This document shows positions 1 to 64,000 of a stretch of 64,000 nt of DNA, piece by piece. Below the pieces are notes generated by a model. That model was not told the DNA's origin. It saw only the letters and a program-made list of their open reading frames with translations, and did not search any database. The position numbers were made by a program, and so were the translations under genes. Positions within the stretch are counted from its first letter, which is position 1. Each line of letters starts with the position of its first letter. This DNA is from a virus: IMG/VR virus record IMGVR_UViG_3300008952_000006, positions 96,001 to 160,000 of that record, one strand, 5' to 3'.

Positions 1-3000
1 CAAGCATTGGCGAAAGCAGCATTTGTTGAAGTTGCGCCCAAGAAGGTTTTACGCCAGCACTCTCCATAGCTTTTAACTTATTGCCACTCTTATCGAGGAG
101 TTTTTTGGCCTCCACGCTCATGGCTTTAGATGCGGCAGTGTAGAGATCAACAAGCTTGGCGTCTCCCGCCTCCCTCGAAATCATGTTCAGGCCTACCTGT
201 TTTTGTATCACAGATTCTTGCTTACGAGCGACCGCCATATGCTTTTCTCGGATATCCCTTAGAGACTTGAAATCGTCAAGACCAAAGGAGAAACCAATAT
301 TGTATGCGTGACCAAACCCTAACTCTTTTATCTTATCAGCAGTATCCGCAAACTCTGCTGGTGTCTTCGTCGCGATGTCATGTAGTATATTTTGTAGTAG
401 TTTTTTATCCACAACAGCGGTTGGATCTGTCAGGTAGCGGTCTGACTGAACTTTCTTAGGTAGCTTGCTATTAAAAATAATACGGCCTGCGGTCGTTTTG
501 GACGCTCCGACCTGGACAACATCGCTCATGCTGATGTTTCCTTCTTTTGCGTCTTTAAGGGCATCTTTCGAGTTTCGGTATGACTTTTTCACATCCTTGC
601 CCCACTTAGTAAGCAGGTAGAGTCCAAGCTGTCCCTCCAGGGTAGGTTGGTACATTACCCGCCCTGTTGCGGGGTTAAACAAGTTCTTAGATGGCATCAT
701 CTTGTAAGACTCGTCTACTGCCTCCTGCGAAACCGGAACAAACACAGCCATAGTATCCCCGTCAAAATCAGCATTAAACCCACCCACCACAAGAGGGTGG
801 ATATGAATTGCTGACTCTTTATGGAGACGTGGCTTAAAAGCCATAATCCCAAACTTATGGAGGACGGGGTCTCTTTTGAAGAGAACAGGACGCTTACTGA
901 CTGCAACATCCAGCGCTTTGTTTGCTAGGGTGGTGTTCTTCTCCACCTCTTCCCGTGCCTTCAGAGGGGAGTACCCCATCTTCACAAGCTCTTTGACCAC
1001 GAAGGGCCGGTAAATCTTCATGGCCCCTTTTCTGGGTAGGCCCATCTCATCCAGGTGTAAGTTCATGTCAGGAACGATGACAGAGCGCATACTGATGTCT
1101 TGCCGTCTATCTACGAGCCTCTGTAGAAAGAAACTCTGCTTAGGGCTGGATCTCCCTGAGAGTATATGGAGTATGCCTGGGGGAGCGGGCTGCCCGTCAA
1201 CCGTGACGCTACCCTGGGTGGCTGTTTGAACCCCCATCAAGGCCTCTGTGGCCTCGTACAAGTCACTCCGCAAACCGGCCACCGCGCTCTCTGGAAGAAC
1301 TCCTTTGGCTTCATCAAGCTTCTTGTTTAGCAGGGCGATATCTCGGTAGAGCATGTTAACGCCGTCGATGTTTAGGTCCCCGCCCTCCATTGCCGTGATC
1401 GGCCTAAACAGGGGCGGTAGTACGGGCACGTTATCTATTACGTAAGCTTCCTCAGCGCTCAGCTTGTTTTTCTGTAGCATCAAGAGGTATTTAATCTTCT
1501 TGTTTACGCGGTCCAGGTCACTGCGCCGAGCTGTCTTAATCTGCTCTTTAGCGGCGGCCAGATCCCCTTCTATATCTACAGAAGACAACCTTAGAGCAAG
1601 GGCGGACGGTCCAGACGCAGTGTCTTCTGTGGCCTCAACCAGATTGCCCTCGGAGTCGAAGCCAAGCTTGCTTGCTATAATCGCGTCATACTCCTTGCCA
1701 GTCAGCCCTAAGAGAGACCGAATACCTTTTTCAAACACAGGGTTTGGTAGGGACGAGGCAAGCGCTATGTGGGACCAGTTTTTCCCCCCAGGCCCACCAG
1801 TGATATCCTCATCAAAAAGACCCCCCTTTTCAGGCTTTAGATCCTTTCCTCGGATAACGCGACTGCCATCCTTTATCTCACCGCTAGACATAGCCACAAT
1901 CTGCTTGTCTGTAAGAGGTGAAACAATGAGACCGTTTCCATCCTTCTCAACGTTCAACCCAAGAGCATTCATGTACGCTAGGAACTTCTCATAGGCAAAT
2001 GACGGCTTTGGCGACGGCAATATGGCACCAGTCTGGATCGCGGTCCAAACCTCGTCTTGGGCCTTGTCTCCCTTGTATGTAAGAGCATCTCTGATATTGG
2101 CCGTTGCGCCATGAGCAAGCATAGCGTAGAGGCCAAGCTCACCAAACCTTTGGGCCCCACCAGTTTTACCGCCGCTCTTAGGCACAAGATTGGCATCGTA
2201 GTCATAGCCATAACCATGAGACCTAGCGCTTAACTTCTTGTCCACTTGGTGCATCAGCTTAAGAAAGTACTGGTGACCAACCAAAACCGTGCCAAGACTT
2301 TTCCCTGTTTCGGGGTCAAAAAGTTCACGGGTCTCCGAGAGCCCCGCACCCTTCAGAGCAGCGTCTACCGCATCACGGTAACCCAACTCACGCTCATGCT
2401 CCTTAACCTCTACCTTCTTGGGGCCTGACTTTGTCTGTATGGTCCGAGTGTGTGCTTTAACACGGATTACCTTCTTTCGGTCATCTGACTGAAAGTTCTC
2501 AACCGCGTAGGGCTCACCGTTAGCAGCGGCAACATTCCCTAAAGCAGTCTCTAAAACTTGGCCTGGGTTGATCCGGCCAGGAACCCCAGAAGGGTTTAGG
2601 GCGATCTGGAGGGCGTTCCCATCAGAATCTTTGGGCATCTCCTCATCCGGTATTACAGCCGTGATGACCCCTTTATTCCCGTGGCGGCCAGATAATTTAT
2701 CACCAATGTCTGCGGGTTCTTCTGTCTTGACATGCACCAAGACCTCTCGCCCATTGCGAACGACGTCAGTAACCTCGCCACGATAGGGTTTATCCCAAAC
2801 AACTGACTTGTTCTTATAGGGACGCACCAATGACTTGTGTATGCCACGTAGAAGTAACTGTTCCTTGGAGGGCTCAACCTTCTGCAGGACTGTTGTGATT
2901 ACGTCCCCAGGGTTGACGATCTCACCCTTCTTGATGACTCCGTCAGCATCTAGCTTGGTGGCGTTTTCCTCTGAGATCGAACCTGGGTAATGCGCACGAA

Positions 3001-5029
3001 ACTTCTTAAGGCCCAGAAGCATGGTTTTGTCTACATAGGCGCGTTCTTTGTGCAGGTGGACACTTGTTAATTTCTCTGACGCAGACTCACTAATAACTAT
3101 ACCATCCTCAAACACCAGCCCCTTGTATGGTAAGTAGCCCACCCGCAAGTTCGTTCCCAAGGCCAAGGTTCCATTATTAGTGAAATTAGTATCAGCAATG
3201 ATTTGGCCCTCGGAAACCCTATCGCCCTTCTTAACTAAGGAGTTGCTGGTAATAAAGGCCTTCTTGTCATTAAGGGGGAAGTTATCGTATAGCTGCACGT
3301 CATGTTTCTTCCCGTCTGCGCTTTTTATGATGACCTTCGAGGAAGATACAGAAGACACAAAGCCGGAAACAGGTGATGAGTGCGACGTAAACCGACCCAC
3401 AATCTTCTCCCAAGTAGAGTAATCCTCATGCTTGTTACCAGACACAACCTGCACCAGTGGCTGCTCTGGGTTTTTTAAAGAGATAGACTGTGAAAGATGC
3501 CGAGTGGCCATGCCTGCCCGGTTTGCTTGATCCGAGGGTAAAAAAGGAACCAGATTAGCAGTAATAGAAAACATCTGCTTGGGTGACTCTAGTACATAGT
3601 CAACTTGGTCTGCCGCGACCTTGCTGGGGTCTTCACCGCCAGCAGGAATGACCACCACGTGATCGCTCTTCGGAGTGAGCGATTTGTTGGGGCCCTTTGA
3701 GTACTGATCCGAGAAGGCCACGTTCCCTACCGACAGCTCAGATGGGGACTTCTCGACGTATTTTCCCGCGTTAACATCGAATACCCTTATCCGTGGCGTT
3801 ACGCCCTTTTTACGGACCCCAAGGGAAAGGTGCCCACTAATGCCTGACCGTTTTCCTTCCGGGGTGTGTACTGGGTCGATAAACCCTAGAAAACTTGAGT
3901 CAATAAGCTTGGCCTCTTCCGAGATTGCTGCATCGCTCTGGATCCCCCCAGTACCCATAATGGTAGTTCGTAAGAAGCCGCCCATCATATCTACGGGGTT
4001 AACTTGGGATGTTTGTTGGGATAAGGACGTTGATGTAAAGAAAGCCTTGATGGGTACGTTAAAGATGTCGGGCGTCACAATGGCCCTGACGTTATCTTTA
4101 CGGTCCAGATTGTTCATCATCTTGTACGTGATTCTTCTCTTGGAATTCTGGATACGCTCAGGGATATGATTGTCAATTGACCAAAGCTCTTTAAATTGCA
4201 GCGAGTCGCGATTATCAACTTGAGCAGTGCCTTTGTTTATATCTACTAATTTCTGAGAAGATGCTAGAAGGGCCCCGCCTGTTACCGAGCTAAAGGCTTG
4301 GCCTAGCGTAACGGCAGTCGTGTCCTCTCGCAGACCCGTGTCCTTGAGCACCTCTTGTATGACGGGGGTTGCTTCCGCATCAGTTTTTACAGGCACGTTC
4401 CTGGCTAGGGCTCTGGATAGCTTAACAAGCTCGCCTCTTTTCTTTGCAGCCACAGCGCTCGTATACAGCTCTGGGCCCCAGGAAGACCGTATCGTATCGT
4501 CATCTACGCCCAGGGCCTGCAAGACTGGGAGGAGTTGGACATTTGTTGAGCCGTAAGACATCAAAAATCTTCGTTTGGTTGGGTCAAAACCAAGCCGGAA
4601 ACCGCGCCCTTTAGTTAAGTTGAACTGGGACTCGAGGTCACCGTTTGCCTTACGTCTGGCATAAACACCGGACTTCAAGCGCCACTGGTTGTCCGCTTGA
4701 TATTCTGTCCCGTCTATGATGTAGCTATATCTGCGTGTGATCTTTGGGAGGTTTAGTACCTTGAGTTTTTTATTGGAACTGACGACCTTCCCTGTCGCGT
4801 TGTCAACAAGAGAAAAATCACCAAAGATACCTTGCGCCCAGGTGCGGCCTCGGAGACGCGCCTTCTTCTGGCTTGCGATGTCGTCCTCATCCACAGGGTC
4901 ACCAACGTATATTTCCTTGGCCACAAGTGTGTGCTTCTTCCCTACCAAGGGAAAGAACCGTTTAATTTCTTCTATCGTCCCGTCTTCAAGGGTTTTCATC
5001 ACCCTCTGGGGATCGAGCACATTAGACAT
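1..5029 (-). CDS. rpoBC: Fused DNA-directed RNA polymerase beta-beta' subunit (partial, >=1676 aa, continues past left edge)
   Basis: Translated by hand in segments from ATG 5029 (SD GGAGGG upstream). All segments are in one frame, and the track lists no terminated long ORF in that frame. Beta motifs: YIIDGTEYQADNQW, FIDPVHTPEG, LVPFLPSDQANRAGM, GDKLSGRHGNKG, LNPSGVPGRINPGQ, GAQRFGELG. Beta' motifs follow: KPEKGGLFD, PVLPPLFRP, RDPVLH, and the catalytic FNADFDGD (NADFDGD at 755-775). Confidence 0.96.
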   Translation of the reverse strand, partial: MSNVLDPQRVMKTLEDGTIEEIKRFFPLVGKKHTLVAKEIYVGDPVDEDDIASQKKARLRGRTWAQGIFGDFSLVDNATGKVVSSNKKLKVLNLPKITRRYSYIIDGTEYQADNQWRLKSGVYARRKANGDLESQFNLTKGRGFRLGFDPTKRRFLMSYGSTNVQLLPVLQALGVDDDTIRSSWGPELYTSAVAAKKRGELVKLSRALARNVPVKTDAEATPVIQEVLKDTGLREDTTAVTLGQAFSSVTGGALLASSQKLVDINKGTAQVDNRDSLQFKELWSIDNHIPERIQNSKRRITYKMMNNLDRKDNVRAIVTPDIFNVPIKAFFTSTSLSQQTSQVNPVDMMGGFLRTTIMGTGGIQSDAAISEEAKLIDSSFLGFIDPVHTPEGKRSGISGHLSLGVRKKGVTPRIRVFDVNAGKYVEKSPSELSVGNVAFSDQYSKGPNKSLTPKSDHVVVIPAGGEDPSKVAADQVDYVLESPKQMFSITANLVPFLPSDQANRAGMATRHLSQSISLKNPEQPLVQVVSGNKHEDYSTWEKIVGRFTSHSSPVSGFVSSVSSSKVIIKSADGKKHDVQLYDNFPLNDKKAFITSNSLVKKGDRVSEGQIIADTNFTNNGTLALGTNLRVGYLPYKGLVFEDGIVISESASEKLTSVHLHKERAYVDKTMLLGLKKFRAHYPGSISEENATKLDADGVIKKGEIVNPGDVITTVLQKVEPSKEQLLLRGIHKSLVRPYKNKSVVWDKPYRGEVTDVVRNGREVLVHVKTEEPADIGDKLSGRHGNKGVITAVIPDEEMPKDSDGNALQIALNPSGVPGRINPGQVLETALGNVAAANGEPYAVENFQSDDRKKVIRVKAHTRTIQTKSGPKKVEVKEHERELGYRDAVDAALKGAGLSETRELFDPETGKSLGTVLVGHQYFLKLMHQVDKKLSARSHGYGYDYDANLVPKSGGKTGGAQRFGELGLYAMLAHGATANIRDALTYKGDKAQDEVWTAIQTGAILPSPKPSFAYEKFLAYMNALGLNVEKDGNGLIVSPLTDKQIVAMSSGEIKDGSRVIRGKDLKPEKGGLFDEDITGGPGGKNWSHIALASSLPNPVFEKGIRSLLGLTGKEYDAIIASKLGFDSEGNLVEATEDTASGPSALALRLSSVDIEGDLAAAKEQIKTARRSDLDRVNKKIKYLLMLQKNKLSAEEAYVIDNVPVLPPLFRPITAMEGGDLNIDGVNMLYRDIALLNKKLDEAKGVLPESAVAGLRSDLYEATEALMGVQTATQGSVTVDGQPAPPGILHILSGRSSPKQSFFLQRLVDRRQDISMRSVIVPDMNLHLDEMGLPRKGAMKIYRPFVVKELVKMGYSPLKAREEVEKNTTLANKALDVAVSKRPVLFKRDPVLHKFGIMAFKPRLHKESAIHIHPLVVGGFNADFDGDTMAVFVPVSQEAVDESYKMMPSKNLFNPATGRVMYQPTLEGQLGLYLLTKWGKDVKKSYRNSKDALKDAKEGNISMSDVVQVGASKTTAGRIIFNSKLPKKVQSDRYLTDPTAVVDKKLLQNILHDIATKTPAEFADTADKIKELGFGHAYNIGFSFGLDDFKSLRDIREKHMAVARKQESVIQKQVGLNMISREAGDAKLVDLYTAASKAMSVEAKKLLDKSGNKLKAMESAGVKPSWAQLQQMLLSPML

Positions 5030-5062
5030 CCGTCCCTCCGTGCTAACACGGTGCGTTAGTTA

Positions 5063-5070
5063 GGTATAAG
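5063..5070 (+). promoter_or_regulatory. Candidate phage promoter motif GGTATAAG (copy 1)
   Basis: The same motif precedes all three plus-strand transcription units (5063, 9076, 25038). Promoter function is inferred. Confidence 0.45.
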
Positions 5071-5074
5071 AACT

Positions 5075-5197
5075 ATGGGCAATATAGCCCTCATAAGAAA
5101 AGGAGTACTGTTGATGAGAGAAGCAAGCAAAACCACGCAAGCCTCGACAACCGAGGATCTGGCAGACGCAGTCGAAAAATCCCTGAGCGGTAAGTAA
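5075..5197 (+). CDS. Small hypothetical protein (40 aa; alternative start 5114 after AAGGAG)
   Basis: MGNIALIRKGVLLMREASK...KSLSGK*. Lies directly after the motif and ends 3 nt before the next ORF; below the ORF-track cutoff. Confidence 0.35.
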   Translation: MGNIALIRKGVLLMREASKTTQASTTEDLADAVEKSLSGK

Positions 5198-5200
5198 AAG

Positions 5201-5416
5201 TTGAAGACTGTAAAAAAGATCCAGTGCTTTATAAAGAGTGGTTGGTGCCGAACGCCAGCCAACTGTGGCGAATGCGAGTACTTTCTGGACCATAAAATAA
5301 ACCGTTGGGTTTGCGTCAAATGTCTTAAACATAACGATGCAACCTCCAGCTTTTTCCAGAAGGGGCGGTGTGACCGCTGCGAAAAGTCATCAGCGATATT
5401 GGTTTGTGTAGGTTAA
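5201..5416 (+). CDS. Small Cys-rich putative zinc-binding protein (71 aa)
   Basis: Three CxxC motifs (CGEC, CVKC, CDRC) plus further Cys. Fills the gap between RNAP and portal; its stop overlaps the portal stop (TTAA). Confidence 0.5.
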   Translation: MKTVKKIQCFIKSGWCRTPANCGECEYFLDHKINRWVCVKCLKHNDATSSFFQKGRCDRCEKSSAILVCVG

Positions 5417-7380
5417 ATCTGTGCACTACCGGGTCCTGATCTAGGTGGTAACTTGTCTGGTAGTGGTTGCATGGGAGCCATGCCCCCTCCAGACAAAGCG
5501 TTATTCACCAGCATATACAAATCCGGGTTCGCGGCACGTAACTGTGCCAGAACCCGGTACCTTTCCACTTCATTCATCTTTTTTAGCTCGGAGGTCATTT
5601 TGCGAGCCTGGGCAAAAAGATCAACCATGGGGCTCTGTGTGGCCTGGACCGGACTCTGCGCTACGCCTTGGACCACGCCCCCCGCTGCCTCTTGCCCCTG
5701 CGCCTGCTCTGGAGCAGGTTGTTGTTGTTGCTCTGCCCCAGCCTGCTGCTCTGCCCCAGCCTGTTGTTGATCGGGGGAGCCGCCTTGCTGTTCTGCCCCG
5801 GGCGGAGGGCCGTACTGTTGCTGCATTTTTGCTTGGTTTTCTTGTTGCATGTTCTGGGATTGGATCTGATACCGAGTCTGGATAAGCATGGCTTCGCCCT
5901 GCGCCTCTGTTTGCTTAATCTGCTGCTCGCGTTGGGTGAGGTTAAGTCGTTGGGATTCCTTGTTTATGAGATCCTGCTCAGTGTCAAAGTTGTAGTCCCT
6001 AGATTGCAAGAAGGTTCTACGACTAATCATCCCCGCGTTAGCAAGGTTCATATCAAAAGAGGCCCGCTGAATATCATCAGCCATCTTGAAGGGCTTGAAT
6101 TTTAAACCGATCTTAGGGAGATTCAAAAACTGAGAAACGCGGTCTCGGATAAACTCAACACACCGAAGCATGTCTTGCCTATTGCCCAGGAACTCGTTTT
6201 CCAGGGCACGCAAGTTTACCGAAGCGCCCGAGTACTGGGCCTCGCCATAAAAGAAGCCCGTAGGGACACCCATCCCCGCGATGATTTGGTCGGAGTAAAC
6301 CCGTAGCTCTTGGTGCAGCAGGAGACTCCTGCCTTGACCACCAATCATTTGGTACCCGATAGGGACGGGCATAACAGGGATATGGTTATTGTCTTGCCGC
6401 CAGCGCTTTATCTGATGCTGAACTTCCTTCTGCCAGTCCGCTAAGTTGATTTGGGCATAAGGATTATTACCATCAGTCGATACCTGCGGAAACATAACCC
6501 GCATAGGGACAATATGCTCCAGGGCCACAGCTTCCTGGGCTTTTCGTAGTATCTGTAGAAAGAAGATGTCCTTTAGAACCGGAAGGATAAGGGGTGCTCC
6601 CCAACCGCTATCGGAGGGCTCACGAGAAATAGACGGCCTGCGACTGTGGAAGATCTTGGAGCTGTCTAGAAGGACAGACCTTTTCTTCCGTAAGGAGTCA
6701 ATAAAAGCTTGGGGAATCGTCTCCAACACATCAGGCTTGCCGAGGGTGATGTCGTTCTTCAATGTCCGGGGCATTTTATAGTAATAGAGGTAACGGCCAG
6801 TTATCTCATTGTATTTTATAGTAATATGCTTTGGGTTCCAGCGGATAAGGCGTATTTTAACAGCTGCCTTAACGGGCTCATCAACCACTTTCGCGGGTCC
6901 GTGGTGGTTGCATTGGGGGCAGTCAAAATGGAACTGGTAACCCTTCCACTTGTAGCCAGCTTTTTTAGCGGGCGCGCTGTGCCCGCAAGAGGTGCAGTGA
7001 AGAACTTTTGTGAACGGAAACGCCACAGAGACAAAAGAATTTCCATATGTATATCGATCAAGATTGACTTCAATCAAAAATGACCGCAGCAGAAACTGCT
7101 TCTCAAACAAGTCCTTATACGCCCCCACTAGACCAACATTATCATCTTCGTAAACCAAGTCCGTGATCGGATAAGTTGCTAATTTCTGGGTTACTGCATT
7201 TATAAGCGGATTGGTAAGCTGGTAGTAATGGCACCAGTCAAAGGTATCTTTGATGGTTTTAGGTATGTAATTTTTGGCAACGTCAAAGAACGGGCTAGGG
7301 TAAAAGGACTCCGGGCGGCCAACAGACTTTGCTCGAGAACTTGCGGAAGATAGGCCATACCTCTGTGATCCGTAATCCAT
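5413..7380 (-). CDS. Probable phage portal protein with zinc-ribbon insertion and Q/A/G/P-rich C-terminal tail
   Basis: Portal-like order of motifs: NPLINAVTQKLATYPI, LDRYTYGNSFV, IRLIRWNP, IFHSR..GWGAPLILPVL, DQIIAGMGVP..F..G, GMISRRT. Insert CTSC...CPQC. Confidence 0.7.
   Translation of the reverse strand: MDYGSQRYGLSSASSRAKSVGRPESFYPSPFFDVAKNYIPKTIKDTFDWCHYYQLTNPLINAVTQKLATYPITDLVYEDDNVGLVGAYKDLFEKQFLLRSFLIEVNLDRYTYGNSFVSVAFPFTKVLHCTSCGHSAPAKKAGYKWKGYQFHFDCPQCNHHGPAKVVDEPVKAAVKIRLIRWNPKHITIKYNEITGRYLYYYKMPRTLKNDITLGKPDVLETIPQAFIDSLRKKRSVLLDSSKIFHSRRPSISREPSDSGWGAPLILPVLKDIFFLQILRKAQEAVALEHIVPMRVMFPQVSTDGNNPYAQINLADWQKEVQHQIKRWRQDNNHIPVMPVPIGYQMIGGQGRSLLLHQELRVYSDQIIAGMGVPTGFFYGEAQYSGASVNLRALENEFLGNRQDMLRCVEFIRDRVSQFLNLPKIGLKFKPFKMADDIQRASFDMNLANAGMISRRTFLQSRDYNFDTEQDLINKESQRLNLTQREQQIKQTEAQGEAMLIQTRYQIQSQNMQQENQAKMQQQYGPPPGAEQQGGSPDQQQAGAEQQAGAEQQQQPAPEQAQGQEAAGGVVQGVAQSPVQATQSPMVDLFAQARKMTSELKKMNEVERYRVLAQLRAANPDLYMLVNNALSGGGMAPMQPLPDKLPPRSGPGSAQI
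5730..5765. repeat. 18-bp tandem duplication inside portal tail (encodes QQAGAE twice)
   Basis: gctctgccccagcctgct followed by gctctgccccagcctgtt. Confidence 0.75.
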
Positions 7381-7391
7381 CTATACACCCC

Positions 7392-8063
7392 TCATGGAAG
7401 CAGCTTCTTAATTTGTACAAGAAGAGATCCAGAGGCCGCTTCTAGGAAATCTTTAACAGAGGTAGACTTCATAATTTGAACGTCGTCCTCATTTTTTCCA
7501 TTAAACATGGGCTTCCTTTTCATGTCTAATGCTCTTTTTACTTTATCTTGCTGGGAAGAATTAATAAATTCTACAAGATATGGGTTACTTGGTTCAAGCG
7601 ATCCCGGCCCGTAAGAGAGGCCGTAGTCTAGCATAACGGCAGCAACGTACTTGTAAACCTCCGAAGAAATTTCTGCATCTTCACGCAATTGGGACATTAT
7701 ATCTAGGGCTAAGGCTGCTCTATGGGGGGTAGGTCTTTGTACGATATCGAACTTGGGAGTTAATCCCACAAACCCCAGGACCACTTTTTCAAAGATCTCC
7801 CAGCGATTATACGGGGAGTCTGAGACATGGCAGGTCCTGATAGCCTGTATTTTGTTCCGGTTTACCTCAGAAATGGTTGTTCCCCAGGACCGTCCAATCT
7901 CGAGCCAGCACGTTTCCGGTTCCCAGCCAAGATATTCGGACCCAAACTCCCGAAGGAGCATTAGGTTGAGAACAAGTGGATGAGTCTCGCGATTCGTAAA
8001 AGCTTGCCTGGGAGTTTGCGGCCCCGTGCTGGCAACAAGATGTGGATTAGTAGTTATGGTCAT
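7392..8063 (-). CDS. Hypothetical protein (223 aa), head-assembly neighbourhood
   Basis: Long ORF tightly coupled to its neighbours; no recognised motif. Confidence 0.8.
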   Translation of the reverse strand: MTITTNPHLVASTGPQTPRQAFTNRETHPLVLNLMLLREFGSEYLGWEPETCWLEIGRSWGTTISEVNRNKIQAIRTCHVSDSPYNRWEIFEKVVLGFVGLTPKFDIVQRPTPHRAALALDIMSQLREDAEISSEVYKYVAAVMLDYGLSYGPGSLEPSNPYLVEFINSSQQDKVKRALDMKRKPMFNGKNEDDVQIMKSTSVKDFLEAASGSLLVQIKKLLP

Positions 8064-9045
8064 CTATCATCCGCGCAATCGCTTGCTTGTGTGTTACAGG
8101 CAAGCTGGAGAGCACAGATGCAGGATCTGCTGAGAATTGCTCTGAAAAGCCCTCCCCAAACGAATCTGTTAATCGCTCAGAGCCCCCATTCTGGGTCCAG
8201 TGAGCCACGGTGTCGGCTGTGTATTCGCGGCCATTGATTTCAAAAGGCTGGTCCGCAGACGCATTTTTTTCGACCGATGTCCCAAATACTGTCTGGTAAG
8301 GGTCTGGTATTACCTTATTATATAGGCCAGTAATGCCGTGGCGGATGTCAAAGTCAGCGATATCTTCGGCCAACTGGTCAACGTCTGCAGACGCGGACTT
8401 AACCAGAAGAGCCTCAAGCTCAGCAATTCCATCGGCCTCCATAACCGCTAGTTTCCTGGTATCGATACCTAAAGAAAAGTCACTCCCAAGCTCAGCGCGG
8501 GAGTAGTCTGCCATATCATCCGAAAAAAGGTCGTTAAAAACCCCGGCCTCTTTTACCTGCAGCATCAACCGTCGCTTACCCCTTGGGCTACACGCGGTGA
8601 AGGCATCTTTAACAACCTCGTACTGGTCGTTTTCGGTCACACCAAAAAGCTCTTCCAAGCTTCGGTCCTGAGCCTCTCCGCTATAGCCAAGATCTAAGGC
8701 TGCGGTTTTGCACAGAGTTTCTGGTGGAGTAAACCCAAAAGCGGTCAGAGCGGTGCTCAGTTTCTGGGCCGCCTCTTTTTGAAGCTCCTCGGGCAGGGCG
8801 TCTCCGTGAGCCGAAAAGTACATCGCGGAAGCAATAGTGTTACCAGCATCGACAATGGGTAGCTTATGGGCTTTTCCTCGCCCCGTGTCCACCACTAGAG
8901 CGTAATCCCCGTCTTTAGGGGTCGTGTTCTGGGATAGATCAGCGGCCACCTTAACAATAGGGGGAATTCCTTTTTCGGAAAACTCTTTTCGGAGGAGGAG
9001 GCCTCCATCATCGTAGTGATCTAGCACTGCTGGTAATTCTTTCAT
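8047..9045 (-). CDS. Acidic hypothetical protein rich in K-x-A motifs (putative scaffold/head-processing substrate)
   Basis: ATG 9045 follows GGGAGAG (the track starts at 9057). 9 of its 18 lysines are in K-x-A context. Confidence 0.8.
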   Translation of the reverse strand: MKELPAVLDHYDDGGLLLRKEFSEKGIPPIVKVAADLSQNTTPKDGDYALVVDTGRGKAHKLPIVDAGNTIASAMYFSAHGDALPEELQKEAAQKLSTALTAFGFTPPETLCKTAALDLGYSGEAQDRSLEELFGVTENDQYEVVKDAFTACSPRGKRRLMLQVKEAGVFNDLFSDDMADYSRAELGSDFSLGIDTRKLAVMEADGIAELEALLVKSASADVDQLAEDIADFDIRHGITGLYNKVIPDPYQTVFGTSVEKNASADQPFEINGREYTADTVAHWTQNGGSERLTDSFGEGFSEQFSADPASVLSSLPVTHKQAIARMIDDHNY

Positions 9046-9075
9046 GTTCTCTCCCACAAGGGCTTGGATGTTTTT

Positions 9076-9083
9076 GGTATAAG
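9076..9083 (+). promoter_or_regulatory. Candidate phage promoter motif GGTATAAG (copy 2), head of replication operon
   Basis: TTTTTGGTATAAG at the divergent strand switch, ~45 nt before the first plus-strand gene. Confidence 0.5.
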
Positions 9084-9126
9084 CAAACCGGAAGCCCCAA
9101 ATTTGTAATTCAACCCGGAGGGTCTA

Positions 9127-9426
9127 ATGGACACCAATGACAATAATAAAAGATGCACCGTTCGCGTGGAAGTACCACGTAAAAAGCCAGAACTTAAAGA
9201 TGTAATAATTGATGCAGGCATACAGGGTCTCAAAGAAGCGGCGCAGGCATTGGCGCGGAGCTTAACACATAATGATGATAACAGCCCCGCGTTTGCCTTG
9301 ACAATCGATGTTCCAAAAATACAGGCGTATTCTTCTAGTAACATACAAACCGATACCGCACTAAAAGATATACAGCAAGAAAAAGAAGATGAAAATTGCG
9401 AGGAAAATCGCGATGAAATCGAGTAG
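9127..9426 (+). CDS. Hypothetical protein (99 aa)
   Basis: SD GGAGGG before ATG; first gene of the plus-strand operon; overlaps the next gene. Confidence 0.6.
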   Translation: MDTNDNNKRCTVRVEVPRKKPELKDVIIDAGIQGLKEAAQALARSLTHNDDNSPAFALTIDVPKIQAYSSSNIQTDTALKDIQQEKEDENCEENRDEIE

Positions 9427-9880
9427 TACGGAGCAAGAGCCCCTAGAGGCCGCCTATCGGTTTGGGGCGGTGCTAAAACGATTACGGATCTCTGCCGGAT
9501 TTCTATCCGGCAGGGACTTCGCAAAAGCCTGTAAACTATCTAGAGAAACAGTTAGAAACTACGAAGCCGGGAGAACGCTCCCATCCAATGAGTCTCTATT
9601 ACAGATATTAAAGGCTCTCAAAGAGCCTCCGGAGTCTAACGGCGCAAAAGAGGTTATTGCCTCTCTTTATGAAGCCAGACGCAATAGAACACCGAAAGGA
9701 AAAAGGTCATACGGGGCAGCAGCAAATTATGAGCTTAGCAGATACCTGAAAAATTCAGACGTCTCGGAAGAAAAGGTCGAACTTCTTGTTGCGTTATTCG
9801 TTGAGTATATCAACCCCGATAGACAAAATGATAGTCTTATACATTTCCTACGGCAACGTATAACGAAGATATTGGAGTAA
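9413..9880 (+). CDS. XRE/Cro-family helix-turn-helix DNA-binding protein
   Basis: FGAVLKRLRISAG..SGRDFAKACKLSRETVRNYEAGRTLPS is a typical XRE HTH. Start at 9413 (GAGG upstream) or 9389. Confidence 0.85.
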   Translation: MKSSSTEQEPLEAAYRFGAVLKRLRISAGFLSGRDFAKACKLSRETVRNYEAGRTLPSNESLLQILKALKEPPESNGAKEVIASLYEARRNRTPKGKRSYGAAANYELSRYLKNSDVSEEKVELLVALFVEYINPDRQNDSLIHFLRQRITKILE

Positions 9881-9882
9881 AT

Positions 9883-11286
9883 ATGCTTTATCTCCCCGAA
9901 AAAGACAGCGGAGAACTTATAATAGATGAAGCCTTCTCTTCTGCAAGTATGTGGGTACCAAACTCAGCAGTAAAAAATAAAGAGATGTTTCTGAGGGCAG
10001 CGAGAATCCGCACGGAGAACTCGAGAACAGGCGAAGTGAAAACAATCTCCCTGGCGCACAGGGAGATGTACCACCTAGTAGTGGCTAGACACCTATTCTC
10101 TGAGGAGGAATGGGAGCAGCGGCTAGGTAACTGGACGATCCCGGCGCTAGAGCTATGTTGGGAAAGCGTTGATTTTGGGTCCAAAATAACCCCGAGGGAT
10201 GCTGCGCAAAAAGAAGCCTGGGAGGCATTTGCAGCAGCAGACCACGGAGTATTAAATCTGGCCTGCGGGAAGGGCAAAACAGTTCTGGCCCTCAATAAAA
10301 TAGCAGATCGCGGAGTCCCCGCTATAGTAATTGTGAATAACGCGGGACTTATGGAGCAGTGGAAGGACCGTGCTAGTGAATTTTTGCAGCTACGTGAAGA
10401 AGACATTGGTATTGTCCAGGGCCCTAAAGCAGAGTGGGACAAGCCTCTTGTATTAGCAATGATACACTCGCTGGCAAACCACGCAAGTCGTGGGCTCGAT
10501 TTAGACATACGGACCAGATTTGGCACCGTAATCTTTGATGAGGTTCACCATCTTAGCGCAGCCAAATTCAGCCTAACCGCTGATTTATTTCTTGGTAACA
10601 GATTTGGGCTGACGGCCACGCCGCGCAGGGAGGACGGGCTCGAGGATGTTTACTACGCACATATTGGTGGAATCTTCCACTCAGACCTTGTGGGGGACTT
10701 GTCCGCAAAAATCTTCTTTGTAAAACTCGTAACAGATACACCTGTAAACGAGTCCATCCTAAGGGATAGGACCGGTGAGTTTTCCGCACCAAAAATGTAC
10801 CACTACCTTGCAATGCAGGAGGACCGTAATCGTAAGATACTAAAACTTGTAACAAACGCGCTCAGCAAAGGCAGGAAGATCCTTGCCCTGGGGCACTCTA
10901 AAGCGCACCCTGAACTGCTTAACAAGATGTTTCTAGACAATCCGCGTATGAAAAGATATACAAGCGGGGTCGTCACGGGGGCTACTGCAGGAGAGGACCG
11001 CACACGTATTATTGAAGAGTCTGACGTGACTTTCGCCACATTCCAGATCGCAAAAGAAGGCCTGGATGTTGCCGAGCTAGACACGTTAATATTCTGCACT
11101 CCTTTTAAGTCGTGGGGTGCGTTCCAACAAGGCAAAGGCCGGGTAGAACGACAGGCTAAAAATAAAAAAGAACCAATTGTTTTGGTTGTTGATGACATAT
11201 ACCTAGGCCCATCGAATAGTATGTGCCGCGCTCTTAGAAGGAAAATCGTGGGTCATGGACTATCATTTAAAACCGTCGAAGGATGA
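9883..11286 (+). CDS. Superfamily 2 DNA helicase (XPB/Ssl2/UvsW-like)
   Basis: Motif I ACGKGKT, II DEVH, III TATP, V EGLDV, VI QGKGRVER. Confidence 0.92.
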   Translation: MLYLPEKDSGELIIDEAFSSASMWVPNSAVKNKEMFLRAARIRTENSRTGEVKTISLAHREMYHLVVARHLFSEEEWEQRLGNWTIPALELCWESVDFGSKITPRDAAQKEAWEAFAAADHGVLNLACGKGKTVLALNKIADRGVPAIVIVNNAGLMEQWKDRASEFLQLREEDIGIVQGPKAEWDKPLVLAMIHSLANHASRGLDLDIRTRFGTVIFDEVHHLSAAKFSLTADLFLGNRFGLTATPRREDGLEDVYYAHIGGIFHSDLVGDLSAKIFFVKLVTDTPVNESILRDRTGEFSAPKMYHYLAMQEDRNRKILKLVTNALSKGRKILALGHSKAHPELLNKMFLDNPRMKRYTSGVVTGATAGEDRTRIIEESDVTFATFQIAKEGLDVAELDTLIFCTPFKSWGAFQQGKGRVERQAKNKKEPIVLVVDDIYLGPSNSMCRALRRKIVGHGLSFKTVEG

Positions 11287-11920
11287 CCTGAAATCCTTCC
11301 TATATACTTTCAGAGACTGCGCAGAATGCGGGCTCCATAAGAATAGAAAAACCCCCGTATCCGGCAGGGGCAGTGTAGACGCTTCGGTGGTTATACTCCT
11401 AGACCGAGTAAGTGCCGGGGCGGGCTATAGCGGTGATATTATGTCTGGTGGGGAGGGGAAAACACTCCAACGAGTGCTTAAGTTTGTTGCCGAGTATTAC
11501 CCAGTAATAAGGGATAACTTCCTATGGGTCACTCCCGTAACCATTTGTCCAACAAGGAGAGGCGGTAAACAGGAGATGCTCCCCGCCCCCTCAGCCAAAG
11601 AACAGGCGGCATGTTCCCCCCGCCTTTATGGGGAGATCCACCGGATACAACCAGAGATTATAGTGGCTTGTGGCGCATCTGCCTACAAAGCCCTAACCCC
11701 CGCCAGAAGCGCTGCACACGCGGACACTATTGGCAGGGTTATAGACGGGTATGTGCAGGGGAGCGTCGGAGCTTACCCAATACCTACAATGGTCACGTAC
11801 TCGATGAACCAGCTGTACCGAGACCCCACACAAACTAAGCGGGGTATTTGGAATAAGACAATTGGTCACTTTAAACAGGCGGTTAGCATCGCCACAATAT
11901 TAGCAGAAAAAAGGAGGTAG
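11255..11920 (+). CDS. Uracil-DNA glycosylase family 4-like protein, catalytic motifs degenerate
   Basis: CAECGL..RKTPVSGRGSVDASVVI, TICP, EQAAC.PRL..EI..IQPEIIVACG match the UDG-F4 scaffold. GEAPG is replaced by LDRVS and HP by TYSM. Confidence 0.75.
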   Translation: MDYHLKPSKDDLKSFLYTFRDCAECGLHKNRKTPVSGRGSVDASVVILLDRVSAGAGYSGDIMSGGEGKTLQRVLKFVAEYYPVIRDNFLWVTPVTICPTRRGGKQEMLPAPSAKEQAACSPRLYGEIHRIQPEIIVACGASAYKALTPARSAAHADTIGRVIDGYVQGSVGAYPIPTMVTYSMNQLYRDPTQTKRGIWNKTIGHFKQAVSIATILAEKRR

Positions 11921-11921
11921 C

Positions 11922-12353
11922 ATGGGCTACGAATCTAAATCAGAAGAAGCGCGAAAAGCAGTCAGAGACTTCGAAGTAGCTAGGGAAGACATCAAGGAGT
12001 TCTTCAGAGAGCACCCTGAGTTTATGGATAACTTCATACCAATGGTTGAGCGGTATAACAAACTTCTGACCGAAGCAAAGAACCAAGTCAGAGGTTTGGA
12101 CGGGGATGACAAAATCTCAGTAGGACCGTTCACGCGCACCGCCAGACCCAAGAGCACCACATACGATGCAACAAAGGTGAACCCTGAAGTCCTCACTATG
12201 GAGGGCGTTGTTAAGAAAATCGACGGGGCCAGGATAAACGACCTCATTGTATCTGGTAAGATATCGCATTCCGATGTCGAAGATGGGCAGTCGGTAAGCT
12301 ACGGGACGGCTAGAGTAAACGCCCCCGGATTAATTGTAATAAAAGTAGTTTAA
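11922..12353 (+). CDS. Hypothetical protein (143 aa)
   Basis: Strong SD AGGAGG; helical N-terminus. Confidence 0.8.
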   Translation: MGYESKSEEARKAVRDFEVAREDIKEFFREHPEFMDNFIPMVERYNKLLTEAKNQVRGLDGDDKISVGPFTRTARPKSTTYDATKVNPEVLTMEGVVKKIDGARINDLIVSGKISHSDVEDGQSVSYGTARVNAPGLIVIKVV

Positions 12354-12360
12354 CGCCATG

Positions 12361-12408
12361 TTTGGTGGTGGACCAAAGACAGGGGAGGCTTACGCCTCCC
12401 TTCGTCTT
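12361..12408 (+). promoter_or_regulatory. Intergenic hairpin pair (possible attenuator or processing site)
   Basis: TTTGGT/ACCAAA stem and AAGAC-AGGGGAGGC-ttac-GCCTCCCTT-c-GTCTT stem; no long U tract. Confidence 0.45.
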
Positions 12409-12462
12409 ACTACAGTTAAAGCTTGGGGATACAAGGCAAACCGACAAACTAGGAGTGAAAGA

Positions 12463-12786
12463 ATGGAACAGCAAATACCAATTGACTCTCTATGGACAGA
12501 TGAGAGTCTACCGGAGGCATCGGTCACAGCCAGTGTGGCCACAAAAGTTTCAGACGCCGTTTATTACGGTTCTGGTGAGTGGGACAAAATACCGTTCCAC
12601 GTTGAGATCTTCTCAAGTGTTACGCTGAAATGTAGCCAAGAGGAGGGGTCGATCCGAAAGGCGCACAACTGTGCTTACGACTTGGCCTGGGAAGCGTCGA
12701 GAGAGCACATTATAAAAGCAGTTGCTGGACACATGATTGACATTAAGGAGCGTTTGTGTTCTGGATCTTTCCAGGAGGAAGACTAA
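12463..12786 (+). CDS. Hypothetical protein (107 aa)
   Basis: ATG 12463 after AGGAG preferred over the track start 12358, which overlaps the hairpins. Confidence 0.75.
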   Translation: MEQQIPIDSLWTDESLPEASVTASVATKVSDAVYYGSGEWDKIPFHVEIFSSVTLKCSQEEGSIRKAHNCAYDLAWEASREHIIKAVAGHMIDIKERLCSGSFQEED

Positions 12787-12787
12787 G

Positions 12788-13084
12788 ATGGCAGACATAA
12801 TGAAATGCTCAATAGACTCCCTCCACGCGCATAACATTGAAATAATCAACCCGGAGACGCAGAAAGAGTTCTACGTCATTTCGGCAAAGATTGGTTATGG
12901 CGTCGGAGGGAAGGCCGTTGGCGAAGTGGTCGTGAACGGTCTTGAGATGCACAAAGAAGTACAAGAGGCCACTAAGCTTCTAATAGAGGCTATAGAGAAG
13001 GCGTTTGCGCCTACCATCGGGGTACTGTCTGACGACGAGAAGACCCTGAAAGGGGAGTTGCCTTCAGGGCTAATCAATATCTAA
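12788..13084 (+). CDS. Hypothetical protein (98 aa)
   Basis: ATG 12788 after GGAGG, directly after the previous stop. Confidence 0.75.
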   Translation: MADIMKCSIDSLHAHNIEIINPETQKEFYVISAKIGYGVGGKAVGEVVVNGLEMHKEVQEATKLLIEAIEKAFAPTIGVLSDDEKTLKGELPSGLINI

Positions 13085-13125
13085 ATAACAGCTAACATTT
13101 ATGCAAGAACAAGGAGGAGCACGGA

Positions 13126-14556
13126 ATGGCAAACTGGGAGCTACAGTTAATAAGTGCAATCGTCGGAGCGGAAGAGCCCGGTGATATTTTTGAGACCGCA
13201 CAAAGGGAGGGAATAAACTTCCGAATATTCGGTGGCATGGAGGCAAAGAACCTCTGGGCAACCATTGACGCGCACTATAGGAGACCGCAAAACTTCGGGC
13301 ACGTTCCAAGCGAACAAACACTGCTGGAACAATTTCCCTCTCTAGACCTGCCAGCGCCAGTAGAGAACTTTCAAGACCTATGCGAGAAGGTAAAAGATAG
13401 CCATCTCAGGAGGGAGGCCGAAAGCGCTGTGAGTAAGTATCTGGCCGATGTCGAGCCAAGCAACGGATTGACGATCATCGCACATCTGCACCGTAAAATA
13501 GGGGAGCTTCTAGAAACAAACTCTGCGGACAACGATGTATGCTTTTCTCAGGTAGCGCTACAGGAATGCGCTGCTGAGCTTCGGAGAATCGAAGATACAG
13601 ATGGTATGACTGGCTACCCGTGGCCGTGGCCTAGATTGAACATTGCAACCCAGGGCATACAGCCCGGTGACTTCATCATGGTTTGGGCCCTGCCGAAGTC
13701 CATGAAAACATGGTTTGGTTTGGTGGTAGCGGCTCATATGTTAGCTACGGGGAGGCGTGTTCTTATCTACTCAAAGGAGATGACATGGCCCGCCGTTAGA
13801 CGTCGATTGGCTTGCATCTTGGCTCGAGTAGACTACACGCGCCTAAAAGAAGGAAACCTATCAACTGCTGAAGAAACCCAGTACCTCCAAAAGCTAGAGG
13901 AGATCTGCGACCCAGAATTTCCTGGTGACGTTTGGTTTACTTCGGCTGACTGTGCGGATGGGAGTCCTGGGGGACCAGACGAGATACGGAGAAAGATCGA
14001 TATCTTCAGGCCGCATTTCGTGTTGCTTGACTCAGCCTACATGCTGGAGCTACCGGGTTCTGGGAGCAGCGCTTTGGACTGGAAGCAACTGTCGCTTGTA
14101 AATAGGCGTATTAAACAGATAGCCAAAACAACAGGTATACCAATTATGGCGATCCTCCAAGAAAATGAGAGGAGTGCGCTTAAGTATGCAAAGTCACGTG
14201 GGACGGCATCATTAGCCATGAACACGGGCGCTGTTATGGACTGCGATGTTGGTATACGTCTAGTCTATCATAAAAATCGTAGAGAGCTGTCTATCCACCT
14301 CCCTGCTGCCAGGGAGACAACCTGTGAGGGCTTCACAATTAACGCCTTGGCGGCAGAGAATTTCTCCTACGCTCACGATGGACTTCATTCCTTATCGGAT
14401 ATTTACGATGAAGAAGCTGCTGAATCCGCCAATCTGCCAGAGCAGATGAACGGTCAAGGAGAAGAGGTTCGCGCAGTCGTAAGCCCTTTAATGGTTAGCA
14501 GCAGAGAGACCCCACAGGTCCCTCGCGATGAAATTGATGATGATTTAGGGATCTAA
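13126..14556 (+). CDS. dnaB: DnaB-like (SF4) replicative helicase
   Basis: GYPWPWPRLN..TQGIQPGDFIMVWALPKSMKT (H1), YSKEM (H1a), LLDSAY (H2), IKQIAK...PIMAILQ (H3), DCD (H4); SD AGGAGG. Confidence 0.88.
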   Translation: MANWELQLISAIVGAEEPGDIFETAQREGINFRIFGGMEAKNLWATIDAHYRRPQNFGHVPSEQTLLEQFPSLDLPAPVENFQDLCEKVKDSHLRREAESAVSKYLADVEPSNGLTIIAHLHRKIGELLETNSADNDVCFSQVALQECAAELRRIEDTDGMTGYPWPWPRLNIATQGIQPGDFIMVWALPKSMKTWFGLVVAAHMLATGRRVLIYSKEMTWPAVRRRLACILARVDYTRLKEGNLSTAEETQYLQKLEEICDPEFPGDVWFTSADCADGSPGGPDEIRRKIDIFRPHFVLLDSAYMLELPGSGSSALDWKQLSLVNRRIKQIAKTTGIPIMAILQENERSALKYAKSRGTASLAMNTGAVMDCDVGIRLVYHKNRRELSIHLPAARETTCEGFTINALAAENFSYAHDGLHSLSDIYDEEAAESANLPEQMNGQGEEVRAVVSPLMVSSRETPQVPRDEIDDDLGI

Positions 14557-14557
14557 A

Positions 14558-15553
14558 TTGGAGCAGAACGACTTACTGTCTGTGCTGCGACCATACATAT
14601 CCATAGCAGAGCATCAGGCTTCATCATCGTATAATGTAGCCGCTTACTGCCCCTTCCATAAAGGGGGTAGAGAATCTAAACCCTCATTTTATATCTATGT
14701 TGGTCCGCCAACGAGTGGCAAGAGGCCGGGAGCGGCCTTCTGCCACACCTGTAATGAGGGTTGGAGTTTTACGGGGCTACTTAAAAAGCTCGCAGTCCCC
14801 AACAAGATAATAGACAGCATAAGACAGCATGTTGACTATTCCGCACCGGAACCAAAAACACCACTTAAAATGGTGTTCTCGTGGGACGTATTACCGGAAG
14901 CTATTCTCGGTACGTTTTCTTACCTGCCAAAGAAGCTTATAGATGATGGGTTCACCACCGATACTCTCCTGAATTATGAGATAGGATTTGACCGTTCGCG
15001 GAAGAGAATCATATTCCCAATCCGGAATCATCACGGTGAACTCGTCGCTATCAGCGGGCGGACAATTTCTGGTCGGTGGCCGAGGTATAAGATCTATAAG
15101 AGCGAATTGGAGGAAGTTATTAACAACTATTCCTTTGATAAGAAAACTGTACTTTGGGGGTTAGAGAAATTCTACGAAACACGCATGTATACAGATACAA
15201 AGATTGACACACCTGTGGTAGTGTGTGAAGGTTTCAAGGCCGCGCTCTGGGTTGTGCAAAGTGGATACCCACACACAGTCGCACTGTTGGGCTCTTACCT
15301 GAGCAAGGAGCAGGAGATGTTGCTCTCTAGGGTTACAAACAACGTGGTGTTGTTCCTAGATAACGACGAGGCTGGCTGCAAGGCCACAGAGAAAATAGCG
15401 GATAACCAACTAGGAGGTGTCAGCATAAAGATAGCAAAATATAAGGACAACGATAAAAATAAATCGCCGGATGATTTGAATGAGCTTCAAGTAAAAGAAG
15501 CCATAACATCCGCAATAACACTAATAAACTGGAGGAGATCCTGTGAGTATTGA
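14558..15553 (+). CDS. dnaG: DnaG-like primase (CHC2 zinc finger + TOPRIM)
   Basis: CPFH...CHTC, RIIFPIRN.HGELVAISGR, VCEG, FLDNDEAG, KSPDD. Confidence 0.92.
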   Translation: MEQNDLLSVLRPYISIAEHQASSSYNVAAYCPFHKGGRESKPSFYIYVGPPTSGKRPGAAFCHTCNEGWSFTGLLKKLAVPNKIIDSIRQHVDYSAPEPKTPLKMVFSWDVLPEAILGTFSYLPKKLIDDGFTTDTLLNYEIGFDRSRKRIIFPIRNHHGELVAISGRTISGRWPRYKIYKSELEEVINNYSFDKKTVLWGLEKFYETRMYTDTKIDTPVVVCEGFKAALWVVQSGYPHTVALLGSYLSKEQEMLLSRVTNNVVLFLDNDEAGCKATEKIADNQLGGVSIKIAKYKDNDKNKSPDDLNELQVKEAITSAITLINWRRSCEY

Positions 15554-16673
15554 TTACGAAGAGTTTAAAAAATTACAAGCATCAAAACGAAGAAACCTAA
15601 TGAGTAAAGTGGGCAAAACCGGAAAGTCATCCGGTGGCGGCCAAGGCGGTGGGAGCAAGTACGAAACCCCACCATGGAAGCTCAGGCGAGAATATTTCAA
15701 GCCATCGATAGAGCAACCGACCAAGATTAGGATTATCCCTCAAAGCAATGGTGAGATTTGGTACCCATTTATGAGTAAGTGGGTTTCAACGGCCAAGGGA
15801 AAGCGACAAATTATCTCAAACGCCTGGAACGGGGAACGAGATATGCCCTGCGTTCTCTACTACTACGCCCTTGAGGAATCTAAAGCGGACTTTCTCGCGT
15901 CGGAGCAAGTGGCAACAACCGTGTTGGTCTTAGAGGATTTTTACAAAGTTCCCAAGGTGTCAGCCAAGGGTACCGAGTATCACCTTTTCGAGCGCAGCCT
16001 CGGGGTTGATAAACATGGTCGTAGCTTGGACCACGTGTCAAGACAAGACCAGGAAAAAGTATTCGGTCGAAAGCTGCACTGGTCCATGTGGCCTACGCAG
16101 CAAAGAAACCTGATGACCACCCTCCAAGGGCTCACTGAGAAGTGTGCTCATTGTGGTGAAGGTGAGATTAGCGTCTACGCGTACCAATGTACGGACTGTG
16201 GCGAAATGATCGCCAATCATAAGGAAGAGCCAATCGACCGGAACTCCGAGCAAGTACTACAGAATGAGTCTGTGGCCTGCCCGGGTTGTGACACTCGTAT
16301 GATCGCTAAGCAAATATATGAGTGTGTTAAGCAGGACGGTTACAAAGGTAACTGGGTGCATGGTTGCGACAACCCCTTGAAGGTGTCGCTGAATGAGCCC
16401 TTAGACCTTGTAATACGTGCTGTGCCCGCCGGTAAGTCAACCGCCATAGAGGTGCTCAGTTTCGCACCGGCTGACATGCAAGCCACCGAGTCACTGCCTA
16501 ACTTCTTGACGGCTCCATTCGAATTCGATCAATTTTTCGGAAAGATGGACCTAGAAGAACAAGCAACTTCGATGGGTGTAGAGATGCCATTTGGCGCAGG
16601 GGATCAGCAGATCATTGATGACTTCTTCACGGCTAGTCCGAACGACGAAGACGAAGATAGCATCCCCTTTTAG
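15543..16673 (+). CDS. Probable single-stranded DNA-binding protein (gp32-like) with zinc ribbons
   Basis: Located between primase and polymerase; KIRIIP segment; acidic C-terminal tail DEDEDSIPF typical of SSBs; CAHC, CTDC, CPGC. Confidence 0.65.
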   Translation: MSIDYEEFKKLQASKRRNLMSKVGKTGKSSGGGQGGGSKYETPPWKLRREYFKPSIEQPTKIRIIPQSNGEIWYPFMSKWVSTAKGKRQIISNAWNGERDMPCVLYYYALEESKADFLASEQVATTVLVLEDFYKVPKVSAKGTEYHLFERSLGVDKHGRSLDHVSRQDQEKVFGRKLHWSMWPTQQRNLMTTLQGLTEKCAHCGEGEISVYAYQCTDCGEMIANHKEEPIDRNSEQVLQNESVACPGCDTRMIAKQIYECVKQDGYKGNWVHGCDNPLKVSLNEPLDLVIRAVPAGKSTAIEVLSFAPADMQATESLPNFLTAPFEFDQFFGKMDLEEQATSMGVEMPFGAGDQQIIDDFFTASPNDEDEDSIPF

Positions 16674-16686
16674 ATAGCTTGAACCC

Positions 16687-16822
16687 TTAGGTGAGGGGGA
16701 AGCGCCAGTCTCCGGTCCCAGGATTTCCTGCGAGGTATGCGAGCCTCGACTTTTACTGGGAAAGGTAAAAATTAACTCTATCTAGTCAGCAGAGTTGATG
16801 GGCAGGCGCTCCCCCCACCTAA
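16687..16822 (+). ncRNA. Candidate structured RNA element (closing stem plus four internal hairpins) upstream of the DNA polymerase gene
   Basis: 16687-16706 pairs with 16805-16822 (18 bp, two bulged A). Internal hairpins at 16719-30, 16731-48, 16751-70, 16772-98. Strand and function are inferred. Confidence 0.6.
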
Positions 16823-16840
16823 TTTATTACAAAAGGAGAG

Positions 16841-18733
16841 ATGATGGGAATGTTTACAGCGCTCCCTGTGCCAGTTTGTGTAAGAACACCAGAGCAGGCA
16901 CAGGTAGTATTAGAGGAGTATAAAGATACAAGCATCTTAGCATTCGATACAGAGACAACTGGTCTCGACAGGCCAAGGGACAGAGCAGTTGTTCTGGCCC
17001 TTAGCGACGGAAAAACAAGATATGCAATCTACGCGGAAGTTATACCCTACTTCAAAGAATTCTTAGAGAACCCAGAATTAAAATTAATCGCGCACAACGC
17101 TAACTATGACTGCTGGATGCTGTTAAACGTTGGCATAGACGTTAATAGATACTCGTTACGAACACATTACCGTGTTCTCGATACTATGGTCATGCACGCG
17201 CTAGTGGACGACACTAAGTCACACAAGCTAAAGTCCCTCGCAAAAGAGTACCTAGGCATTGACATGGTCTCCTTCAAGAGCGTGTTCGGCTCACAGATGC
17301 GTAAACGGACACTGCACGACCTGCTGCTTGATCCTGAAAATGAGGATATTGTGACCAACTACGCATCACTAGATGCTTACGCCACATTCAAACTATTCCT
17401 TGCGCTTAGAGAAGAATTAAAGGAGATGGAGACAGGCCTGGAAGAATACCCAACCCTCTGGGAATACTTCTACAAAACCGAAGTCCCCTTCACCAGAATA
17501 CTCTGGGAGATGGAGCGTAATGGGGTGCGGATAGACGAGGAGGCCCTCCTTGAGCAAGCCCCCCTTATAGAGAGTGAACTTCTCGGCATACAGAAATGGT
17601 TCGGTCGGACCATGAATAAACTATACGTTAATCTCAACTCTGGTAAGGAGATGGGTGCATTTTTCTTCACCCAGCTGGGCTACAAGCCCGTGTCTTATAC
17701 GGAGAAGGGAAGCCCCCAGCTAAATGCACCAACCCTTGAGCGCTGGGCTAGGGGTGGTTGTGAGTACTCGGAGAAGCTCTTGCGTTATCGTGACCAAGAC
17801 AAGAAGCTATCCACGTATATAACCAACCTCCTTAAACGCATCCACGTAGATAAGCGTATCCACGCCACCTTCAATCAAACGGGGGCGCGAACCGGAAGGC
17901 TGAGTTCATCGGAGCCAAACCTGCAGAATCAGCCCCCCTACATACGGGGAGCATACATTGCAGAGGGGCGGTCACGCCTACTGGCTAGGGACTTTGCACA
18001 ATTGGAGATGCGCATCCTAGCGCATTTCTCAGGAGACTCGTCGTTAATCACAGCGATTAAAAGCGGACAAGATGTCCACTCAAGTACCGCATCAAAAATG
18101 TTCAAGGTTCCGTATGAGGATATTATGGAGGCTAGAAGAAAAGACGATGCGGATGAACCAGTAAGCCCCTACGAGAAAAAGCTCCTTACCCATCGGAAAG
18201 GTGCCAAAGCCATTAACTTTGGCTTGATGTATGGGCAGGGCTCTGGGAGGCTGTCGGCTACACTTGGGTGTTCTTTAGACGAAGCCAAGCTTCTAATAAA
18301 GCAGTACTTCGCAGCATTCCCTAAAATCACAAAGTACTTCCGTCAAGCTATCAAGGAAGCAACCGCAGACGGCTACTGCGCCACGATATTGGGTCGGCGC
18401 AGACAAGTGCCGGGGCTCAGGTCAAATATTAGTAGTGATAGAGGAGACGCTGAACGGAAGGTGAAGAACTCGCCTATTCAGGGCAGTGCTGCGGATATTA
18501 CTAAGATGGCCATGATCCGACTTTGGGAAGACCCGCTTGTCGAGGCATCTGGGGCCAAGATGGCCATCCAGGTTCACGATGAAATCGTTTTCGAGGTGCC
18601 TGAAGAGTTTGTGGACGACGAAGAATTTAATACGCGCATTGAGGAATTGATGGCGCACCCCTTCTCTTTTGAGTTGGCGGTTCCGCTAGAGACGTCAGGG
18701 AAGTACGGGAGCAACTGGGCGGAGTGTAAGTAA
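16841..18733 (+). CDS. polA: DNA polymerase family A with 3'-5' exonuclease (no 5'-3' exonuclease domain)
   Basis: Exo I FDTET, Exo II HNANYD, Exo III YASLDA; RTGRLSSSEPNLQN, motif A DFAQLEMR, motif B KAINFGLMYG, motif C QVHDE; SD AAGGAG. Confidence 0.96.
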   Translation: MMGMFTALPVPVCVRTPEQAQVVLEEYKDTSILAFDTETTGLDRPRDRAVVLALSDGKTRYAIYAEVIPYFKEFLENPELKLIAHNANYDCWMLLNVGIDVNRYSLRTHYRVLDTMVMHALVDDTKSHKLKSLAKEYLGIDMVSFKSVFGSQMRKRTLHDLLLDPENEDIVTNYASLDAYATFKLFLALREELKEMETGLEEYPTLWEYFYKTEVPFTRILWEMERNGVRIDEEALLEQAPLIESELLGIQKWFGRTMNKLYVNLNSGKEMGAFFFTQLGYKPVSYTEKGSPQLNAPTLERWARGGCEYSEKLLRYRDQDKKLSTYITNLLKRIHVDKRIHATFNQTGARTGRLSSSEPNLQNQPPYIRGAYIAEGRSRLLARDFAQLEMRILAHFSGDSSLITAIKSGQDVHSSTASKMFKVPYEDIMEARRKDDADEPVSPYEKKLLTHRKGAKAINFGLMYGQGSGRLSATLGCSLDEAKLLIKQYFAAFPKITKYFRQAIKEATADGYCATILGRRRQVPGLRSNISSDRGDAERKVKNSPIQGSAADITKMAMIRLWEDPLVEASGAKMAIQVHDEIVFEVPEEFVDDEEFNTRIEELMAHPFSFELAVPLETSGKYGSNWAECK

Positions 18734-18804
18734 TAAAAGGAATGCCTTTACCCAGAAAGCGCTGACCTTTATAAAAAGCGGACACACTAATAAAGGGGAG
18801 CCAT

Positions 18805-18981
18805 ATGGAGGACACAGAAGAAGCGATGCCAGATAGTTGCTACAGGGAATTAGACGAGAACGAAGAAAAGGAGTTCAGGAAATGGGCCAGGGACAACTAT
18901 ATTTCAGGAGACCCAGTAAAAGCCGTTTGGCACCCAGTGGTGCGAAACGAGTGCTCTATTATAGATAATGAATCGACGTAA
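18805..18981 (+). CDS. Small phage hypothetical protein (58 aa)
   Basis: Below the track cutoff. SD GGGGAG; MEDTEEAMPDSCYRELDENEEKEFRKWARDNY...WHPVVRNEC...*; overlaps the next start. Confidence 0.7.
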   Translation: MEDTEEAMPDSCYRELDENEEKEFRKWARDNYISGDPVKAVWHPVVRNECSIIDNEST

Positions 18982-19234
18982 ACCATGGTTTTTCTACGTA
19001 GTAGAATGCTCTGATCAGTCTCTCTATGCCGGTATTACTACTAATATAGAGAGACGGGTCAGCGAGCATAACAAGAGTCCGCGCGGGGCCAAGTATACAA
19101 GAAGCCGCAGACCTGTCCACCTAGTGATGTCCAGAAAATTCCCAAGTAAATCGGGAGCCCTAAAACATGAATACAAATTCAAGCGGCTTACTAAAAAAGG
19201 TAAATTGGCCGAAATTCGGAGACAGCATGGATGA
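18968..19234 (+). CDS. Stand-alone GIY-YIG nuclease (YhbQ/UPF0213-like)
   Basis: FFYVVECSDQSLYAGITTNIERRVSEHN...GAKYTRSRRP...ALKHEYKFKRL. Confidence 0.9.
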   Translation: MNRRKPWFFYVVECSDQSLYAGITTNIERRVSEHNKSPRGAKYTRSRRPVHLVMSRKFPSKSGALKHEYKFKRLTKKGKLAEIRRQHG

Positions 19235-19955
19235 TAACCAAAGAAAAATTACCAACCTAGGGTTGGTGACCCTAACCAACCTAATTATGCAAAAGGTTGT
19301 AGACAACCTTGTAGGCCCTGTGGAGTTTAAAGAGGGGTTCGACGGAAACTTTGCCATTGAGCTACGCGACATGGAAAAGGCAGCATATGGTTGGACTCCT
19401 TTTGTGGCGGCAGCCCCACTGAACACAGGAAACCTGGGAATAGATACGAAAGAGGTCTGGGTAAACTGCTGCTATCAAGTCTACGCGTACTACCGAGAAT
19501 TCGAGGGTATGCCATTCTCCATACTCAATCTTAGCCTCAAAACAAATGACAGAGCCCCTGTAAGAGATTGGCGAGACCTACAAAGAATCAAGAATGAATT
19601 ATGTGGAACACTTTGTGAGGCGGTAGAGATGTATCCTGCCGAGTACAGGCTGGTGGACACGTCCAACCAATACCATTTGTGGGTCCTGCCCCCAGGCAGG
19701 ATATTCCCGTTTGGTTACAATGGGGGAAGGGTCGTAACAAGTGACGCACCAACCAAGGAACGTCTAGAAAAACACATGAAGAAGAATTACAAATTTGGTG
19801 AGGACGAGAAAGCCGTACAGCGGCCCTTCGAAAAGCACCATACGGCAGACGACTGCCCACCAATCGGCCCACTCTGGGCAGCCAAAGGATATTCATTCAA
19901 CGAGGAAGCCGAACGGATTCTTCTGAATGGTAAAGAAGTAAAGGAGTTACGATGA
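19227..19955 (+). CDS. Hypothetical phage protein
   Basis: ATG 19227 after GGAG. Contains WRDLQRIKNEL..EAVEMYP..RLVD..NQYHLW, a motif I recall from uncharacterised phage proteins. Confidence 0.75.
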   Translation: MDDNQRKITNLGLVTLTNLIMQKVVDNLVGPVEFKEGFDGNFAIELRDMEKAAYGWTPFVAAAPLNTGNLGIDTKEVWVNCCYQVYAYYREFEGMPFSILNLSLKTNDRAPVRDWRDLQRIKNELCGTLCEAVEMYPAEYRLVDTSNQYHLWVLPPGRIFPFGYNGGRVVTSDAPTKERLEKHMKKNYKFGEDEKAVQRPFEKHHTADDCPPIGPLWAAKGYSFNEEAERILLNGKEVKELR

Positions 19956-20224
19956 AGGTAAAATACGCAGTCCCACAGCGCCTGGTAAGCGATCTGATCG
20001 CTTCTGGCCTCGCAAGCGGGGAAGAAGACGCAATGACTAAAGTCGCCTCTGGTGAGGGCCTGGACGCCCTCTGGGCAGACAAAAATAAAAAATTAATAGA
20101 ACTCGAAATAGCATTCCAGTCAAACGGCGGACGGGGTGTTGACCTTGCGGAAGAGATCGACCTGCTGCGTGGAAGCATTGAGGAGATAGACGAGCTTATT
20201 AAAACTCGAGACGGGGAGAAGTAA
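19952..20224 (+). CDS. Hypothetical protein (90 aa)
   Basis: ATGA overlap with the upstream gene, SD AAGGAG, stop overlaps the next start. Confidence 0.75.
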   Translation: MKVKYAVPQRLVSDLIASGLASGEEDAMTKVASGEGLDALWADKNKKLIELEIAFQSNGGRGVDLAEEIDLLRGSIEEIDELIKTRDGEK

Positions 20225-21282
20225 TGACCAAGAAAGACAACTTGGCTGGTCTGATCAAGGGTATCCAGAAAGACCTTGGAGGGGCAGCAAGAATTACCCG
20301 CCTCTCCGAGGTGGTCGCGCCATTCCAGACCAGACTGCCTACAGGTATTCTGAGTTTAGACTTGGCGCTTAGAGGTGGGTTCCCTGCGGGGTCCATGCAC
20401 CAATTATTTGGGCCAGATGGGGCGGGCAAAGACTATTTGTCCAATCTACTCATGGCGCAGACCCAAAGAACATACGGCGAAAAGACTAATATCGCCTGGA
20501 TGTCCTTTGGCTACAAACCCGACATCCCCTTCATGGAGATGTGTGGGATCGACACCGAAGTCGGCAACCTAATGTTTATTGACGTTGGAAATGAAGAAGC
20601 GCTTGACCAACCAGCCGAGTCGCTCCTTACAGCCATGTTGAACCTTATTAGGTCTAATAAATTCCAGTTAATGATTATTAACGAGCTTGGTTCAGGAGAA
20701 ACTAAGGACAACGTAAAGAAAGGACTCCATGAAGACGCAAAGATTGCTACATGGGCGTCTCTTATGGCTACCTTCTGCCAAAAGTTTTATAGTGCTATGC
20801 GGAATACGGATGAAGAAACAGGTCCAAACAAGACCTGTGTTATCATGATAAATCCCGTAAGGGCCAATATAGACGCTAGGTCGGCAAAGTACTTCCCCTA
20901 TTCACAAGGTGGTGGCTACGCGCTCAAGCATGCAAAGGCAGTTGACCTACATCTAAGAATTGGTAGCTCAATAAAATCTGGTGGTAAAAAGGTGGGAAAA
21001 GAAATCAAATGGAAGATAAGCAAGGGCAAACATGGAATCTCTGAAGGCGCGGAGGGCGGCTATAGCTTCATCTTCAACCAAGGAGTTGACTTAACAGAGG
21101 ACCTCGCAAATACCGCCAAAGCCATGGGGCTCATCAGAAGCTCAGGCCCTGTGTATTATATATTAGACTACGAAGATAAGGTTAAGGGCGGATTGGCCGG
21201 TGTCGTAGACATCCTAAGAAAATCCCCCGCGCTCTGCGAAGAAGTTCGCGCAGCTGTATTAGAGAAAGCAAAGAATGGCTAA
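20224..21282 (+). CDS. recA: RecA/UvsX-like protein with altered ATPase motifs
   Basis: PTGILSLDLALRGGFPAG, FGPDGAGKD, GGYALKHA, KISKGK, FIFNQGVD. Confidence 0.85.
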   Translation: MTKKDNLAGLIKGIQKDLGGAARITRLSEVVAPFQTRLPTGILSLDLALRGGFPAGSMHQLFGPDGAGKDYLSNLLMAQTQRTYGEKTNIAWMSFGYKPDIPFMEMCGIDTEVGNLMFIDVGNEEALDQPAESLLTAMLNLIRSNKFQLMIINELGSGETKDNVKKGLHEDAKIATWASLMATFCQKFYSAMRNTDEETGPNKTCVIMINPVRANIDARSAKYFPYSQGGGYALKHAKAVDLHLRIGSSIKSGGKKVGKEIKWKISKGKHGISEGAEGGYSFIFNQGVDLTEDLANTAKAMGLIRSSGPVYYILDYEDKVKGGLAGVVDILRKSPALCEEVRAAVLEKAKNG

Positions 21283-22036
21283 AGTCTACGTAAAGATTGG
21301 ACCCAAGGTCGTTGAACACGCGGTTGACGGACTCCCGTTTCTCCCAGGGCTTTGTATGCACAAAGTCCCGTATAGCGGGAAGTCCAGCAGCGTATACAAC
21401 ATAACGCACACACAAAGCGGCCTTGCGGTCCTATCTAAAGTAGATGAAGCCAACTTAGAGCTTATCAGAATGATCCTAGGGCGGATGCTGTGGGACAAAA
21501 CAACAGACATTATCTTTGATGAAAGTAAGTACTACAGTCTAGTCAAAGAAGCGGAGGCCGTATTGTCCAATCATAAAGAAAGCGAGAAGCAGGAAAAGAG
21601 AATCGCTAAGGATATAAAGGGAAAACGACAGCCCGCCTCTGGATCAAGATGGGGCAGCAAGAGGGACGTTATTACACCAGATCTGTTGATCGAGGCTAAA
21701 ACAACAAAATCCTCCAGACAGAGTGTGTCGATAAAAGACCTCCATTTCCTAACGAGGCAGGCATACCAACAAGGTAAAGTCCCTGCGTATATTATAGAGT
21801 TTGCGAGAAGGTGGGAGGTTGTCCTTGTGCCTGTACAAGAACTTGCAGAAAGTACCCTGGAAGAATTTGAAGAAACCAGGAACCTAGACTATAAAAAGAG
21901 GAAGTCGTTTTCCGTTAGCACGGGATTGGCTGACTGGGTTTCATCCGAAAATTGCGCCCTGATTGAGACATCGGAAACAACCTATGCACTAATAAGCTAT
22001 TGCTCCTTTCTGGAAATAGCTAAGAGGGGAATATGA
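21275..22036 (+). CDS. PD-(D/E)XK nuclease (Holliday-junction resolvase-like C-terminal domain)
   Basis: QEKRIAKDIKGKRQPASGS...DV....LIEAKTT...KVPAYIIEF. Confidence 0.75.
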   Translation: MAKVYVKIGPKVVEHAVDGLPFLPGLCMHKVPYSGKSSSVYNITHTQSGLAVLSKVDEANLELIRMILGRMLWDKTTDIIFDESKYYSLVKEAEAVLSNHKESEKQEKRIAKDIKGKRQPASGSRWGSKRDVITPDLLIEAKTTKSSRQSVSIKDLHFLTRQAYQQGKVPAYIIEFARRWEVVLVPVQELAESTLEEFEETRNLDYKKRKSFSVSTGLADWVSSENCALIETSETTYALISYCSFLEIAKRGI

Positions 22037-22734
22037 AGAGAGATAAAACAAGCATGCCCCTTCGGTGTTTCCGCGAGGAGCAACCTAAGAACGACAGGAA
22101 CTTCAACATTGCTCGAGAGTTTGAGTACTTGCTGGAGAAGGAGAACGCTAAGCCGTGGACACGGAAAATAGGGCATTACCACCCATCCTCAATACGGGGG
22201 TGTAAACGGGCAATGTATTACGATAGGATTGGGGCTGATCCCAAACCTAGAATACACGCAGATCTACGTATGCTGTTTGACATGGGCCACGCTCTCCATG
22301 GCATGGTTCAGGAATACCTAGCACAAATAGAAGGCTTCGAGCCAGAAGTAGCGATTGAGTTCGAACCGCTAAACTTGTACGGCCACTGTGACGGTGTGTT
22401 TAGAGCACAGGACTGGGTCTTGGAAATTAAGACTGTGGGTGAGTCAGTTTACAGAACACTGGTTCAACCTAAAATTGATCACATCTGGCAAATTCATTGC
22501 TATATGTTTGCTCTAGACATCCCAAGAACACAGCTGCTCTATGTTAACAGAGCAACCGGAGCAACCCGCTTATTCAAGGTTACTTTTTCAAATGACATAT
22601 GGGACCAGATAGTAAGTATTATTAATTATGTAGAGGGATTTGTTAAAAAAGAGACACCTCCCCCGCAAGAGATAAGCAAGTGGACCTGCCGATCCTGCAA
22701 GTTTTATCATATATGCGAACCAAGTTTTGACTAA
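22033..22734 (+). CDS. Cas4-like/RecB-family PD-(D/E)XK exonuclease with Fe-S cysteines
   Basis: PSSIRGCKR, GHALH, GHCDG, LEIKT, QIHCYM, CRSCKFYHIC. Confidence 0.88.
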   Translation: MKRDKTSMPLRCFREEQPKNDRNFNIAREFEYLLEKENAKPWTRKIGHYHPSSIRGCKRAMYYDRIGADPKPRIHADLRMLFDMGHALHGMVQEYLAQIEGFEPEVAIEFEPLNLYGHCDGVFRAQDWVLEIKTVGESVYRTLVQPKIDHIWQIHCYMFALDIPRTQLLYVNRATGATRLFKVTFSNDIWDQIVSIINYVEGFVKKETPPPQEISKWTCRSCKFYHICEPSFD

Positions 22735-22743
22735 GGAAGAATA

Positions 22744-23307
22744 ATGACACAGGAAAAGAAAGATCTTTTTCTGGCACTTCGGGACACCTTGGAGGAAGAC
22801 CTCAAAAGAACAGGCTTTAATCCTGACACCAATCCTCCAGGACGTGAACCCAGGATTAGGGGTTCCGTCGCCGCCCTAAAGGCACCAGAATTAAAGGAAA
22901 TGTACGACGAGTTCTTAGCATTTTACGACTACATCACAGACCAGATAGTTACAGACATAGGCTTTGAAGTAGTCAGCAAAGCAAGGCTTGAGCATGTGCA
23001 GGCATCGGTGACCCTCAAGGCTCACGCAGACTCCTCACTTAAAAATGCCGAACAGCGGAAAGCATTTGTATATAACGACCCGGCCTATCTTGGAGCAAAG
23101 AGAGACTACACCTACTTCAAGGGGAAGCTCGCCATGCAACAAGAAAGAAGGGATAAGTATAAACGGGCTATGGACCGCATCGGACGAGAGTTGTGGCTTA
23201 GAACACAGGATGATAATCCGCAGGAATTCTTTAAGCCAAATAAACGAATTAAACTACCGGAGCCAGCTTACCAATCAACCTATAAGCGTATTAAAGATGA
23301 AGGGTAG
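22744..23307 (+). CDS. Helical hypothetical protein, possibly UvsY-like recombination mediator
   Basis: Coiled-coil character, KNAEQRKAFVYNDPAY segment, context next to RecA and nucleases. The function is a weak inference. Confidence 0.6.
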   Translation: MTQEKKDLFLALRDTLEEDLKRTGFNPDTNPPGREPRIRGSVAALKAPELKEMYDEFLAFYDYITDQIVTDIGFEVVSKARLEHVQASVTLKAHADSSLKNAEQRKAFVYNDPAYLGAKRDYTYFKGKLAMQQERRDKYKRAMDRIGRELWLRTQDDNPQEFFKPNKRIKLPEPAYQSTYKRIKDEG

Positions 23308-23731
23308 CTGTGTGTTCGAAGCAAAAATAACAGTGCTGCCGCCGTCTGTTAATAAAATGTACGTCTATACAAAGTGGGGCCCCCGACCATCGTCGGCAAT
23401 GAAAAAGTTCAAAGCAAAGGCAATGGCAGAGCTGGTAAAACAGGTGCCGTTCGACTCAGAGCCCTTAGATAAAAACTTACCCTACAGACTTAGCTTGGAG
23501 TTCTACCTGCCAGCCCTTATAAACAAAGGCTGGCCGGGTAAGGCAAAAACTAGATACAAAAGAAGAGATGTTTCAAATCTTGTCAAGGTAGTTGAGGATG
23601 TTCTTGCCCAATGCCTGGGCGTAGATGATTCATGCTTCCTCGAAGAGGAGCTGAAGAAGCTTGATGGCGGGATTCATGGGTTTGTGGGGATCAAAATCAA
23701 GGTATACGAGCTAATCCAAGAGGATACATAA
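23297..23731 (+). CDS. rusA: RusA-family Holliday junction resolvase
   Basis: LPPSVNKMY, RRDVSNLVKVVEDVL, GVDDS. ATG 23297 preferred to the track start 23045. Confidence 0.85.
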   Translation: MKGSCVFEAKITVLPPSVNKMYVYTKWGPRPSSAMKKFKAKAMAELVKQVPFDSEPLDKNLPYRLSLEFYLPALINKGWPGKAKTRYKRRDVSNLVKVVEDVLAQCLGVDDSCFLEEELKKLDGGIHGFVGIKIKVYELIQEDT

Positions 23732-23732
23732 A

Positions 23733-24020
23733 ATGACCAATAATAAATTAACCCCCCTAGAGCTTCAGCATATAGTCTGGACAGAGCATGGAAGGCGGAT
23801 CGCTATCCATCCAAACCCAGAGCAAATACAGGCCCTTTTACCGTATAAGGTAGACGAAGCTAAAGAGAACCAGTTTAACCATATGCGTGATGAAATCATG
23901 CTTTACATAAAGGAACACGAGAATATGTTGTCTTTACCTTGCAATGGTGATTGTTATCAACACACAGACGGTGTAGTGGTGTTTTGCCACCAACAACTTA
24001 TGGAGGATCAGTCAGAATGA
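23733..24020 (+). CDS. Hypothetical protein (95 aa) with C-x3-C-x2-H...C motif
   Basis: CNGDCYQH..VVVFCH; coupled to both neighbours. Confidence 0.75.
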   Translation: MTNNKLTPLELQHIVWTEHGRRIAIHPNPEQIQALLPYKVDEAKENQFNHMRDEIMLYIKEHENMLSLPCNGDCYQHTDGVVVFCHQQLMEDQSE

Positions 24021-24928
24021 CCGCAGCAACAAAAGTGAAAGTAAAAAAGAAAATGTTTGAGAACCTGGATAGGGCAGAGATTAGAAATCTAGCCATTTTC
24101 GGGATGAAGCTATCCCCGCACCAAGCCTATCACCTAGACTCTAAGCAATTAGTTACCTGGGTGCATGACCGCGCTCTCGAAGTACCGGCAGAAGAAGTCA
24201 CTGGAGACCGTGGCGTAGACACGAGGTCGTTCTTAGACGCAGACCTGGAAGCGGTAATCGCTCGACAACGAGAAGAGCGAGAAACTTTTAGGGAAGGCGT
24301 TCTGGATTACATCTCTAGACTACGAGAGTTTGTCAGGGGTGAATCCGAGAAGGAGCCCGGGTGGCCGCCGATTAAAGATGGCACAGAAGAGGTTGTTGTT
24401 AAAGACGCAACCCCGCCAAAGGAAAAAGAGCCCGTAAAGCGACGACGTGGACGACCTCGCAAGACAGAGACCGTCAACAACAAGACGCCGCAAAAGGCTG
24501 CCCCGAAAGCTAAGGTGACCCCTAAAGTTGCCCCTGCTCCTGCGGCTACGGCGAAGCCAAAGAAGAAGATCAAGAAAACAAAGTTCGGTACAAAGGCGGA
24601 GCCAACGGTTGTCGCGCAAGTAAGTGAATCGAACCAAACAGAAGTATTAGAGGCTATTAAAGTTCTCGAGACCCAAGTAACAGAAATCACACAAACCATT
24701 AAAGACATCAGTGCCTTTACCGATGGTTTGGCTAGTGGAATTAAAGACGGGTTTGAGAGAATGAACGAGCAAGTAACTGCTATTCGTGCGGAACAAACGG
24801 CAGCACATAACCTCCTGGGTAATGCGCTCTTGTTCTTGATGAATTCTGCTATATTCGAGCAAGGTGAGGAAAAGGCTGATCTGGCCGCGATACCTGAGCC
24901 GAGCGTCTATTTAGATATAGAAGAATAA
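24017..24928 (+). CDS. Putative DNA-binding protein with AT-hook, K/A/P-rich linker and coiled coil (303 aa)
   Basis: ATG 24017 (ATGA overlap, SD GGAGG); KRRRGRPRK; KAAPKAKVTPKVAPAPAATAKPKKK. Confidence 0.8.
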   Translation: MTAATKVKVKKKMFENLDRAEIRNLAIFGMKLSPHQAYHLDSKQLVTWVHDRALEVPAEEVTGDRGVDTRSFLDADLEAVIARQREERETFREGVLDYISRLREFVRGESEKEPGWPPIKDGTEEVVVKDATPPKEKEPVKRRRGRPRKTETVNNKTPQKAAPKAKVTPKVAPAPAATAKPKKKIKKTKFGTKAEPTVVAQVSESNQTEVLEAIKVLETQVTEITQTIKDISAFTDGLASGIKDGFERMNEQVTAIRAEQTAAHNLLGNALLFLMNSAIFEQGEEKADLAAIPEPSVYLDIEE

Positions 24929-24958
24929 CTGCCCGTACCCTCCTTCGGGCCAGCAGGT

Positions 24959-25003
24959 GACCCCTTGTATGCGTATTACTACGCATATAGGGGGTCTTTT
25001 TTT
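24959..25003 (+). terminator. Rho-independent terminator ending the replication operon
   Basis: 17-bp stem GACCCCTTGTATGCGTA-ttac-TACGCATATAGGGGGTC (two G-U pairs) followed by T7. Confidence 0.9.
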
Positions 25004-25037
25004 ACCCCCAAAAAGTGCAAAAATAGACCCCTTTTTA

Positions 25038-25045
25038 GGGATAAG
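25038..25045 (+). promoter_or_regulatory. Candidate phage promoter motif GGGATAAG (copy 3)
   Basis: TTTTTAGGGATAAGAA just after the terminator and upstream of the 71-aa gene. Confidence 0.5.
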
Positions 25046-25116
25046 AATGATGAAGGAAGGGTTGTGTATCTCTCCCCCTTCACCTTTTCTCACAGATACA
25101 CAGGGAGAAACTAAAA

Positions 25117-25332
25117 ATGGCTATTTCAATTTTCAAAAAGCAGACCAAAAAACCAAACCAGATTGAACAATTCGGGAAGGCAGTGGGGGGCCAAGTAGCG
25201 GTGATGATCGCCGCTAGCGCGGTATTGACACTGATCGATACAGGGGTGTCCTTCGCTAGCCAAAAGGTAAACGACCTTAGGGCGAAGCGAGCGGCGGCTA
25301 AGGCCGAAGAGGCTGCTCCGACTGCTGCGTAA
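25117..25332 (+). CDS. Small monocistronic protein (71 aa) with a central hydrophobic segment
   Basis: SD GGGAG; segment AVGGQVAVMIAASAVLTLI; flanked by the candidate promoter and a terminator. Confidence 0.75.
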   Translation: MAISIFKKQTKKPNQIEQFGKAVGGQVAVMIAASAVLTLIDTGVSFASQKVNDLRAKRAAAKAEEAAPTAA

Positions 25333-25349
25333 GCAGCAAGTCGAGAAAG

Positions 25350-25381
25350 TAGGGGACGCGAAAGCGTACCCCTATTTTTTT
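25350..25381. terminator. Terminator between convergent units (probably bidirectional)
   Basis: TAGGGGACGC-gaaa-GCGTACCCCTA followed by a T run; A-rich on the other side. Confidence 0.85.
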
Positions 25382-28300
25382 AGCTAAGGTTGAGCCAATG
25401 ACTGGTTGGGCCAACTACCGGAAAGGCAGTCTCGTTGTGGTAACCAGTTCCAGTTCCAGCGCCGCCAGTGATAGCATCTATATAACCACCACCTACTTCG
25501 GAAGAGATAGCCTCATTTAACAAGCCCATAGCGGCGACATACCTTTCAGGACTGTCTGGGACTCCGGCCCAACCTGCACCGTTGAAAACGGTAAGCTGAG
25601 TCCAGTGGCTTCCGCCACCGAAGAAAAGAGGCTTGCCCCCTAGCTCACCAATCAAAGTCAGACCGCTATACCCTTCTGGTTGGCTAAACGCCCACGAAAG
25701 AGCTATCCCCGGTGGGCTCCAAGATACACCAAAGTCCTGTCCGCCGCGAGAGAGGTCTTCGCTATAATTCCCTGGAAGGTCGTGCTTCGTGTAGAAACCG
25801 TGCACCTCGCCAGCGGGGCCTGTCCACGACTCATCACCGTCTGTAGCGTACATGGAGTAGTTATTTCCAGTAAAGACGGCACCACCACCGCTGACCTTGG
25901 GCCTCGCGAGGCCTCCCTTAAATTGGTTAGCCGAGACAACAGCGTAAGCCCCACGAGCAGTAAAGGGCTGAATAATCCCCCCCTGATCCGTGCCCTGCTT
26001 ACCAATTGCAGCGCCAGTGTACGAAATATTACTTGTATAAATTATTCCGGTAGTAAACGCCCTAAACCACGTGATACCCCTGTAGAGGCCGCTTAAGTCA
26101 GCCAATTGGTCATAGTCTTCTAACCGGCCCTCATACCATTTATTGGCATAAACCATGTTCCCTGTGACGATTGGATTCTGGATGTCGGGATACTCCTCAG
26201 TTGAGTGATCCCAGAACGTACTCACAAGAGTATTGTTCGCTAGACGAAGGCTATCAATGTCTAAGGGTAGTAGATTTCCGTCTTCATGATGGGCGTTGTT
26301 GTAGAAGATGCTCCCACTCCAACCCTCCATCCATACGCCCTTCATAAGGCCCAGGTTCTCACCCCAGACACCTACGTTCTCGAAGTTTGCCGATAACTGC
26401 CCATCGTCGCCCGCCCGCTCAGGGAAGTAACCCCACTCAAACGGATCAACAAAGGGTCTCTGATCGGGCTGGTAGGGGATTGTAGAGTTATTCCCCGCTG
26501 CCCCGTTAGCCAAAGGCAACTGGTTGACGTTATAAGTAAACTTCTGATCGTACCCAGCACTGTCGTCAGGATCATACGCCCGTTCCCAAATAAGCTTATT
26601 GCCCTCGATAATGGCCCCAGTCATAAGTCCGAATAGTTCCATGTGGCCACCGTAGCCAAAGGTAAACCCGTGCCCACCATTCCAGTGCTCTCGACCATTC
26701 GCCATATCGTTATTTGTAATTCTTAAGCCTTGACAATCTTGCGCAACAATAAGGCGAACACCTTGGTTGCCATCAATTGTTGATTGGTGCGCCCTATTTA
26801 GGGCAATCATCGGTCCCCAGTGCTCCAACGGACTGTCGGTACTACTCGTGCTGTAGTTCTCCATCGCATTAGCAGCGACTCCGCTGTATGGGTCAACTAT
26901 CGCGTACGAATTCTTATTAGCGAACTGGTTGTTTTTTATCTGTGTGTGGGACCCTCCTGCTATCGCATTGGAGGTCAAGCCGATCCAGCCCGAAAAATCA
27001 ATGCGTCTGGTTACGCCAATCTTCCAGTGGTAGAGACCGTTACCGCTCATATCCGCACTGGTATTGGAACGTCCTGTGGGGCCGCCAAGCAGTTCATCAT
27101 ATACGGTTGCGTTATGGAAAATGCCGCCGACAGCTGTGTTGCCCGTGATGTCAAACATCCAACCAGCAGTCTTAATGACAGATCCTTGCATGTTATTACC
27201 GCTAATGGTGCAATTGTTGGGGCCGCCTATCAAGGGCTCACCCACGCCACCGTCAGGGCCGACCTCGTCATCTTTCTTGCCAAACCCTACCTGGATCCCA
27301 CCCTCTTCATTATTTATGGCTGCACCTACGTGGTTATCGCTTATGATGCAGTGCATCGGAGTGCCGCCAAAACGGATACGGCCCCCAGAATAAAGACCGT
27401 AACGACCGACAAACTGTGAGTTCCATGTACCAGCATTTGGGATCAGGGTGTGCGTTAGATCATTACCAGACACGGTCACGTTATGGTACATGGAGTACCC
27501 GCCGTGTGGGTCTATGTCAGACCCAACCATGATGTTTCCACCATTGGTCCGATTATTGGTGATACGCACATTGTTCAAGCCTTGGAAGGCTCCGCCGTAC
27601 CCATTGTAGTCTAAAATAATCGAACCACCCATCTTGGTAACGGGCAACATGAAATCATCAAACCACTTGTCATCCTTTTGGTGGAGCGCTGTATTGAGAG
27701 GATTAGCGGCAAAATTGTTATCACTAATAGTGTGTCCTGTAGAGTCTAAACCCTCACCGCTAAAGATAATATCTAGGCCGTTAAAATTATTCCCTTGGGT
27801 TACCCCGTCTATCGACTCGCATTGACCGGCAACAGCAGAGCCGGTACCCCCACCATCCGTAGTGAAAAAACGATACATGTAGTCGGGCCAAGCGCCCCAA
27901 ATATTATTTGTGACCCGGACGCGGGTGTTTGTTGTAGTTGGCGCATTACCCTGAGTTCCGATGAGCGGCTTGCAGGCAAAGACATTCCCATCAATGTTTA
28001 CATCGTGTAGGTCATACCCATGAACAGAATAGTCCGTGAACCGAAACCCATTCGGATAATGTTTTGCAGGGGCGGGGGTTGCGCCGCTGTTCTGCCGCTC
28101 AACGGCATCCTCTGTGTTGCCAGAAACTACTGACGCTGCAGCGTGGAACAACCTCAAGAAGCTATGACCTGCCACACAAGACGTTGAGTTGTCGGTAATT
28201 ATAATATTGTTACCTACGTCATCATCTAAAAAGTACATTGGGGCCCCGAAATGGTTCGGAGAAAGTATCCTACCAGCGCCCCAACAATCAATGACATGAT

Positions 28301-31300
28301 GAGGATACTCTTCCGAAGACGGGTTGGCTTGGTTCCAGTTTGGTCCATGATCTACACGGACAAACTTATTGCCTTTGATAAGAGTGTCTGCGCCAACAGT
28401 CTGAATGGCAGGCGCAGCACCATACCGGGTGATTAGGGCCATAGTGTCCTGCGGCTCCCACACATCTTTGTATGGTGCCGATTGTTCAATACGATCAACA
28501 GCCCACTCCTTAAACACACAGTCTGTAATGGTTATCCCGCCCCACTGCCTGCCTATGTTAATGGGTGCCCAGTCGCTGATAGAGTGCCAAATAATCCCCT
28601 GGCGGTACTGTTTAGTAAAAGTAGAGTTGGCAATAGTGCCAAAGCTAGGTTGGAGGCCATCCACACCTGCTGGCATCACGCCGCCAAAATAGGCGGGGAG
28701 GTTTGCGGGGAAGCCGTTTACCCAGCACTCCCTTGTGTACCACCAGTCTTGGTGGCGGGCGCAAACCCCTGTGAGGAACCCCTGCACCATGCAGTTATCA
28801 ACTTTAAAGTTAGCGCAGCCTGTCAAATGGATGGCATTAGAGAACTTATACTCGATACTATAATCAGGAGAGCCATCCAAATTGTCGCGAGACGATGCAA
28901 AACAGTCCTCAATAACCACATTAGTGTGGTACCCCGGCGAAGTGAGTCCAGAGCCATCTAGCCGGTCTGCAGAGACAGACTCTATCGTAACAAACGTATT
29001 TGATATATGGGTAGCAGAACAATCACGGATGGTGAGATTATCAAAATTAGGATAATCAACGTGGAAGAGAAAACCAGAACCGCCTGTTAAATGGACATTC
29101 TCAATCAAGATGTTTCTGCTAGAGTTAGAACGGAAGATGGTCTCTGGAAATGTATTCTCTGCCGCGTACCAAAAAGCCAAGCCAGGACGGTCGCCATCCT
29201 CTAAGGGCCCACCTGCTATGTAGTCCTCTGGTGTAGCCGTTCTATTGATAAATAGGTTACACCCAGGCATGTTTGCATACCACGTAGTTGGATCACCATA
29301 ATCGTAAGCAATATCCCTGTTTATTGCGATATTTTGTGCCGCAGTGAGGTTGCTGCCAAGCCACGTAAAAGAGAGGTCGCGAAAAACCAACCCACTCTTA
29401 CCGTTGAGATCGATAAGGTTTTGCTCCGGTGACCCCGAAGCGTCCGACCAGCCAGAGCCCCCACCTTCCCCAGTGCCAATGTCGGGATTTCCCCACATAA
29501 CTATAGGGTACTGGTTCGTATCGTCAGGTCTCGGGGCTTGGGCCCGCCCAATGACCGTAAGACCGTTTGCGGGAACCCTGAAGGGGTACGAGAGCCCTCT
29601 CTTTGCGGCGTCGGCCATCGTAAACCCTGCGACCCAATCACTGGGCCACTCGAACGTGTGGCTAATAACCTCAATGGTCCAGTAGCGCTGCAGGATCTCC
29701 ACATCATTTTTAATCACGCTGTCTCTTAGGGTTTCCCAAACCCCTATAGCGGCGAAGGCTTCGCCAAGGGTCTCGAAGTGCACAATCTGATTTGGGTAGT
29801 CTCCTGCAGCGGTTTGGCCAGCAGGAAAGGGATGGTAGTCGCCAGTTCTCCCGACGTAAATATTACCACGAGTGTCCTCTCTCGAAATCCGCTGACGGCA
29901 ATCAATGACGGTCTCAATCGTTGTCGCCGCAGCGTTGTAAACAACCTGACAGACAGGGACGGTCCATGGGTTATCCCAAATGTTCCATCCAGCGGGAACA
30001 GCGCCCAGGGCGGCGACGTCCATAAGGCGGTATCTCCCTACGTAGTCTCCTGTGCCGTCGTTATTATCAAAATGGAAGAACAAAATGTAAGTACCAGATG
30101 CGACCAATTCGTTACCAAGGCTTAGTCTTGTCTCTGGTTGGTAGATCTTTGCGCCGCCCTTAACAAACCACGCCTCACCAATATCTATATCATCTGTGCC
30201 CTGAGCAACTCCGCCGCCATAAGTGGTGCCGAAGCGGTCTTGGTCTTTCTCGGACCAGGAGATATGAGCGCCGTGCAGAATCCCGTTTGAGAGCGCACCA
30301 AAGTTGCTTGCTGCCTGACCGGTGCCGCTGTAATCTGTCCCCGTGTTGATGGGGTCACCGGGAATGTAAGAGCCTAACTTGAGTGCCTCAAGGGCCTCCA
30401 TTAAGGCAGGCTGCCTATCGACGGAGCTATTAAATGTATTTAGTTCCTTGGGCATTCCTCGGTAATCAAACGCCCGAGCATTGGCGTAATTTGTATTGAA
30501 CCCGTAGCTATAACCATTAGGCGCTTTGGCGGAGTCCACCCATTTTTGGTGGTCGTCATAGCCAGTGAGGGGAATACCACAGTGGTCCCCAACCATCTGA
30601 AAGTCGGACTTCCAGGACCACGCGTTTGTATTCTCATCGAAGAAAGTGAGGGGCTTCTGCTCTGTCGCAGGCACGGCATTGATGCGCTGATCGTAAGATG
30701 ACCGCCCCCATTCCAAGCTGATCCGGGTCAGCATGTATGCGCCCGTGGCCCGGTCAAAACCATCAATCAGGCGAATAGATCTCTCAGGAACAGCGTCTGA
30801 ATGAAACTGGAAAAGTTTCTGGTCCCCTGTAATGTCTTCCTGAAAAAACACAGTGATTGGGCGTTCGTTGTCTGTGTAGCCAATCTCGTTTCCTGTGCCC
30901 TCTGCGCCGCGCTGATATTGATTAGCCGCGTAATCATTATGATAAACAGCGTTTAAACCATCTGTTGGCGTGAAGGTATTGGTCTTACCCTCGCTCAAGT
31001 TTCCGCTTAGGATGAGCGCCACCTTGTACTCGTTAACCCCCGCATTTAAGGAAACGGTTGATAGGTAGCCATTGGCGTTAAGGTTTCCTAGGGTTTCGTC
31101 AACAATTAACTGGTTGTCATCAATAAAGGTCCGATCCCTATTTGCGCCAGATAACTCAGGTAGGACATGACTAAGAACAACGTAATTACCGCTTACGCTA
31201 ACAATTAGTCCCATCGCGTCCGCGTTCGACCCAGGCCCTGTCTTTTCAAGGAATATCTGCTGACCTATCGAAAGGCCCTCGCCGCCAAATTGGTTGTCAC

Positions 31301-33062
31301 AGGCATCCTCAAAAGATACACCTGTTGCAGTTGTTTCCTCCATTTCAAGGTAATAAATGTCGTTCCCTAGGATCATCTTTGTAGCGTTGAAACCAGCAGC
31401 GTACTGCGAATCCCACCCAAGTGGTGTATACCCGCCACCGCCCCTTGGGACCCACTGGTCGTACCCACCCCTAACATGGCGAGCAAAGTCCGTAATCGCC
31501 CGCATGTCTGCGTAGTTGATAACCATTTCGGCTGCTGGGTCTTCGTAACTGCCTCTGCTGGCAGACGCGCCGCTGCCTCGAAGCTGCTCCCCCACTGTTG
31601 TAAGGGTGCTGCAGTAAGCATAGTAATCCCCTTTTACGGGTTGGTTGCCGTCTTCAAACACCAAGGTGGGGCTAAGAAGGAACCCGAGCGGGTTACAGGG
31701 TCTTGCGATACCCTGCTGCTTACCCTGCCAGAAGTGTAGGGGGGCGCTTGGGGCAATGACGTTGAGGACCTCCGCGTAGCCAAACCCGCCATTATCGCAC
31801 CATAAGTTTGTTCCAATAGGCAGACTCCAGTTAGAATCCGCGTCTGCTTCTGGGTCGGGCAGTCCGACATTTCCATAAATTCTTCTACCACTACTCTGGT
31901 AACCGGTACTTGCGGTCTTTTGCCCGCTAAAGTCTTCGCTGGCACCAGCCACGGATAAGTATAAATCGCCGGGGGTTACGCCCCCGATGTGTTCTGGAAG
32001 ATCGGGTCGCTCAAGAATATGCACAACGTGTGCATAATTTGGCGCGTCCCCGGCAATCGCGGCAACGCTATCGTGGTTCGGGTAGTGTCGCCAGAGAACA
32101 AGCGCGCCCTCTACAAACTGACCAGGATCAGCCACGGTAACCCTTGTCAGGTTCCCCCGCGTCAGGACCGCCTTGTCTCCTGTGCCAGAAGCCGCAACAT
32201 CATCACTATGTTGGATAGACGCAATCTGGTACAAGCCATTATTTGTTTGGCCGTGGACAATATCGTGTTGCCCATCATTTACAATTTTGAGGTAGCAACC
32301 AGGACGAAGACAGTAATCAGAAAAGCCTTTATTAGAAGATCGGATCACGATCCCGTCAGACTCCCATTTGTAGATTGTGATCGACTTCCCACTACCAAAA
32401 TAGGGTGCTGCATCAGACTCAATCTCAGAAATAAACGGGATAAAATTGGGGATACTGTGGAGGTCGTCACCATCGTACGTAGTCCCTGCGGGGAAATAAG
32501 AATCAACTGCTGCTGCGTTCTTGGTTCTCACCGACGAAGGGGAAATGGTTAATCTCTGGTCGAGATGGGCTCTATCACCGTCTACTGTAGCGCCGGTAGA
32601 AAGATCATTAGGGTAAATAGACGACCTGTAGAGCCGGATAAGGGAAGACAGCTCTGATTCGTGGAGACCAACATATACCCAGGTAGGGGGCGCATTAACA
32701 TGGGCCAGATCAATAGCGGTAGCGCCGGTTGTAACACCACTGGGGTTTGTTGACCATTCCACGCTAAGCGTTGGAAATCCCGTGACAGAGGTCGCGGAGT
32801 CCGTAGAGCGCCTGCTGGGGGAAAGAACTTCACGCCGCAACGCAGGAGCGTCAAGGGCCCCCTTAATGGAGTCAATATTCGAAGACAGGGCACCAAAAGC
32901 GCGGTTAAAGGCTTCGCTGGTCGCGTTCTCGCCGTAAGCCATAAACTTGGTTGCAGGGGCCTGTGGATTGAAAGGTGTGGCTGTGTTCGGAGGCGCTGTG
33001 GTGTCGAGAGCGTCAAAGGCAGAAGTCAGTCCCGCTAGCTTTCCAAAATATTTATATGACAT
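25380..33062 (-). CDS. Very large tail fibre/spike protein with parallel beta-helix repeats (2560 aa)
   Basis: C-terminal half has repeated I(S/T)xN-type motifs (NLTIRDC, NVVIEDC, HTISDNN, NVRITNN, NCTISGNN, STIDGN); terminal gene of the tail module. Confidence 0.75.
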   Translation of the reverse strand: MSYKYFGKLAGLTSAFDALDTTAPPNTATPFNPQAPATKFMAYGENATSEAFNRAFGALSSNIDSIKGALDAPALRREVLSPSRRSTDSATSVTGFPTLSVEWSTNPSGVTTGATAIDLAHVNAPPTWVYVGLHESELSSLIRLYRSSIYPNDLSTGATVDGDRAHLDQRLTISPSSVRTKNAAAVDSYFPAGTTYDGDDLHSIPNFIPFISEIESDAAPYFGSGKSITIYKWESDGIVIRSSNKGFSDYCLRPGCYLKIVNDGQHDIVHGQTNNGLYQIASIQHSDDVAASGTGDKAVLTRGNLTRVTVADPGQFVEGALVLWRHYPNHDSVAAIAGDAPNYAHVVHILERPDLPEHIGGVTPGDLYLSVAGASEDFSGQKTASTGYQSSGRRIYGNVGLPDPEADADSNWSLPIGTNLWCDNGGFGYAEVLNVIAPSAPLHFWQGKQQGIARPCNPLGFLLSPTLVFEDGNQPVKGDYYAYCSTLTTVGEQLRGSGASASRGSYEDPAAEMVINYADMRAITDFARHVRGGYDQWVPRGGGGYTPLGWDSQYAAGFNATKMILGNDIYYLEMEETTATGVSFEDACDNQFGGEGLSIGQQIFLEKTGPGSNADAMGLIVSVSGNYVVLSHVLPELSGANRDRTFIDDNQLIVDETLGNLNANGYLSTVSLNAGVNEYKVALILSGNLSEGKTNTFTPTDGLNAVYHNDYAANQYQRGAEGTGNEIGYTDNERPITVFFQEDITGDQKLFQFHSDAVPERSIRLIDGFDRATGAYMLTRISLEWGRSSYDQRINAVPATEQKPLTFFDENTNAWSWKSDFQMVGDHCGIPLTGYDDHQKWVDSAKAPNGYSYGFNTNYANARAFDYRGMPKELNTFNSSVDRQPALMEALEALKLGSYIPGDPINTGTDYSGTGQAASNFGALSNGILHGAHISWSEKDQDRFGTTYGGGVAQGTDDIDIGEAWFVKGGAKIYQPETRLSLGNELVASGTYILFFHFDNNDGTGDYVGRYRLMDVAALGAVPAGWNIWDNPWTVPVCQVVYNAAATTIETVIDCRQRISREDTRGNIYVGRTGDYHPFPAGQTAAGDYPNQIVHFETLGEAFAAIGVWETLRDSVIKNDVEILQRYWTIEVISHTFEWPSDWVAGFTMADAAKRGLSYPFRVPANGLTVIGRAQAPRPDDTNQYPIVMWGNPDIGTGEGGGSGWSDASGSPEQNLIDLNGKSGLVFRDLSFTWLGSNLTAAQNIAINRDIAYDYGDPTTWYANMPGCNLFINRTATPEDYIAGGPLEDGDRPGLAFWYAAENTFPETIFRSNSSRNILIENVHLTGGSGFLFHVDYPNFDNLTIRDCSATHISNTFVTIESVSADRLDGSGLTSPGYHTNVVIEDCFASSRDNLDGSPDYSIEYKFSNAIHLTGCANFKVDNCMVQGFLTGVCARHQDWWYTRECWVNGFPANLPAYFGGVMPAGVDGLQPSFGTIANSTFTKQYRQGIIWHSISDWAPINIGRQWGGITITDCVFKEWAVDRIEQSAPYKDVWEPQDTMALITRYGAAPAIQTVGADTLIKGNKFVRVDHGPNWNQANPSSEEYPHHVIDCWGAGRILSPNHFGAPMYFLDDDVGNNIIITDNSTSCVAGHSFLRLFHAAASVVSGNTEDAVERQNSGATPAPAKHYPNGFRFTDYSVHGYDLHDVNIDGNVFACKPLIGTQGNAPTTTNTRVRVTNNIWGAWPDYMYRFFTTDGGGTGSAVAGQCESIDGVTQGNNFNGLDIIFSGEGLDSTGHTISDNNFAANPLNTALHQKDDKWFDDFMLPVTKMGGSIILDYNGYGGAFQGLNNVRITNNRTNGGNIMVGSDIDPHGGYSMYHNVTVSGNDLTHTLIPNAGTWNSQFVGRYGLYSGGRIRFGGTPMHCIISDNHVGAAINNEEGGIQVGFGKKDDEVGPDGGVGEPLIGGPNNCTISGNNMQGSVIKTAGWMFDITGNTAVGGIFHNATVYDELLGGPTGRSNTSADMSGNGLYHWKIGVTRRIDFSGWIGLTSNAIAGGSHTQIKNNQFANKNSYAIVDPYSGVAANAMENYSTSSTDSPLEHWGPMIALNRAHQSTIDGNQGVRLIVAQDCQGLRITNNDMANGREHWNGGHGFTFGYGGHMELFGLMTGAIIEGNKLIWERAYDPDDSAGYDQKFTYNVNQLPLANGAAGNNSTIPYQPDQRPFVDPFEWGYFPERAGDDGQLSANFENVGVWGENLGLMKGVWMEGWSGSIFYNNAHHEDGNLLPLDIDSLRLANNTLVSTFWDHSTEEYPDIQNPIVTGNMVYANKWYEGRLEDYDQLADLSGLYRGITWFRAFTTGIIYTSNISYTGAAIGKQGTDQGGIIQPFTARGAYAVVSANQFKGGLARPKVSGGGAVFTGNNYSMYATDGDESWTGPAGEVHGFYTKHDLPGNYSEDLSRGGQDFGVSWSPPGIALSWAFSQPEGYSGLTLIGELGGKPLFFGGGSHWTQLTVFNGAGWAGVPDSPERYVAAMGLLNEAISSEVGGGYIDAITGGAGTGTGYHNETAFPVVGPTSHWLNLS

Positions 33063-33074
33063 TCGTAAACCTCT

Positions 33075-33731
33075 CTAGAACCGCAGTTCCCATTCAACTC
33101 TAAGAATAACATTAGGAGTGACCACAATAGGATCAAAAATATTATAAGCAACTAGGTGGTTAGGTTGCGCAGGATCTGCTTCACCCGGAATAGCAGGGGC
33201 TGCCTCATGAGTAAAAGTGGGATTAGCGTCTGTTAAATACAAACCAGCCTCAGAAATAGGAACGGAGGTCCCTACCTCAACATTCGAAACTCTAGTAATA
33301 CTGCCAGTAAAAGATAACTCAGTTTCAGAAATATCCACAATGAATCGTGTTCTAAAATCGCCTGGGAAGTAAATACTATTATTAGACTGGTTATCCACCT
33401 GCTTCAAATAAAAACGTTCAGCACCAGAAATCTGTAAAGGTACGGGGTCTTGGAGGGCTGTTACAGTAACTAGCTCTGTCTGACCTGTGGCAAACAAAGT
33501 ATTAGTCTGTAATGCGCCGCCGCAGCCAAAACCCATGTAGCCAATCTTAGACGTTACGTGGGGGCTGGGCGGGTCCGTGGAGTAGTCATCCGACCCAACA
33601 AGCCTAGAGAGCCACTGCCGCCCGACATTGGTGACAACATTGTGCCCAAAACGTTGGTCTACGAGTTTTTTATCTTTATAGACGCCAATAACAATATTAA
33701 TTGTCGGGTCTAGTTTGTCTAATAGGCGCAT
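33075..33731 (-). CDS. Tail-fibre attachment/collar-type baseplate protein
   Basis: HNVVTNVGR, IGYMGFGCG, ISEAGLY, LVAY..FDPI..T...LRVEWELRF pattern; SD AGGAG. Confidence 0.65.
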   Translation of the reverse strand: MRLLDKLDPTINIVIGVYKDKKLVDQRFGHNVVTNVGRQWLSRLVGSDDYSTDPPSPHVTSKIGYMGFGCGGALQTNTLFATGQTELVTVTALQDPVPLQISGAERFYLKQVDNQSNNSIYFPGDFRTRFIVDISETELSFTGSITRVSNVEVGTSVPISEAGLYLTDANPTFTHEAAPAIPGEADPAQPNHLVAYNIFDPIVVTPNVILRVEWELRF

Positions 33732-33766
33732 AATGTTGTCTCCTAACTTTTCCTTAAAAATTGTGT

Positions 33767-36700
33767 CTAGGGCAAGGATCCGTGACCTCGTACATAGGCG
33801 TAGATAAACACTTGATAGGGACCACCAAGACTGGCGGCCACAAATGGCCCTGTGCTTAAAACAATGTCTACTGGATTCCCTGCGCCGATAAGACCATGTG
33901 CAAACTCTATACCACGGCAGCGATGGTGTGTATTAAGTGCATAGTTGTCGTCCGTAAGATTATTCGCAGAGGCCCTAACTTGGCTTCCCTTCATGAGCAC
34001 CCCGTGAGGACTCAAGTCCATACCAGCTGGCCACCCAGATGGCGCGGTACCGTTATAGGGACTCATTGGCCGCAAAATTGAAGAGTTAATCACATGACCG
34101 CCGATAGACATATTGAATAGCTGTATGTCTATTCCGTGCCCTGCGGTCCCTACTGGCGTTGCGGCGTGGAGGGGCTGTTGGGTGTTGGAGTCGATGTTCC
34201 AGACCATCACGTCATAGATTTGTATGGTGTCTTGTGGGACCCAAGTATAGATCATAGTGGTCGGGTTTACCGCGTCCATGGAGTACGCATCAAATTCAAC
34301 TATATAGAGGGCCGGGACTGTCGGGTGACCTGACTGCGCATTGATGGCCGCTGTCCCCGATGCCCTCGAAGGGCCCACAAATCCCGCCGTATCAGCATGA
34401 ATAACCCCGCGAGTGGTGGTATTTGCCCAGTGAGTAGCTAGTACGATACTCCCACCACTCCCGTCATCAGCCATGCCTGTCTGCAGAGTAATATCGCCAG
34501 AACGACTGCCTCCGGTGCCGCCGCTGGAGGCACTAGCACGACCTGTGGTTAGGGTTATGCTTCCCGTATTTCCTGCAGCCTGTCCTCCTGTGGCGTCTGT
34601 CTGCCCCGTCTCTAAAGCGATATCGCCAGACTTTGTTTGGTTCCCGCCGCCACCATCCACAAGAGTATCACCGGTAGTAACCTCGAAATTTGGGGTTCGG
34701 GTCGTGATGGTGACAAGAGGGTCCGAGTCGCTGGTCTGTATCTTAAACGCTGAGGCGGCACTCGCGGCATTATTTTCGAATAGGGTGTGAGGTATAGAGG
34801 CCGATACATCGGTACCGAAGTAAAGGTCATCATAGGCATTAATCCGAACGTCCCCGTCTATGGTGATCCCCTTGTTTGGAGCAGTAGGTGACGTCCAGCC
34901 AGTTATCGTCGCAGATTCGGTAGGCCCGCCACCGCCAACACGCTCGAAACTGAGAACGTCACCAAACTCAATAAGGGGGGATTGCCCATTTGTCGCCGCG
35001 TCAACCGATAACGTACTAGACCACGACGGTGTAGACCCACCCGCAGGAGCAGCCCATTGGGCAGTTCCGCTCACGTCTATAGATGTTAAAACATGGCCGA
35101 TAGTCCCAGCAGTATTCGTTAGTTTAAAGGCTGTGTCAGATTGGATGGTGTTCGCAGCCGTTAGTCTGCCAGAAACCTCAACAGTGCCGAGCGCCCCTGT
35201 ATCAAGAGAGATATCTCCACGAGTACCCGAAGCTGTTCCAGTCTCAATGGTGACCCCGCCCGAGTCGCCCCCACTTGCATTACCAGTCTTGATAACTAAT
35301 TCGCCCGAGTCGCCAGACGTTATTGAGTTACCTGTGTTTATTAGGACTTCACCCGAGTCACCGGCAGCATTGGAGGAGCCTGTAGAGAAGAATAACGCTC
35401 CTGTATTCGCCGCCGTAGGCGTCTTAATCCTTATAAAGCCCGACCCCGATGAGGTTATGTCGTGTCCGTTAACAACTAGATTCCCGCCAAGAAAAGGGGT
35501 CGCGTCATCCACAACAGCCGTTAGATAACCAGCTGCCCCGTGGTCTCCCCAACCAAAAGCATTATCCCAGTTAGTAATATCGGCAGTTGTGATGCCAAAT
35601 GAATCAGATGCGGTAAAGATAGGGTCGGTCTCAGCGCCAATGGAGGGGGCCGCCCATACCCCATCACCATTAACGGTACCCGCTGTAAGCACATAACCGG
35701 GGGTTGTTGGGGTGCCGATACCGACACGGAGGGTGTTTGTACGCAGACCGACGATAGTCATATTGCCCGTGTTTGTGCACCGAGCATTGCTCCCCGTATC
35801 TTGGATTAACTTCCCTGTTGTGCCGTCAAAGCGCGCTAACGAATCATTGACGCTAGACGCGGGACCAACAACGTCCCCTGTTCCCCCGCCAATAAGGACT
35901 GGCGCGCCACTGGACGCAGGGATGTAGTAAAGATTATTGTCAGCACTAGAGACAAATATCGCGCCTTCATTTGCGCCAGTGGGAACATTCCCCGCTGTGG
36001 TCTCGGTAAAAATCACCCCCGTTGGGTCAAGATTACCAGTAATATCTACGTCCCCGTGGAACGTGGCAACCTTGCCAGCGCTTGGGGAGCCTGCGCCAAA
36101 GGACGCTTCAAGATTTCCGGCCCCGTCATCCGTTAAGACAACCCCTTCCGCAGAAGAGACGGTCCCAGGATAGAAGTGTATGTCCTCACCGCCGGGTGTG
36201 CTGAAACCTACACGACTACCAGCGGCTTGTGACAACCTGACGAGACTGTCTTGGACAATGTGCGTGTTATTACCGTCCCACCGAACAAGATGCTCGTCCG
36301 TGCTGTCCCCCGAACTGTGTACTACGCCCGCGATGTGGGTAGAGCCGTGAAACCAGATAGAGCCTGGATTTGTGTCGGTGTCTGTCCCGGTGGACGCAAC
36401 AACTCCGACAATTCTCTTGTTTGCTAAGGGGCCCGCGTCTGTGGTTAGCGCGTTCCCAACACCAACGTAAACCAAGTCGCCCATAGACGCTGCACCGCCA
36501 CCATTTAGCGTGGTGGTGTCAACAGGTATTAGGCCCTCCACCAACAAGTAGCTTCGGTCGCCGTCAGCGATCTGGTCATGCAGAGCTAAAAAGATAGGGC
36601 CTGTTGTTACAGAAGCATCACCATCTCCGATCAACTTAAATTGTACAACAAAGTTCTGATAATCCTCTGCACTAGCCGTAGCGTTTTTCCAGGTATCCAG

Positions 36701-37342
36701 AGCGTCTGCGTGCAGCGTGACTGTCTGACCAAGATCTACTTGGCCGCCCTCCATATTTACCCCGCTAGCAATCTTGCGGGCTCCGAGGCCTTTTGAGACG
36801 GTATTCAAATAGCGCTCTAGACCGCGAGACCACCCCTCATCGGCGTCAAACTCTACTGTCTCATTAGCTGCGCTCATTGAGGTTGCTCGAGAAGGAGCTT
36901 CGCTAGGGTATTCCGCGTTGTCCGCGCCTAAAATTGCAGGGTCCTGAATCTCAAGCAGGACTGTGAACGTTTCTTCTGGCCCAGCGATAGTGCCAGGGCC
37001 GCTAGGGTCTGCTATGTAGGGCTCGGCAGTAACACGAACCAGCCAGCGCCCAGGTATGTTGGGGGTAAACACGCGGGGATCGGCCACGGTACCAGTTCCC
37101 GCCATAGCGATAGATAGCCCATCTGGACCGAACAGGTCCCAAGAAGCCGAGCCTATATTGTACTCACCTAAAGATGCGGATGCGTCTGTGTCAAAAGCAT
37201 CGGTGGGTGCAGCAGGATTGTTGTCCCTATCTAGCCAGATATGACACGGGGAAGAAGCCTCCTGATCATAAGTGACCGAGTGGGGGAGATTGTCGTTGGA
37301 CTGTTCCCCGGAACCAAGATGTCTAATTACAAGAATAGCCAC
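33767..37342 (-). CDS. Tail fibre-like mosaic protein (~1191 aa), G/S/T-rich repeats
   Basis: GTG 37342 after GGAGGAG. Modules GDVVGPASSVNDSLARFDGTTGKLIQD and ETDPIFTAS..WGDHGAAGYLT, plus repeated SGxxxIxTG units. Confidence 0.7.
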   Translation of the reverse strand: MAILVIRHLGSGEQSNDNLPHSVTYDQEASSPCHIWLDRDNNPAAPTDAFDTDASASLGEYNIGSASWDLFGPDGLSIAMAGTGTVADPRVFTPNIPGRWLVRVTAEPYIADPSGPGTIAGPEETFTVLLEIQDPAILGADNAEYPSEAPSRATSMSAANETVEFDADEGWSRGLERYLNTVSKGLGARKIASGVNMEGGQVDLGQTVTLHADALDTWKNATASAEDYQNFVVQFKLIGDGDASVTTGPIFLALHDQIADGDRSYLLVEGLIPVDTTTLNGGGAASMGDLVYVGVGNALTTDAGPLANKRIVGVVASTGTDTDTNPGSIWFHGSTHIAGVVHSSGDSTDEHLVRWDGNNTHIVQDSLVRLSQAAGSRVGFSTPGGEDIHFYPGTVSSAEGVVLTDDGAGNLEASFGAGSPSAGKVATFHGDVDITGNLDPTGVIFTETTAGNVPTGANEGAIFVSSADNNLYYIPASSGAPVLIGGGTGDVVGPASSVNDSLARFDGTTGKLIQDTGSNARCTNTGNMTIVGLRTNTLRVGIGTPTTPGYVLTAGTVNGDGVWAAPSIGAETDPIFTASDSFGITTADITNWDNAFGWGDHGAAGYLTAVVDDATPFLGGNLVVNGHDITSSGSGFIRIKTPTAANTGALFFSTGSSNAAGDSGEVLINTGNSITSGDSGELVIKTGNASGGDSGGVTIETGTASGTRGDISLDTGALGTVEVSGRLTAANTIQSDTAFKLTNTAGTIGHVLTSIDVSGTAQWAAPAGGSTPSWSSTLSVDAATNGQSPLIEFGDVLSFERVGGGGPTESATITGWTSPTAPNKGITIDGDVRINAYDDLYFGTDVSASIPHTLFENNAASAASAFKIQTSDSDPLVTITTRTPNFEVTTGDTLVDGGGGNQTKSGDIALETGQTDATGGQAAGNTGSITLTTGRASASSGGTGGSRSGDITLQTGMADDGSGGSIVLATHWANTTTRGVIHADTAGFVGPSRASGTAAINAQSGHPTVPALYIVEFDAYSMDAVNPTTMIYTWVPQDTIQIYDVMVWNIDSNTQQPLHAATPVGTAGHGIDIQLFNMSIGGHVINSSILRPMSPYNGTAPSGWPAGMDLSPHGVLMKGSQVRASANNLTDDNYALNTHHRCRGIEFAHGLIGAGNPVDIVLSTGPFVAASLGGPYQVFIYAYVRGHGSLP

Positions 37343-37344
37343 GA

Positions 37345-40300
37345 TTATACTCCTCCAAACGTGCCAGTACCCCAAGCCGTAATACCCCAGCCGAGGGCTG
37401 AATGGTGGAAAGCTTTAAGAGAGACATCTTCGTCCATATGATACGACCAAGCCCCACCAGATTTCATCTGATAGGGTCGGTAATTACGCACAATTATATC
37501 ATAATACCCAAACCCTGGAAGCGCGGCGGGGATATCAAATTCAAGTACGTGGCCGTCACTGGGTTGGTCTGGCCCCCCGTAAACAAACTTAGATGTACCG
37601 CTGCGATTATTACCCAGGAAGCCTACAATTTTACCCGCGTTAATACCTGTCTCAAAAAAGTAATTACTAACAGGTGTCTCTACCCCGGTATCTGAATTTC
37701 TAAAAAACACCCACGATCCTCCGATTATGCCTTCAGGTGTCGCCGCTGTCGGATCGCCATAACTGTCCGGATTTTCGTCTGGAACATCGACCCGGGTTGG
37801 GTCATCATTACAGAAATAAAACCCGCAAAGTCTAATATCGTAACCGGCAGAAAGCGCTAGGATCATTTTAATACTTGGGGCGGGAATAAAGAACTCCGTA
37901 AACCCTTGTGTGAAATGGTACTCCTTTGGGGCGCGGACCTTAACCCCGAAATGGATGTTCTGTAGGTAGGTGGAGACGTGAGGAGAGTAATCCCAATCCT
38001 CTAGATTGTTGCCGCCCGCAGGGTGGATCGCGCCAATATCTTCGTAGCCCCAAACCATGGGGACGTTTGCCGGATTAGGGAGGGAACTCCAAATAGAATA
38101 GTTGCCTGGGCTTGTTGAGGGGATAAACTGCTTGTCCAGGGCGACAGTCGGATCATACGGGTGCTGCTGCAGCTCTCGTTGCATCTGGACAGCCTGCAGA
38201 TGGTACAAAGGACTGTGGCCCAGATAGCCAGAAGTGCCGTCCTCCATGATTGCGGCCCCAACGTTTACTTCAAACTCTGACGCGCTGACTACATTAGCCA
38301 CAGTATACTCATCGTTTAATCTGACTGAGTTCGGTAGAGTGGTCGTCTGGTCTGTGTTCCAGATGTGGACCTTATCCCCCGCAATAAGGTGATGCGTGAA
38401 TGGTGGTGGCACTTTAATGCTAACGATTGGCAAACCAGAAGCGTCTATATCATCAATAATACAACCAAAAGAGGCAGGGGTCTTTTCCCAGGTACCGTCA
38501 AAAGTGGGGGTAGCGGACCACCAATCGGCAACATCTATCCCGCCAGTCCCGTCCGGGTAAGTGGCGGGAGGGTTTCCTGGGGTGTCCATGGGTATAAACT
38601 TCGTCAGGAAAATGGTCGGGTCAGACTCTGGGCCGTAATCAATATGTTTATCTTGTTGCCAAATGGTCTCGAGCAAGAAGTAAGGTCGAGTGCCAGTAGA
38701 CCCGGGCATCGCTACATGGTCAGTATTACTGCGTGATAAAACAGGAGTCCCGTCTGCAGGGGCTTCTATTGTTGCGATTGCCCCACTCCTGCGACCTACA
38801 AGGGTAAGGGTTGCGCCCGCATGAGCGGCATCATTAAAGACCGTTTCGATAACATCTAGCCGAGTCTCGTCTCCGTAAGCATTGTAGTTCTCCGTAGCTG
38901 TAGTGGGTGGGTTGTCCCAGTCATGGGTATCTTCCGTGTCAGACCTATCAAACCCTAGGATTAAGTAAGTATTCGGGTGCTCAACCTGTGGGCTGAATAT
39001 GCCCTTGGTTGCATCCGCCGGATCAAAAGCGGGTATTCTTGGGTGTACTCCTGCGCCAATGTGGAGGATTACTGGAGGCGCGGTATCCCAGATAGGTGAA
39101 TCACCTGAATCTAGAACAACCGGGGCCGCACTTCCCGTAGCATCGCTGTAAATATCAACAGGCTCACCAAACTCGAACTCAATATCTTCCTGGAGGCCTG
39201 CTATATCTTTTGTGACGGGAACCCATAACCTCGACCTGAGAACATCAATGTCGGAGTTCACGGTATTTATCATGTCTAAAGTGGTGCGGCGAGAGTTCCA
39301 GGAACCATCGCCAGAGTAATCGTCTAGGACGCCCTCGCAGTACCCGGACTCATACTTTTCTAGGACATCCTCCTTGTCCCAATGGGCCATTATTGCTGGT
39401 CCCACTAAGGCTGCAGTTGGCGCGATAAGGTCACCGAAAAAGTAAAGCACCGAGCCCGGGGCTAAAGCGTTTATGTCTACGCCGTAAGAGCTATTTATAA
39501 ATAAATCCATGTAAATAGGGGACCCGTTGGCGGGCGTTCCTATAGGGTTACTCCATTGGACAGCGGCTTCTACGTAGTGAATATAGGGGTCTCCGGGGAC
39601 AAATATCCCTATGCAGGAGTTTACGTACAAACCAACCTGATCCCCAGCAATCTCTGCACCAAGCTGGGTAAGGTTGGCTGTGACTTGCTGGTAGGGATCT
39701 ACCTGTGCTTGCGGGGGGTCTACGGACATACCGTAGGCAAAAGACGCCTCAAGCCTAAGCCTGTAAAGGTTGGTGGTTGGTATAGACTGGGTCCAGAAGT
39801 TTGTATCGCTCAGCGTAAACTCGAGGTAGGCGGCCCCCGCCAGTCCGGGGTAGGTTACAGACGACACCTTCTCGAAGGTCTTTTCTTTTGGCCATATGAG
39901 ATCCTCCCTGTCTTGAGGTATGGGGGACGAGGCCATGGCCCAAAATGGGGAAGTGCTCGGAGTATCCTCTAGAATAAGTGTTGGCTCTAGGAATACAGTG
40001 TCTAACACGCTGATTTCATCAGAAAGTTTAAGAGAACCAACCAAGATAAAATCTGTATACGCTGGCTTAGCTTCGTTTAAAAACGATTTAACCAGAGGAA
40101 ACACTTGCGTAGTCTGTGTGATGTCCATGGGGACTTCCACGACAAACTTGTGGTACTTCTCAATAATCGAGGGTTCTTTGTCTACAATGTGCTCGATTCC
40201 GTATTCGTCCACGTACTTGTCTACGTTCCCGCCAAACTGCCTCTCAATCAAATCTGGGTCTGAGATGTAATCCTCAATGCCAACAACGTCTACAAGCTTC

Positions 40301-43300
40301 GAGTAAGGAAGGACTTTGGCGTCTTCCATGACCGCGAGGATATCGGGAGAAACAACTTCTAAAACACCGTCAGTGGTCTTGTAGTAGACACCATTTTCCA
40401 GGGTTAAATCCCAATACAAGGGGTCTCGAAGCGCCTGATACACATTACCCGTAACAGGATTAGTGGCTATATCGGCCCCTCGGGGGTAGATGTAGGTATA
40501 CTCCCGTCCATCCTCGTCTTCGATAAGAATGCGCCCATCCTGGAGATCTGTAGGCTCATCAATGGCTTTTATCTGTCCCTTTGCCTCGGCGTAGGGGAGG
40601 TCAAACATGGACTGGATGGCTAGCTGTAGATTATCGAAATGTGGTCCGCTCATAAAGGCAAACCAAACCGCTTTCGTTACAGAGAGGTAATCCAGACTGT
40701 CATCGTAAGAGTCTACAAGCTCTTTGGGTAGCCCAATAAAAAGCCCGAAGTTATTCTCGATGGTCTTCCAATTATCAAAGTAAGAAACCTCGGCCCAAAG
40801 AGAGTCGGGGCCTGGGCGATAAGCGCTGTATCTAGGAGCCCAAAAGCGCAGCTTCTCCGCCGTGTGGTCCAGCTGTCTGTCCAGGGTAAGAGATCCATCA
40901 ATATTATAACTAATAATCCTGTAAACAGAGGAATCACCCGCACCAAGACAGATGGTATCAATGGGCAGGGAGGAGTCCTCGCCAACAAACTGGAGAGTCC
41001 CTGTCTCTTGGTACATGGTTGCTAAGTCTGGGTGGGTGACTACGGTGTCGGGGTAGACAATGTTGGTGCCAGCAACCGTGCTAAGAGTCCCCCCAAACCA
41101 ATCGACAAGGGAGATTACGCCATCGGTTATCCTATAGTCAAAGTTCTCTTGTAAGTCCGACACTATAGAGGTTGTGCCCAGCCTCGGTATGCTTACAAGA
41201 TCGGTAACCTTTGCCAGCCTCCTGGCCAGAACAAGTGCTTTAGGGGTTATCGCCACGTCAACCAAATCACCAGCAACCCAGTCTTTCGGGGCACCCGATA
41301 CAGTTGCTTGCAGAGACAGAGCGGACAGCAGCGGAAACCACTCCACAAAAACACACTGGTCCCCCGCCGCTAGGATTGGTAGCGACACAGATATCTCGCT
41401 CGACGTGTAGGGGTCTACAACCGATATGACCAAGTAGTCGCCAAGAGTAATCGTGTGCGCAGACAGGTCTAGTTCTGACCCAAAAGAAACGTAGGGGGTT
41501 TGCTCCAAGCTAGTGTTTTCTACAGTGCGTAAATGGTCCCATTTTCGTGCAAACCCATCTACGGTTTGTGCCACGATCTCCCCAGGGAGACCGCCACCGA
41601 CATCCTCTTTCAAAAGAACAGAGTTTGGTGTCAAGGAGGGGCTTACTTCGGCAATGTCAACTATCTGAGGGTTCTCCCCAAGCTCGTCGTAAATCCGCAG
41701 AACGTCCCTAGTAATATCCGCTTCCGAAGCAATCGGGTAAGTCGGGTCTGACAGAACCGTACTTTTCGCGGGGGTTTGTGGCACCAAAATAGACGGGTCT
41801 TCAACAAAGTACCCCCCTGTACGCTCAGCCAGAACCTCAAAGACCGGAAAAGCCTCCACCGAAGTGGTGATGGACCATTGCGGCTCAGTCGCACCGGTAG
41901 CCACAGGAAGCTCAACAACGCCAGTTACCTCAACAACAAACGGCGGGTAAAGTGATGTCCTTAAAAGAGCCTTGCCTGTGAGAAAAGGGATCGTCGCAGA
42001 CTCTGCGGTTATGGCGGTATCTACGACATTAATAGTCGTTGGCTCAGGAACAACCATATCTTGCTTTGTTATAATATCCGGCTGTGTGATGTAGGCCGTA
42101 TACCCTGCGGGGATGTCGATCCTCGTGTCGTAATGAAGCCACCGTCTTTGGTATCGTCGCGATGTGTCTTTTAACGCCTTCGAGTAATCGTTCTGCCAAG
42201 CGGTCATCAGGTCCGAGGAGACAGCCTGGGTCATGGCGGACCACACAGACGTAATTTGATCCTTGTCCGGGACAAGCTTCCAAAAATCGCTGAGGTACTT
42301 CCAGACGTAACCAGAGTTAGGTCTGTGAGACAACAGCTGGTTGGTCACCGTAGCAGAGAACACTACCTTGCTGGGGAAGCTATCGCGTACGCCATTATTA
42401 ACAGTAAGAGAAAGCGCGTAGACACCGGGCTTGTCGGGGATAAAGATTGGGTTCATCATCGCTGAACCGGAGCCACCAGACAGGCCATAAACACCCGTCT
42501 CAAGAATCTCAGTCCCTGCAGAGGCTAAAACAGCCAGTTCCGCCCTAAAGATGCCTGGGTAGACAACTTGTTCAGAAGTAGTGGTGCCTGTAGCGCTGTC
42601 AAAAACAAAGCCGATGTTGGCTGAGCCGCCAGAAACCTCAACGTTGTAGCCAGCGGCCAAGGGGTTCTTGAATGCCTGGACCAGGGCCCCTGAAGTAGTT
42701 GTAACATTACCGGCGTCGTCCATGCCGAGCATGATCGTTAATGTCTCAAGGGCGCTATCCCAGACCAGGGCCAGCAACGAGTTAGCGGGACCCTCCTCAA
42801 TGAGGACAGTAAAGCCATCCGCCTTCTTGGTTGGGCGTTTGCTCGTAATCACTGCCACGGGAATACCACCAACCAGAATTTCTGTGGAGGCGTGGGCGGC
42901 CCCCTGGATAGCGGCAACGCTCCCGTCAGGGTAAACATCAACCTCCCAATTATAGCTTAGGCTTCTCCCTGACGGATCGAAGCTTTTGCTCCCCACAAGC
43001 TGGAGAGAGGACCCGACTACTGTCTGGTGTTCCGCAAAACCATCAGCTACGGGGCGGTCTTCCGGGAAAACCTTGCTGCTGGCTAAACGAAGAGACCCTA
43101 CAGATAAAACGGCCTCATTGCCCGAAGTCGCGGGGACGCCCTTGCTTATAAGTCGTAGCTTTGTTGACGCGGACGCTTGCAGGTAAACAGAGTCGTTGAA
43201 AGACCCTGTGGATGGCTTGGCGGCCAGACTATACTTCAGTGACGCATCGGTATCGTCCGCGTTTGTTAGGTAAGCTTCTTCCGAGGAGGCTACGTAAACA

Positions 43301-43830
43301 GCAATCCGCCCCAAGTCTCCGTCAATGATGGCGCGTATGTTTACCCCCGGTATAAACATCCCTGCGTCATCCAAGATAAGGTCTTTTGAGCCAGCAAGGA
43401 CAGTCGGCGTGGGGTCTTCCGGGTAGGCTGCGAGGGCTATGCCGTCGTAAGAGAATAGGAACCCTGCCGTGTACCCCTGTTGATTGATTGCACCTATAAA
43501 CACACGGTCATCAGGGTCCGCAAAAGACTTGGGCAGCGCGTCAGAAAGATAAACGTCAAACTCAAATGTAAACGTTGAAGGCACTGCGGCTGGGAGGTGG
43601 TCAGACACCTGGAGCACCGACTTGATAACGGTATCCAGAGAATTGGTCGTGCCATCCGCAAGAAGTGTAGTGAACCCATCACTTGTGACCACTGTCGGAT
43701 ACGGGATAAAAGCGTACTGGTCGATCTCCTCTACAGGGTCCGACAAAAGGGCGTCAGACACGTAAGAAGTCGTGTCTGCGCGTATATTCCAGTCGATAAT
43801 GTCGAACTTTGTTGAGGAAGGAACCGGCAT
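37345..43830 (-). CDS. Very large baseplate wedge-like structural protein (2161 aa)
   Basis: PKD-like segment (GSKSFDPSGRSLSYNW...PDKPGVYALSLTVNNG) and LNEAKPAYT wedge-type motif; lies directly downstream of the baseplate J-like gene. Confidence 0.65.
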   Translation of the reverse strand: MPVPSSTKFDIIDWNIRADTTSYVSDALLSDPVEEIDQYAFIPYPTVVTSDGFTTLLADGTTNSLDTVIKSVLQVSDHLPAAVPSTFTFEFDVYLSDALPKSFADPDDRVFIGAINQQGYTAGFLFSYDGIALAAYPEDPTPTVLAGSKDLILDDAGMFIPGVNIRAIIDGDLGRIAVYVASSEEAYLTNADDTDASLKYSLAAKPSTGSFNDSVYLQASASTKLRLISKGVPATSGNEAVLSVGSLRLASSKVFPEDRPVADGFAEHQTVVGSSLQLVGSKSFDPSGRSLSYNWEVDVYPDGSVAAIQGAAHASTEILVGGIPVAVITSKRPTKKADGFTVLIEEGPANSLLALVWDSALETLTIMLGMDDAGNVTTTSGALVQAFKNPLAAGYNVEVSGGSANIGFVFDSATGTTTSEQVVYPGIFRAELAVLASAGTEILETGVYGLSGGSGSAMMNPIFIPDKPGVYALSLTVNNGVRDSFPSKVVFSATVTNQLLSHRPNSGYVWKYLSDFWKLVPDKDQITSVWSAMTQAVSSDLMTAWQNDYSKALKDTSRRYQRRWLHYDTRIDIPAGYTAYITQPDIITKQDMVVPEPTTINVVDTAITAESATIPFLTGKALLRTSLYPPFVVEVTGVVELPVATGATEPQWSITTSVEAFPVFEVLAERTGGYFVEDPSILVPQTPAKSTVLSDPTYPIASEADITRDVLRIYDELGENPQIVDIAEVSPSLTPNSVLLKEDVGGGLPGEIVAQTVDGFARKWDHLRTVENTSLEQTPYVSFGSELDLSAHTITLGDYLVISVVDPYTSSEISVSLPILAAGDQCVFVEWFPLLSALSLQATVSGAPKDWVAGDLVDVAITPKALVLARRLAKVTDLVSIPRLGTTSIVSDLQENFDYRITDGVISLVDWFGGTLSTVAGTNIVYPDTVVTHPDLATMYQETGTLQFVGEDSSLPIDTICLGAGDSSVYRIISYNIDGSLTLDRQLDHTAEKLRFWAPRYSAYRPGPDSLWAEVSYFDNWKTIENNFGLFIGLPKELVDSYDDSLDYLSVTKAVWFAFMSGPHFDNLQLAIQSMFDLPYAEAKGQIKAIDEPTDLQDGRILIEDEDGREYTYIYPRGADIATNPVTGNVYQALRDPLYWDLTLENGVYYKTTDGVLEVVSPDILAVMEDAKVLPYSKLVDVVGIEDYISDPDLIERQFGGNVDKYVDEYGIEHIVDKEPSIIEKYHKFVVEVPMDITQTTQVFPLVKSFLNEAKPAYTDFILVGSLKLSDEISVLDTVFLEPTLILEDTPSTSPFWAMASSPIPQDREDLIWPKEKTFEKVSSVTYPGLAGAAYLEFTLSDTNFWTQSIPTTNLYRLRLEASFAYGMSVDPPQAQVDPYQQVTANLTQLGAEIAGDQVGLYVNSCIGIFVPGDPYIHYVEAAVQWSNPIGTPANGSPIYMDLFINSSYGVDINALAPGSVLYFFGDLIAPTAALVGPAIMAHWDKEDVLEKYESGYCEGVLDDYSGDGSWNSRRTTLDMINTVNSDIDVLRSRLWVPVTKDIAGLQEDIEFEFGEPVDIYSDATGSAAPVVLDSGDSPIWDTAPPVILHIGAGVHPRIPAFDPADATKGIFSPQVEHPNTYLILGFDRSDTEDTHDWDNPPTTATENYNAYGDETRLDVIETVFNDAAHAGATLTLVGRRSGAIATIEAPADGTPVLSRSNTDHVAMPGSTGTRPYFLLETIWQQDKHIDYGPESDPTIFLTKFIPMDTPGNPPATYPDGTGGIDVADWWSATPTFDGTWEKTPASFGCIIDDIDASGLPIVSIKVPPPFTHHLIAGDKVHIWNTDQTTTLPNSVRLNDEYTVANVVSASEFEVNVGAAIMEDGTSGYLGHSPLYHLQAVQMQRELQQHPYDPTVALDKQFIPSTSPGNYSIWSSLPNPANVPMVWGYEDIGAIHPAGGNNLEDWDYSPHVSTYLQNIHFGVKVRAPKEYHFTQGFTEFFIPAPSIKMILALSAGYDIRLCGFYFCNDDPTRVDVPDENPDSYGDPTAATPEGIIGGSWVFFRNSDTGVETPVSNYFFETGINAGKIVGFLGNNRSGTSKFVYGGPDQPSDGHVLEFDIPAALPGFGYYDIIVRNYRPYQMKSGGAWSYHMDEDVSLKAFHHSALGWGITAWGTGTFGGV

Positions 43831-43831
43831 C

Positions 43832-46800
43832 CTAGGTCACCTTATTAACAGTAATACCTGCCAAGTCTTCCATGATATGGAAACGCTTATTCAAGTAAAT
43901 GATATCAACGCTGCGAGCGACCTTAAGGACGCGATTTTCATCGTGCAGTAAGAACTCAACAACTTGCGGGAACTGGATGTACCCAACACCTTTACGCGCC
44001 ATAATGGCGGAAATATCGTAAAGCTCCAGCGGCGCGTTAGGGTACAGAGTTTTAAAGTGTTCTTCCAGGATACCCTGCACCTCGGTAGGAGATAATCTTG
44101 TGTCACCATAATTAAGCTCACCGATTGGGTAGGCGGGAAAGAAATGGCGGGACAGAGGATTATTGCAAACCACCCTGAGTGAGGGACTCAGTAAAAAGCC
44201 TTGAATATCAGACACCACCTGTGACCGATCATACGTGATTGTGACGTCCGCGCCGGGAAGGGGATACACTGTGTCAAAACTATCCTGAACGTCGCTCAGA
44301 ACGACGCTGGTAGTCCGTAAGCTGCATTCCTCACCCAGAGAGTAGGAGTAGTTTGCATTTTTAACGATCATCTCATAGCCAAGAGACTTATGACCCTCGA
44401 CAGACAGTTGGGTGTTGTCCGTGATGAGGGCTGTCGGTGTGTTCGGGTCGTAAGAGGTCAGGGTCACGGGGGCTGTGTATAGACCAAAACCATTATCCGT
44501 CATATCGGACGGGTAAATGCGTTGATACTTGTACCTACGCGCCTCAACAAAGACGCTTTGTATGTCAGTAACCGGCGTTGGCTGACCACCATCAACAGAG
44601 GTAATTTCAAGCTCCCACCGAGCGACCCCGCCAGGAGCGGTGTTTTTGTCGATATAGTTGACCGCAGTAACTAGGTAGGGATCAAATAACTCCGCCCCAC
44701 CACCTGCAGGGTAATAATTGTTATCTCGGTGAATCAGGTCAGTGTTGACCCGCAGTTCTGTGAGTATTCCGATGGTCCCGTCGTTCGTAAGCTCAATCGG
44801 GAGGTTAGACGAGATTTGTAGAAAGTACTCCTCGGGAGAGCCTGTGGGATCGGGCTCAATCACCGCCGCTTTAAGCTTGTCGCCTACCTGACGGTTAATG
44901 TCAGAAACGGCCTGCTCAAGCGTTGTCGGATTTGGACCACTAAAGACAACCGACTTCTTTGCGCCGTCAATATTAATAACAAGTGTTTTCCCCGCCAACG
45001 ATAGGTTCTCATCATCCAGGAAGGGGGCGGCACCATTAAAGGCTGCGGAGCGCATAACGCGGGTAAGAATCGTAAGGCGATCTCCTACCTTTATATCGTG
45101 CTTGAGGAAATTAACATCCAAGCTGTATATTTTCGCGTTGTCTAGCGTCCCGTCTATGGTCAAGTCCGTGGTGGTGTACCCTGTTTTGTACAGAACAGCC
45201 GACTCAAGAGGTGACGGCCTAAACTTATAGGTCTTGTCGTCACCTGCCGTTTCTATGCCCGGTGTGCTGCGGACAGAGACGTAGCTAAACTCCGTGTCAG
45301 GACCTGCCTCAAAGAAGGTGGGATCCTTGAACACAAGCTGCGCTGTGCCAACGGCGGGGCGGCCTAACGAGAACTGGACGTTTTCAATAGCAGAAGACAG
45401 CCCTGAGATAGTCCTGTCTAATACCAAGGCGTTGAGGAACCCGGTACCCCCACCCGTATTAACATTAACAAAGTCCTCAACGTAAAAGTACTTGTTGGGC
45501 TCATCAAGTGTCTCAATGCGGAGGACGTCGTACCTGATAGTCTTGTACTCGGTAACAAAGTCCTCATTATCGTCAACAATGAGGTGTAGTCGGGGTTCGC
45601 CGCCATAAGAGAGTACCTCTAAAGTGGGCGGAAAAGGGTTATTCCCCAGAGACTCCTCGTTAATTGGGTCGTCATTCAAGCCAGCGAAAGAGCTTGCGAT
45701 AATGTCCACAGGGTTCTTATAGGGCACAGAAACACCCTCTACCTCATCCCCGGACAGGGAAACAGACTTAACTCTAACTAGCGGAAGGTCTACGCCAGCG
45801 GCTTGTTTTGTATAAACCCTGTAAGAAAGGGCAGAGCCAGACTCGGTTATCGCGGTTTCTGTAACAAGCGTGTTGAGATTCTTCCCGGTTACACGGTACT
45901 CCCCACGGGCCTCAATCGAGTCTATAGAGATGTACACGGCAACGTCTGCTGGATCAGTCCCGAAGTCAAACCCTGTGGGGCAGAACACAGAGAAATCATT
46001 TTTTTGGACAATCAGGTCTGCGCCCTGCTGAAGGACTATCAAGGGTTTATCAATGCTAGTGGTGCACCCAAAGAGGGCCCGGAAACGCATCCCCGCGTAG
46101 GCAGCGCCTGCTGGGAACGCACCATCAACCTTAACTCCGGTTGCGGTCGTATGAATAGCACGGAAAAACCGGGGCTGGAGATCAGGACTCGGCACATCAA
46201 GGAGTTCAATAACAAGGTTATCAAGGCTTATGATGCCAGCGGCACCATAATGGGTAGCGATGGCAGACAGGAGGGCAAGACTGTCAAAGTGTGTGTCATC
46301 CCAAGCCGAATCAATAGCTCCATCGGTTGCTTGAAGCAGGACTTCATACTCTGGTGGTGGGTCTGTTGGTGATGGGGCAGGAAGGGCATCGGGGTCTAGA
46401 GCCTCGGGCTGCAAGCGGATAGGGGGCGTCGTGCGCTCCTCGGCAGCCGTCGCCTTTACGTACACATCCGTCATGCCGCCAATATGAATCTTGTCGTTCT
46501 CGATCTCGAAGTCACCGCCAAACCAACCGGGAAAGGGGACGCTGCCTGGAATGCCTGAGACCACAATACCTGTGTCGCCCATGTCGCCAGATGCGCCTTC
46601 GTATACCTGAAGAACTTGGTGGTCTAGCAGGTGTTGGAGGGCAATATTGTTGGTCAGATAGTCAAATTCCGAATTATCCAAGTTTCCTGGCTCTCCGTAA
46701 TGGGCAGGGCCCATGGGGTGGGGGAGAAGGAACCCAAAAGACCCCGCGTAGTTGATAAAGGACATTTCATCGAGATCAAAGTCAGTCTGTGTCTGATCTG

Positions 46801-49800
46801 AGGGGTCTACAAGCCTCGTAGCTCCCGCAACCAGAGGCAGCGGTGTTCTAGTAACAAAGTGCGAGTCCACCACAGCGTCGTTGTCCACATCTTTGGCAAG
46901 GCCGAGAGAGCTAGACTTGGCTGCAGGGTAACGCTTCTCACAGTAGGACAGTTGATCAACTGTCGAGTACCCTGGGCCATAGGGATTACCGTTGATGCCA
47001 ACGCTGGGGCGGTCGAAATTTATGACCTCGCCAGATAGACAGCGTGTGACGGGAGGCCCGCCAAGGCTTGGGTGTTGTTGCTCAAAGCTTTTCCCTAGGC
47101 GGACCCAAACAGCTTCCCGTTGGTTTATTGCTCCTACGCCAGAACTAAATCGATAAGTTGATCCGAGATGTCCATTAAAATCGACCTGCCACCTGTCTCC
47201 CTCGTAGTAACAAGGTCCTCGAGCGGCAACGGCTCCATTAGCGGTAGCATTGGTGCCATCTGGCCCAGGACGCTTGTATGCGGGAGCAAAAGAGAAGTCG
47301 TCGTAAGATACGCCCAGGTCTCCCGAAGGAGAGATGGTCTCCACCTCGCCACGGTAAACCGTCCAGTAAGCCTTAAACGGATTTAGATAGTAGTTGTACC
47401 CAATAGAGAAGAGGGGGAGCGGGTGGTTACCGGCTAGCGGGAGCATGTTCTCGGCACGCGGGGTAAAGCCCGGAGCAAAAACAATAGCCACCGTGCCAGA
47501 GGAATAGTCGATCTGGCTTGAGGCTAGGTAGCCAGCCCCAGGAATAACTTCCACAAGATTGCCATCACTGTCGTCATCCCAGACAACTTGCGTACCAGCG
47601 CCGCCATCCGGCCCAACGTCCCAATAATGGAGCCGCAAACTCCCGCGCTGTATCGGACTGTTCTCCGCAACCAAGGTGTAAAGGCTCGACATACCATCTA
47701 CAGGATCAGGATTAGGTGTAAGCTCCTCGTGGTCAAATTCTTCGGCTGAGCCCGCAGCCAAGTCAGGAGCATTAGCGCCGGGGACAGGTGCGCCGATATT
47801 CTGGTCAACGCCAACCTGTGCTAGAGGGCCGAACGCGTAGTCAAATCCGCCCTGGAGGACTGCGTTTAGATTCCAAGTAGCCAGAGCAAAAAGGTCAACA
47901 GCAGGAAGATCGGTGTGCAAGATTGTGACAGGGGTATTGTTATCTGTGCTTCCCGGGTTGTCGGAAAAAATCCGAACTCTTCCATCAGAAAGGGCCTCAG
48001 CGGATATGTTTGGTATGTTGGCCGTGATTTCGGAGGCCATATGCACAGCAAGTTCTTGGGCAGTTGGCTCATCCCCGCCCGTGAATAGGCCAAACCCTGC
48101 GCCCACATTTGCACCATTTTGGGTGCAGTTGGCTGCGTTCATCGTATTGCCATACCGCCCAAATAAATCACAAGTAATAGTGAGTGCGGGCCCAAGAGCA
48201 GACGCGCTTGTAAAAAAACCTGCGGTAGGGTCGGTGTCAATTGCTGCTGCTAAGCCCGCGACCCAAAGATCCAACGTAGCGTAGCTACTAGCGCTGTCGT
48301 CCACAGTCACTGTGCCCGCAGCTGTTAACGGGGCGTCTATATCAATTATGCCGCCATTATAGGGGCCCCCGCCCGGGGTAAACCCTGCCGTCGTAAAGGT
48401 AAGGGTAGTGGACGCATTAACTCCACCCCCGCCCCATTGTGTGGTGATGTCAATAATGTGCACCCCGCCGACAGTAACAGTAATAACGTCTGGGCTTGCC
48501 GAGTTAGCAGTTGGTAACTGCGGCACAGGGTCTGGGACAGTGACAATCATGCTCGCTGATGGGGAGAAATGCCCAAAGTTATTCTCGTGGAGTGGCCCAA
48601 AGTCCATCCCCTCAACGCGAATCCTCCAAGGTGTCCCTGCACCAACTTTTACAATACGTCCCCAGCCCTGCCACTGCAGCTGGCCCTCAACATTCGACAG
48701 GTTTCCATCAAAGATACCGGGTGTCCCAGGAGCGGATTCAAGGGAATAAACCGAACAGCTAATATAGTGACCTTCGGTAACACCGCGATTGGCCCACTTT
48801 GTTTGCGTACTGTCCAATATAATGTCTACCTGTCCTGGGTGAGGGAAGGTTCCCCAGGTAGAGGTGATGGGCTGGTGCGGATTGGCCCCGCCTAGGTCAT
48901 TCATGGCTTGAATCATGCAGCCAGGATTTCGCCCCAAGTCCTCAGCGGTCTCGCCATCAAACCTAACCTCAGGATCTGGGTCAGATGATTTTGGCCCACC
49001 GAAGTCAATAATCTTTAGGTGCTCCCTGAATAAAGAGAACACGGGGCTTGAGTCAAAGACAAACTCGTCTTTTCCCGGGTAGACTGCGCGATTTTTACTC
49101 ACCAAGAAACTATCAATCCTACCGATCCCCAAATCAGTACTGGAATAGAACTTCGTTAGGGGCCACATCTGCATCATCTTGGGGTAGCTGAAGCCTAAGG
49201 AGTCTCCGTTCTCGTTTTGGTCGGTCAGGTCTGTGTTGGTAAAAGAGAACAAGAAATCACGACCGACCACGACCGATCCAGGAACTTCATTGGGAACAAA
49301 GCTTGTGTGTACGTGGTCTGTAAAGGGTAAGTGCGCGCCGAGCACGGTTTCGACACCGCCCGACTCACCGATCATCTTAAAGGCGGAGCCTTGGTTGGAG
49401 CGCTTGTTTAAGCCCATCTCAGGGGCAGAGGTGTCTGCAGTCCCCAGGAAAGGCACATCGTTAGTAATGCTTGGGGGTGACGGGTAGATCTCAAAATCTT
49501 TGAGCTTTATATAGATGGCGTAATCGTTGCCATCGTTGTAGAAAGTCTCGTCAACAGCGCGGATTCGGTTCAGCACCGTGTCATTATAGGTATTCTTTCG
49601 GAAGGGCTGCGCGACCCCGGCGTTACCATCGGAGTCTCCCCAGAGGGGCTCATGAGGGACGCCTAAGGGATCTAAGTCGCAGTGAGACCAAGTGAGTCCG
49701 CTGCCATCCGCAACACGGATATACTTGGCTTCCAACAACGCTGCTTTTAAGTCTGCAGGCCATTCGCCAGCACCAAGAAAGGAACCGCCTCCGGGAGGCA

Positions 49801-50767
49801 TGATTTTAATCGTATTGGTGAAGGGCAAAGTTGAGCTATTAGACCAGAGCGCATGGGTCTTCCAGTTAGCGGTCATGTATATTAGGGGACCGATATCCTC
49901 ATCAAAGACCTGCTTGACCCTAGCCTGGAGGACATCGCGCTTCATATCGGGCTCCCCGTGCCCAACAATTTGTACAGAGACGATGTCGCTAAAATTATTC
50001 AAAATGGCTGTCTCAATCCCGCGTTTGGTATTGAGCGACCGCTCGGAGAGGCTCCTCTCCGCCCGAACCAGAAAATCTGCGTTGGTCTCTTGTGTGACAC
50101 CGCCAGTGAAGGCGTTCAGGTTCGCCACTCGCGCAACCCCCGAAAGACCGTTTACAAAACGGATCTCCCCAACACCTATATTAGTGGCTGCGTCAGGTAG
50201 CTGAGAGCGGACGGGTATGTCTATGTAGTATTGGCTCCCCGAGCGCGTCATGTCTGACGGTGCGTAGGTGAAGGCCTCCTCGGGAACGTAACCAAAGCCA
50301 GAAGCAGTGCTAAACACAATTGAGGAGTCAACCCCAACAGACCGTGCGGTGGTAAAGTAGACCCTCACGAGCCCGCGTGAGTAATCACCGTATTTGCGCT
50401 CAGACAAGACATTAGACAAGAGGGCGTCAAGCTCAACCTCTGTAAGCGCGTCACTGTCCCCCAGAGAGTTTTGGAGGCGCAGAAATTCGATCTCACGCTG
50501 CAGGGGCTCGAGGATGAGGGCGAGGGGGTTTACAAGAACATCGCGAATAACAGAACCGGGGCTGGTAGCATCCAGGTCCGGGAACTCATCCGCCAGTCGG
50601 GCAACAATAAAGGACCCAATATCCACAGCTAGTGGATCAGTGCCCAAGCGCTTTATGAGCGGGTCAATGACCTTCATATACATCAACGATCCCTCGGAAT
50701 CGTCAAGTGAAGGGTCTAGGTCGAGCAAGCGCTCTATAAGAAATCTTTTTAGTGTCTCATTAGCCAT
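43832..50767 (-). CDS. Baseplate J/gp6-like protein with very large insertion (2311 aa)
   Basis: N-terminal DATSPGSVIRDVL, ELDALLSN, SRGLVRVYF, VANLNAFTGGVTQETNADFLVRA. Confidence 0.8.
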   Translation of the reverse strand: MANETLKRFLIERLLDLDPSLDDSEGSLMYMKVIDPLIKRLGTDPLAVDIGSFIVARLADEFPDLDATSPGSVIRDVLVNPLALILEPLQREIEFLRLQNSLGDSDALTEVELDALLSNVLSERKYGDYSRGLVRVYFTTARSVGVDSSIVFSTASGFGYVPEEAFTYAPSDMTRSGSQYYIDIPVRSQLPDAATNIGVGEIRFVNGLSGVARVANLNAFTGGVTQETNADFLVRAERSLSERSLNTKRGIETAILNNFSDIVSVQIVGHGEPDMKRDVLQARVKQVFDEDIGPLIYMTANWKTHALWSNSSTLPFTNTIKIMPPGGGSFLGAGEWPADLKAALLEAKYIRVADGSGLTWSHCDLDPLGVPHEPLWGDSDGNAGVAQPFRKNTYNDTVLNRIRAVDETFYNDGNDYAIYIKLKDFEIYPSPPSITNDVPFLGTADTSAPEMGLNKRSNQGSAFKMIGESGGVETVLGAHLPFTDHVHTSFVPNEVPGSVVVGRDFLFSFTNTDLTDQNENGDSLGFSYPKMMQMWPLTKFYSSTDLGIGRIDSFLVSKNRAVYPGKDEFVFDSSPVFSLFREHLKIIDFGGPKSSDPDPEVRFDGETAEDLGRNPGCMIQAMNDLGGANPHQPITSTWGTFPHPGQVDIILDSTQTKWANRGVTEGHYISCSVYSLESAPGTPGIFDGNLSNVEGQLQWQGWGRIVKVGAGTPWRIRVEGMDFGPLHENNFGHFSPSASMIVTVPDPVPQLPTANSASPDVITVTVGGVHIIDITTQWGGGGVNASTTLTFTTAGFTPGGGPYNGGIIDIDAPLTAAGTVTVDDSASSYATLDLWVAGLAAAIDTDPTAGFFTSASALGPALTITCDLFGRYGNTMNAANCTQNGANVGAGFGLFTGGDEPTAQELAVHMASEITANIPNISAEALSDGRVRIFSDNPGSTDNNTPVTILHTDLPAVDLFALATWNLNAVLQGGFDYAFGPLAQVGVDQNIGAPVPGANAPDLAAGSAEEFDHEELTPNPDPVDGMSSLYTLVAENSPIQRGSLRLHYWDVGPDGGAGTQVVWDDDSDGNLVEVIPGAGYLASSQIDYSSGTVAIVFAPGFTPRAENMLPLAGNHPLPLFSIGYNYYLNPFKAYWTVYRGEVETISPSGDLGVSYDDFSFAPAYKRPGPDGTNATANGAVAARGPCYYEGDRWQVDFNGHLGSTYRFSSGVGAINQREAVWVRLGKSFEQQHPSLGGPPVTRCLSGEVINFDRPSVGINGNPYGPGYSTVDQLSYCEKRYPAAKSSSLGLAKDVDNDAVVDSHFVTRTPLPLVAGATRLVDPSDQTQTDFDLDEMSFINYAGSFGFLLPHPMGPAHYGEPGNLDNSEFDYLTNNIALQHLLDHQVLQVYEGASGDMGDTGIVVSGIPGSVPFPGWFGGDFEIENDKIHIGGMTDVYVKATAAEERTTPPIRLQPEALDPDALPAPSPTDPPPEYEVLLQATDGAIDSAWDDTHFDSLALLSAIATHYGAAGIISLDNLVIELLDVPSPDLQPRFFRAIHTTATGVKVDGAFPAGAAYAGMRFRALFGCTTSIDKPLIVLQQGADLIVQKNDFSVFCPTGFDFGTDPADVAVYISIDSIEARGEYRVTGKNLNTLVTETAITESGSALSYRVYTKQAAGVDLPLVRVKSVSLSGDEVEGVSVPYKNPVDIIASSFAGLNDDPINEESLGNNPFPPTLEVLSYGGEPRLHLIVDDNEDFVTEYKTIRYDVLRIETLDEPNKYFYVEDFVNVNTGGGTGFLNALVLDRTISGLSSAIENVQFSLGRPAVGTAQLVFKDPTFFEAGPDTEFSYVSVRSTPGIETAGDDKTYKFRPSPLESAVLYKTGYTTTDLTIDGTLDNAKIYSLDVNFLKHDIKVGDRLTILTRVMRSAAFNGAAPFLDDENLSLAGKTLVINIDGAKKSVVFSGPNPTTLEQAVSDINRQVGDKLKAAVIEPDPTGSPEEYFLQISSNLPIELTNDGTIGILTELRVNTDLIHRDNNYYPAGGGAELFDPYLVTAVNYIDKNTAPGGVARWELEITSVDGGQPTPVTDIQSVFVEARRYKYQRIYPSDMTDNGFGLYTAPVTLTSYDPNTPTALITDNTQLSVEGHKSLGYEMIVKNANYSYSLGEECSLRTTSVVLSDVQDSFDTVYPLPGADVTITYDRSQVVSDIQGFLLSPSLRVVCNNPLSRHFFPAYPIGELNYGDTRLSPTEVQGILEEHFKTLYPNAPLELYDISAIMARKGVGYIQFPQVVEFLLHDENRVLKVARSVDIIYLNKRFHIMEDLAGITVNKVT

Positions 50768-50796
50768 AATAAACAGTCCTACTTGCCCGCTAGAAT

Positions 50797-51807
50797 TTAT
50801 AACCCGCCAGCATCTTTAATCGCCTCCTCGGCAGCACCAATCAATAAACTAATTGTCGCTTGTCTCCTAGCAAAAGTATTCAAACGAAGGCTCAAATCCA
50901 TGACAGATGGATTAGATGGGTCGAAGCTGATGTTTAACACTTGCACGTCACTTAACCGTTCTTCTGGGGGAAGGGTCGATGCTGCTTGTTGTGCAGCAAA
51001 ATAAACACCCGTGTTAATTATATTTAAAACAGTCTTCGCTACAAGACCCTGTGGATTACTCAGGGCAACCTTCTGCCCAACCCAATTTTGTAGATTGCCC
51101 CCTAAGGTTTTATTGAAAACATCGCTGCCGGGGGTCGTGAGGAGCACTTTGACGAATTGCTGTACCAATTTGAACTCGCCAGAAACAGAAGAAATATTGT
51201 CAGTAAATAAGTAAGCAAACAAAGAGGACCTGTCCGCCACACGAGAGGTGGTGACAACCTCCACATCATCTATAGAGACGTCATTCTGAGGCAACGTGCA
51301 AAGAATGGTTCTATTATCCATTATCACGTACCCCTGGGATTTCCGGTTAACATAAACCCCAACCGCTTTGTCAAAATTGGCACCAGAAAGCTGTAAAATC
51401 CCTCCCTCAAGGGTGGCTCTAAGGGACCCTGGTGGGGCTTTTGTGTCAAGGCCCCCATCCGGGCCCCCTAAGTCCGTTAAAACCTCAGGGGTATTTACCT
51501 CAACACCGGCAGCGTCTGTGGCTACCCTGTTGATACGTATGCTGGTAACAGCCTCCACAAGGACCCCTTGGTCCTGGAGTTCCTGTGGAAAGGCCACCAA
51601 AAGAGTTGTGAGGTCCGTAACAATAAACTTGGAATTGTAACCGTTTACCTGGACGCTGTTTACTGTAAGGAAGCTAGACTCCGGTAGACTGGAGAACCCT
51701 GTACCAGAATCTACGGCTGGAGCTGCCTCAACACGAATCATAGATAGAAATCGTACCCCACTCAATTTCGCAATGTCGCGTACATAAACCGCTTGTAAAT
51801 CAATCAT
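50797..51807 (-). CDS. gp25/GPW-like baseplate protein with N-terminal Ig-like domains
   Basis: VSGEFKLVQQFVKVLLTTPGSDVFNKTLGGNL in the C-terminal part; LSGANF..AVGVYVN IPT/TIG-like segment; precedes baseplate J. Confidence 0.7.
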   Translation of the reverse strand: MIDLQAVYVRDIAKLSGVRFLSMIRVEAAPAVDSGTGFSSLPESSFLTVNSVQVNGYNSKFIVTDLTTLLVAFPQELQDQGVLVEAVTSIRINRVATDAAGVEVNTPEVLTDLGGPDGGLDTKAPPGSLRATLEGGILQLSGANFDKAVGVYVNRKSQGYVIMDNRTILCTLPQNDVSIDDVEVVTTSRVADRSSLFAYLFTDNISSVSGEFKLVQQFVKVLLTTPGSDVFNKTLGGNLQNWVGQKVALSNPQGLVAKTVLNIINTGVYFAAQQAASTLPPEERLSDVQVLNISFDPSNPSVMDLSLRLNTFARRQATISLLIGAAEEAIKDAGGL

Positions 51808-52169
51808 TTATCACTACCGTCAATCTCTAGGGCATCCTGCACTACGCCGCCTTTACCATCTTCACCTATCAACTGGGTCTGGAGGTAGTTCAGTCTAGAA
51901 ATCAAAGTACGCTTTGCACCAGAAAAAGCGGCAGTACTTTCGTCATCTGCCTCTTCCCCTATCAAAGCTAGCCTTTCTGTGATGACTTCCGCCAAAGAGT
52001 AGCCCGTAAAATAGTCATTAGTCCGAGCAGTGGTCCGGAAAAATTCTAATGCCTCATCAATTAAAGAGGCAATTTTACGCTTCGCGAGCTTATCGCTTAC
52101 ATCGCCCGCACGAAGAGTGCTGGATTCTGCTGCTACGGTTGCGCCGCCGCTTTCTGGGAGGTCACTCAT
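51804..52169 (-). CDS. Hypothetical protein (121 aa)
   Basis: Overlapping stop/start with both neighbours. Confidence 0.75.
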   Translation of the reverse strand: MSDLPESGGATVAAESSTLRAGDVSDKLAKRKIASLIDEALEFFRTTARTNDYFTGYSLAEVITERLALIGEEADDESTAAFSGAKRTLISRLNYLQTQLIGEDGKGGVVQDALEIDGSDK

Positions 52170-55100
52170 TAATCTTCCGGTGCTGCTGGGTCTATGTCCT
52201 GGGTATTAGTATTAATACCACGAGTATCATAATCTGTTAGGGGGTTATTATTTGTAGAGTATTCTATAAAACTTGTCTCTCCTCCGAGCAGGTTGAAGGC
52301 CCGCACTAACAAGTTGTCCAAGCTTGTCTGGTTGGAGACCTCTGCTACTGTAAGCTCCGAAACCTCACTAAACTGACCTGTCATTAACATATTTAATGGC
52401 AAAGTAAGCCTTTCTTGTTTCAGCGTATCCAGTAATTTATCAACTGTTTTTACGATATGTGCATCATACCCTAAATAGCTTTCCCGGATAGGGTTTAAAG
52501 CGCTTCGTAGAGCAAAAAGTAAGGACATGTACTGTCCCTGCCCAGACCCAGAACTAACAAAAATGTTAGTCGCGCTTAGTAATAAATTATCACCAGTAAT
52601 ACTTTCCAGCCCTTGTAGGGCCCGGAAGAGTGCGTCTCGAATAGCTGTAAACCTATACCACCCTAAGGAGACAATTTTTAAATCCTCATAGGGGTATATA
52701 TGGGAAGTCCCTTCCGGCACCTCAAAAGAAACGTTATCTCCTAAAACAGAGGTGACGCGCCCTATAACCCTCTCAGACCCCCCAGAACCATTTTCAATGA
52801 CAACATCATTAGGGTGTATCTCGTAGCCGTTTTTAACAGAGCCCCGCAAAGCAACGGTGCTGGATGACCCTATGGTGGTTGCCCCATCTACAAAGCCGAG
52901 GTCGTCACCAAGTATTGTTGTAACCGAAATAGCGCTCTCTGCCTCATTGTTCTGGGACTTGACCTTGATCTTGCTTCTGGAGATGGTGCAAGACCAGTCG
53001 CCACCAAGGGTTAGTCCCTCTACCGAAGCATCGTCAATAGCTAGAGGTAATGTAGGCCAGACATCTAAAACTGAAGAAGCGCCAGGCCCCGATATGCCAG
53101 TAATCTTGGTGTGGAACACCCGCGCAGACCTAGATAGCCCCGTGTTACCCGCTCCCCATGTCACCCTGACGTCATCACCAACCTCTAGGCTTTCTGGGGG
53201 CAAATCAACAGAGATGGTAGTCGTAGATGGCAACGCGGCCAGGATCGCTGTTATTGGCACCCCTGTAGCGATGGTGTTGGGCGGACAACTGACCGTTATG
53301 GGGCCGGAAGAGGTAACGTCAGCAAAGGGGGTGTCGGAACCAAAGAACTCGCCTCGAGATGAATAAAGGGCCCCAATAGCTTCATTGATGGAGTTAGGCT
53401 GGGATGACCACACGGGCGCGAATGGGGTTGAATTTGGTAGGGCTTGTTGATGATTAGGGAAAGCAATTCTAGAGGCGGAGCCGTGCAAGTCAGACGCAAA
53501 CCAAAGAGTGTTTGTAGCCCCAGAGTACGCAACCTGCACGTCACTAACAAAAGAGGTCCCGCCGAGCAACGTCACCAAGTCAGCCCCGCTCGTAACCCAC
53601 TCCAACTGATTCCCTGGGGTTGGGGTGGGGAGCACCGCAGAAAGCAGAGTATTGTGCTTGAAAATCTTTATTACGCTGTAGTCGTTTAAAATAGGGGGAG
53701 GGTAAACACCTGGAGTAGTGTCAATCACCTCCATGCGAGCTAACGGATGGAATCCGTGAGAGCACGTTAGATAGCTCCCCTCCGTCAAGGGGTGGGGCAT
53801 TTGAATAAAAATGTGTCCTGTTTCGTAGTCAACGCGACCAAAAGCTACCTGATACCCCGTGACCGTTATTGCGGCGAGTGCTGACGGAGCTACACCAAAG
53901 GTTAGGTTTATCTCCCCAGTAGAAAAATTTATCTCACAGTAATCTCCCGCAGCGCCGCCAGTGCATTCATAAAATCCCGCAGTGGTGCCGGGGGTCAGTG
54001 TGGGGGTAAACGCATACTGAAATATAGTATTCTCTAAGTACACGATAGTCCATGTGAGGTTCTCTTCATAAATGGGTGGTTTCATACGACCTGGGTACGG
54101 CGACGTAAAAGTAAAACTAAGATCCATGCCGTTATATGGGCTGTCAGGCGAAAGTATGTGCGCAAGGACCCAGGAGGCCGTGTCGTTACTAAAAAGAACC
54201 CCAGAAACCCCGTCATCTACCGCAGTTACGGGGAGGTCAGTCCCCCCGTCATGCACAAGAGCATTGACCTGTACGCCGCCATCGTAGTTTGGGTTCCCCG
54301 TAGAGGGCCTAACAACCGACTTTAGGTAGGGGGACAGAACTACAGGATTGCCCAAGTCATCCACGACCCCACCATCTGTGTCGGTACCGCTCGAGGAAAA
54401 CCACTTCTCATCAGCAGACACCTGGGGGGTCGTCTGGTGGTATAGGATCCCAGCATCCTCTTTGGTGAACAAAGGAGCCCCCAGACTTACAGATATGTTG
54501 GGCAAAACGGACTGGGGGGCATGTACTGACGCAGAAGCACCGCTACCCAACGTAAACACAACTGAGGAGTCCTCGTCTAGGATGAAGGGCTTTGTGCCCC
54601 CGATCATCTCGGCGGAAACACCAGCTCTGGTATCGACAGAACCATTATATTTAGGCTCTGTTATGTCTAGCTTGGGAACAGACTGTTGAGATAGGAGAGA
54701 CGCGAGAATTGTAGCGTCCAATAGCGCGCCAGATAGGTCAGTGGAGCCCTCGTGAGAAAGAAGGGTAGTTGTAGCTTTCCTGGCCTGTGCAGAAAACGAC
54801 AGAGGTTCAAACGAAGCGCCAGAGTAATTGGTCAGGGCGTCAAGAAACTGCCCCGCCTCAGCAAGTATAACCTCGATTAAAAACCCGGTTTCCTCTGCAA
54901 GGATAATAGACTGCTCCTGTGCATACGCAGGACTAATACCTGCATTGTGGAACCCGTCTGCCGTTACGCTACTCTTGGTAAAATCGGTAGCAACCCTTGA
55001 AAACTCCTGTAGCAGGACCTCGCGCTCACCTTCCGAGGCAACCTCCAGCCTGTAGCTAATATCTAGTAGAGTGTCTAGCTTGCTTGTGTCCGGTAGGGGG

Positions 55101-55375
55101 TCTTCCTGCCTCGATATCGGGGCGTATCTCTCAAGAGAATCTATATTGGCAAGGGCTTTGGAGAGAAAGCTGATGTGTCGGTTGGCGAAAAGTTTTAGAA
55201 GAGCGTAGACCGAGTCAACGTCCGAATTAAGTGTACGAAACACAAGATCCTTGACACCATCAACAAGATCGTCCGCAGACTGGCGTGTATTGCGGTTCAC
55301 AACAGACACACCGGTCCTAAGAGCATCGATTCTAGCGCTTATCTCGTCTTCAGTGTATCTATTGCTACCACTCAT
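52169..55375 (-). CDS. Large virion structural protein (1068 aa)
   Basis: Helical termini and beta-rich centre with EINFSTG and GRVDYETG motifs; located in the tail module. Confidence 0.7.
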   Translation of the reverse strand: MSGSNRYTEDEISARIDALRTGVSVVNRNTRQSADDLVDGVKDLVFRTLNSDVDSVYALLKLFANRHISFLSKALANIDSLERYAPISRQEDPLPDTSKLDTLLDISYRLEVASEGEREVLLQEFSRVATDFTKSSVTADGFHNAGISPAYAQEQSIILAEETGFLIEVILAEAGQFLDALTNYSGASFEPLSFSAQARKATTTLLSHEGSTDLSGALLDATILASLLSQQSVPKLDITEPKYNGSVDTRAGVSAEMIGGTKPFILDEDSSVVFTLGSGASASVHAPQSVLPNISVSLGAPLFTKEDAGILYHQTTPQVSADEKWFSSSGTDTDGGVVDDLGNPVVLSPYLKSVVRPSTGNPNYDGGVQVNALVHDGGTDLPVTAVDDGVSGVLFSNDTASWVLAHILSPDSPYNGMDLSFTFTSPYPGRMKPPIYEENLTWTIVYLENTIFQYAFTPTLTPGTTAGFYECTGGAAGDYCEINFSTGEINLTFGVAPSALAAITVTGYQVAFGRVDYETGHIFIQMPHPLTEGSYLTCSHGFHPLARMEVIDTTPGVYPPPILNDYSVIKIFKHNTLLSAVLPTPTPGNQLEWVTSGADLVTLLGGTSFVSDVQVAYSGATNTLWFASDLHGSASRIAFPNHQQALPNSTPFAPVWSSQPNSINEAIGALYSSRGEFFGSDTPFADVTSSGPITVSCPPNTIATGVPITAILAALPSTTTISVDLPPESLEVGDDVRVTWGAGNTGLSRSARVFHTKITGISGPGASSVLDVWPTLPLAIDDASVEGLTLGGDWSCTISRSKIKVKSQNNEAESAISVTTILGDDLGFVDGATTIGSSSTVALRGSVKNGYEIHPNDVVIENGSGGSERVIGRVTSVLGDNVSFEVPEGTSHIYPYEDLKIVSLGWYRFTAIRDALFRALQGLESITGDNLLLSATNIFVSSGSGQGQYMSLLFALRSALNPIRESYLGYDAHIVKTVDKLLDTLKQERLTLPLNMLMTGQFSEVSELTVAEVSNQTSLDNLLVRAFNLLGGETSFIEYSTNNNPLTDYDTRGINTNTQDIDPAAPED

Positions 55376-55694
55376 CCCCGAACTCCATACCTCTAAGCCT
55401 TCTAGCTTCCTCTTCTGTAAGACTAGTAACTTTAGAGCGTACGAGGTCTGGGCTTAGCCCCAAGATGTCACAAACAACAGGGAATGAACAAATATGATCC
55501 TCACTAATGTCGTGGAACAACCACTGACCGGCGTCTGCTCCCACTTTTCGCAACTTCAAACTCTCGTGATCGTGGTATAGAACCCAATCCACCGCTGCTC
55601 GTCTAACGACGGCTGCCCAAAGGCGAAGAAACCAAGGAACCCTTGTGTTTCGTTTCGCTGCGGCAGTAAATAGTCCATCATACGACGATGACAC
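55365..55694 (-). CDS. Small phage protein (109 aa), possible regulator
   Basis: LWAAVVRRAAVDW...A.QWLF...SFPVVCDILGLSPDLVR, a pattern I recall from small phage proteins; overlaps both neighbours. Confidence 0.65.
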   Translation of the reverse strand: MSSSYDGLFTAAAKRNTRVPWFLRLWAAVVRRAAVDWVLYHDHESLKLRKVGADAGQWLFHDISEDHICSFPVVCDILGLSPDLVRSKVTSLTEEEARRLRGMEFGDEW

Positions 55695-56646
55695 TCAAAG
55701 TACCCCTAAGCACAGGCTCAGGGTCTATGGAAATACCCATACCCTCCTCCGGTGCAATACGAGCGGCTTCGAGTGTTGCGGTTCCTGCGCCTATAGCGGT
55801 GACCACGAGAGTGTTACTGTCTGAATAAGATAATCCTATTATTAATCCTCCTACATCATCAGATGTAAGTGTGACAGCAACAAGCCCTTCTACTCTCAGT
55901 CCGCTTCTGTGAACGGTTTCGAGGGAAAGAACTGCTTGTTGCCCAACACCCATGTTCAAGACAGGGTTGTCTAAGGGAACCAGTAATGCGTTGTCCTTGG
56001 TGTATTCAACACCATCGACAACAGGGAAAATAACATCTGGCAATAAAGAAGCAGTCAGGTCTGGGACCTTTATCGTTCTAGATAAATTCTCAAACCCTTC
56101 GAGATAAACTTGGTACGTTGCACCACGCAGCAGATCAACAGACGCATATCCTGCGCCGTCTGTGCGTATAACCTGAGATTTAGGGATAACAGCATTTGCT
56201 GTGTTGGAAGCTGCATAGTAAGCAAGCTCCGGTAAGGTTTCTTCAGAGAAGAAGATACTAAGTTGTTTGATTGGTTTCCCGTAAGGGTCCATAAACGTCC
56301 CGGAACAACGGCAAAAATGCTCGTCAGTCGCGGCTGGTAATGCGGATACATCGATAAGAACATCAAAAATTTGTGGGTCTAGAACGGTACCAACCTCGAT
56401 TGAGTGGAGGTTGCCTTCTTGGACTATAGCTGCCCCCAAAGGCGGCGTGACCTGAACTTCGTATGTACCAGCGGCACGGTCTCCCAGGTAAACACTTCCG
56501 TCTGGGTTTGCCCCAGCGCCAGTAATGTCAGAAGCAAGGGCTACGCCACCGCCGTCAGGATGAAGGCTTATATTAACCCCATTAACGGGGGCGCTTCCGA
56601 GGGATCCGAAAGGGGCTGTTCTGCAATGTACATATACGTCTGCCAT
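55678..56646 (-). CDS. Beta-sandwich/Ig-like virion protein (322 aa)
   Basis: Prealbumin-like repeats (G.PV.G..I, TDGAGYASVDL) and C-terminal VTAIGAGTATL Ig-like motif. Confidence 0.7.
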   Translation of the reverse strand: MADVYVHCRTAPFGSLGSAPVNGVNISLHPDGGGVALASDITGAGANPDGSVYLGDRAAGTYEVQVTPPLGAAIVQEGNLHSIEVGTVLDPQIFDVLIDVSALPAATDEHFCRCSGTFMDPYGKPIKQLSIFFSEETLPELAYYAASNTANAVIPKSQVIRTDGAGYASVDLLRGATYQVYLEGFENLSRTIKVPDLTASLLPDVIFPVVDGVEYTKDNALLVPLDNPVLNMGVGQQAVLSLETVHRSGLRVEGLVAVTLTSDDVGGLIIGLSYSDSNTLVVTAIGAGTATLEAARIAPEEGMGISIDPEPVLRGTLSVIVV

Positions 56647-56650
56647 CTAG

Positions 56651-57358
56651 TTACCTTTTCGGGAGAGACTGTAGCGGGGCTAAAGTGTTAAAAGCGGGTA
56701 GTGGCTTCTTTTTAGGGGCTGCCGTAGTCGCAGAAGCGCCAAAGAGCCCACCTTTTGGGAACGCCGAGGATGGGTTAAGGGCGGCTTGCCCACTCCCATA
56801 GGTCATGTACCCTCGGAAAGCCTGTCGGGGAATCCCAGTAATATGACGGGGATCAGCGAGCCTTGTGGAGGACAGGCCTGCTTTGGTAGCCTTGTTTAAA
56901 CCCAAGATTGGGCTATTTCCAGCAGGCCCATAGCCGCCCCATGAACGGTTCCATGGAGTGAGGGCTCCCTTAGCTGTTGTGACAGCCTTTTTTCTGGCTA
57001 GCAAGGACGCTGCCGGGGCCACCTTTCTCGCTCGGAGGGCTTGGACGCCCAATTGTAATGCCTTCCCTATCCCGCCAGCAACCCGTACAGCGGGGATCAT
57101 GCTCGCAACACCAAACGCTGTTGCCCATGGATTCTTTTTAACGTACCGAACAGCGGGTTCGAGCTTTTGTAATAACGACGTGGTGGGTTTATTAGGCTTA
57201 ATATCAGCAGGGTTTACCGCGCCGCCTTTAGGGCGGACACCGAGCCCACTCGCATCAAGGGCCACCTTCTCAAAACGAGACCCCGCACCGCGTACTTCAT
57301 TAGTGTAAGCTGCGCTTGATATCTTCATAAATGGGCCGGGGCAATTCTTGGTGTACAT
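56651..57358 (-). CDS. Basic Ala/Gly-rich protein with K-x-A motif (putative internal virion protein)
   Basis: FEKVA; KNPWATAFGVASMIP; PWNRSWGG. Paralogous to the adjacent 463-aa ORF; the start may be the second ATG. Confidence 0.65.
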   Translation of the reverse strand: MYTKNCPGPFMKISSAAYTNEVRGAGSRFEKVALDASGLGVRPKGGAVNPADIKPNKPTTSLLQKLEPAVRYVKKNPWATAFGVASMIPAVRVAGGIGKALQLGVQALRARKVAPAASLLARKKAVTTAKGALTPWNRSWGGYGPAGNSPILGLNKATKAGLSSTRLADPRHITGIPRQAFRGYMTYGSGQAALNPSSAFPKGGLFGASATTAAPKKKPLPAFNTLAPLQSLPKR

Positions 57359-58749
57359 TAGTTAACCCCCTTCTTTAGCTGACCGAACTCGTCGTAACCT
57401 TGTGGTGGGTAAAATGGGGCGGTCTGACTTGGGTAGTATCGGTCAGCGTACCGCTGTAGGGCGGCCTGCTCCGCCTGAGGATTCCTCGCAACAGGTTGTG
57501 GCGTCGGTTTTTTCTTCGCGACAGCCTTAGTCGCTGGCTTGCCCTTGTACTTGTTGTATGCCTTGCTTATGGCGCTTTGCGCCATGCCTGCGGGGGTGTA
57601 GGGGTGGACGTAGTTAGCATAAGCCCCAGGAATGGCCGCAACTGTATTAGCCGTGTTCTGTGCGGGCGTCATCTTATTCAGCGTGCCTCTCGCCGCGTTG
57701 TATGCAAAGTCCCCTACCTGAGTAGCCCCCAATCCCACGCCTACACCGCGCATCGCCCTTCGCGTATTGGTAAGCTTCGCCCAGGGACTAGCAACATTCT
57801 TCATAAACGGTACTGCGCCAGTCACCTGACCAGCGAGTGAGGCTGTCCCCTTAGCCGCCTTAAGCGATTTGGGCAGATTGCGTCCTACGCCTGCGGCCCA
57901 CTTGGGTGTCTGCAGCATCATCCCTGACCAATGGCGGTTCCAAGGCATGCCGCCGCTCAAAGCCGATTTTGCTTGTCGGAAGTGTCTAGCGCTCCGCAGC
58001 TTTTGGGTAACATTAGATGCATTAAGAGCGCCGCGCCCCAGCCAAGCAGCCCTAGCGCCTTTAGCTGCAAGGGTAGCGCCTTTGGCTCCCCCAGAAACAG
58101 CAGCCCCAACAGGAGTGACCATCGCAGCAGTTGCGGCGTAATCTGCTGCAGTCCAGGGATTGCGTTTCGCCCAACCTGCGCCACGGGTAAGAGCGGAGTC
58201 TCTAAAGGGCGAGTAGGTGTCTCCCAGAGCCTTAGAAAGGAAAGTTTGGCCCGGAGCCATCCTTGCGTCTCTAAATGCCGATTGCGCTTTTGCTGGGTTA
58301 GTCTTTTGGAGCGCTCTCACCTGCTTTTGGACGGGGTGGGTGCCTGTGGCTGCCTGGGCGACAGTTTTTGCCATGCTGCCAGTGTGTGACGCGCCACGCT
58401 TGAAATCCCCAAAGACTCCCTTAACAGCCCCGCCGGTTCTGCCAGACTTCCAAGAACTTGGAGAAAGGACCGCGCCAGCACCTCGTTTAAGGTTCTGCCA
58501 GCCTCTTCCAACCAAATTAAAATCATCACCCTGTCTGGGCGTGTTCCATTGAGACGGGGCGGGTGGTTTTGGGGGGCCCTGTGTTGTCTGCCCCTTAGCG
58601 ATACGCTTTATAACTTTGCCTTGCGGATCTGTTATTACAGCACCAGCTTGCTTCTCCATGGGAGCAGATAGCCCGCGCACAAAAGCATCATAGACAGCCT
58701 TGCGTGCGGCTACCTTTATTAGTGCATTTTGTAGGGCGTCTTCTTTCAT
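57358..58749 (-). CDS. Basic Ala/Gly-rich protein with K-x-A motifs (463 aa)
   Basis: LIKVA, MEKQA; RNPWTAA, PWNRHWSG; hydrophobic Gly/Ala helices. Confidence 0.75.
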   Translation of the reverse strand: MKEDALQNALIKVAARKAVYDAFVRGLSAPMEKQAGAVITDPQGKVIKRIAKGQTTQGPPKPPAPSQWNTPRQGDDFNLVGRGWQNLKRGAGAVLSPSSWKSGRTGGAVKGVFGDFKRGASHTGSMAKTVAQAATGTHPVQKQVRALQKTNPAKAQSAFRDARMAPGQTFLSKALGDTYSPFRDSALTRGAGWAKRNPWTAADYAATAAMVTPVGAAVSGGAKGATLAAKGARAAWLGRGALNASNVTQKLRSARHFRQAKSALSGGMPWNRHWSGMMLQTPKWAAGVGRNLPKSLKAAKGTASLAGQVTGAVPFMKNVASPWAKLTNTRRAMRGVGVGLGATQVGDFAYNAARGTLNKMTPAQNTANTVAAIPGAYANYVHPYTPAGMAQSAISKAYNKYKGKPATKAVAKKKPTPQPVARNPQAEQAALQRYADRYYPSQTAPFYPPQGYDEFGQLKKGVN

Positions 58750-60410
58750 TTTAGATTACCTTGGTGTTTGGCCCGAAAGTTCCCCTGCCAATCAGTCCCG
58801 ACAGCGGGATTATTCTTATCCCATGTAGCGCCTCGGGAGTTCTTTTGATAATCCCAGGCCTTATCGGAGAGACCGGGCGGTCTAGGCCCGATGAATTTTG
58901 TCCGATCAGCATTTCTCTTGGCATCTTTCGGTGTCTGTTCGCTTATGCCGGATAGGTAGCCCCCCGCCCTAAGCCCTGGATGGTAATCACGGTACCCTGA
59001 TACTTGCATACCGAGAGTCGGGATAGCCTGTGGCCCTAGGTATGAGGCCCCCATCGCGGCTCCGTAACCACCCCTCGCAAGCCTTTTGGGGTCCCAAGGG
59101 GCTGGACCTTCCCCACCAATAAGCGGCGTGCCTTTTGGGAGTCCCTGGCCCCCAAGGTCCGTTGGGGTATAGCTGTGCCCGTAAAAACCAGCCCCAGCCC
59201 CAGCAGCGCCAAGAGCACCACCCTTCAGTGTCTGTGCCAGAGGACCCCCAGTTCGAGCCCAGTGAGTATCAGGCTTAAATCCTTCGGGGGCTTTTTTTCT
59301 AGCGCCTCTTCGGGTCCAAGCCCTGCCTTCTGGGGTGGTTGGTATTATTTTGGTATATTCCTTAGTCTCTGGGTGGGGCTTAGTTGATGTGTAAATGTTC
59401 TGGCCGCGTCCTGTCCCCCGGGATGTAAGTTTTTTGGGGTCAAGCCACGTCTTCCAATTCATTAAAGAAGATTGATCAGGTGCGCGGGTATAGTTTTTAG
59501 GTATACCGGACGCGTACTGATTTAGAGACTCTGCCAATTCCTCAGCCTTGGTTTTGGGTGCTGGCCCATGACCCTCTGGCCATTTTTTTGGTTCGGGGGG
59601 ATTCGCAGGCGGGGTATCCGGGCGACCGCCATGCACTGGCTTCGTTTTATTGGTTGGTTTAGATGGTGCGGGCTTAACCGTAGTAGTTGCGCCTGAAGGC
59701 TTCACCCCCGCTGCTGCGGTTTGTTGGGGAGTAGCTTGGGCTGTTGGTGGTCGTGGTGTGAATTTTGGGGCCGCCGAGGACACGCCCCCTTGGTTAATAG
59801 GGGTCATATTGGGTTGGGGCGTAGTGGTGGGTGGTTTTGCTAAAGTCTGCCCCGGGAAACCCGTAGTAGGACCGCCTGTGTATGGGGGTGCGGTTGGCGT
59901 GGTCGGTGGTTTTACACGTGGTGCTGCGTCCGTCAGCGTTTTCCAGGCTTGGCTGAGGCCCTGCCCTTTGGGAGCTTTTCTGTATGCATCAATAGCTGGG
60001 CCAGCCCGCTGGAAGAGTTTGGCGGCCCCAGAAAGCCCCTTGGTTTTGTTCGCTGTCTTCTCTAAGAAAGCTCCGTAATGAGCCATGGCTGTCTTTGGTA
60101 AACCAGACCCCATGCCGCCCACAGGGTTCTGCTTCTTTGCGGCTGTGTTTATATTTTGGGCCATGGGCTTGGACGCGTTTGAGCTAACACCGCGCATTTT
60201 AAACAATCGAGTCATAGCATCAATATGGGGGGCAATGTTGCCAGAGCCACCTAGCGTCATTGCACTGCCGCCTTGCGAAGGCGTAGGTTGAGAGTCTGCT
60301 CTTGGGCCTGACCCACCAACAGAGCTTGCGCCAACAATGGCGGTCTTAATTTTAGCGGTATGACGCAAAATCCTAAGTGCTGCTTCCTTGTCGAATTCGA
60401 TGTCAACCAT
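58746..60410 (-). CDS. Pro/Thr-rich basic protein with K-x-A motifs and glycine zipper (554 aa)
   Basis: FDKEA, KIKTA, LPKTA, LEKTA in the first ~120 aa; GGALGAAGAGAG. Confidence 0.75.
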   Translation of the reverse strand: MVDIEFDKEAALRILRHTAKIKTAIVGASSVGGSGPRADSQPTPSQGGSAMTLGGSGNIAPHIDAMTRLFKMRGVSSNASKPMAQNINTAAKKQNPVGGMGSGLPKTAMAHYGAFLEKTANKTKGLSGAAKLFQRAGPAIDAYRKAPKGQGLSQAWKTLTDAAPRVKPPTTPTAPPYTGGPTTGFPGQTLAKPPTTTPQPNMTPINQGGVSSAAPKFTPRPPTAQATPQQTAAAGVKPSGATTTVKPAPSKPTNKTKPVHGGRPDTPPANPPEPKKWPEGHGPAPKTKAEELAESLNQYASGIPKNYTRAPDQSSLMNWKTWLDPKKLTSRGTGRGQNIYTSTKPHPETKEYTKIIPTTPEGRAWTRRGARKKAPEGFKPDTHWARTGGPLAQTLKGGALGAAGAGAGFYGHSYTPTDLGGQGLPKGTPLIGGEGPAPWDPKRLARGGYGAAMGASYLGPQAIPTLGMQVSGYRDYHPGLRAGGYLSGISEQTPKDAKRNADRTKFIGPRPPGLSDKAWDYQKNSRGATWDKNNPAVGTDWQGNFRAKHQGNLK

Positions 60411-62350
60411 TACAAAGTCCTCTTGGGAGCCGAAATGATGTTCGGGACAAGAACATCAAACGGGTCGTCAGCCCCAGACATTAGCGTCATTAGATTAATA
60501 GGACCAGCATTATCCGGTACTTCGATGCGGCGCTTTAGTGAAAGAGGGGCAATAGACACGTCTACTTGTATGCCCTGAACCAAGGAGAACTCTACATATC
60601 CGTTAGAGTCAGTTGTATATGTTCTTTGGGTGTCGAAGACAGCCGTTCCTGAAAAGAGCTGGGGTCGATGGATCAGGCCAACGTGCACAGTTGCATTCTT
60701 AACGGGGGTACCATTCATATGGTACAGGGTGGCGTACAGGGTGCATAAGCTTGCAGGGGATGGCGGAGAAGTAACTGTCGGGTTGAACACCTCTGAAATT
60801 AACTGTATCGCTTGCACGTCTGTGCCTTCCGGCTCTGAGTACAGATAAGGGTCCGAGGCCTCTAATTTCGAGTTAAACACTGTGTATGAAAAATTATTAG
60901 TTGTGAAAGAGCTACCGGCCTTGGTTAGAGTAAAAATATATTCCCCGGGAGGGATCTCTAAGCGAAGACTTCCAGCAATGTCGGTGACCCCTTGAGCAAC
61001 CTGAGTGCCATCTAACTCGCTCACAGTCACTGTTGTAATTGTATGCGGTGTCCCGTTAAGACCAGAGGTTCTGCCAGCGGTAATCTGTACCACTTCCTTG
61101 GCTTCAGCGGGAGTAATTAGATAGTGGGTTAGATGCGTTTGCACACCAGCGTCATGCCAGACAACGTAAGCTTCTTGCGCGGTGGTGAAGGTGTGGTTTT
61201 GTATTACATAGCCGTCTACGCCGATAGCGTAGGGAGCCTGTGTTGAAACCCCATCAGAGCCTTGAGCAACTATATTACCGCCCTGTGACCCGAGCGCAGT
61301 AATACCGAGTGCGGACAGGACGCTCGCAGTGCCGCTTTGCACGTCAATCTGGCTTGTGGCCCCCGCGCTGCCCGCTGTAGCAGTTAGAGTGAAATAATTA
61401 GTGTCGTCCTCTAGCGTCACTAATAATCTATCCCCCTGGGCACCACCGGCAGTCATGATCAGTGTTTCAAAGAGAAGCTTCAGCTCAAAAAAGGTTACCG
61501 CAGCGCTATTGCCAACATTGCTCAGAGCAGGGTTAGAATTAAAGGTTCCCTCCGCAAGACCGGTATTTGCAGCAAACGTACCCCCGAAGTCAGATAGTGT
61601 AATCTGTGAGTCAGAGCCCTGACTATCAGTAGTAATCTTCAGGTTTCCACCGTCATCAGAAACATAAACAGCCCCCATCTGGGCGTTCAGTGCGGCTATA
61701 TACGATGCTTGGCCGGGGCCAGCGCCGTTCAGGTCAATTGTTCCTGGGGGGTGACCGTCAATTTGATAAGTTGCCGTATCTGTCCCTACACCGAAACCGT
61801 ACAAGGCAGCACCGCCACTGGTTTCTGCTGGTGCGCATAAGAACTGGACTGTTTGGGCTCCCGTAGGGGCTGTGTCCGGTAATACCTGAATGGTGACTTG
61901 GTCTAGGTTATTAACAGAAATAGTGCTTACTGCTTGGTCCCCAATATAAGATGCGTACGTAAGAGGAAAGACCGAGGAGCCGGAACTATTATAAAGATGT
62001 GCGGTAACGGTCTGACCGATACCACCAACAATGCTGCTCTCTAGGACGATGTCTACTTCAGCGCCTATCGGAAAATCAGAGATGGGAGTGCCCGCCTCCA
62101 AGGTGTCCGAGTAGATAACCACAGGGACATTGCCGTACTTAAAGCGTAACTGATACTGGCCGGGATCTTCTGGGATAAAGGCAGCGCTTAGGTACAGGTT
62201 CGGAGCAGTTGTTACTTGGGTCATAGTGAGTACGGCTAGTTCAACCCCACCACTCGCGTCTAAAATTTGCAGCACAAAAGGCTCGGCTCCGACTTCTGCG
62301 GCGGAATCGAAGAATGGTATTGTTCTGCTTATGCCTAGCTGTGCTTTCAT
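60410..62350 (-). CDS. Beta-rich virion structural protein (646 aa)
   Basis: Acidic and beta-rich; C-terminal domain resembles part of the 322-aa ORF. Confidence 0.75.
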   Translation of the reverse strand: MKAQLGISRTIPFFDSAAEVGAEPFVLQILDASGGVELAVLTMTQVTTAPNLYLSAAFIPEDPGQYQLRFKYGNVPVVIYSDTLEAGTPISDFPIGAEVDIVLESSIVGGIGQTVTAHLYNSSGSSVFPLTYASYIGDQAVSTISVNNLDQVTIQVLPDTAPTGAQTVQFLCAPAETSGGAALYGFGVGTDTATYQIDGHPPGTIDLNGAGPGQASYIAALNAQMGAVYVSDDGGNLKITTDSQGSDSQITLSDFGGTFAANTGLAEGTFNSNPALSNVGNSAAVTFFELKLLFETLIMTAGGAQGDRLLVTLEDDTNYFTLTATAGSAGATSQIDVQSGTASVLSALGITALGSQGGNIVAQGSDGVSTQAPYAIGVDGYVIQNHTFTTAQEAYVVWHDAGVQTHLTHYLITPAEAKEVVQITAGRTSGLNGTPHTITTVTVSELDGTQVAQGVTDIAGSLRLEIPPGEYIFTLTKAGSSFTTNNFSYTVFNSKLEASDPYLYSEPEGTDVQAIQLISEVFNPTVTSPPSPASLCTLYATLYHMNGTPVKNATVHVGLIHRPQLFSGTAVFDTQRTYTTDSNGYVEFSLVQGIQVDVSIAPLSLKRRIEVPDNAGPINLMTLMSGADDPFDVLVPNIISAPKRTL

Positions 62351-62361
62351 TTACAAAGTGC

Positions 62362-62589
62362 CTAATTATTAGAAGGTCTAAAAACGCCAATGACTTCTTC
62401 TACACTGGCAATCGTAAGAACTGTATTATATCTTTTTTCTTTGACGGAAGGGTCCCCTAAACTCTTTTCAAGAACAGACTTTAAGAAAGTTCTTTCTGTG
62501 ATAAGGCGAAGCTTCTCGGCAGTTACGTACTCTTTTACTTGCTCCCTGAGCTTTTCGAGGGTTTCTTTTTTCTCTGATTCGCTGGCCAA
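62362..62589 (-). CDS. Hypothetical protein (75 aa)
   Basis: Fits the operon spacing; purine-rich SD upstream. Confidence 0.55.
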   Translation of the reverse strand: MASESEKKETLEKLREQVKEYVTAEKLRLITERTFLKSVLEKSLGDPSVKEKRYNTVLTIASVEEVIGVFRPSNN

Positions 62590-62601
62590 GATGTACCCCC
62601 T

Positions 62602-62898
62602 TTATTTGTGTCTACTAGTAAGTTGTTCCCATGCCTGTTGCTTCCTAAGCTCGTCAGGAGTCTGTGGGGTCGGGATCGACTTCCCGATACGCTGAAAATT
62701 TGTCTTTATGTTTCGGACTTTTTGTATATCCCCTTCTGGGGCGGTGGTTGCCGCTGTAGGGGATATTGGTTTTGGTTGCTTGACCGGTGCTTGACTGCCT
62801 TGGATTCCAAGCATCTTCTTAAAAGCAGAGTACGTCCGAGAAAGAAGTCCCGGATCTTCTGCTAATTTAGCCAAGTAGTCTGTTTTACCAACCGGCAT
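62602..62898 (-). CDS. Small basic protein with K-x-A motif (98 aa)
   Basis: YLAKLA near the N-terminus; fits the operon spacing. Confidence 0.65.
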   Translation of the reverse strand: MPVGKTDYLAKLAEDPGLLSRTYSAFKKMLGIQGSQAPVKQPKPISPTAATTAPEGDIQKVRNIKTNFQRIGKSIPTPQTPDELRKQQAWEQLTSRHK

Positions 62899-62906
62899 AA
62901 AAACCC

Positions 62907-64000
62907 CTAAGAAGTAAGTGCGTACATGCCTAATCCACCAGCGCCAAGAGCCGCGTAAGGGGCGATCTCCTTGAGGCCTTTTGCTTTCTGCCAGCCCTTG
63001 CCAAGGTTCATCGCCGCTTGAGCGCCCGCCCCTGCGATGCCACCGAGAGCCCCAGATTGGAGCGCAGAGTTAGCAAGACTTGGGCCATACGCCTTCCCGT
63101 AGTCTTTCATCGTTTGCCAGCTTTCAAAGGGATTCTCCGGCAAGGGGGTGCTGCGAGCGCCCTTAGGCAGGGGCGTGTTAACGCCGCCCGGGGGCATATG
63201 AACACCCAGCCGGTCTAATTGTTTCGCATCAGCCATAGCATTGAATTGCGCAGAGGTTGGGGTCTTGCCAGCTGCCTTGGCTGCCTTGCCCTCAGCGGCA
63301 GCTACACGAATAGCTTGTGCTTCTGCTGCTGGCAGCTTTTGAAGCGCCCGAATACGAGAAGCATCTTTACCGGCACCCAGGAGCGCGCCGCCAACAGCGG
63401 TCCCGAAACCAGTTTGCGCCACGTTCTGGGTTACTGGGGGACCTACGAAAGAGCTTTTAAGATTTTTTAGCCACCCCGGGAACCCCGCTGTTTTCACTAG
63501 GCGGTTACCGTATGTGTCTGTGTAGATGGCCATAGATGCTTGTTGAATCCCGCTAACCATAACGGAGCCTTCTTTTTTCTTACCCTTCTTCTTGAGAATG
63601 GCTGCTTGGATCTTATCTGGCAGCTTAGATTGCTTGCCTTTGAGCAAAGGGCTCTCGTCCATAGCGGGAGAGAAGGTCGCCTTGGCGGAGCTTTCTTTTT
63701 TCTTGTCTACGCCTTTGGTTAGCGCCTTGTAGCCCGCGATTCCTCCGCCGACGCTACCAGCTGTCCCCCCAATGAGCCCGGGGATCAGCAGTCTGAGCTT
63801 TACGGCGGCGTCATCGCCGGAACGAGCGCCGCTTATTATCCGGCTGTATGCCTTAGGATTTGTCTTGCTTAGGAGAGCAAGGGATGCGAGGCCAGCGCCC
63901 ATGCCTACTGCGCCCCCGCCCCAGCCCCCAAGTATTGAGCCGCCAGCGCCACCGATGCCGCCCTTTACAGCGCCTTCGGTACCTCTACCGGACTTCTCCC
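62907..64000 (-). CDS. Glycine-zipper, K-x-A motif protein (partial; starts beyond right edge)
   Basis: The frame stays open upstream of track start 63902 to the window end (EKSGRGTEGAVKGGIGGAGGSILGGWAGGAVGM). Contains LVKTA and multiple GxxxG segments. Confidence 0.75.
   Translation of the reverse strand, partial: EKSGRGTEGAVKGGIGGAGGSILGGWGGGAVGMGAGLASLALLSKTNPKAYSRIISGARSGDDAAVKLRLLIPGLIGGTAGSVGGGIAGYKALTKGVDKKKESSAKATFSPAMDESPLLKGKQSKLPDKIQAAILKKKGKKKEGSVMVSGIQQASMAIYTDTYGNRLVKTAGFPGWLKNLKSSFVGPPVTQNVAQTGFGTAVGGALLGAGKDASRIRALQKLPAAEAQAIRVAAAEGKAAKAAGKTPTSAQFNAMADAKQLDRLGVHMPPGGVNTPLPKGARSTPLPENPFESWQTMKDYGKAYGPSLANSALQSGALGGIAGAGAQAAMNLGKGWQKAKGLKEIAPYAALGAGGLGMYALTS

Follow-up and report, generated by a model that had tools for sequence, protein, structure and literature searches.

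A fused β–β′ RNA polymerase of bacterial type shared by hundreds of related phages

The left end of the 64,000-nucleotide stretch of viral DNA analysed here (the window) raises the question of how an RNA polymerase (RNAP) of bacterial appearance came to be encoded as a single chain next to a phage portal gene, and what it does there. A minus-strand frame running from position 5029 to position 2 comprises 1,676 codons and is stop-free within the window; it is absent from the list of open reading frames (ORFs) because it leaves the window without a stop. Leftward extension of the contig by 1,247 bases completes the gene (G000:C1:94754-101029(-)), which encodes a 2,091-residue chain ordered as β, a short linker and all of β′. 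The part within the window (2–5029, minus strand) encodes residues 1–1676, an assignment based on the open frame, Pfam, AlphaFold and Foldseek. A preliminary description of the locus had proposed a phage-encoded single-chain β–β′ RNAP of bacterial type, with a whole β subunit of ~1,030 residues running directly into β′ at ~1940. The complete ORF confirms this: a profile search for Rpb1 and Rpb2 domains found both sets in one chain, with Rpb2_3, Rpb2_6 and Rpb2_7 at residues 340–997 and Rpb1_1, Rpb1_2 and Rpb1_3 at residues 1154–1586, Rpb1_5 falling in the part of the gene left of the window. The β moiety, delimited by phmmer and alignment, spans residues 1–1028 (1946–5029, minus strand); its residues 14–1026 match cyanobacterial RpoB (phmmer, E 7e-88), and the best solved relatives of the chain in the PDB are bacterial RpoB and RpoC. 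The β/β′ junction, placed by profile ends, a metagenome contig and alignment, lies at 1925–1948 (minus strand), and the DGNG peptide singled out earlier corresponds to residues ~1013–1053 (~1870–1993), with β ending at 1946. The extent of β′ had to be revised: it does follow β, but the earlier reading saw part of it, whereas the chain carries all of β′, including the bridge helix, the trigger loop, a second Zn site and the C terminus.

Could the fusion have been created during assembly, by joining two genes, or bacterial DNA and a phage contig? The source record (G000) is a circular marine phage genome of 173,034 bp in one contig with direct terminal repeats (CheckV 100%), in which we found one RNAP copy and no tRNA genes. 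GC content is flat over the RNAP region. Along the RNAP gene, neither an indel nor a joint is seen in four marine metagenome runs, drawn from two studies, of which P1 may have supplied the phage assembly; one contig (run X2, 1572–2173) bridges the junction. Run X1 has no cover at 1601–1800, and no single metagenome contig spans the gene. A search with the fused chain returned 270 matches, and the 150 top-ranked clusters (50% identity) of an exhaustive search with the β half alone were mostly proteins of 2,000 residues or longer. Full fusions, with β, β′-N and β′-C on one chain, make up 243 of the 265 best homologues, and in all 243 the gap between profile ends at the junction is 7–10 residues; the others comprise 14 proteins with β and β′-N and 8 with β alone, apparently mostly fragments. 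Set against these independent fusions with the same junction, the conserved gene order described below, the flat GC and the bridged, indel-free junction, a joining artefact has a practically negligible probability, and we found nothing in its support.

The design is thus not peculiar to one genome but is common to hundreds of related phages. Among 78 IMG/VR loci, 10 have the split found in the cultured Salmonella phage Arash and Vibrio phage D69, and the rest are single frames to the contig limits. Inteins are present in many family members. Directly upstream of the RNAP gene lies a 655-residue ORF (5413–7380, minus strand) that matches the Arash portal protein gp204 (E 6e-94), in agreement with the earlier placement beside the portal gene, and a portal homologue is upstream of RNAP in 52 of the 67 related loci with enough flank. 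Downstream, in conserved order, are three conserved genes of unknown function and then the terminase, so that RNAP sits between the portal gene and a terminase/protease/capsid/sheath block in an arrangement common to Arash and most of 80 loci. Because these head and tail genes (terminase, portal, protease, capsid, sheath and more) are common to the two phages, we assign the present phage to the Arash-type myoviruses. Sequence identity is 36–81% within the phage family, compared with 26–31% to bacterial enzymes. Within this large group of phages the fused RNAP belongs to the core genes and has been inherited vertically. Two apparent host clues were discarded: the 'Alteromonadaceae bacterium' label on close homologues and relatives inside Leptolyngbyaceae and Bacteroidales metagenome-assembled genomes both reflect binned phage contigs.

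Alignment to the Escherichia coli subunits, the residue roles of which are established, shows a complete active centre. The catalytic lysines K778 and K786 (E. coli β K1065 and K1073; 2672–2698, minus strand) are invariant in 68 family members, as are R1386 (E. coli β′ R425) and D1421, D1423 and D1425 of the β′ catalytic barrel (755–874, minus strand). The NADFDGD motif is intact, as first described, at residues 1419–1425 (755–775). The bridge helix and trigger loop align to E. coli β′ 770–805 and 925–940, with Q1845 and H1852 kept and R933 replaced by lysine, and their residues are invariant or nearly so in the 68 members. Also retained are the clamp helices and the β flap-tip helix (residues 721–736; 2822–2869, minus strand), the predicted contact of σ region 4. 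Three regions depart from this pattern. A 33-residue β-hairpin insertion (residues 852–884; 2378–2476, minus strand), seen in the AlphaFold model and the alignment, is missing from most relatives. The β′ N-terminal zinc-binding domain (E. coli β′ ~64–100) is replaced by a short glycine-rich loop (1772–1813, minus strand); none of the 243 homologues has the cysteine cluster of this site, whereas bacteria, mReC and YerA41 keep the domain. The equivalent of the rifampicin pocket (E. coli β 505–538; 3941–4042, minus strand) carries D516S, H526G and S531T changes. We take these three to be known rifampicin resistance positions, and the fused RNAP is thus predicted to be rifampicin-insensitive. An AlphaFold model of residues 550–1700 is confident (pLDDT 89.7, pTM 0.82), with an ordered junction (block means 85–94), and has a bacterial β′ fold, its best Foldseek matches being bacterial β′ chains at an r.m.s.d. 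of 3–4 Å. Of the variants listed in the RNAP ORF from the metagenome runs, 29 of 31 are synonymous. Given the invariant catalytic residues, the predominantly synonymous variation and the confident model, the enzyme is almost certainly an active two-barrel DNA-dependent RNA polymerase.

Natural β–β′ fusions occur in Helicobacter and Wolbachia, and the origin of the phage fusion was examined in trees of 1,344–1,634 columns of β plus β′. These included 20–59 bacterial enzymes (18 natural fusions among them), archaea, the phage polymerases known as mReC (one of two paralogue types, sampled with both subunits) and YerA41/Carin-5; branch supports throughout come from SH-aLRT or FastTree, and Deinococcota, Thermotogota, Aquificota and Campylobacterota are absent by name. 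The fused and Arash/D69-type enzymes form one clade (support 100), which in four trees falls outside a monophyletic Bacteria (support 97–100), with a long-branch warning. The split-gene loci form one clade within it, and supports are low where the order of full fusion and Arash-type split would be read. The 18 bacterial RpoBC fusions scatter within Bacteria and have other junctions; the phage fusion, which is not nested in Bacteria, therefore arose independently of them.

The preliminary description had taken the enzyme to be host-derived, captured and streamlined. A recent capture of bacterial rpoBC, possibly already fused and then streamlined, would fit the bacterial identity of the closest solved relatives, and also the attachment of the clade among Patescibacteria branches when archaea are left out, a placement that the tree software flagged as one where long branches meet. 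We nonetheless consider it highly improbable, given the gap between 26–31% identity to bacteria and 36–81% within the family, the monophyly of Bacteria without the clade, and the scattered bacterial fusions that keep other junctions. Approximately unbiased (AU) tests, in which long branches are involved, likewise reject Patescibacteria (p 0.0001) and the single sampled cyanobacterium (p 0.026) as sisters. Nesting inside a bacterial clade was looked for and not found, nor was any chimeric join. The position outside all sampled Bacteria, the low identity and the standing of the gene as an old core gene of a phage lineage all count against a recent or genome-specific capture; capture from a host is therefore tenable only as a very ancient event, and the enzyme may have descended from a (proto-)bacterial one in the distant past. 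Streamlining is modest, most of what the chain lacks relative to E. coli being lineage-specific inserts; β and β′ together amount to about 2,260–2,440 residues in Patescibacteria pairs and about 1,890–1,970 in mReC pairs. The mReC and fused enzymes form separate clades (each 100) that appear as sisters at SH-aLRT 96–99, with long-branch risk. An AU test of the fused clade with Bacteria to the exclusion of mReC gave p 0.023; since this test shares the long-branch pull, we do not take the sister relation as shown.

The closest characterized relatives are Arash gp206 and gp216 with the σ factor gp10 (OQ632216.1; PMC10585845) and the enzymes of Vibrio phages D69, D148 and D181, which share the clade, the junction, the zinc-domain deletion and the low cysteine content, as well as the portal gene directly upstream and homologous σ, terminase, portal, protease, capsid and sheath genes. 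They differ in that the chain ends at ~1,525 residues and the C-terminal half of β′ is a separate ~606-residue gene, whereas the present phage has one chain; identity between the two is 31%. The Arash paper names gp206 and gp216 simply β and β′, without noting the fusion (PMC10585845), and a search of the open literature, mostly without subscription papers, found no description of the β–β′ fusion family, an absence that is not proven. The mReC enzymes (Weinheimer and Aylward 2020, PMC7481178) also belong to tailed phages, have readily alignable cell-type β and β′ and fall outside Bacteria. Their β and β′, however, are separate genes, as two ORFs in all 47 of the 47 published rows considered (PMC7481178), and we found no fused locus among 80 mReC-type loci, six of which match published mReC contigs. 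They keep the zinc domain and are cysteine-rich, whereas it is deleted and cysteines are few in the present lineage; the Gp23-type capsid (PF07068) occurs in 4 of 6 mReC-type records but in none of 11 from the present lineage (the phage and 10 relatives), and the terminase is PF03237 in mReC but PF05876 here. Locus searches with RHph_Y65 β′ and YerA41/Carin-5 β found nothing.

More distant systems differ more deeply. The phiKZ/AR9 RNAPs also lack α and ω, and one of their two enzymes is carried in the virion, but they consist of 4–5 chains, have no recognizable σ and occur as two enzymes per genome (PMC7598289). As PHROG matches to phiKZ/AR9-type proteins reach E 1e-28 at best, compared with 1e-86 for bacterial-like ones, the earlier statement that those enzymes are more split and far more divergent holds. 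The crAss-like virion RNAP and YonO (as cited in PMC7481178) have both barrels on one chain, but show no alignable similarity to cellular β/β′ profiles, whereas the present chain aligns end to end and, unlike them, keeps the σ-docking surfaces. With bacterial RNAP the chain shares domain order, catalytic residues, flap tip, clamp helices and trigger loop, and it would, like the bacterial holoenzyme, use a σ70-family factor with a two-box promoter; it differs in the lack of an α or ω gene and of the β′ N-terminal zinc domain, and in the changed rifampicin pocket. Judged by sequence, the enzyme appears to resemble a bacterial holoenzyme in its working, yet it belongs to neither the bacterial RNAPs nor the mReC group.

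A σ70-type factor gene lies in a virion module just right of the window (G000:C1:160264-161187, minus strand). It was recognized only as a homologue of Arash gp10 (E 4e-22), a Sigma70_r2 search of the phage genome being blank; its product nevertheless scores above the cut-off for Sigma70_r3 (PF04539), has σ factors as best PDB matches and gives a σ fold in Foldseek. A homologue is present in 18 of 23 relatives and in all nine near-complete ones. The predicted complex of RNAP residues 619–1349 with σ scored 0.72, against 0.01 for the best of three controls; the mark used for such scores is reached by 58 of 80 solved pairs and 2 of 110 mismatched pairs, the runs agree in at least 83% of contacts and the partner pLDDT is at least 77. 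In the model, σ2 docks on the clamp helices (σ residues 51–67 on RNAP residues 1210–1260) and σ4 on the flap tip (σ residues 225–236). As similar holoenzymes have been solved and the model may recall them, we read the complex as likeness and not as binding. We consider it very likely that the RNAP works with the phage σ. Arash has a second σ, gp196; searches of the present phage, one of them without a positive control, found neither a homologue of it nor another σ for late genes, and the scheme set out below does not account for transcription of the late operon.

Candidate promoters for such a holoenzyme are provided by an intergenic motif, GCAAA-N15/16-GGNATAAG, which has eight strict copies, all on the plus strand, the strand of small accessory and replication genes; most lie 50–540 bases ahead of the next called ORF. 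No strict copy arose in 30 order-3 Markov simulations, and spacing peaks at 15–16, the remaining spacers from 5 to 30 giving one match in total. Within the window, a strict copy of GCAAA-N16-GGNATAAG lies at 25017–25045 (plus strand) and a loose copy in the replication module at 11830–11857 (plus strand). A degenerate copy (5042–5070, plus strand) faces away from the RNAP gene and runs into the portal 3′ end, antisense to the portal–RNAP operon; behind it are two small plus-strand ORFs (5075–5416), of 40 residues (5075–5197) and of 71 residues, cysteine-rich (5201–5416). In relaxed form the motif has 3–10 copies in eight relatives (reversed control, 0–1); no enrichment is seen in Arash, with 1 copy, in D69, with 0, or in three distant members, nor in mReC-type and YerA41 records (0–3 copies). 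A further candidate box, TTATTAC, seemed enriched but has no fixed spacing to the −10 box and was rejected. The non-σ70 form of the motif, its strand bias and its co-occurrence with the enzyme suggest that the phage holoenzyme reads it, and on these sequence grounds it is quite likely the promoter of the phage enzyme. GGTATAAG is one base off TATAAT, which we take to be the host −10 consensus, and host σ70 might thus read some copies. This would suit a distinctly unlikely alternative in which the enzyme is not part of the virion, host RNAP starts the infection and the phage RNAP and σ act only later in the cell.

Three lines of evidence (Arash virion proteomics, gene position and cysteine loss) instead suggest that the RNAP is probably carried in the virion. 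In Arash particles, gp206 is the top protein by spectra (3,516), with gp216, σ gp10 and the helicase gp217 also detected (PMC10585845), and homologues of all four are encoded in the present genome; the second σ, gp196, is missing among the virion-table rows considered. The preparation was made by sucrose gradient, ribonucleotide reductase, ligase and primase were present in it too, and the authors allow for carry-over (PMC10585845), a point in favour of the non-virion alternative. That alternative also gains from the single RNAP of the present phage, compared with two in phiKZ/AR9 (PMC7598289), and loses from the position of the RNAP gene in the head operon with no upstream motif copy on its own strand. 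Cysteine loss, which marks ejected proteins in N4-like phages (PMC11445570), likewise speaks against it: the chain has 4 cysteines in 2,091 residues, all ligands of the second Zn site (median 4 in the fused family, 29–38 in mReC and 11–37 in bacteria), and cysteine content is 0.19% in RNAP and 0% in σ and the SNF2 ATPase, with σ homologues cysteine-free in 17 of 18 cases. Plus-strand proteins contain 2.0%; minus-strand (late) proteins are generally cysteine-poor (0.55%, against 0.19% in RNAP), which weakens this argument. We hold with moderate confidence that a virion-carried, probably α-free holoenzyme for early genes is the best explanation of the whole. In such a scheme, late expression of the head operon would yield RNAP, which would enter the particle together with σ and the SNF2 ATPase and be ejected with the phage DNA, whereupon it would refold without α. 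The ejected holoenzyme would then transcribe plus-strand early and replication genes from GCAAA-N15/16-GGNATAAG promoters, and early transcription would not require host RNAP and would probably be insensitive to rifampicin.

The refolding step depends on whether α can be dispensed with. Profile searches of the phage genome for α (PF01000, PF01193) and ω (PF01192) found no gene, and PF01000 exceeded the cut-off in none of 23 relatives (controls positive in 14 of 14); a substitute diverged beyond Pfam detection would escape such a search. The fused chain might, then, borrow the host α dimer (and ω) or use an unrecognizable phage α substitute. The nearness of its sequence and fold to bacterial β and β′, with no large new domain in the alignment able to replace α, speaks for borrowing, and the conserved neighbouring genes without assigned function leave room for a substitute, ESM Atlas returning no named family for the products of 7392–8063 and 8047–9057. 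In place of DGRTG, which we take to be the α-contact motif, this chain has DPETG and the family DPxTG, and the hosts that the relatives infect or come from differ widely. Furthermore, the phiKZ/AR9 enzymes show that α loss is possible (PMC7598289). Against this evidence, use of host α or of a phage substitute seems unlikely, and it is reasonably likely that the fused enzyme needs no host α; the covalent β–β′ link would replace part of the assembly step and so permit refolding without the α platform.

Taken as a whole, the family could tentatively represent a third, so far unrecognized cell-type RNAP lineage in tailed phages, a β–β′ chain with σ, free of α and ω and injected from the virion, whose divergence predates the radiation of the bacterial phyla; we would put this somewhat below an even chance. 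If true, it would be the smallest σ-dependent transcription system known. The family also gives the RNAP tree a large, deeply diverging branch next to mReC. The enzyme offers a natural test of the dispensability of the α platform in a bacterial-looking, σ-using enzyme, for which the diverged, σ-less phiKZ/AR9 RNAPs are a less clean case. The one-chain polymerase, a 240-residue σ and a two-box promoter would make up a small orthogonal system for transcription and could serve structural work as a simple model. Among cultured phages, gp206 of Arash and the protein listed as 'hypothetical protein' in Vibrio phage D69 can be re-annotated as β–β′ fusions.

In the RNA polymerase (RNAP) family, which comprises the fused, single-chain β–β′ RNAP of this phage and its homologues, the frame of one member, L146 (IMGVR_UViG_3300000172_000001, positions 10001–15967), extends over 1,988 codons. 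Because four in-frame TGA codons alone interrupt this frame, TGA is probably decoded as an amino acid in L146. Many family members carry inteins with LAGLIDADG domains, one or more per RNAP (among others, the homologues P0030, P0039, P0055 and P0121–P0123).

A cell-type β′ is encoded by six cultured phages: MN988525.1 (RHph_Y65/TM30 group), MW073017.1 (Va2), MG592415.1, MH719082.1 (IME392), LC554890.1 (RP13) and PP763253.1. The β subunit of the comparison phage YerA41, used as query, matched no β in any of the six, and the matches listed for the fused RNAP as query likewise included no β from them. To judge from these searches, they are possibly β′-only phages, or their β may be very diverged. 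In addition to its normal rpoBC, a Dehalococcoidia metagenome-assembled genome (G002:C8:1317320-1320817 and L041) encodes a second rpoB, which is diverged, and a compact β′ (1,155 aa) as a separate gene.

Beside the RNAP gene, at window 5042-5416(+), a promoter-like motif precedes two small ORFs (40 aa, and a Cys-rich 71 aa), antisense to the portal–RNAP operon. Speculatively, this arrangement could damp late-operon expression early in infection. The same strand carries the replication module at window 9883-21282(+), which encodes an SF2 helicase, a UDG-like protein, DnaB, primase, a family A DNA polymerase and RecA. Four very large ORFs (2,560, 1,202, 2,161 and 2,311 aa) lie at window 25380-50767(-); the 2,311-aa ORF is similar to gp13 of the cultured Salmonella phage Arash, and a PHROG search gave no match for the two of the four that were examined.

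Elsewhere in the genome (G000), a ThiF/E1-like gene (PF00899; G000:C1:52225-55896, equivalent to L006:13225-16896) sits amid a cluster of unassigned ORFs, and its neighbours had no Pfam match; the cluster could be a ubiquitin-like conjugation module. A Ro60/TROVE-vWA protein gene (G000:C1:13618-15258) lies downstream of one copy of the promoter motif, across a gap of 440 bases. Finally, a series of small ORFs on the minus strand at G000:C1:20-8518 and 170608-172928 share a near-identical, MNALEKYAAK-like N terminus, and K-x-A motifs occur in many virion-module proteins; these features are possibly a head-targeting or protease signal.
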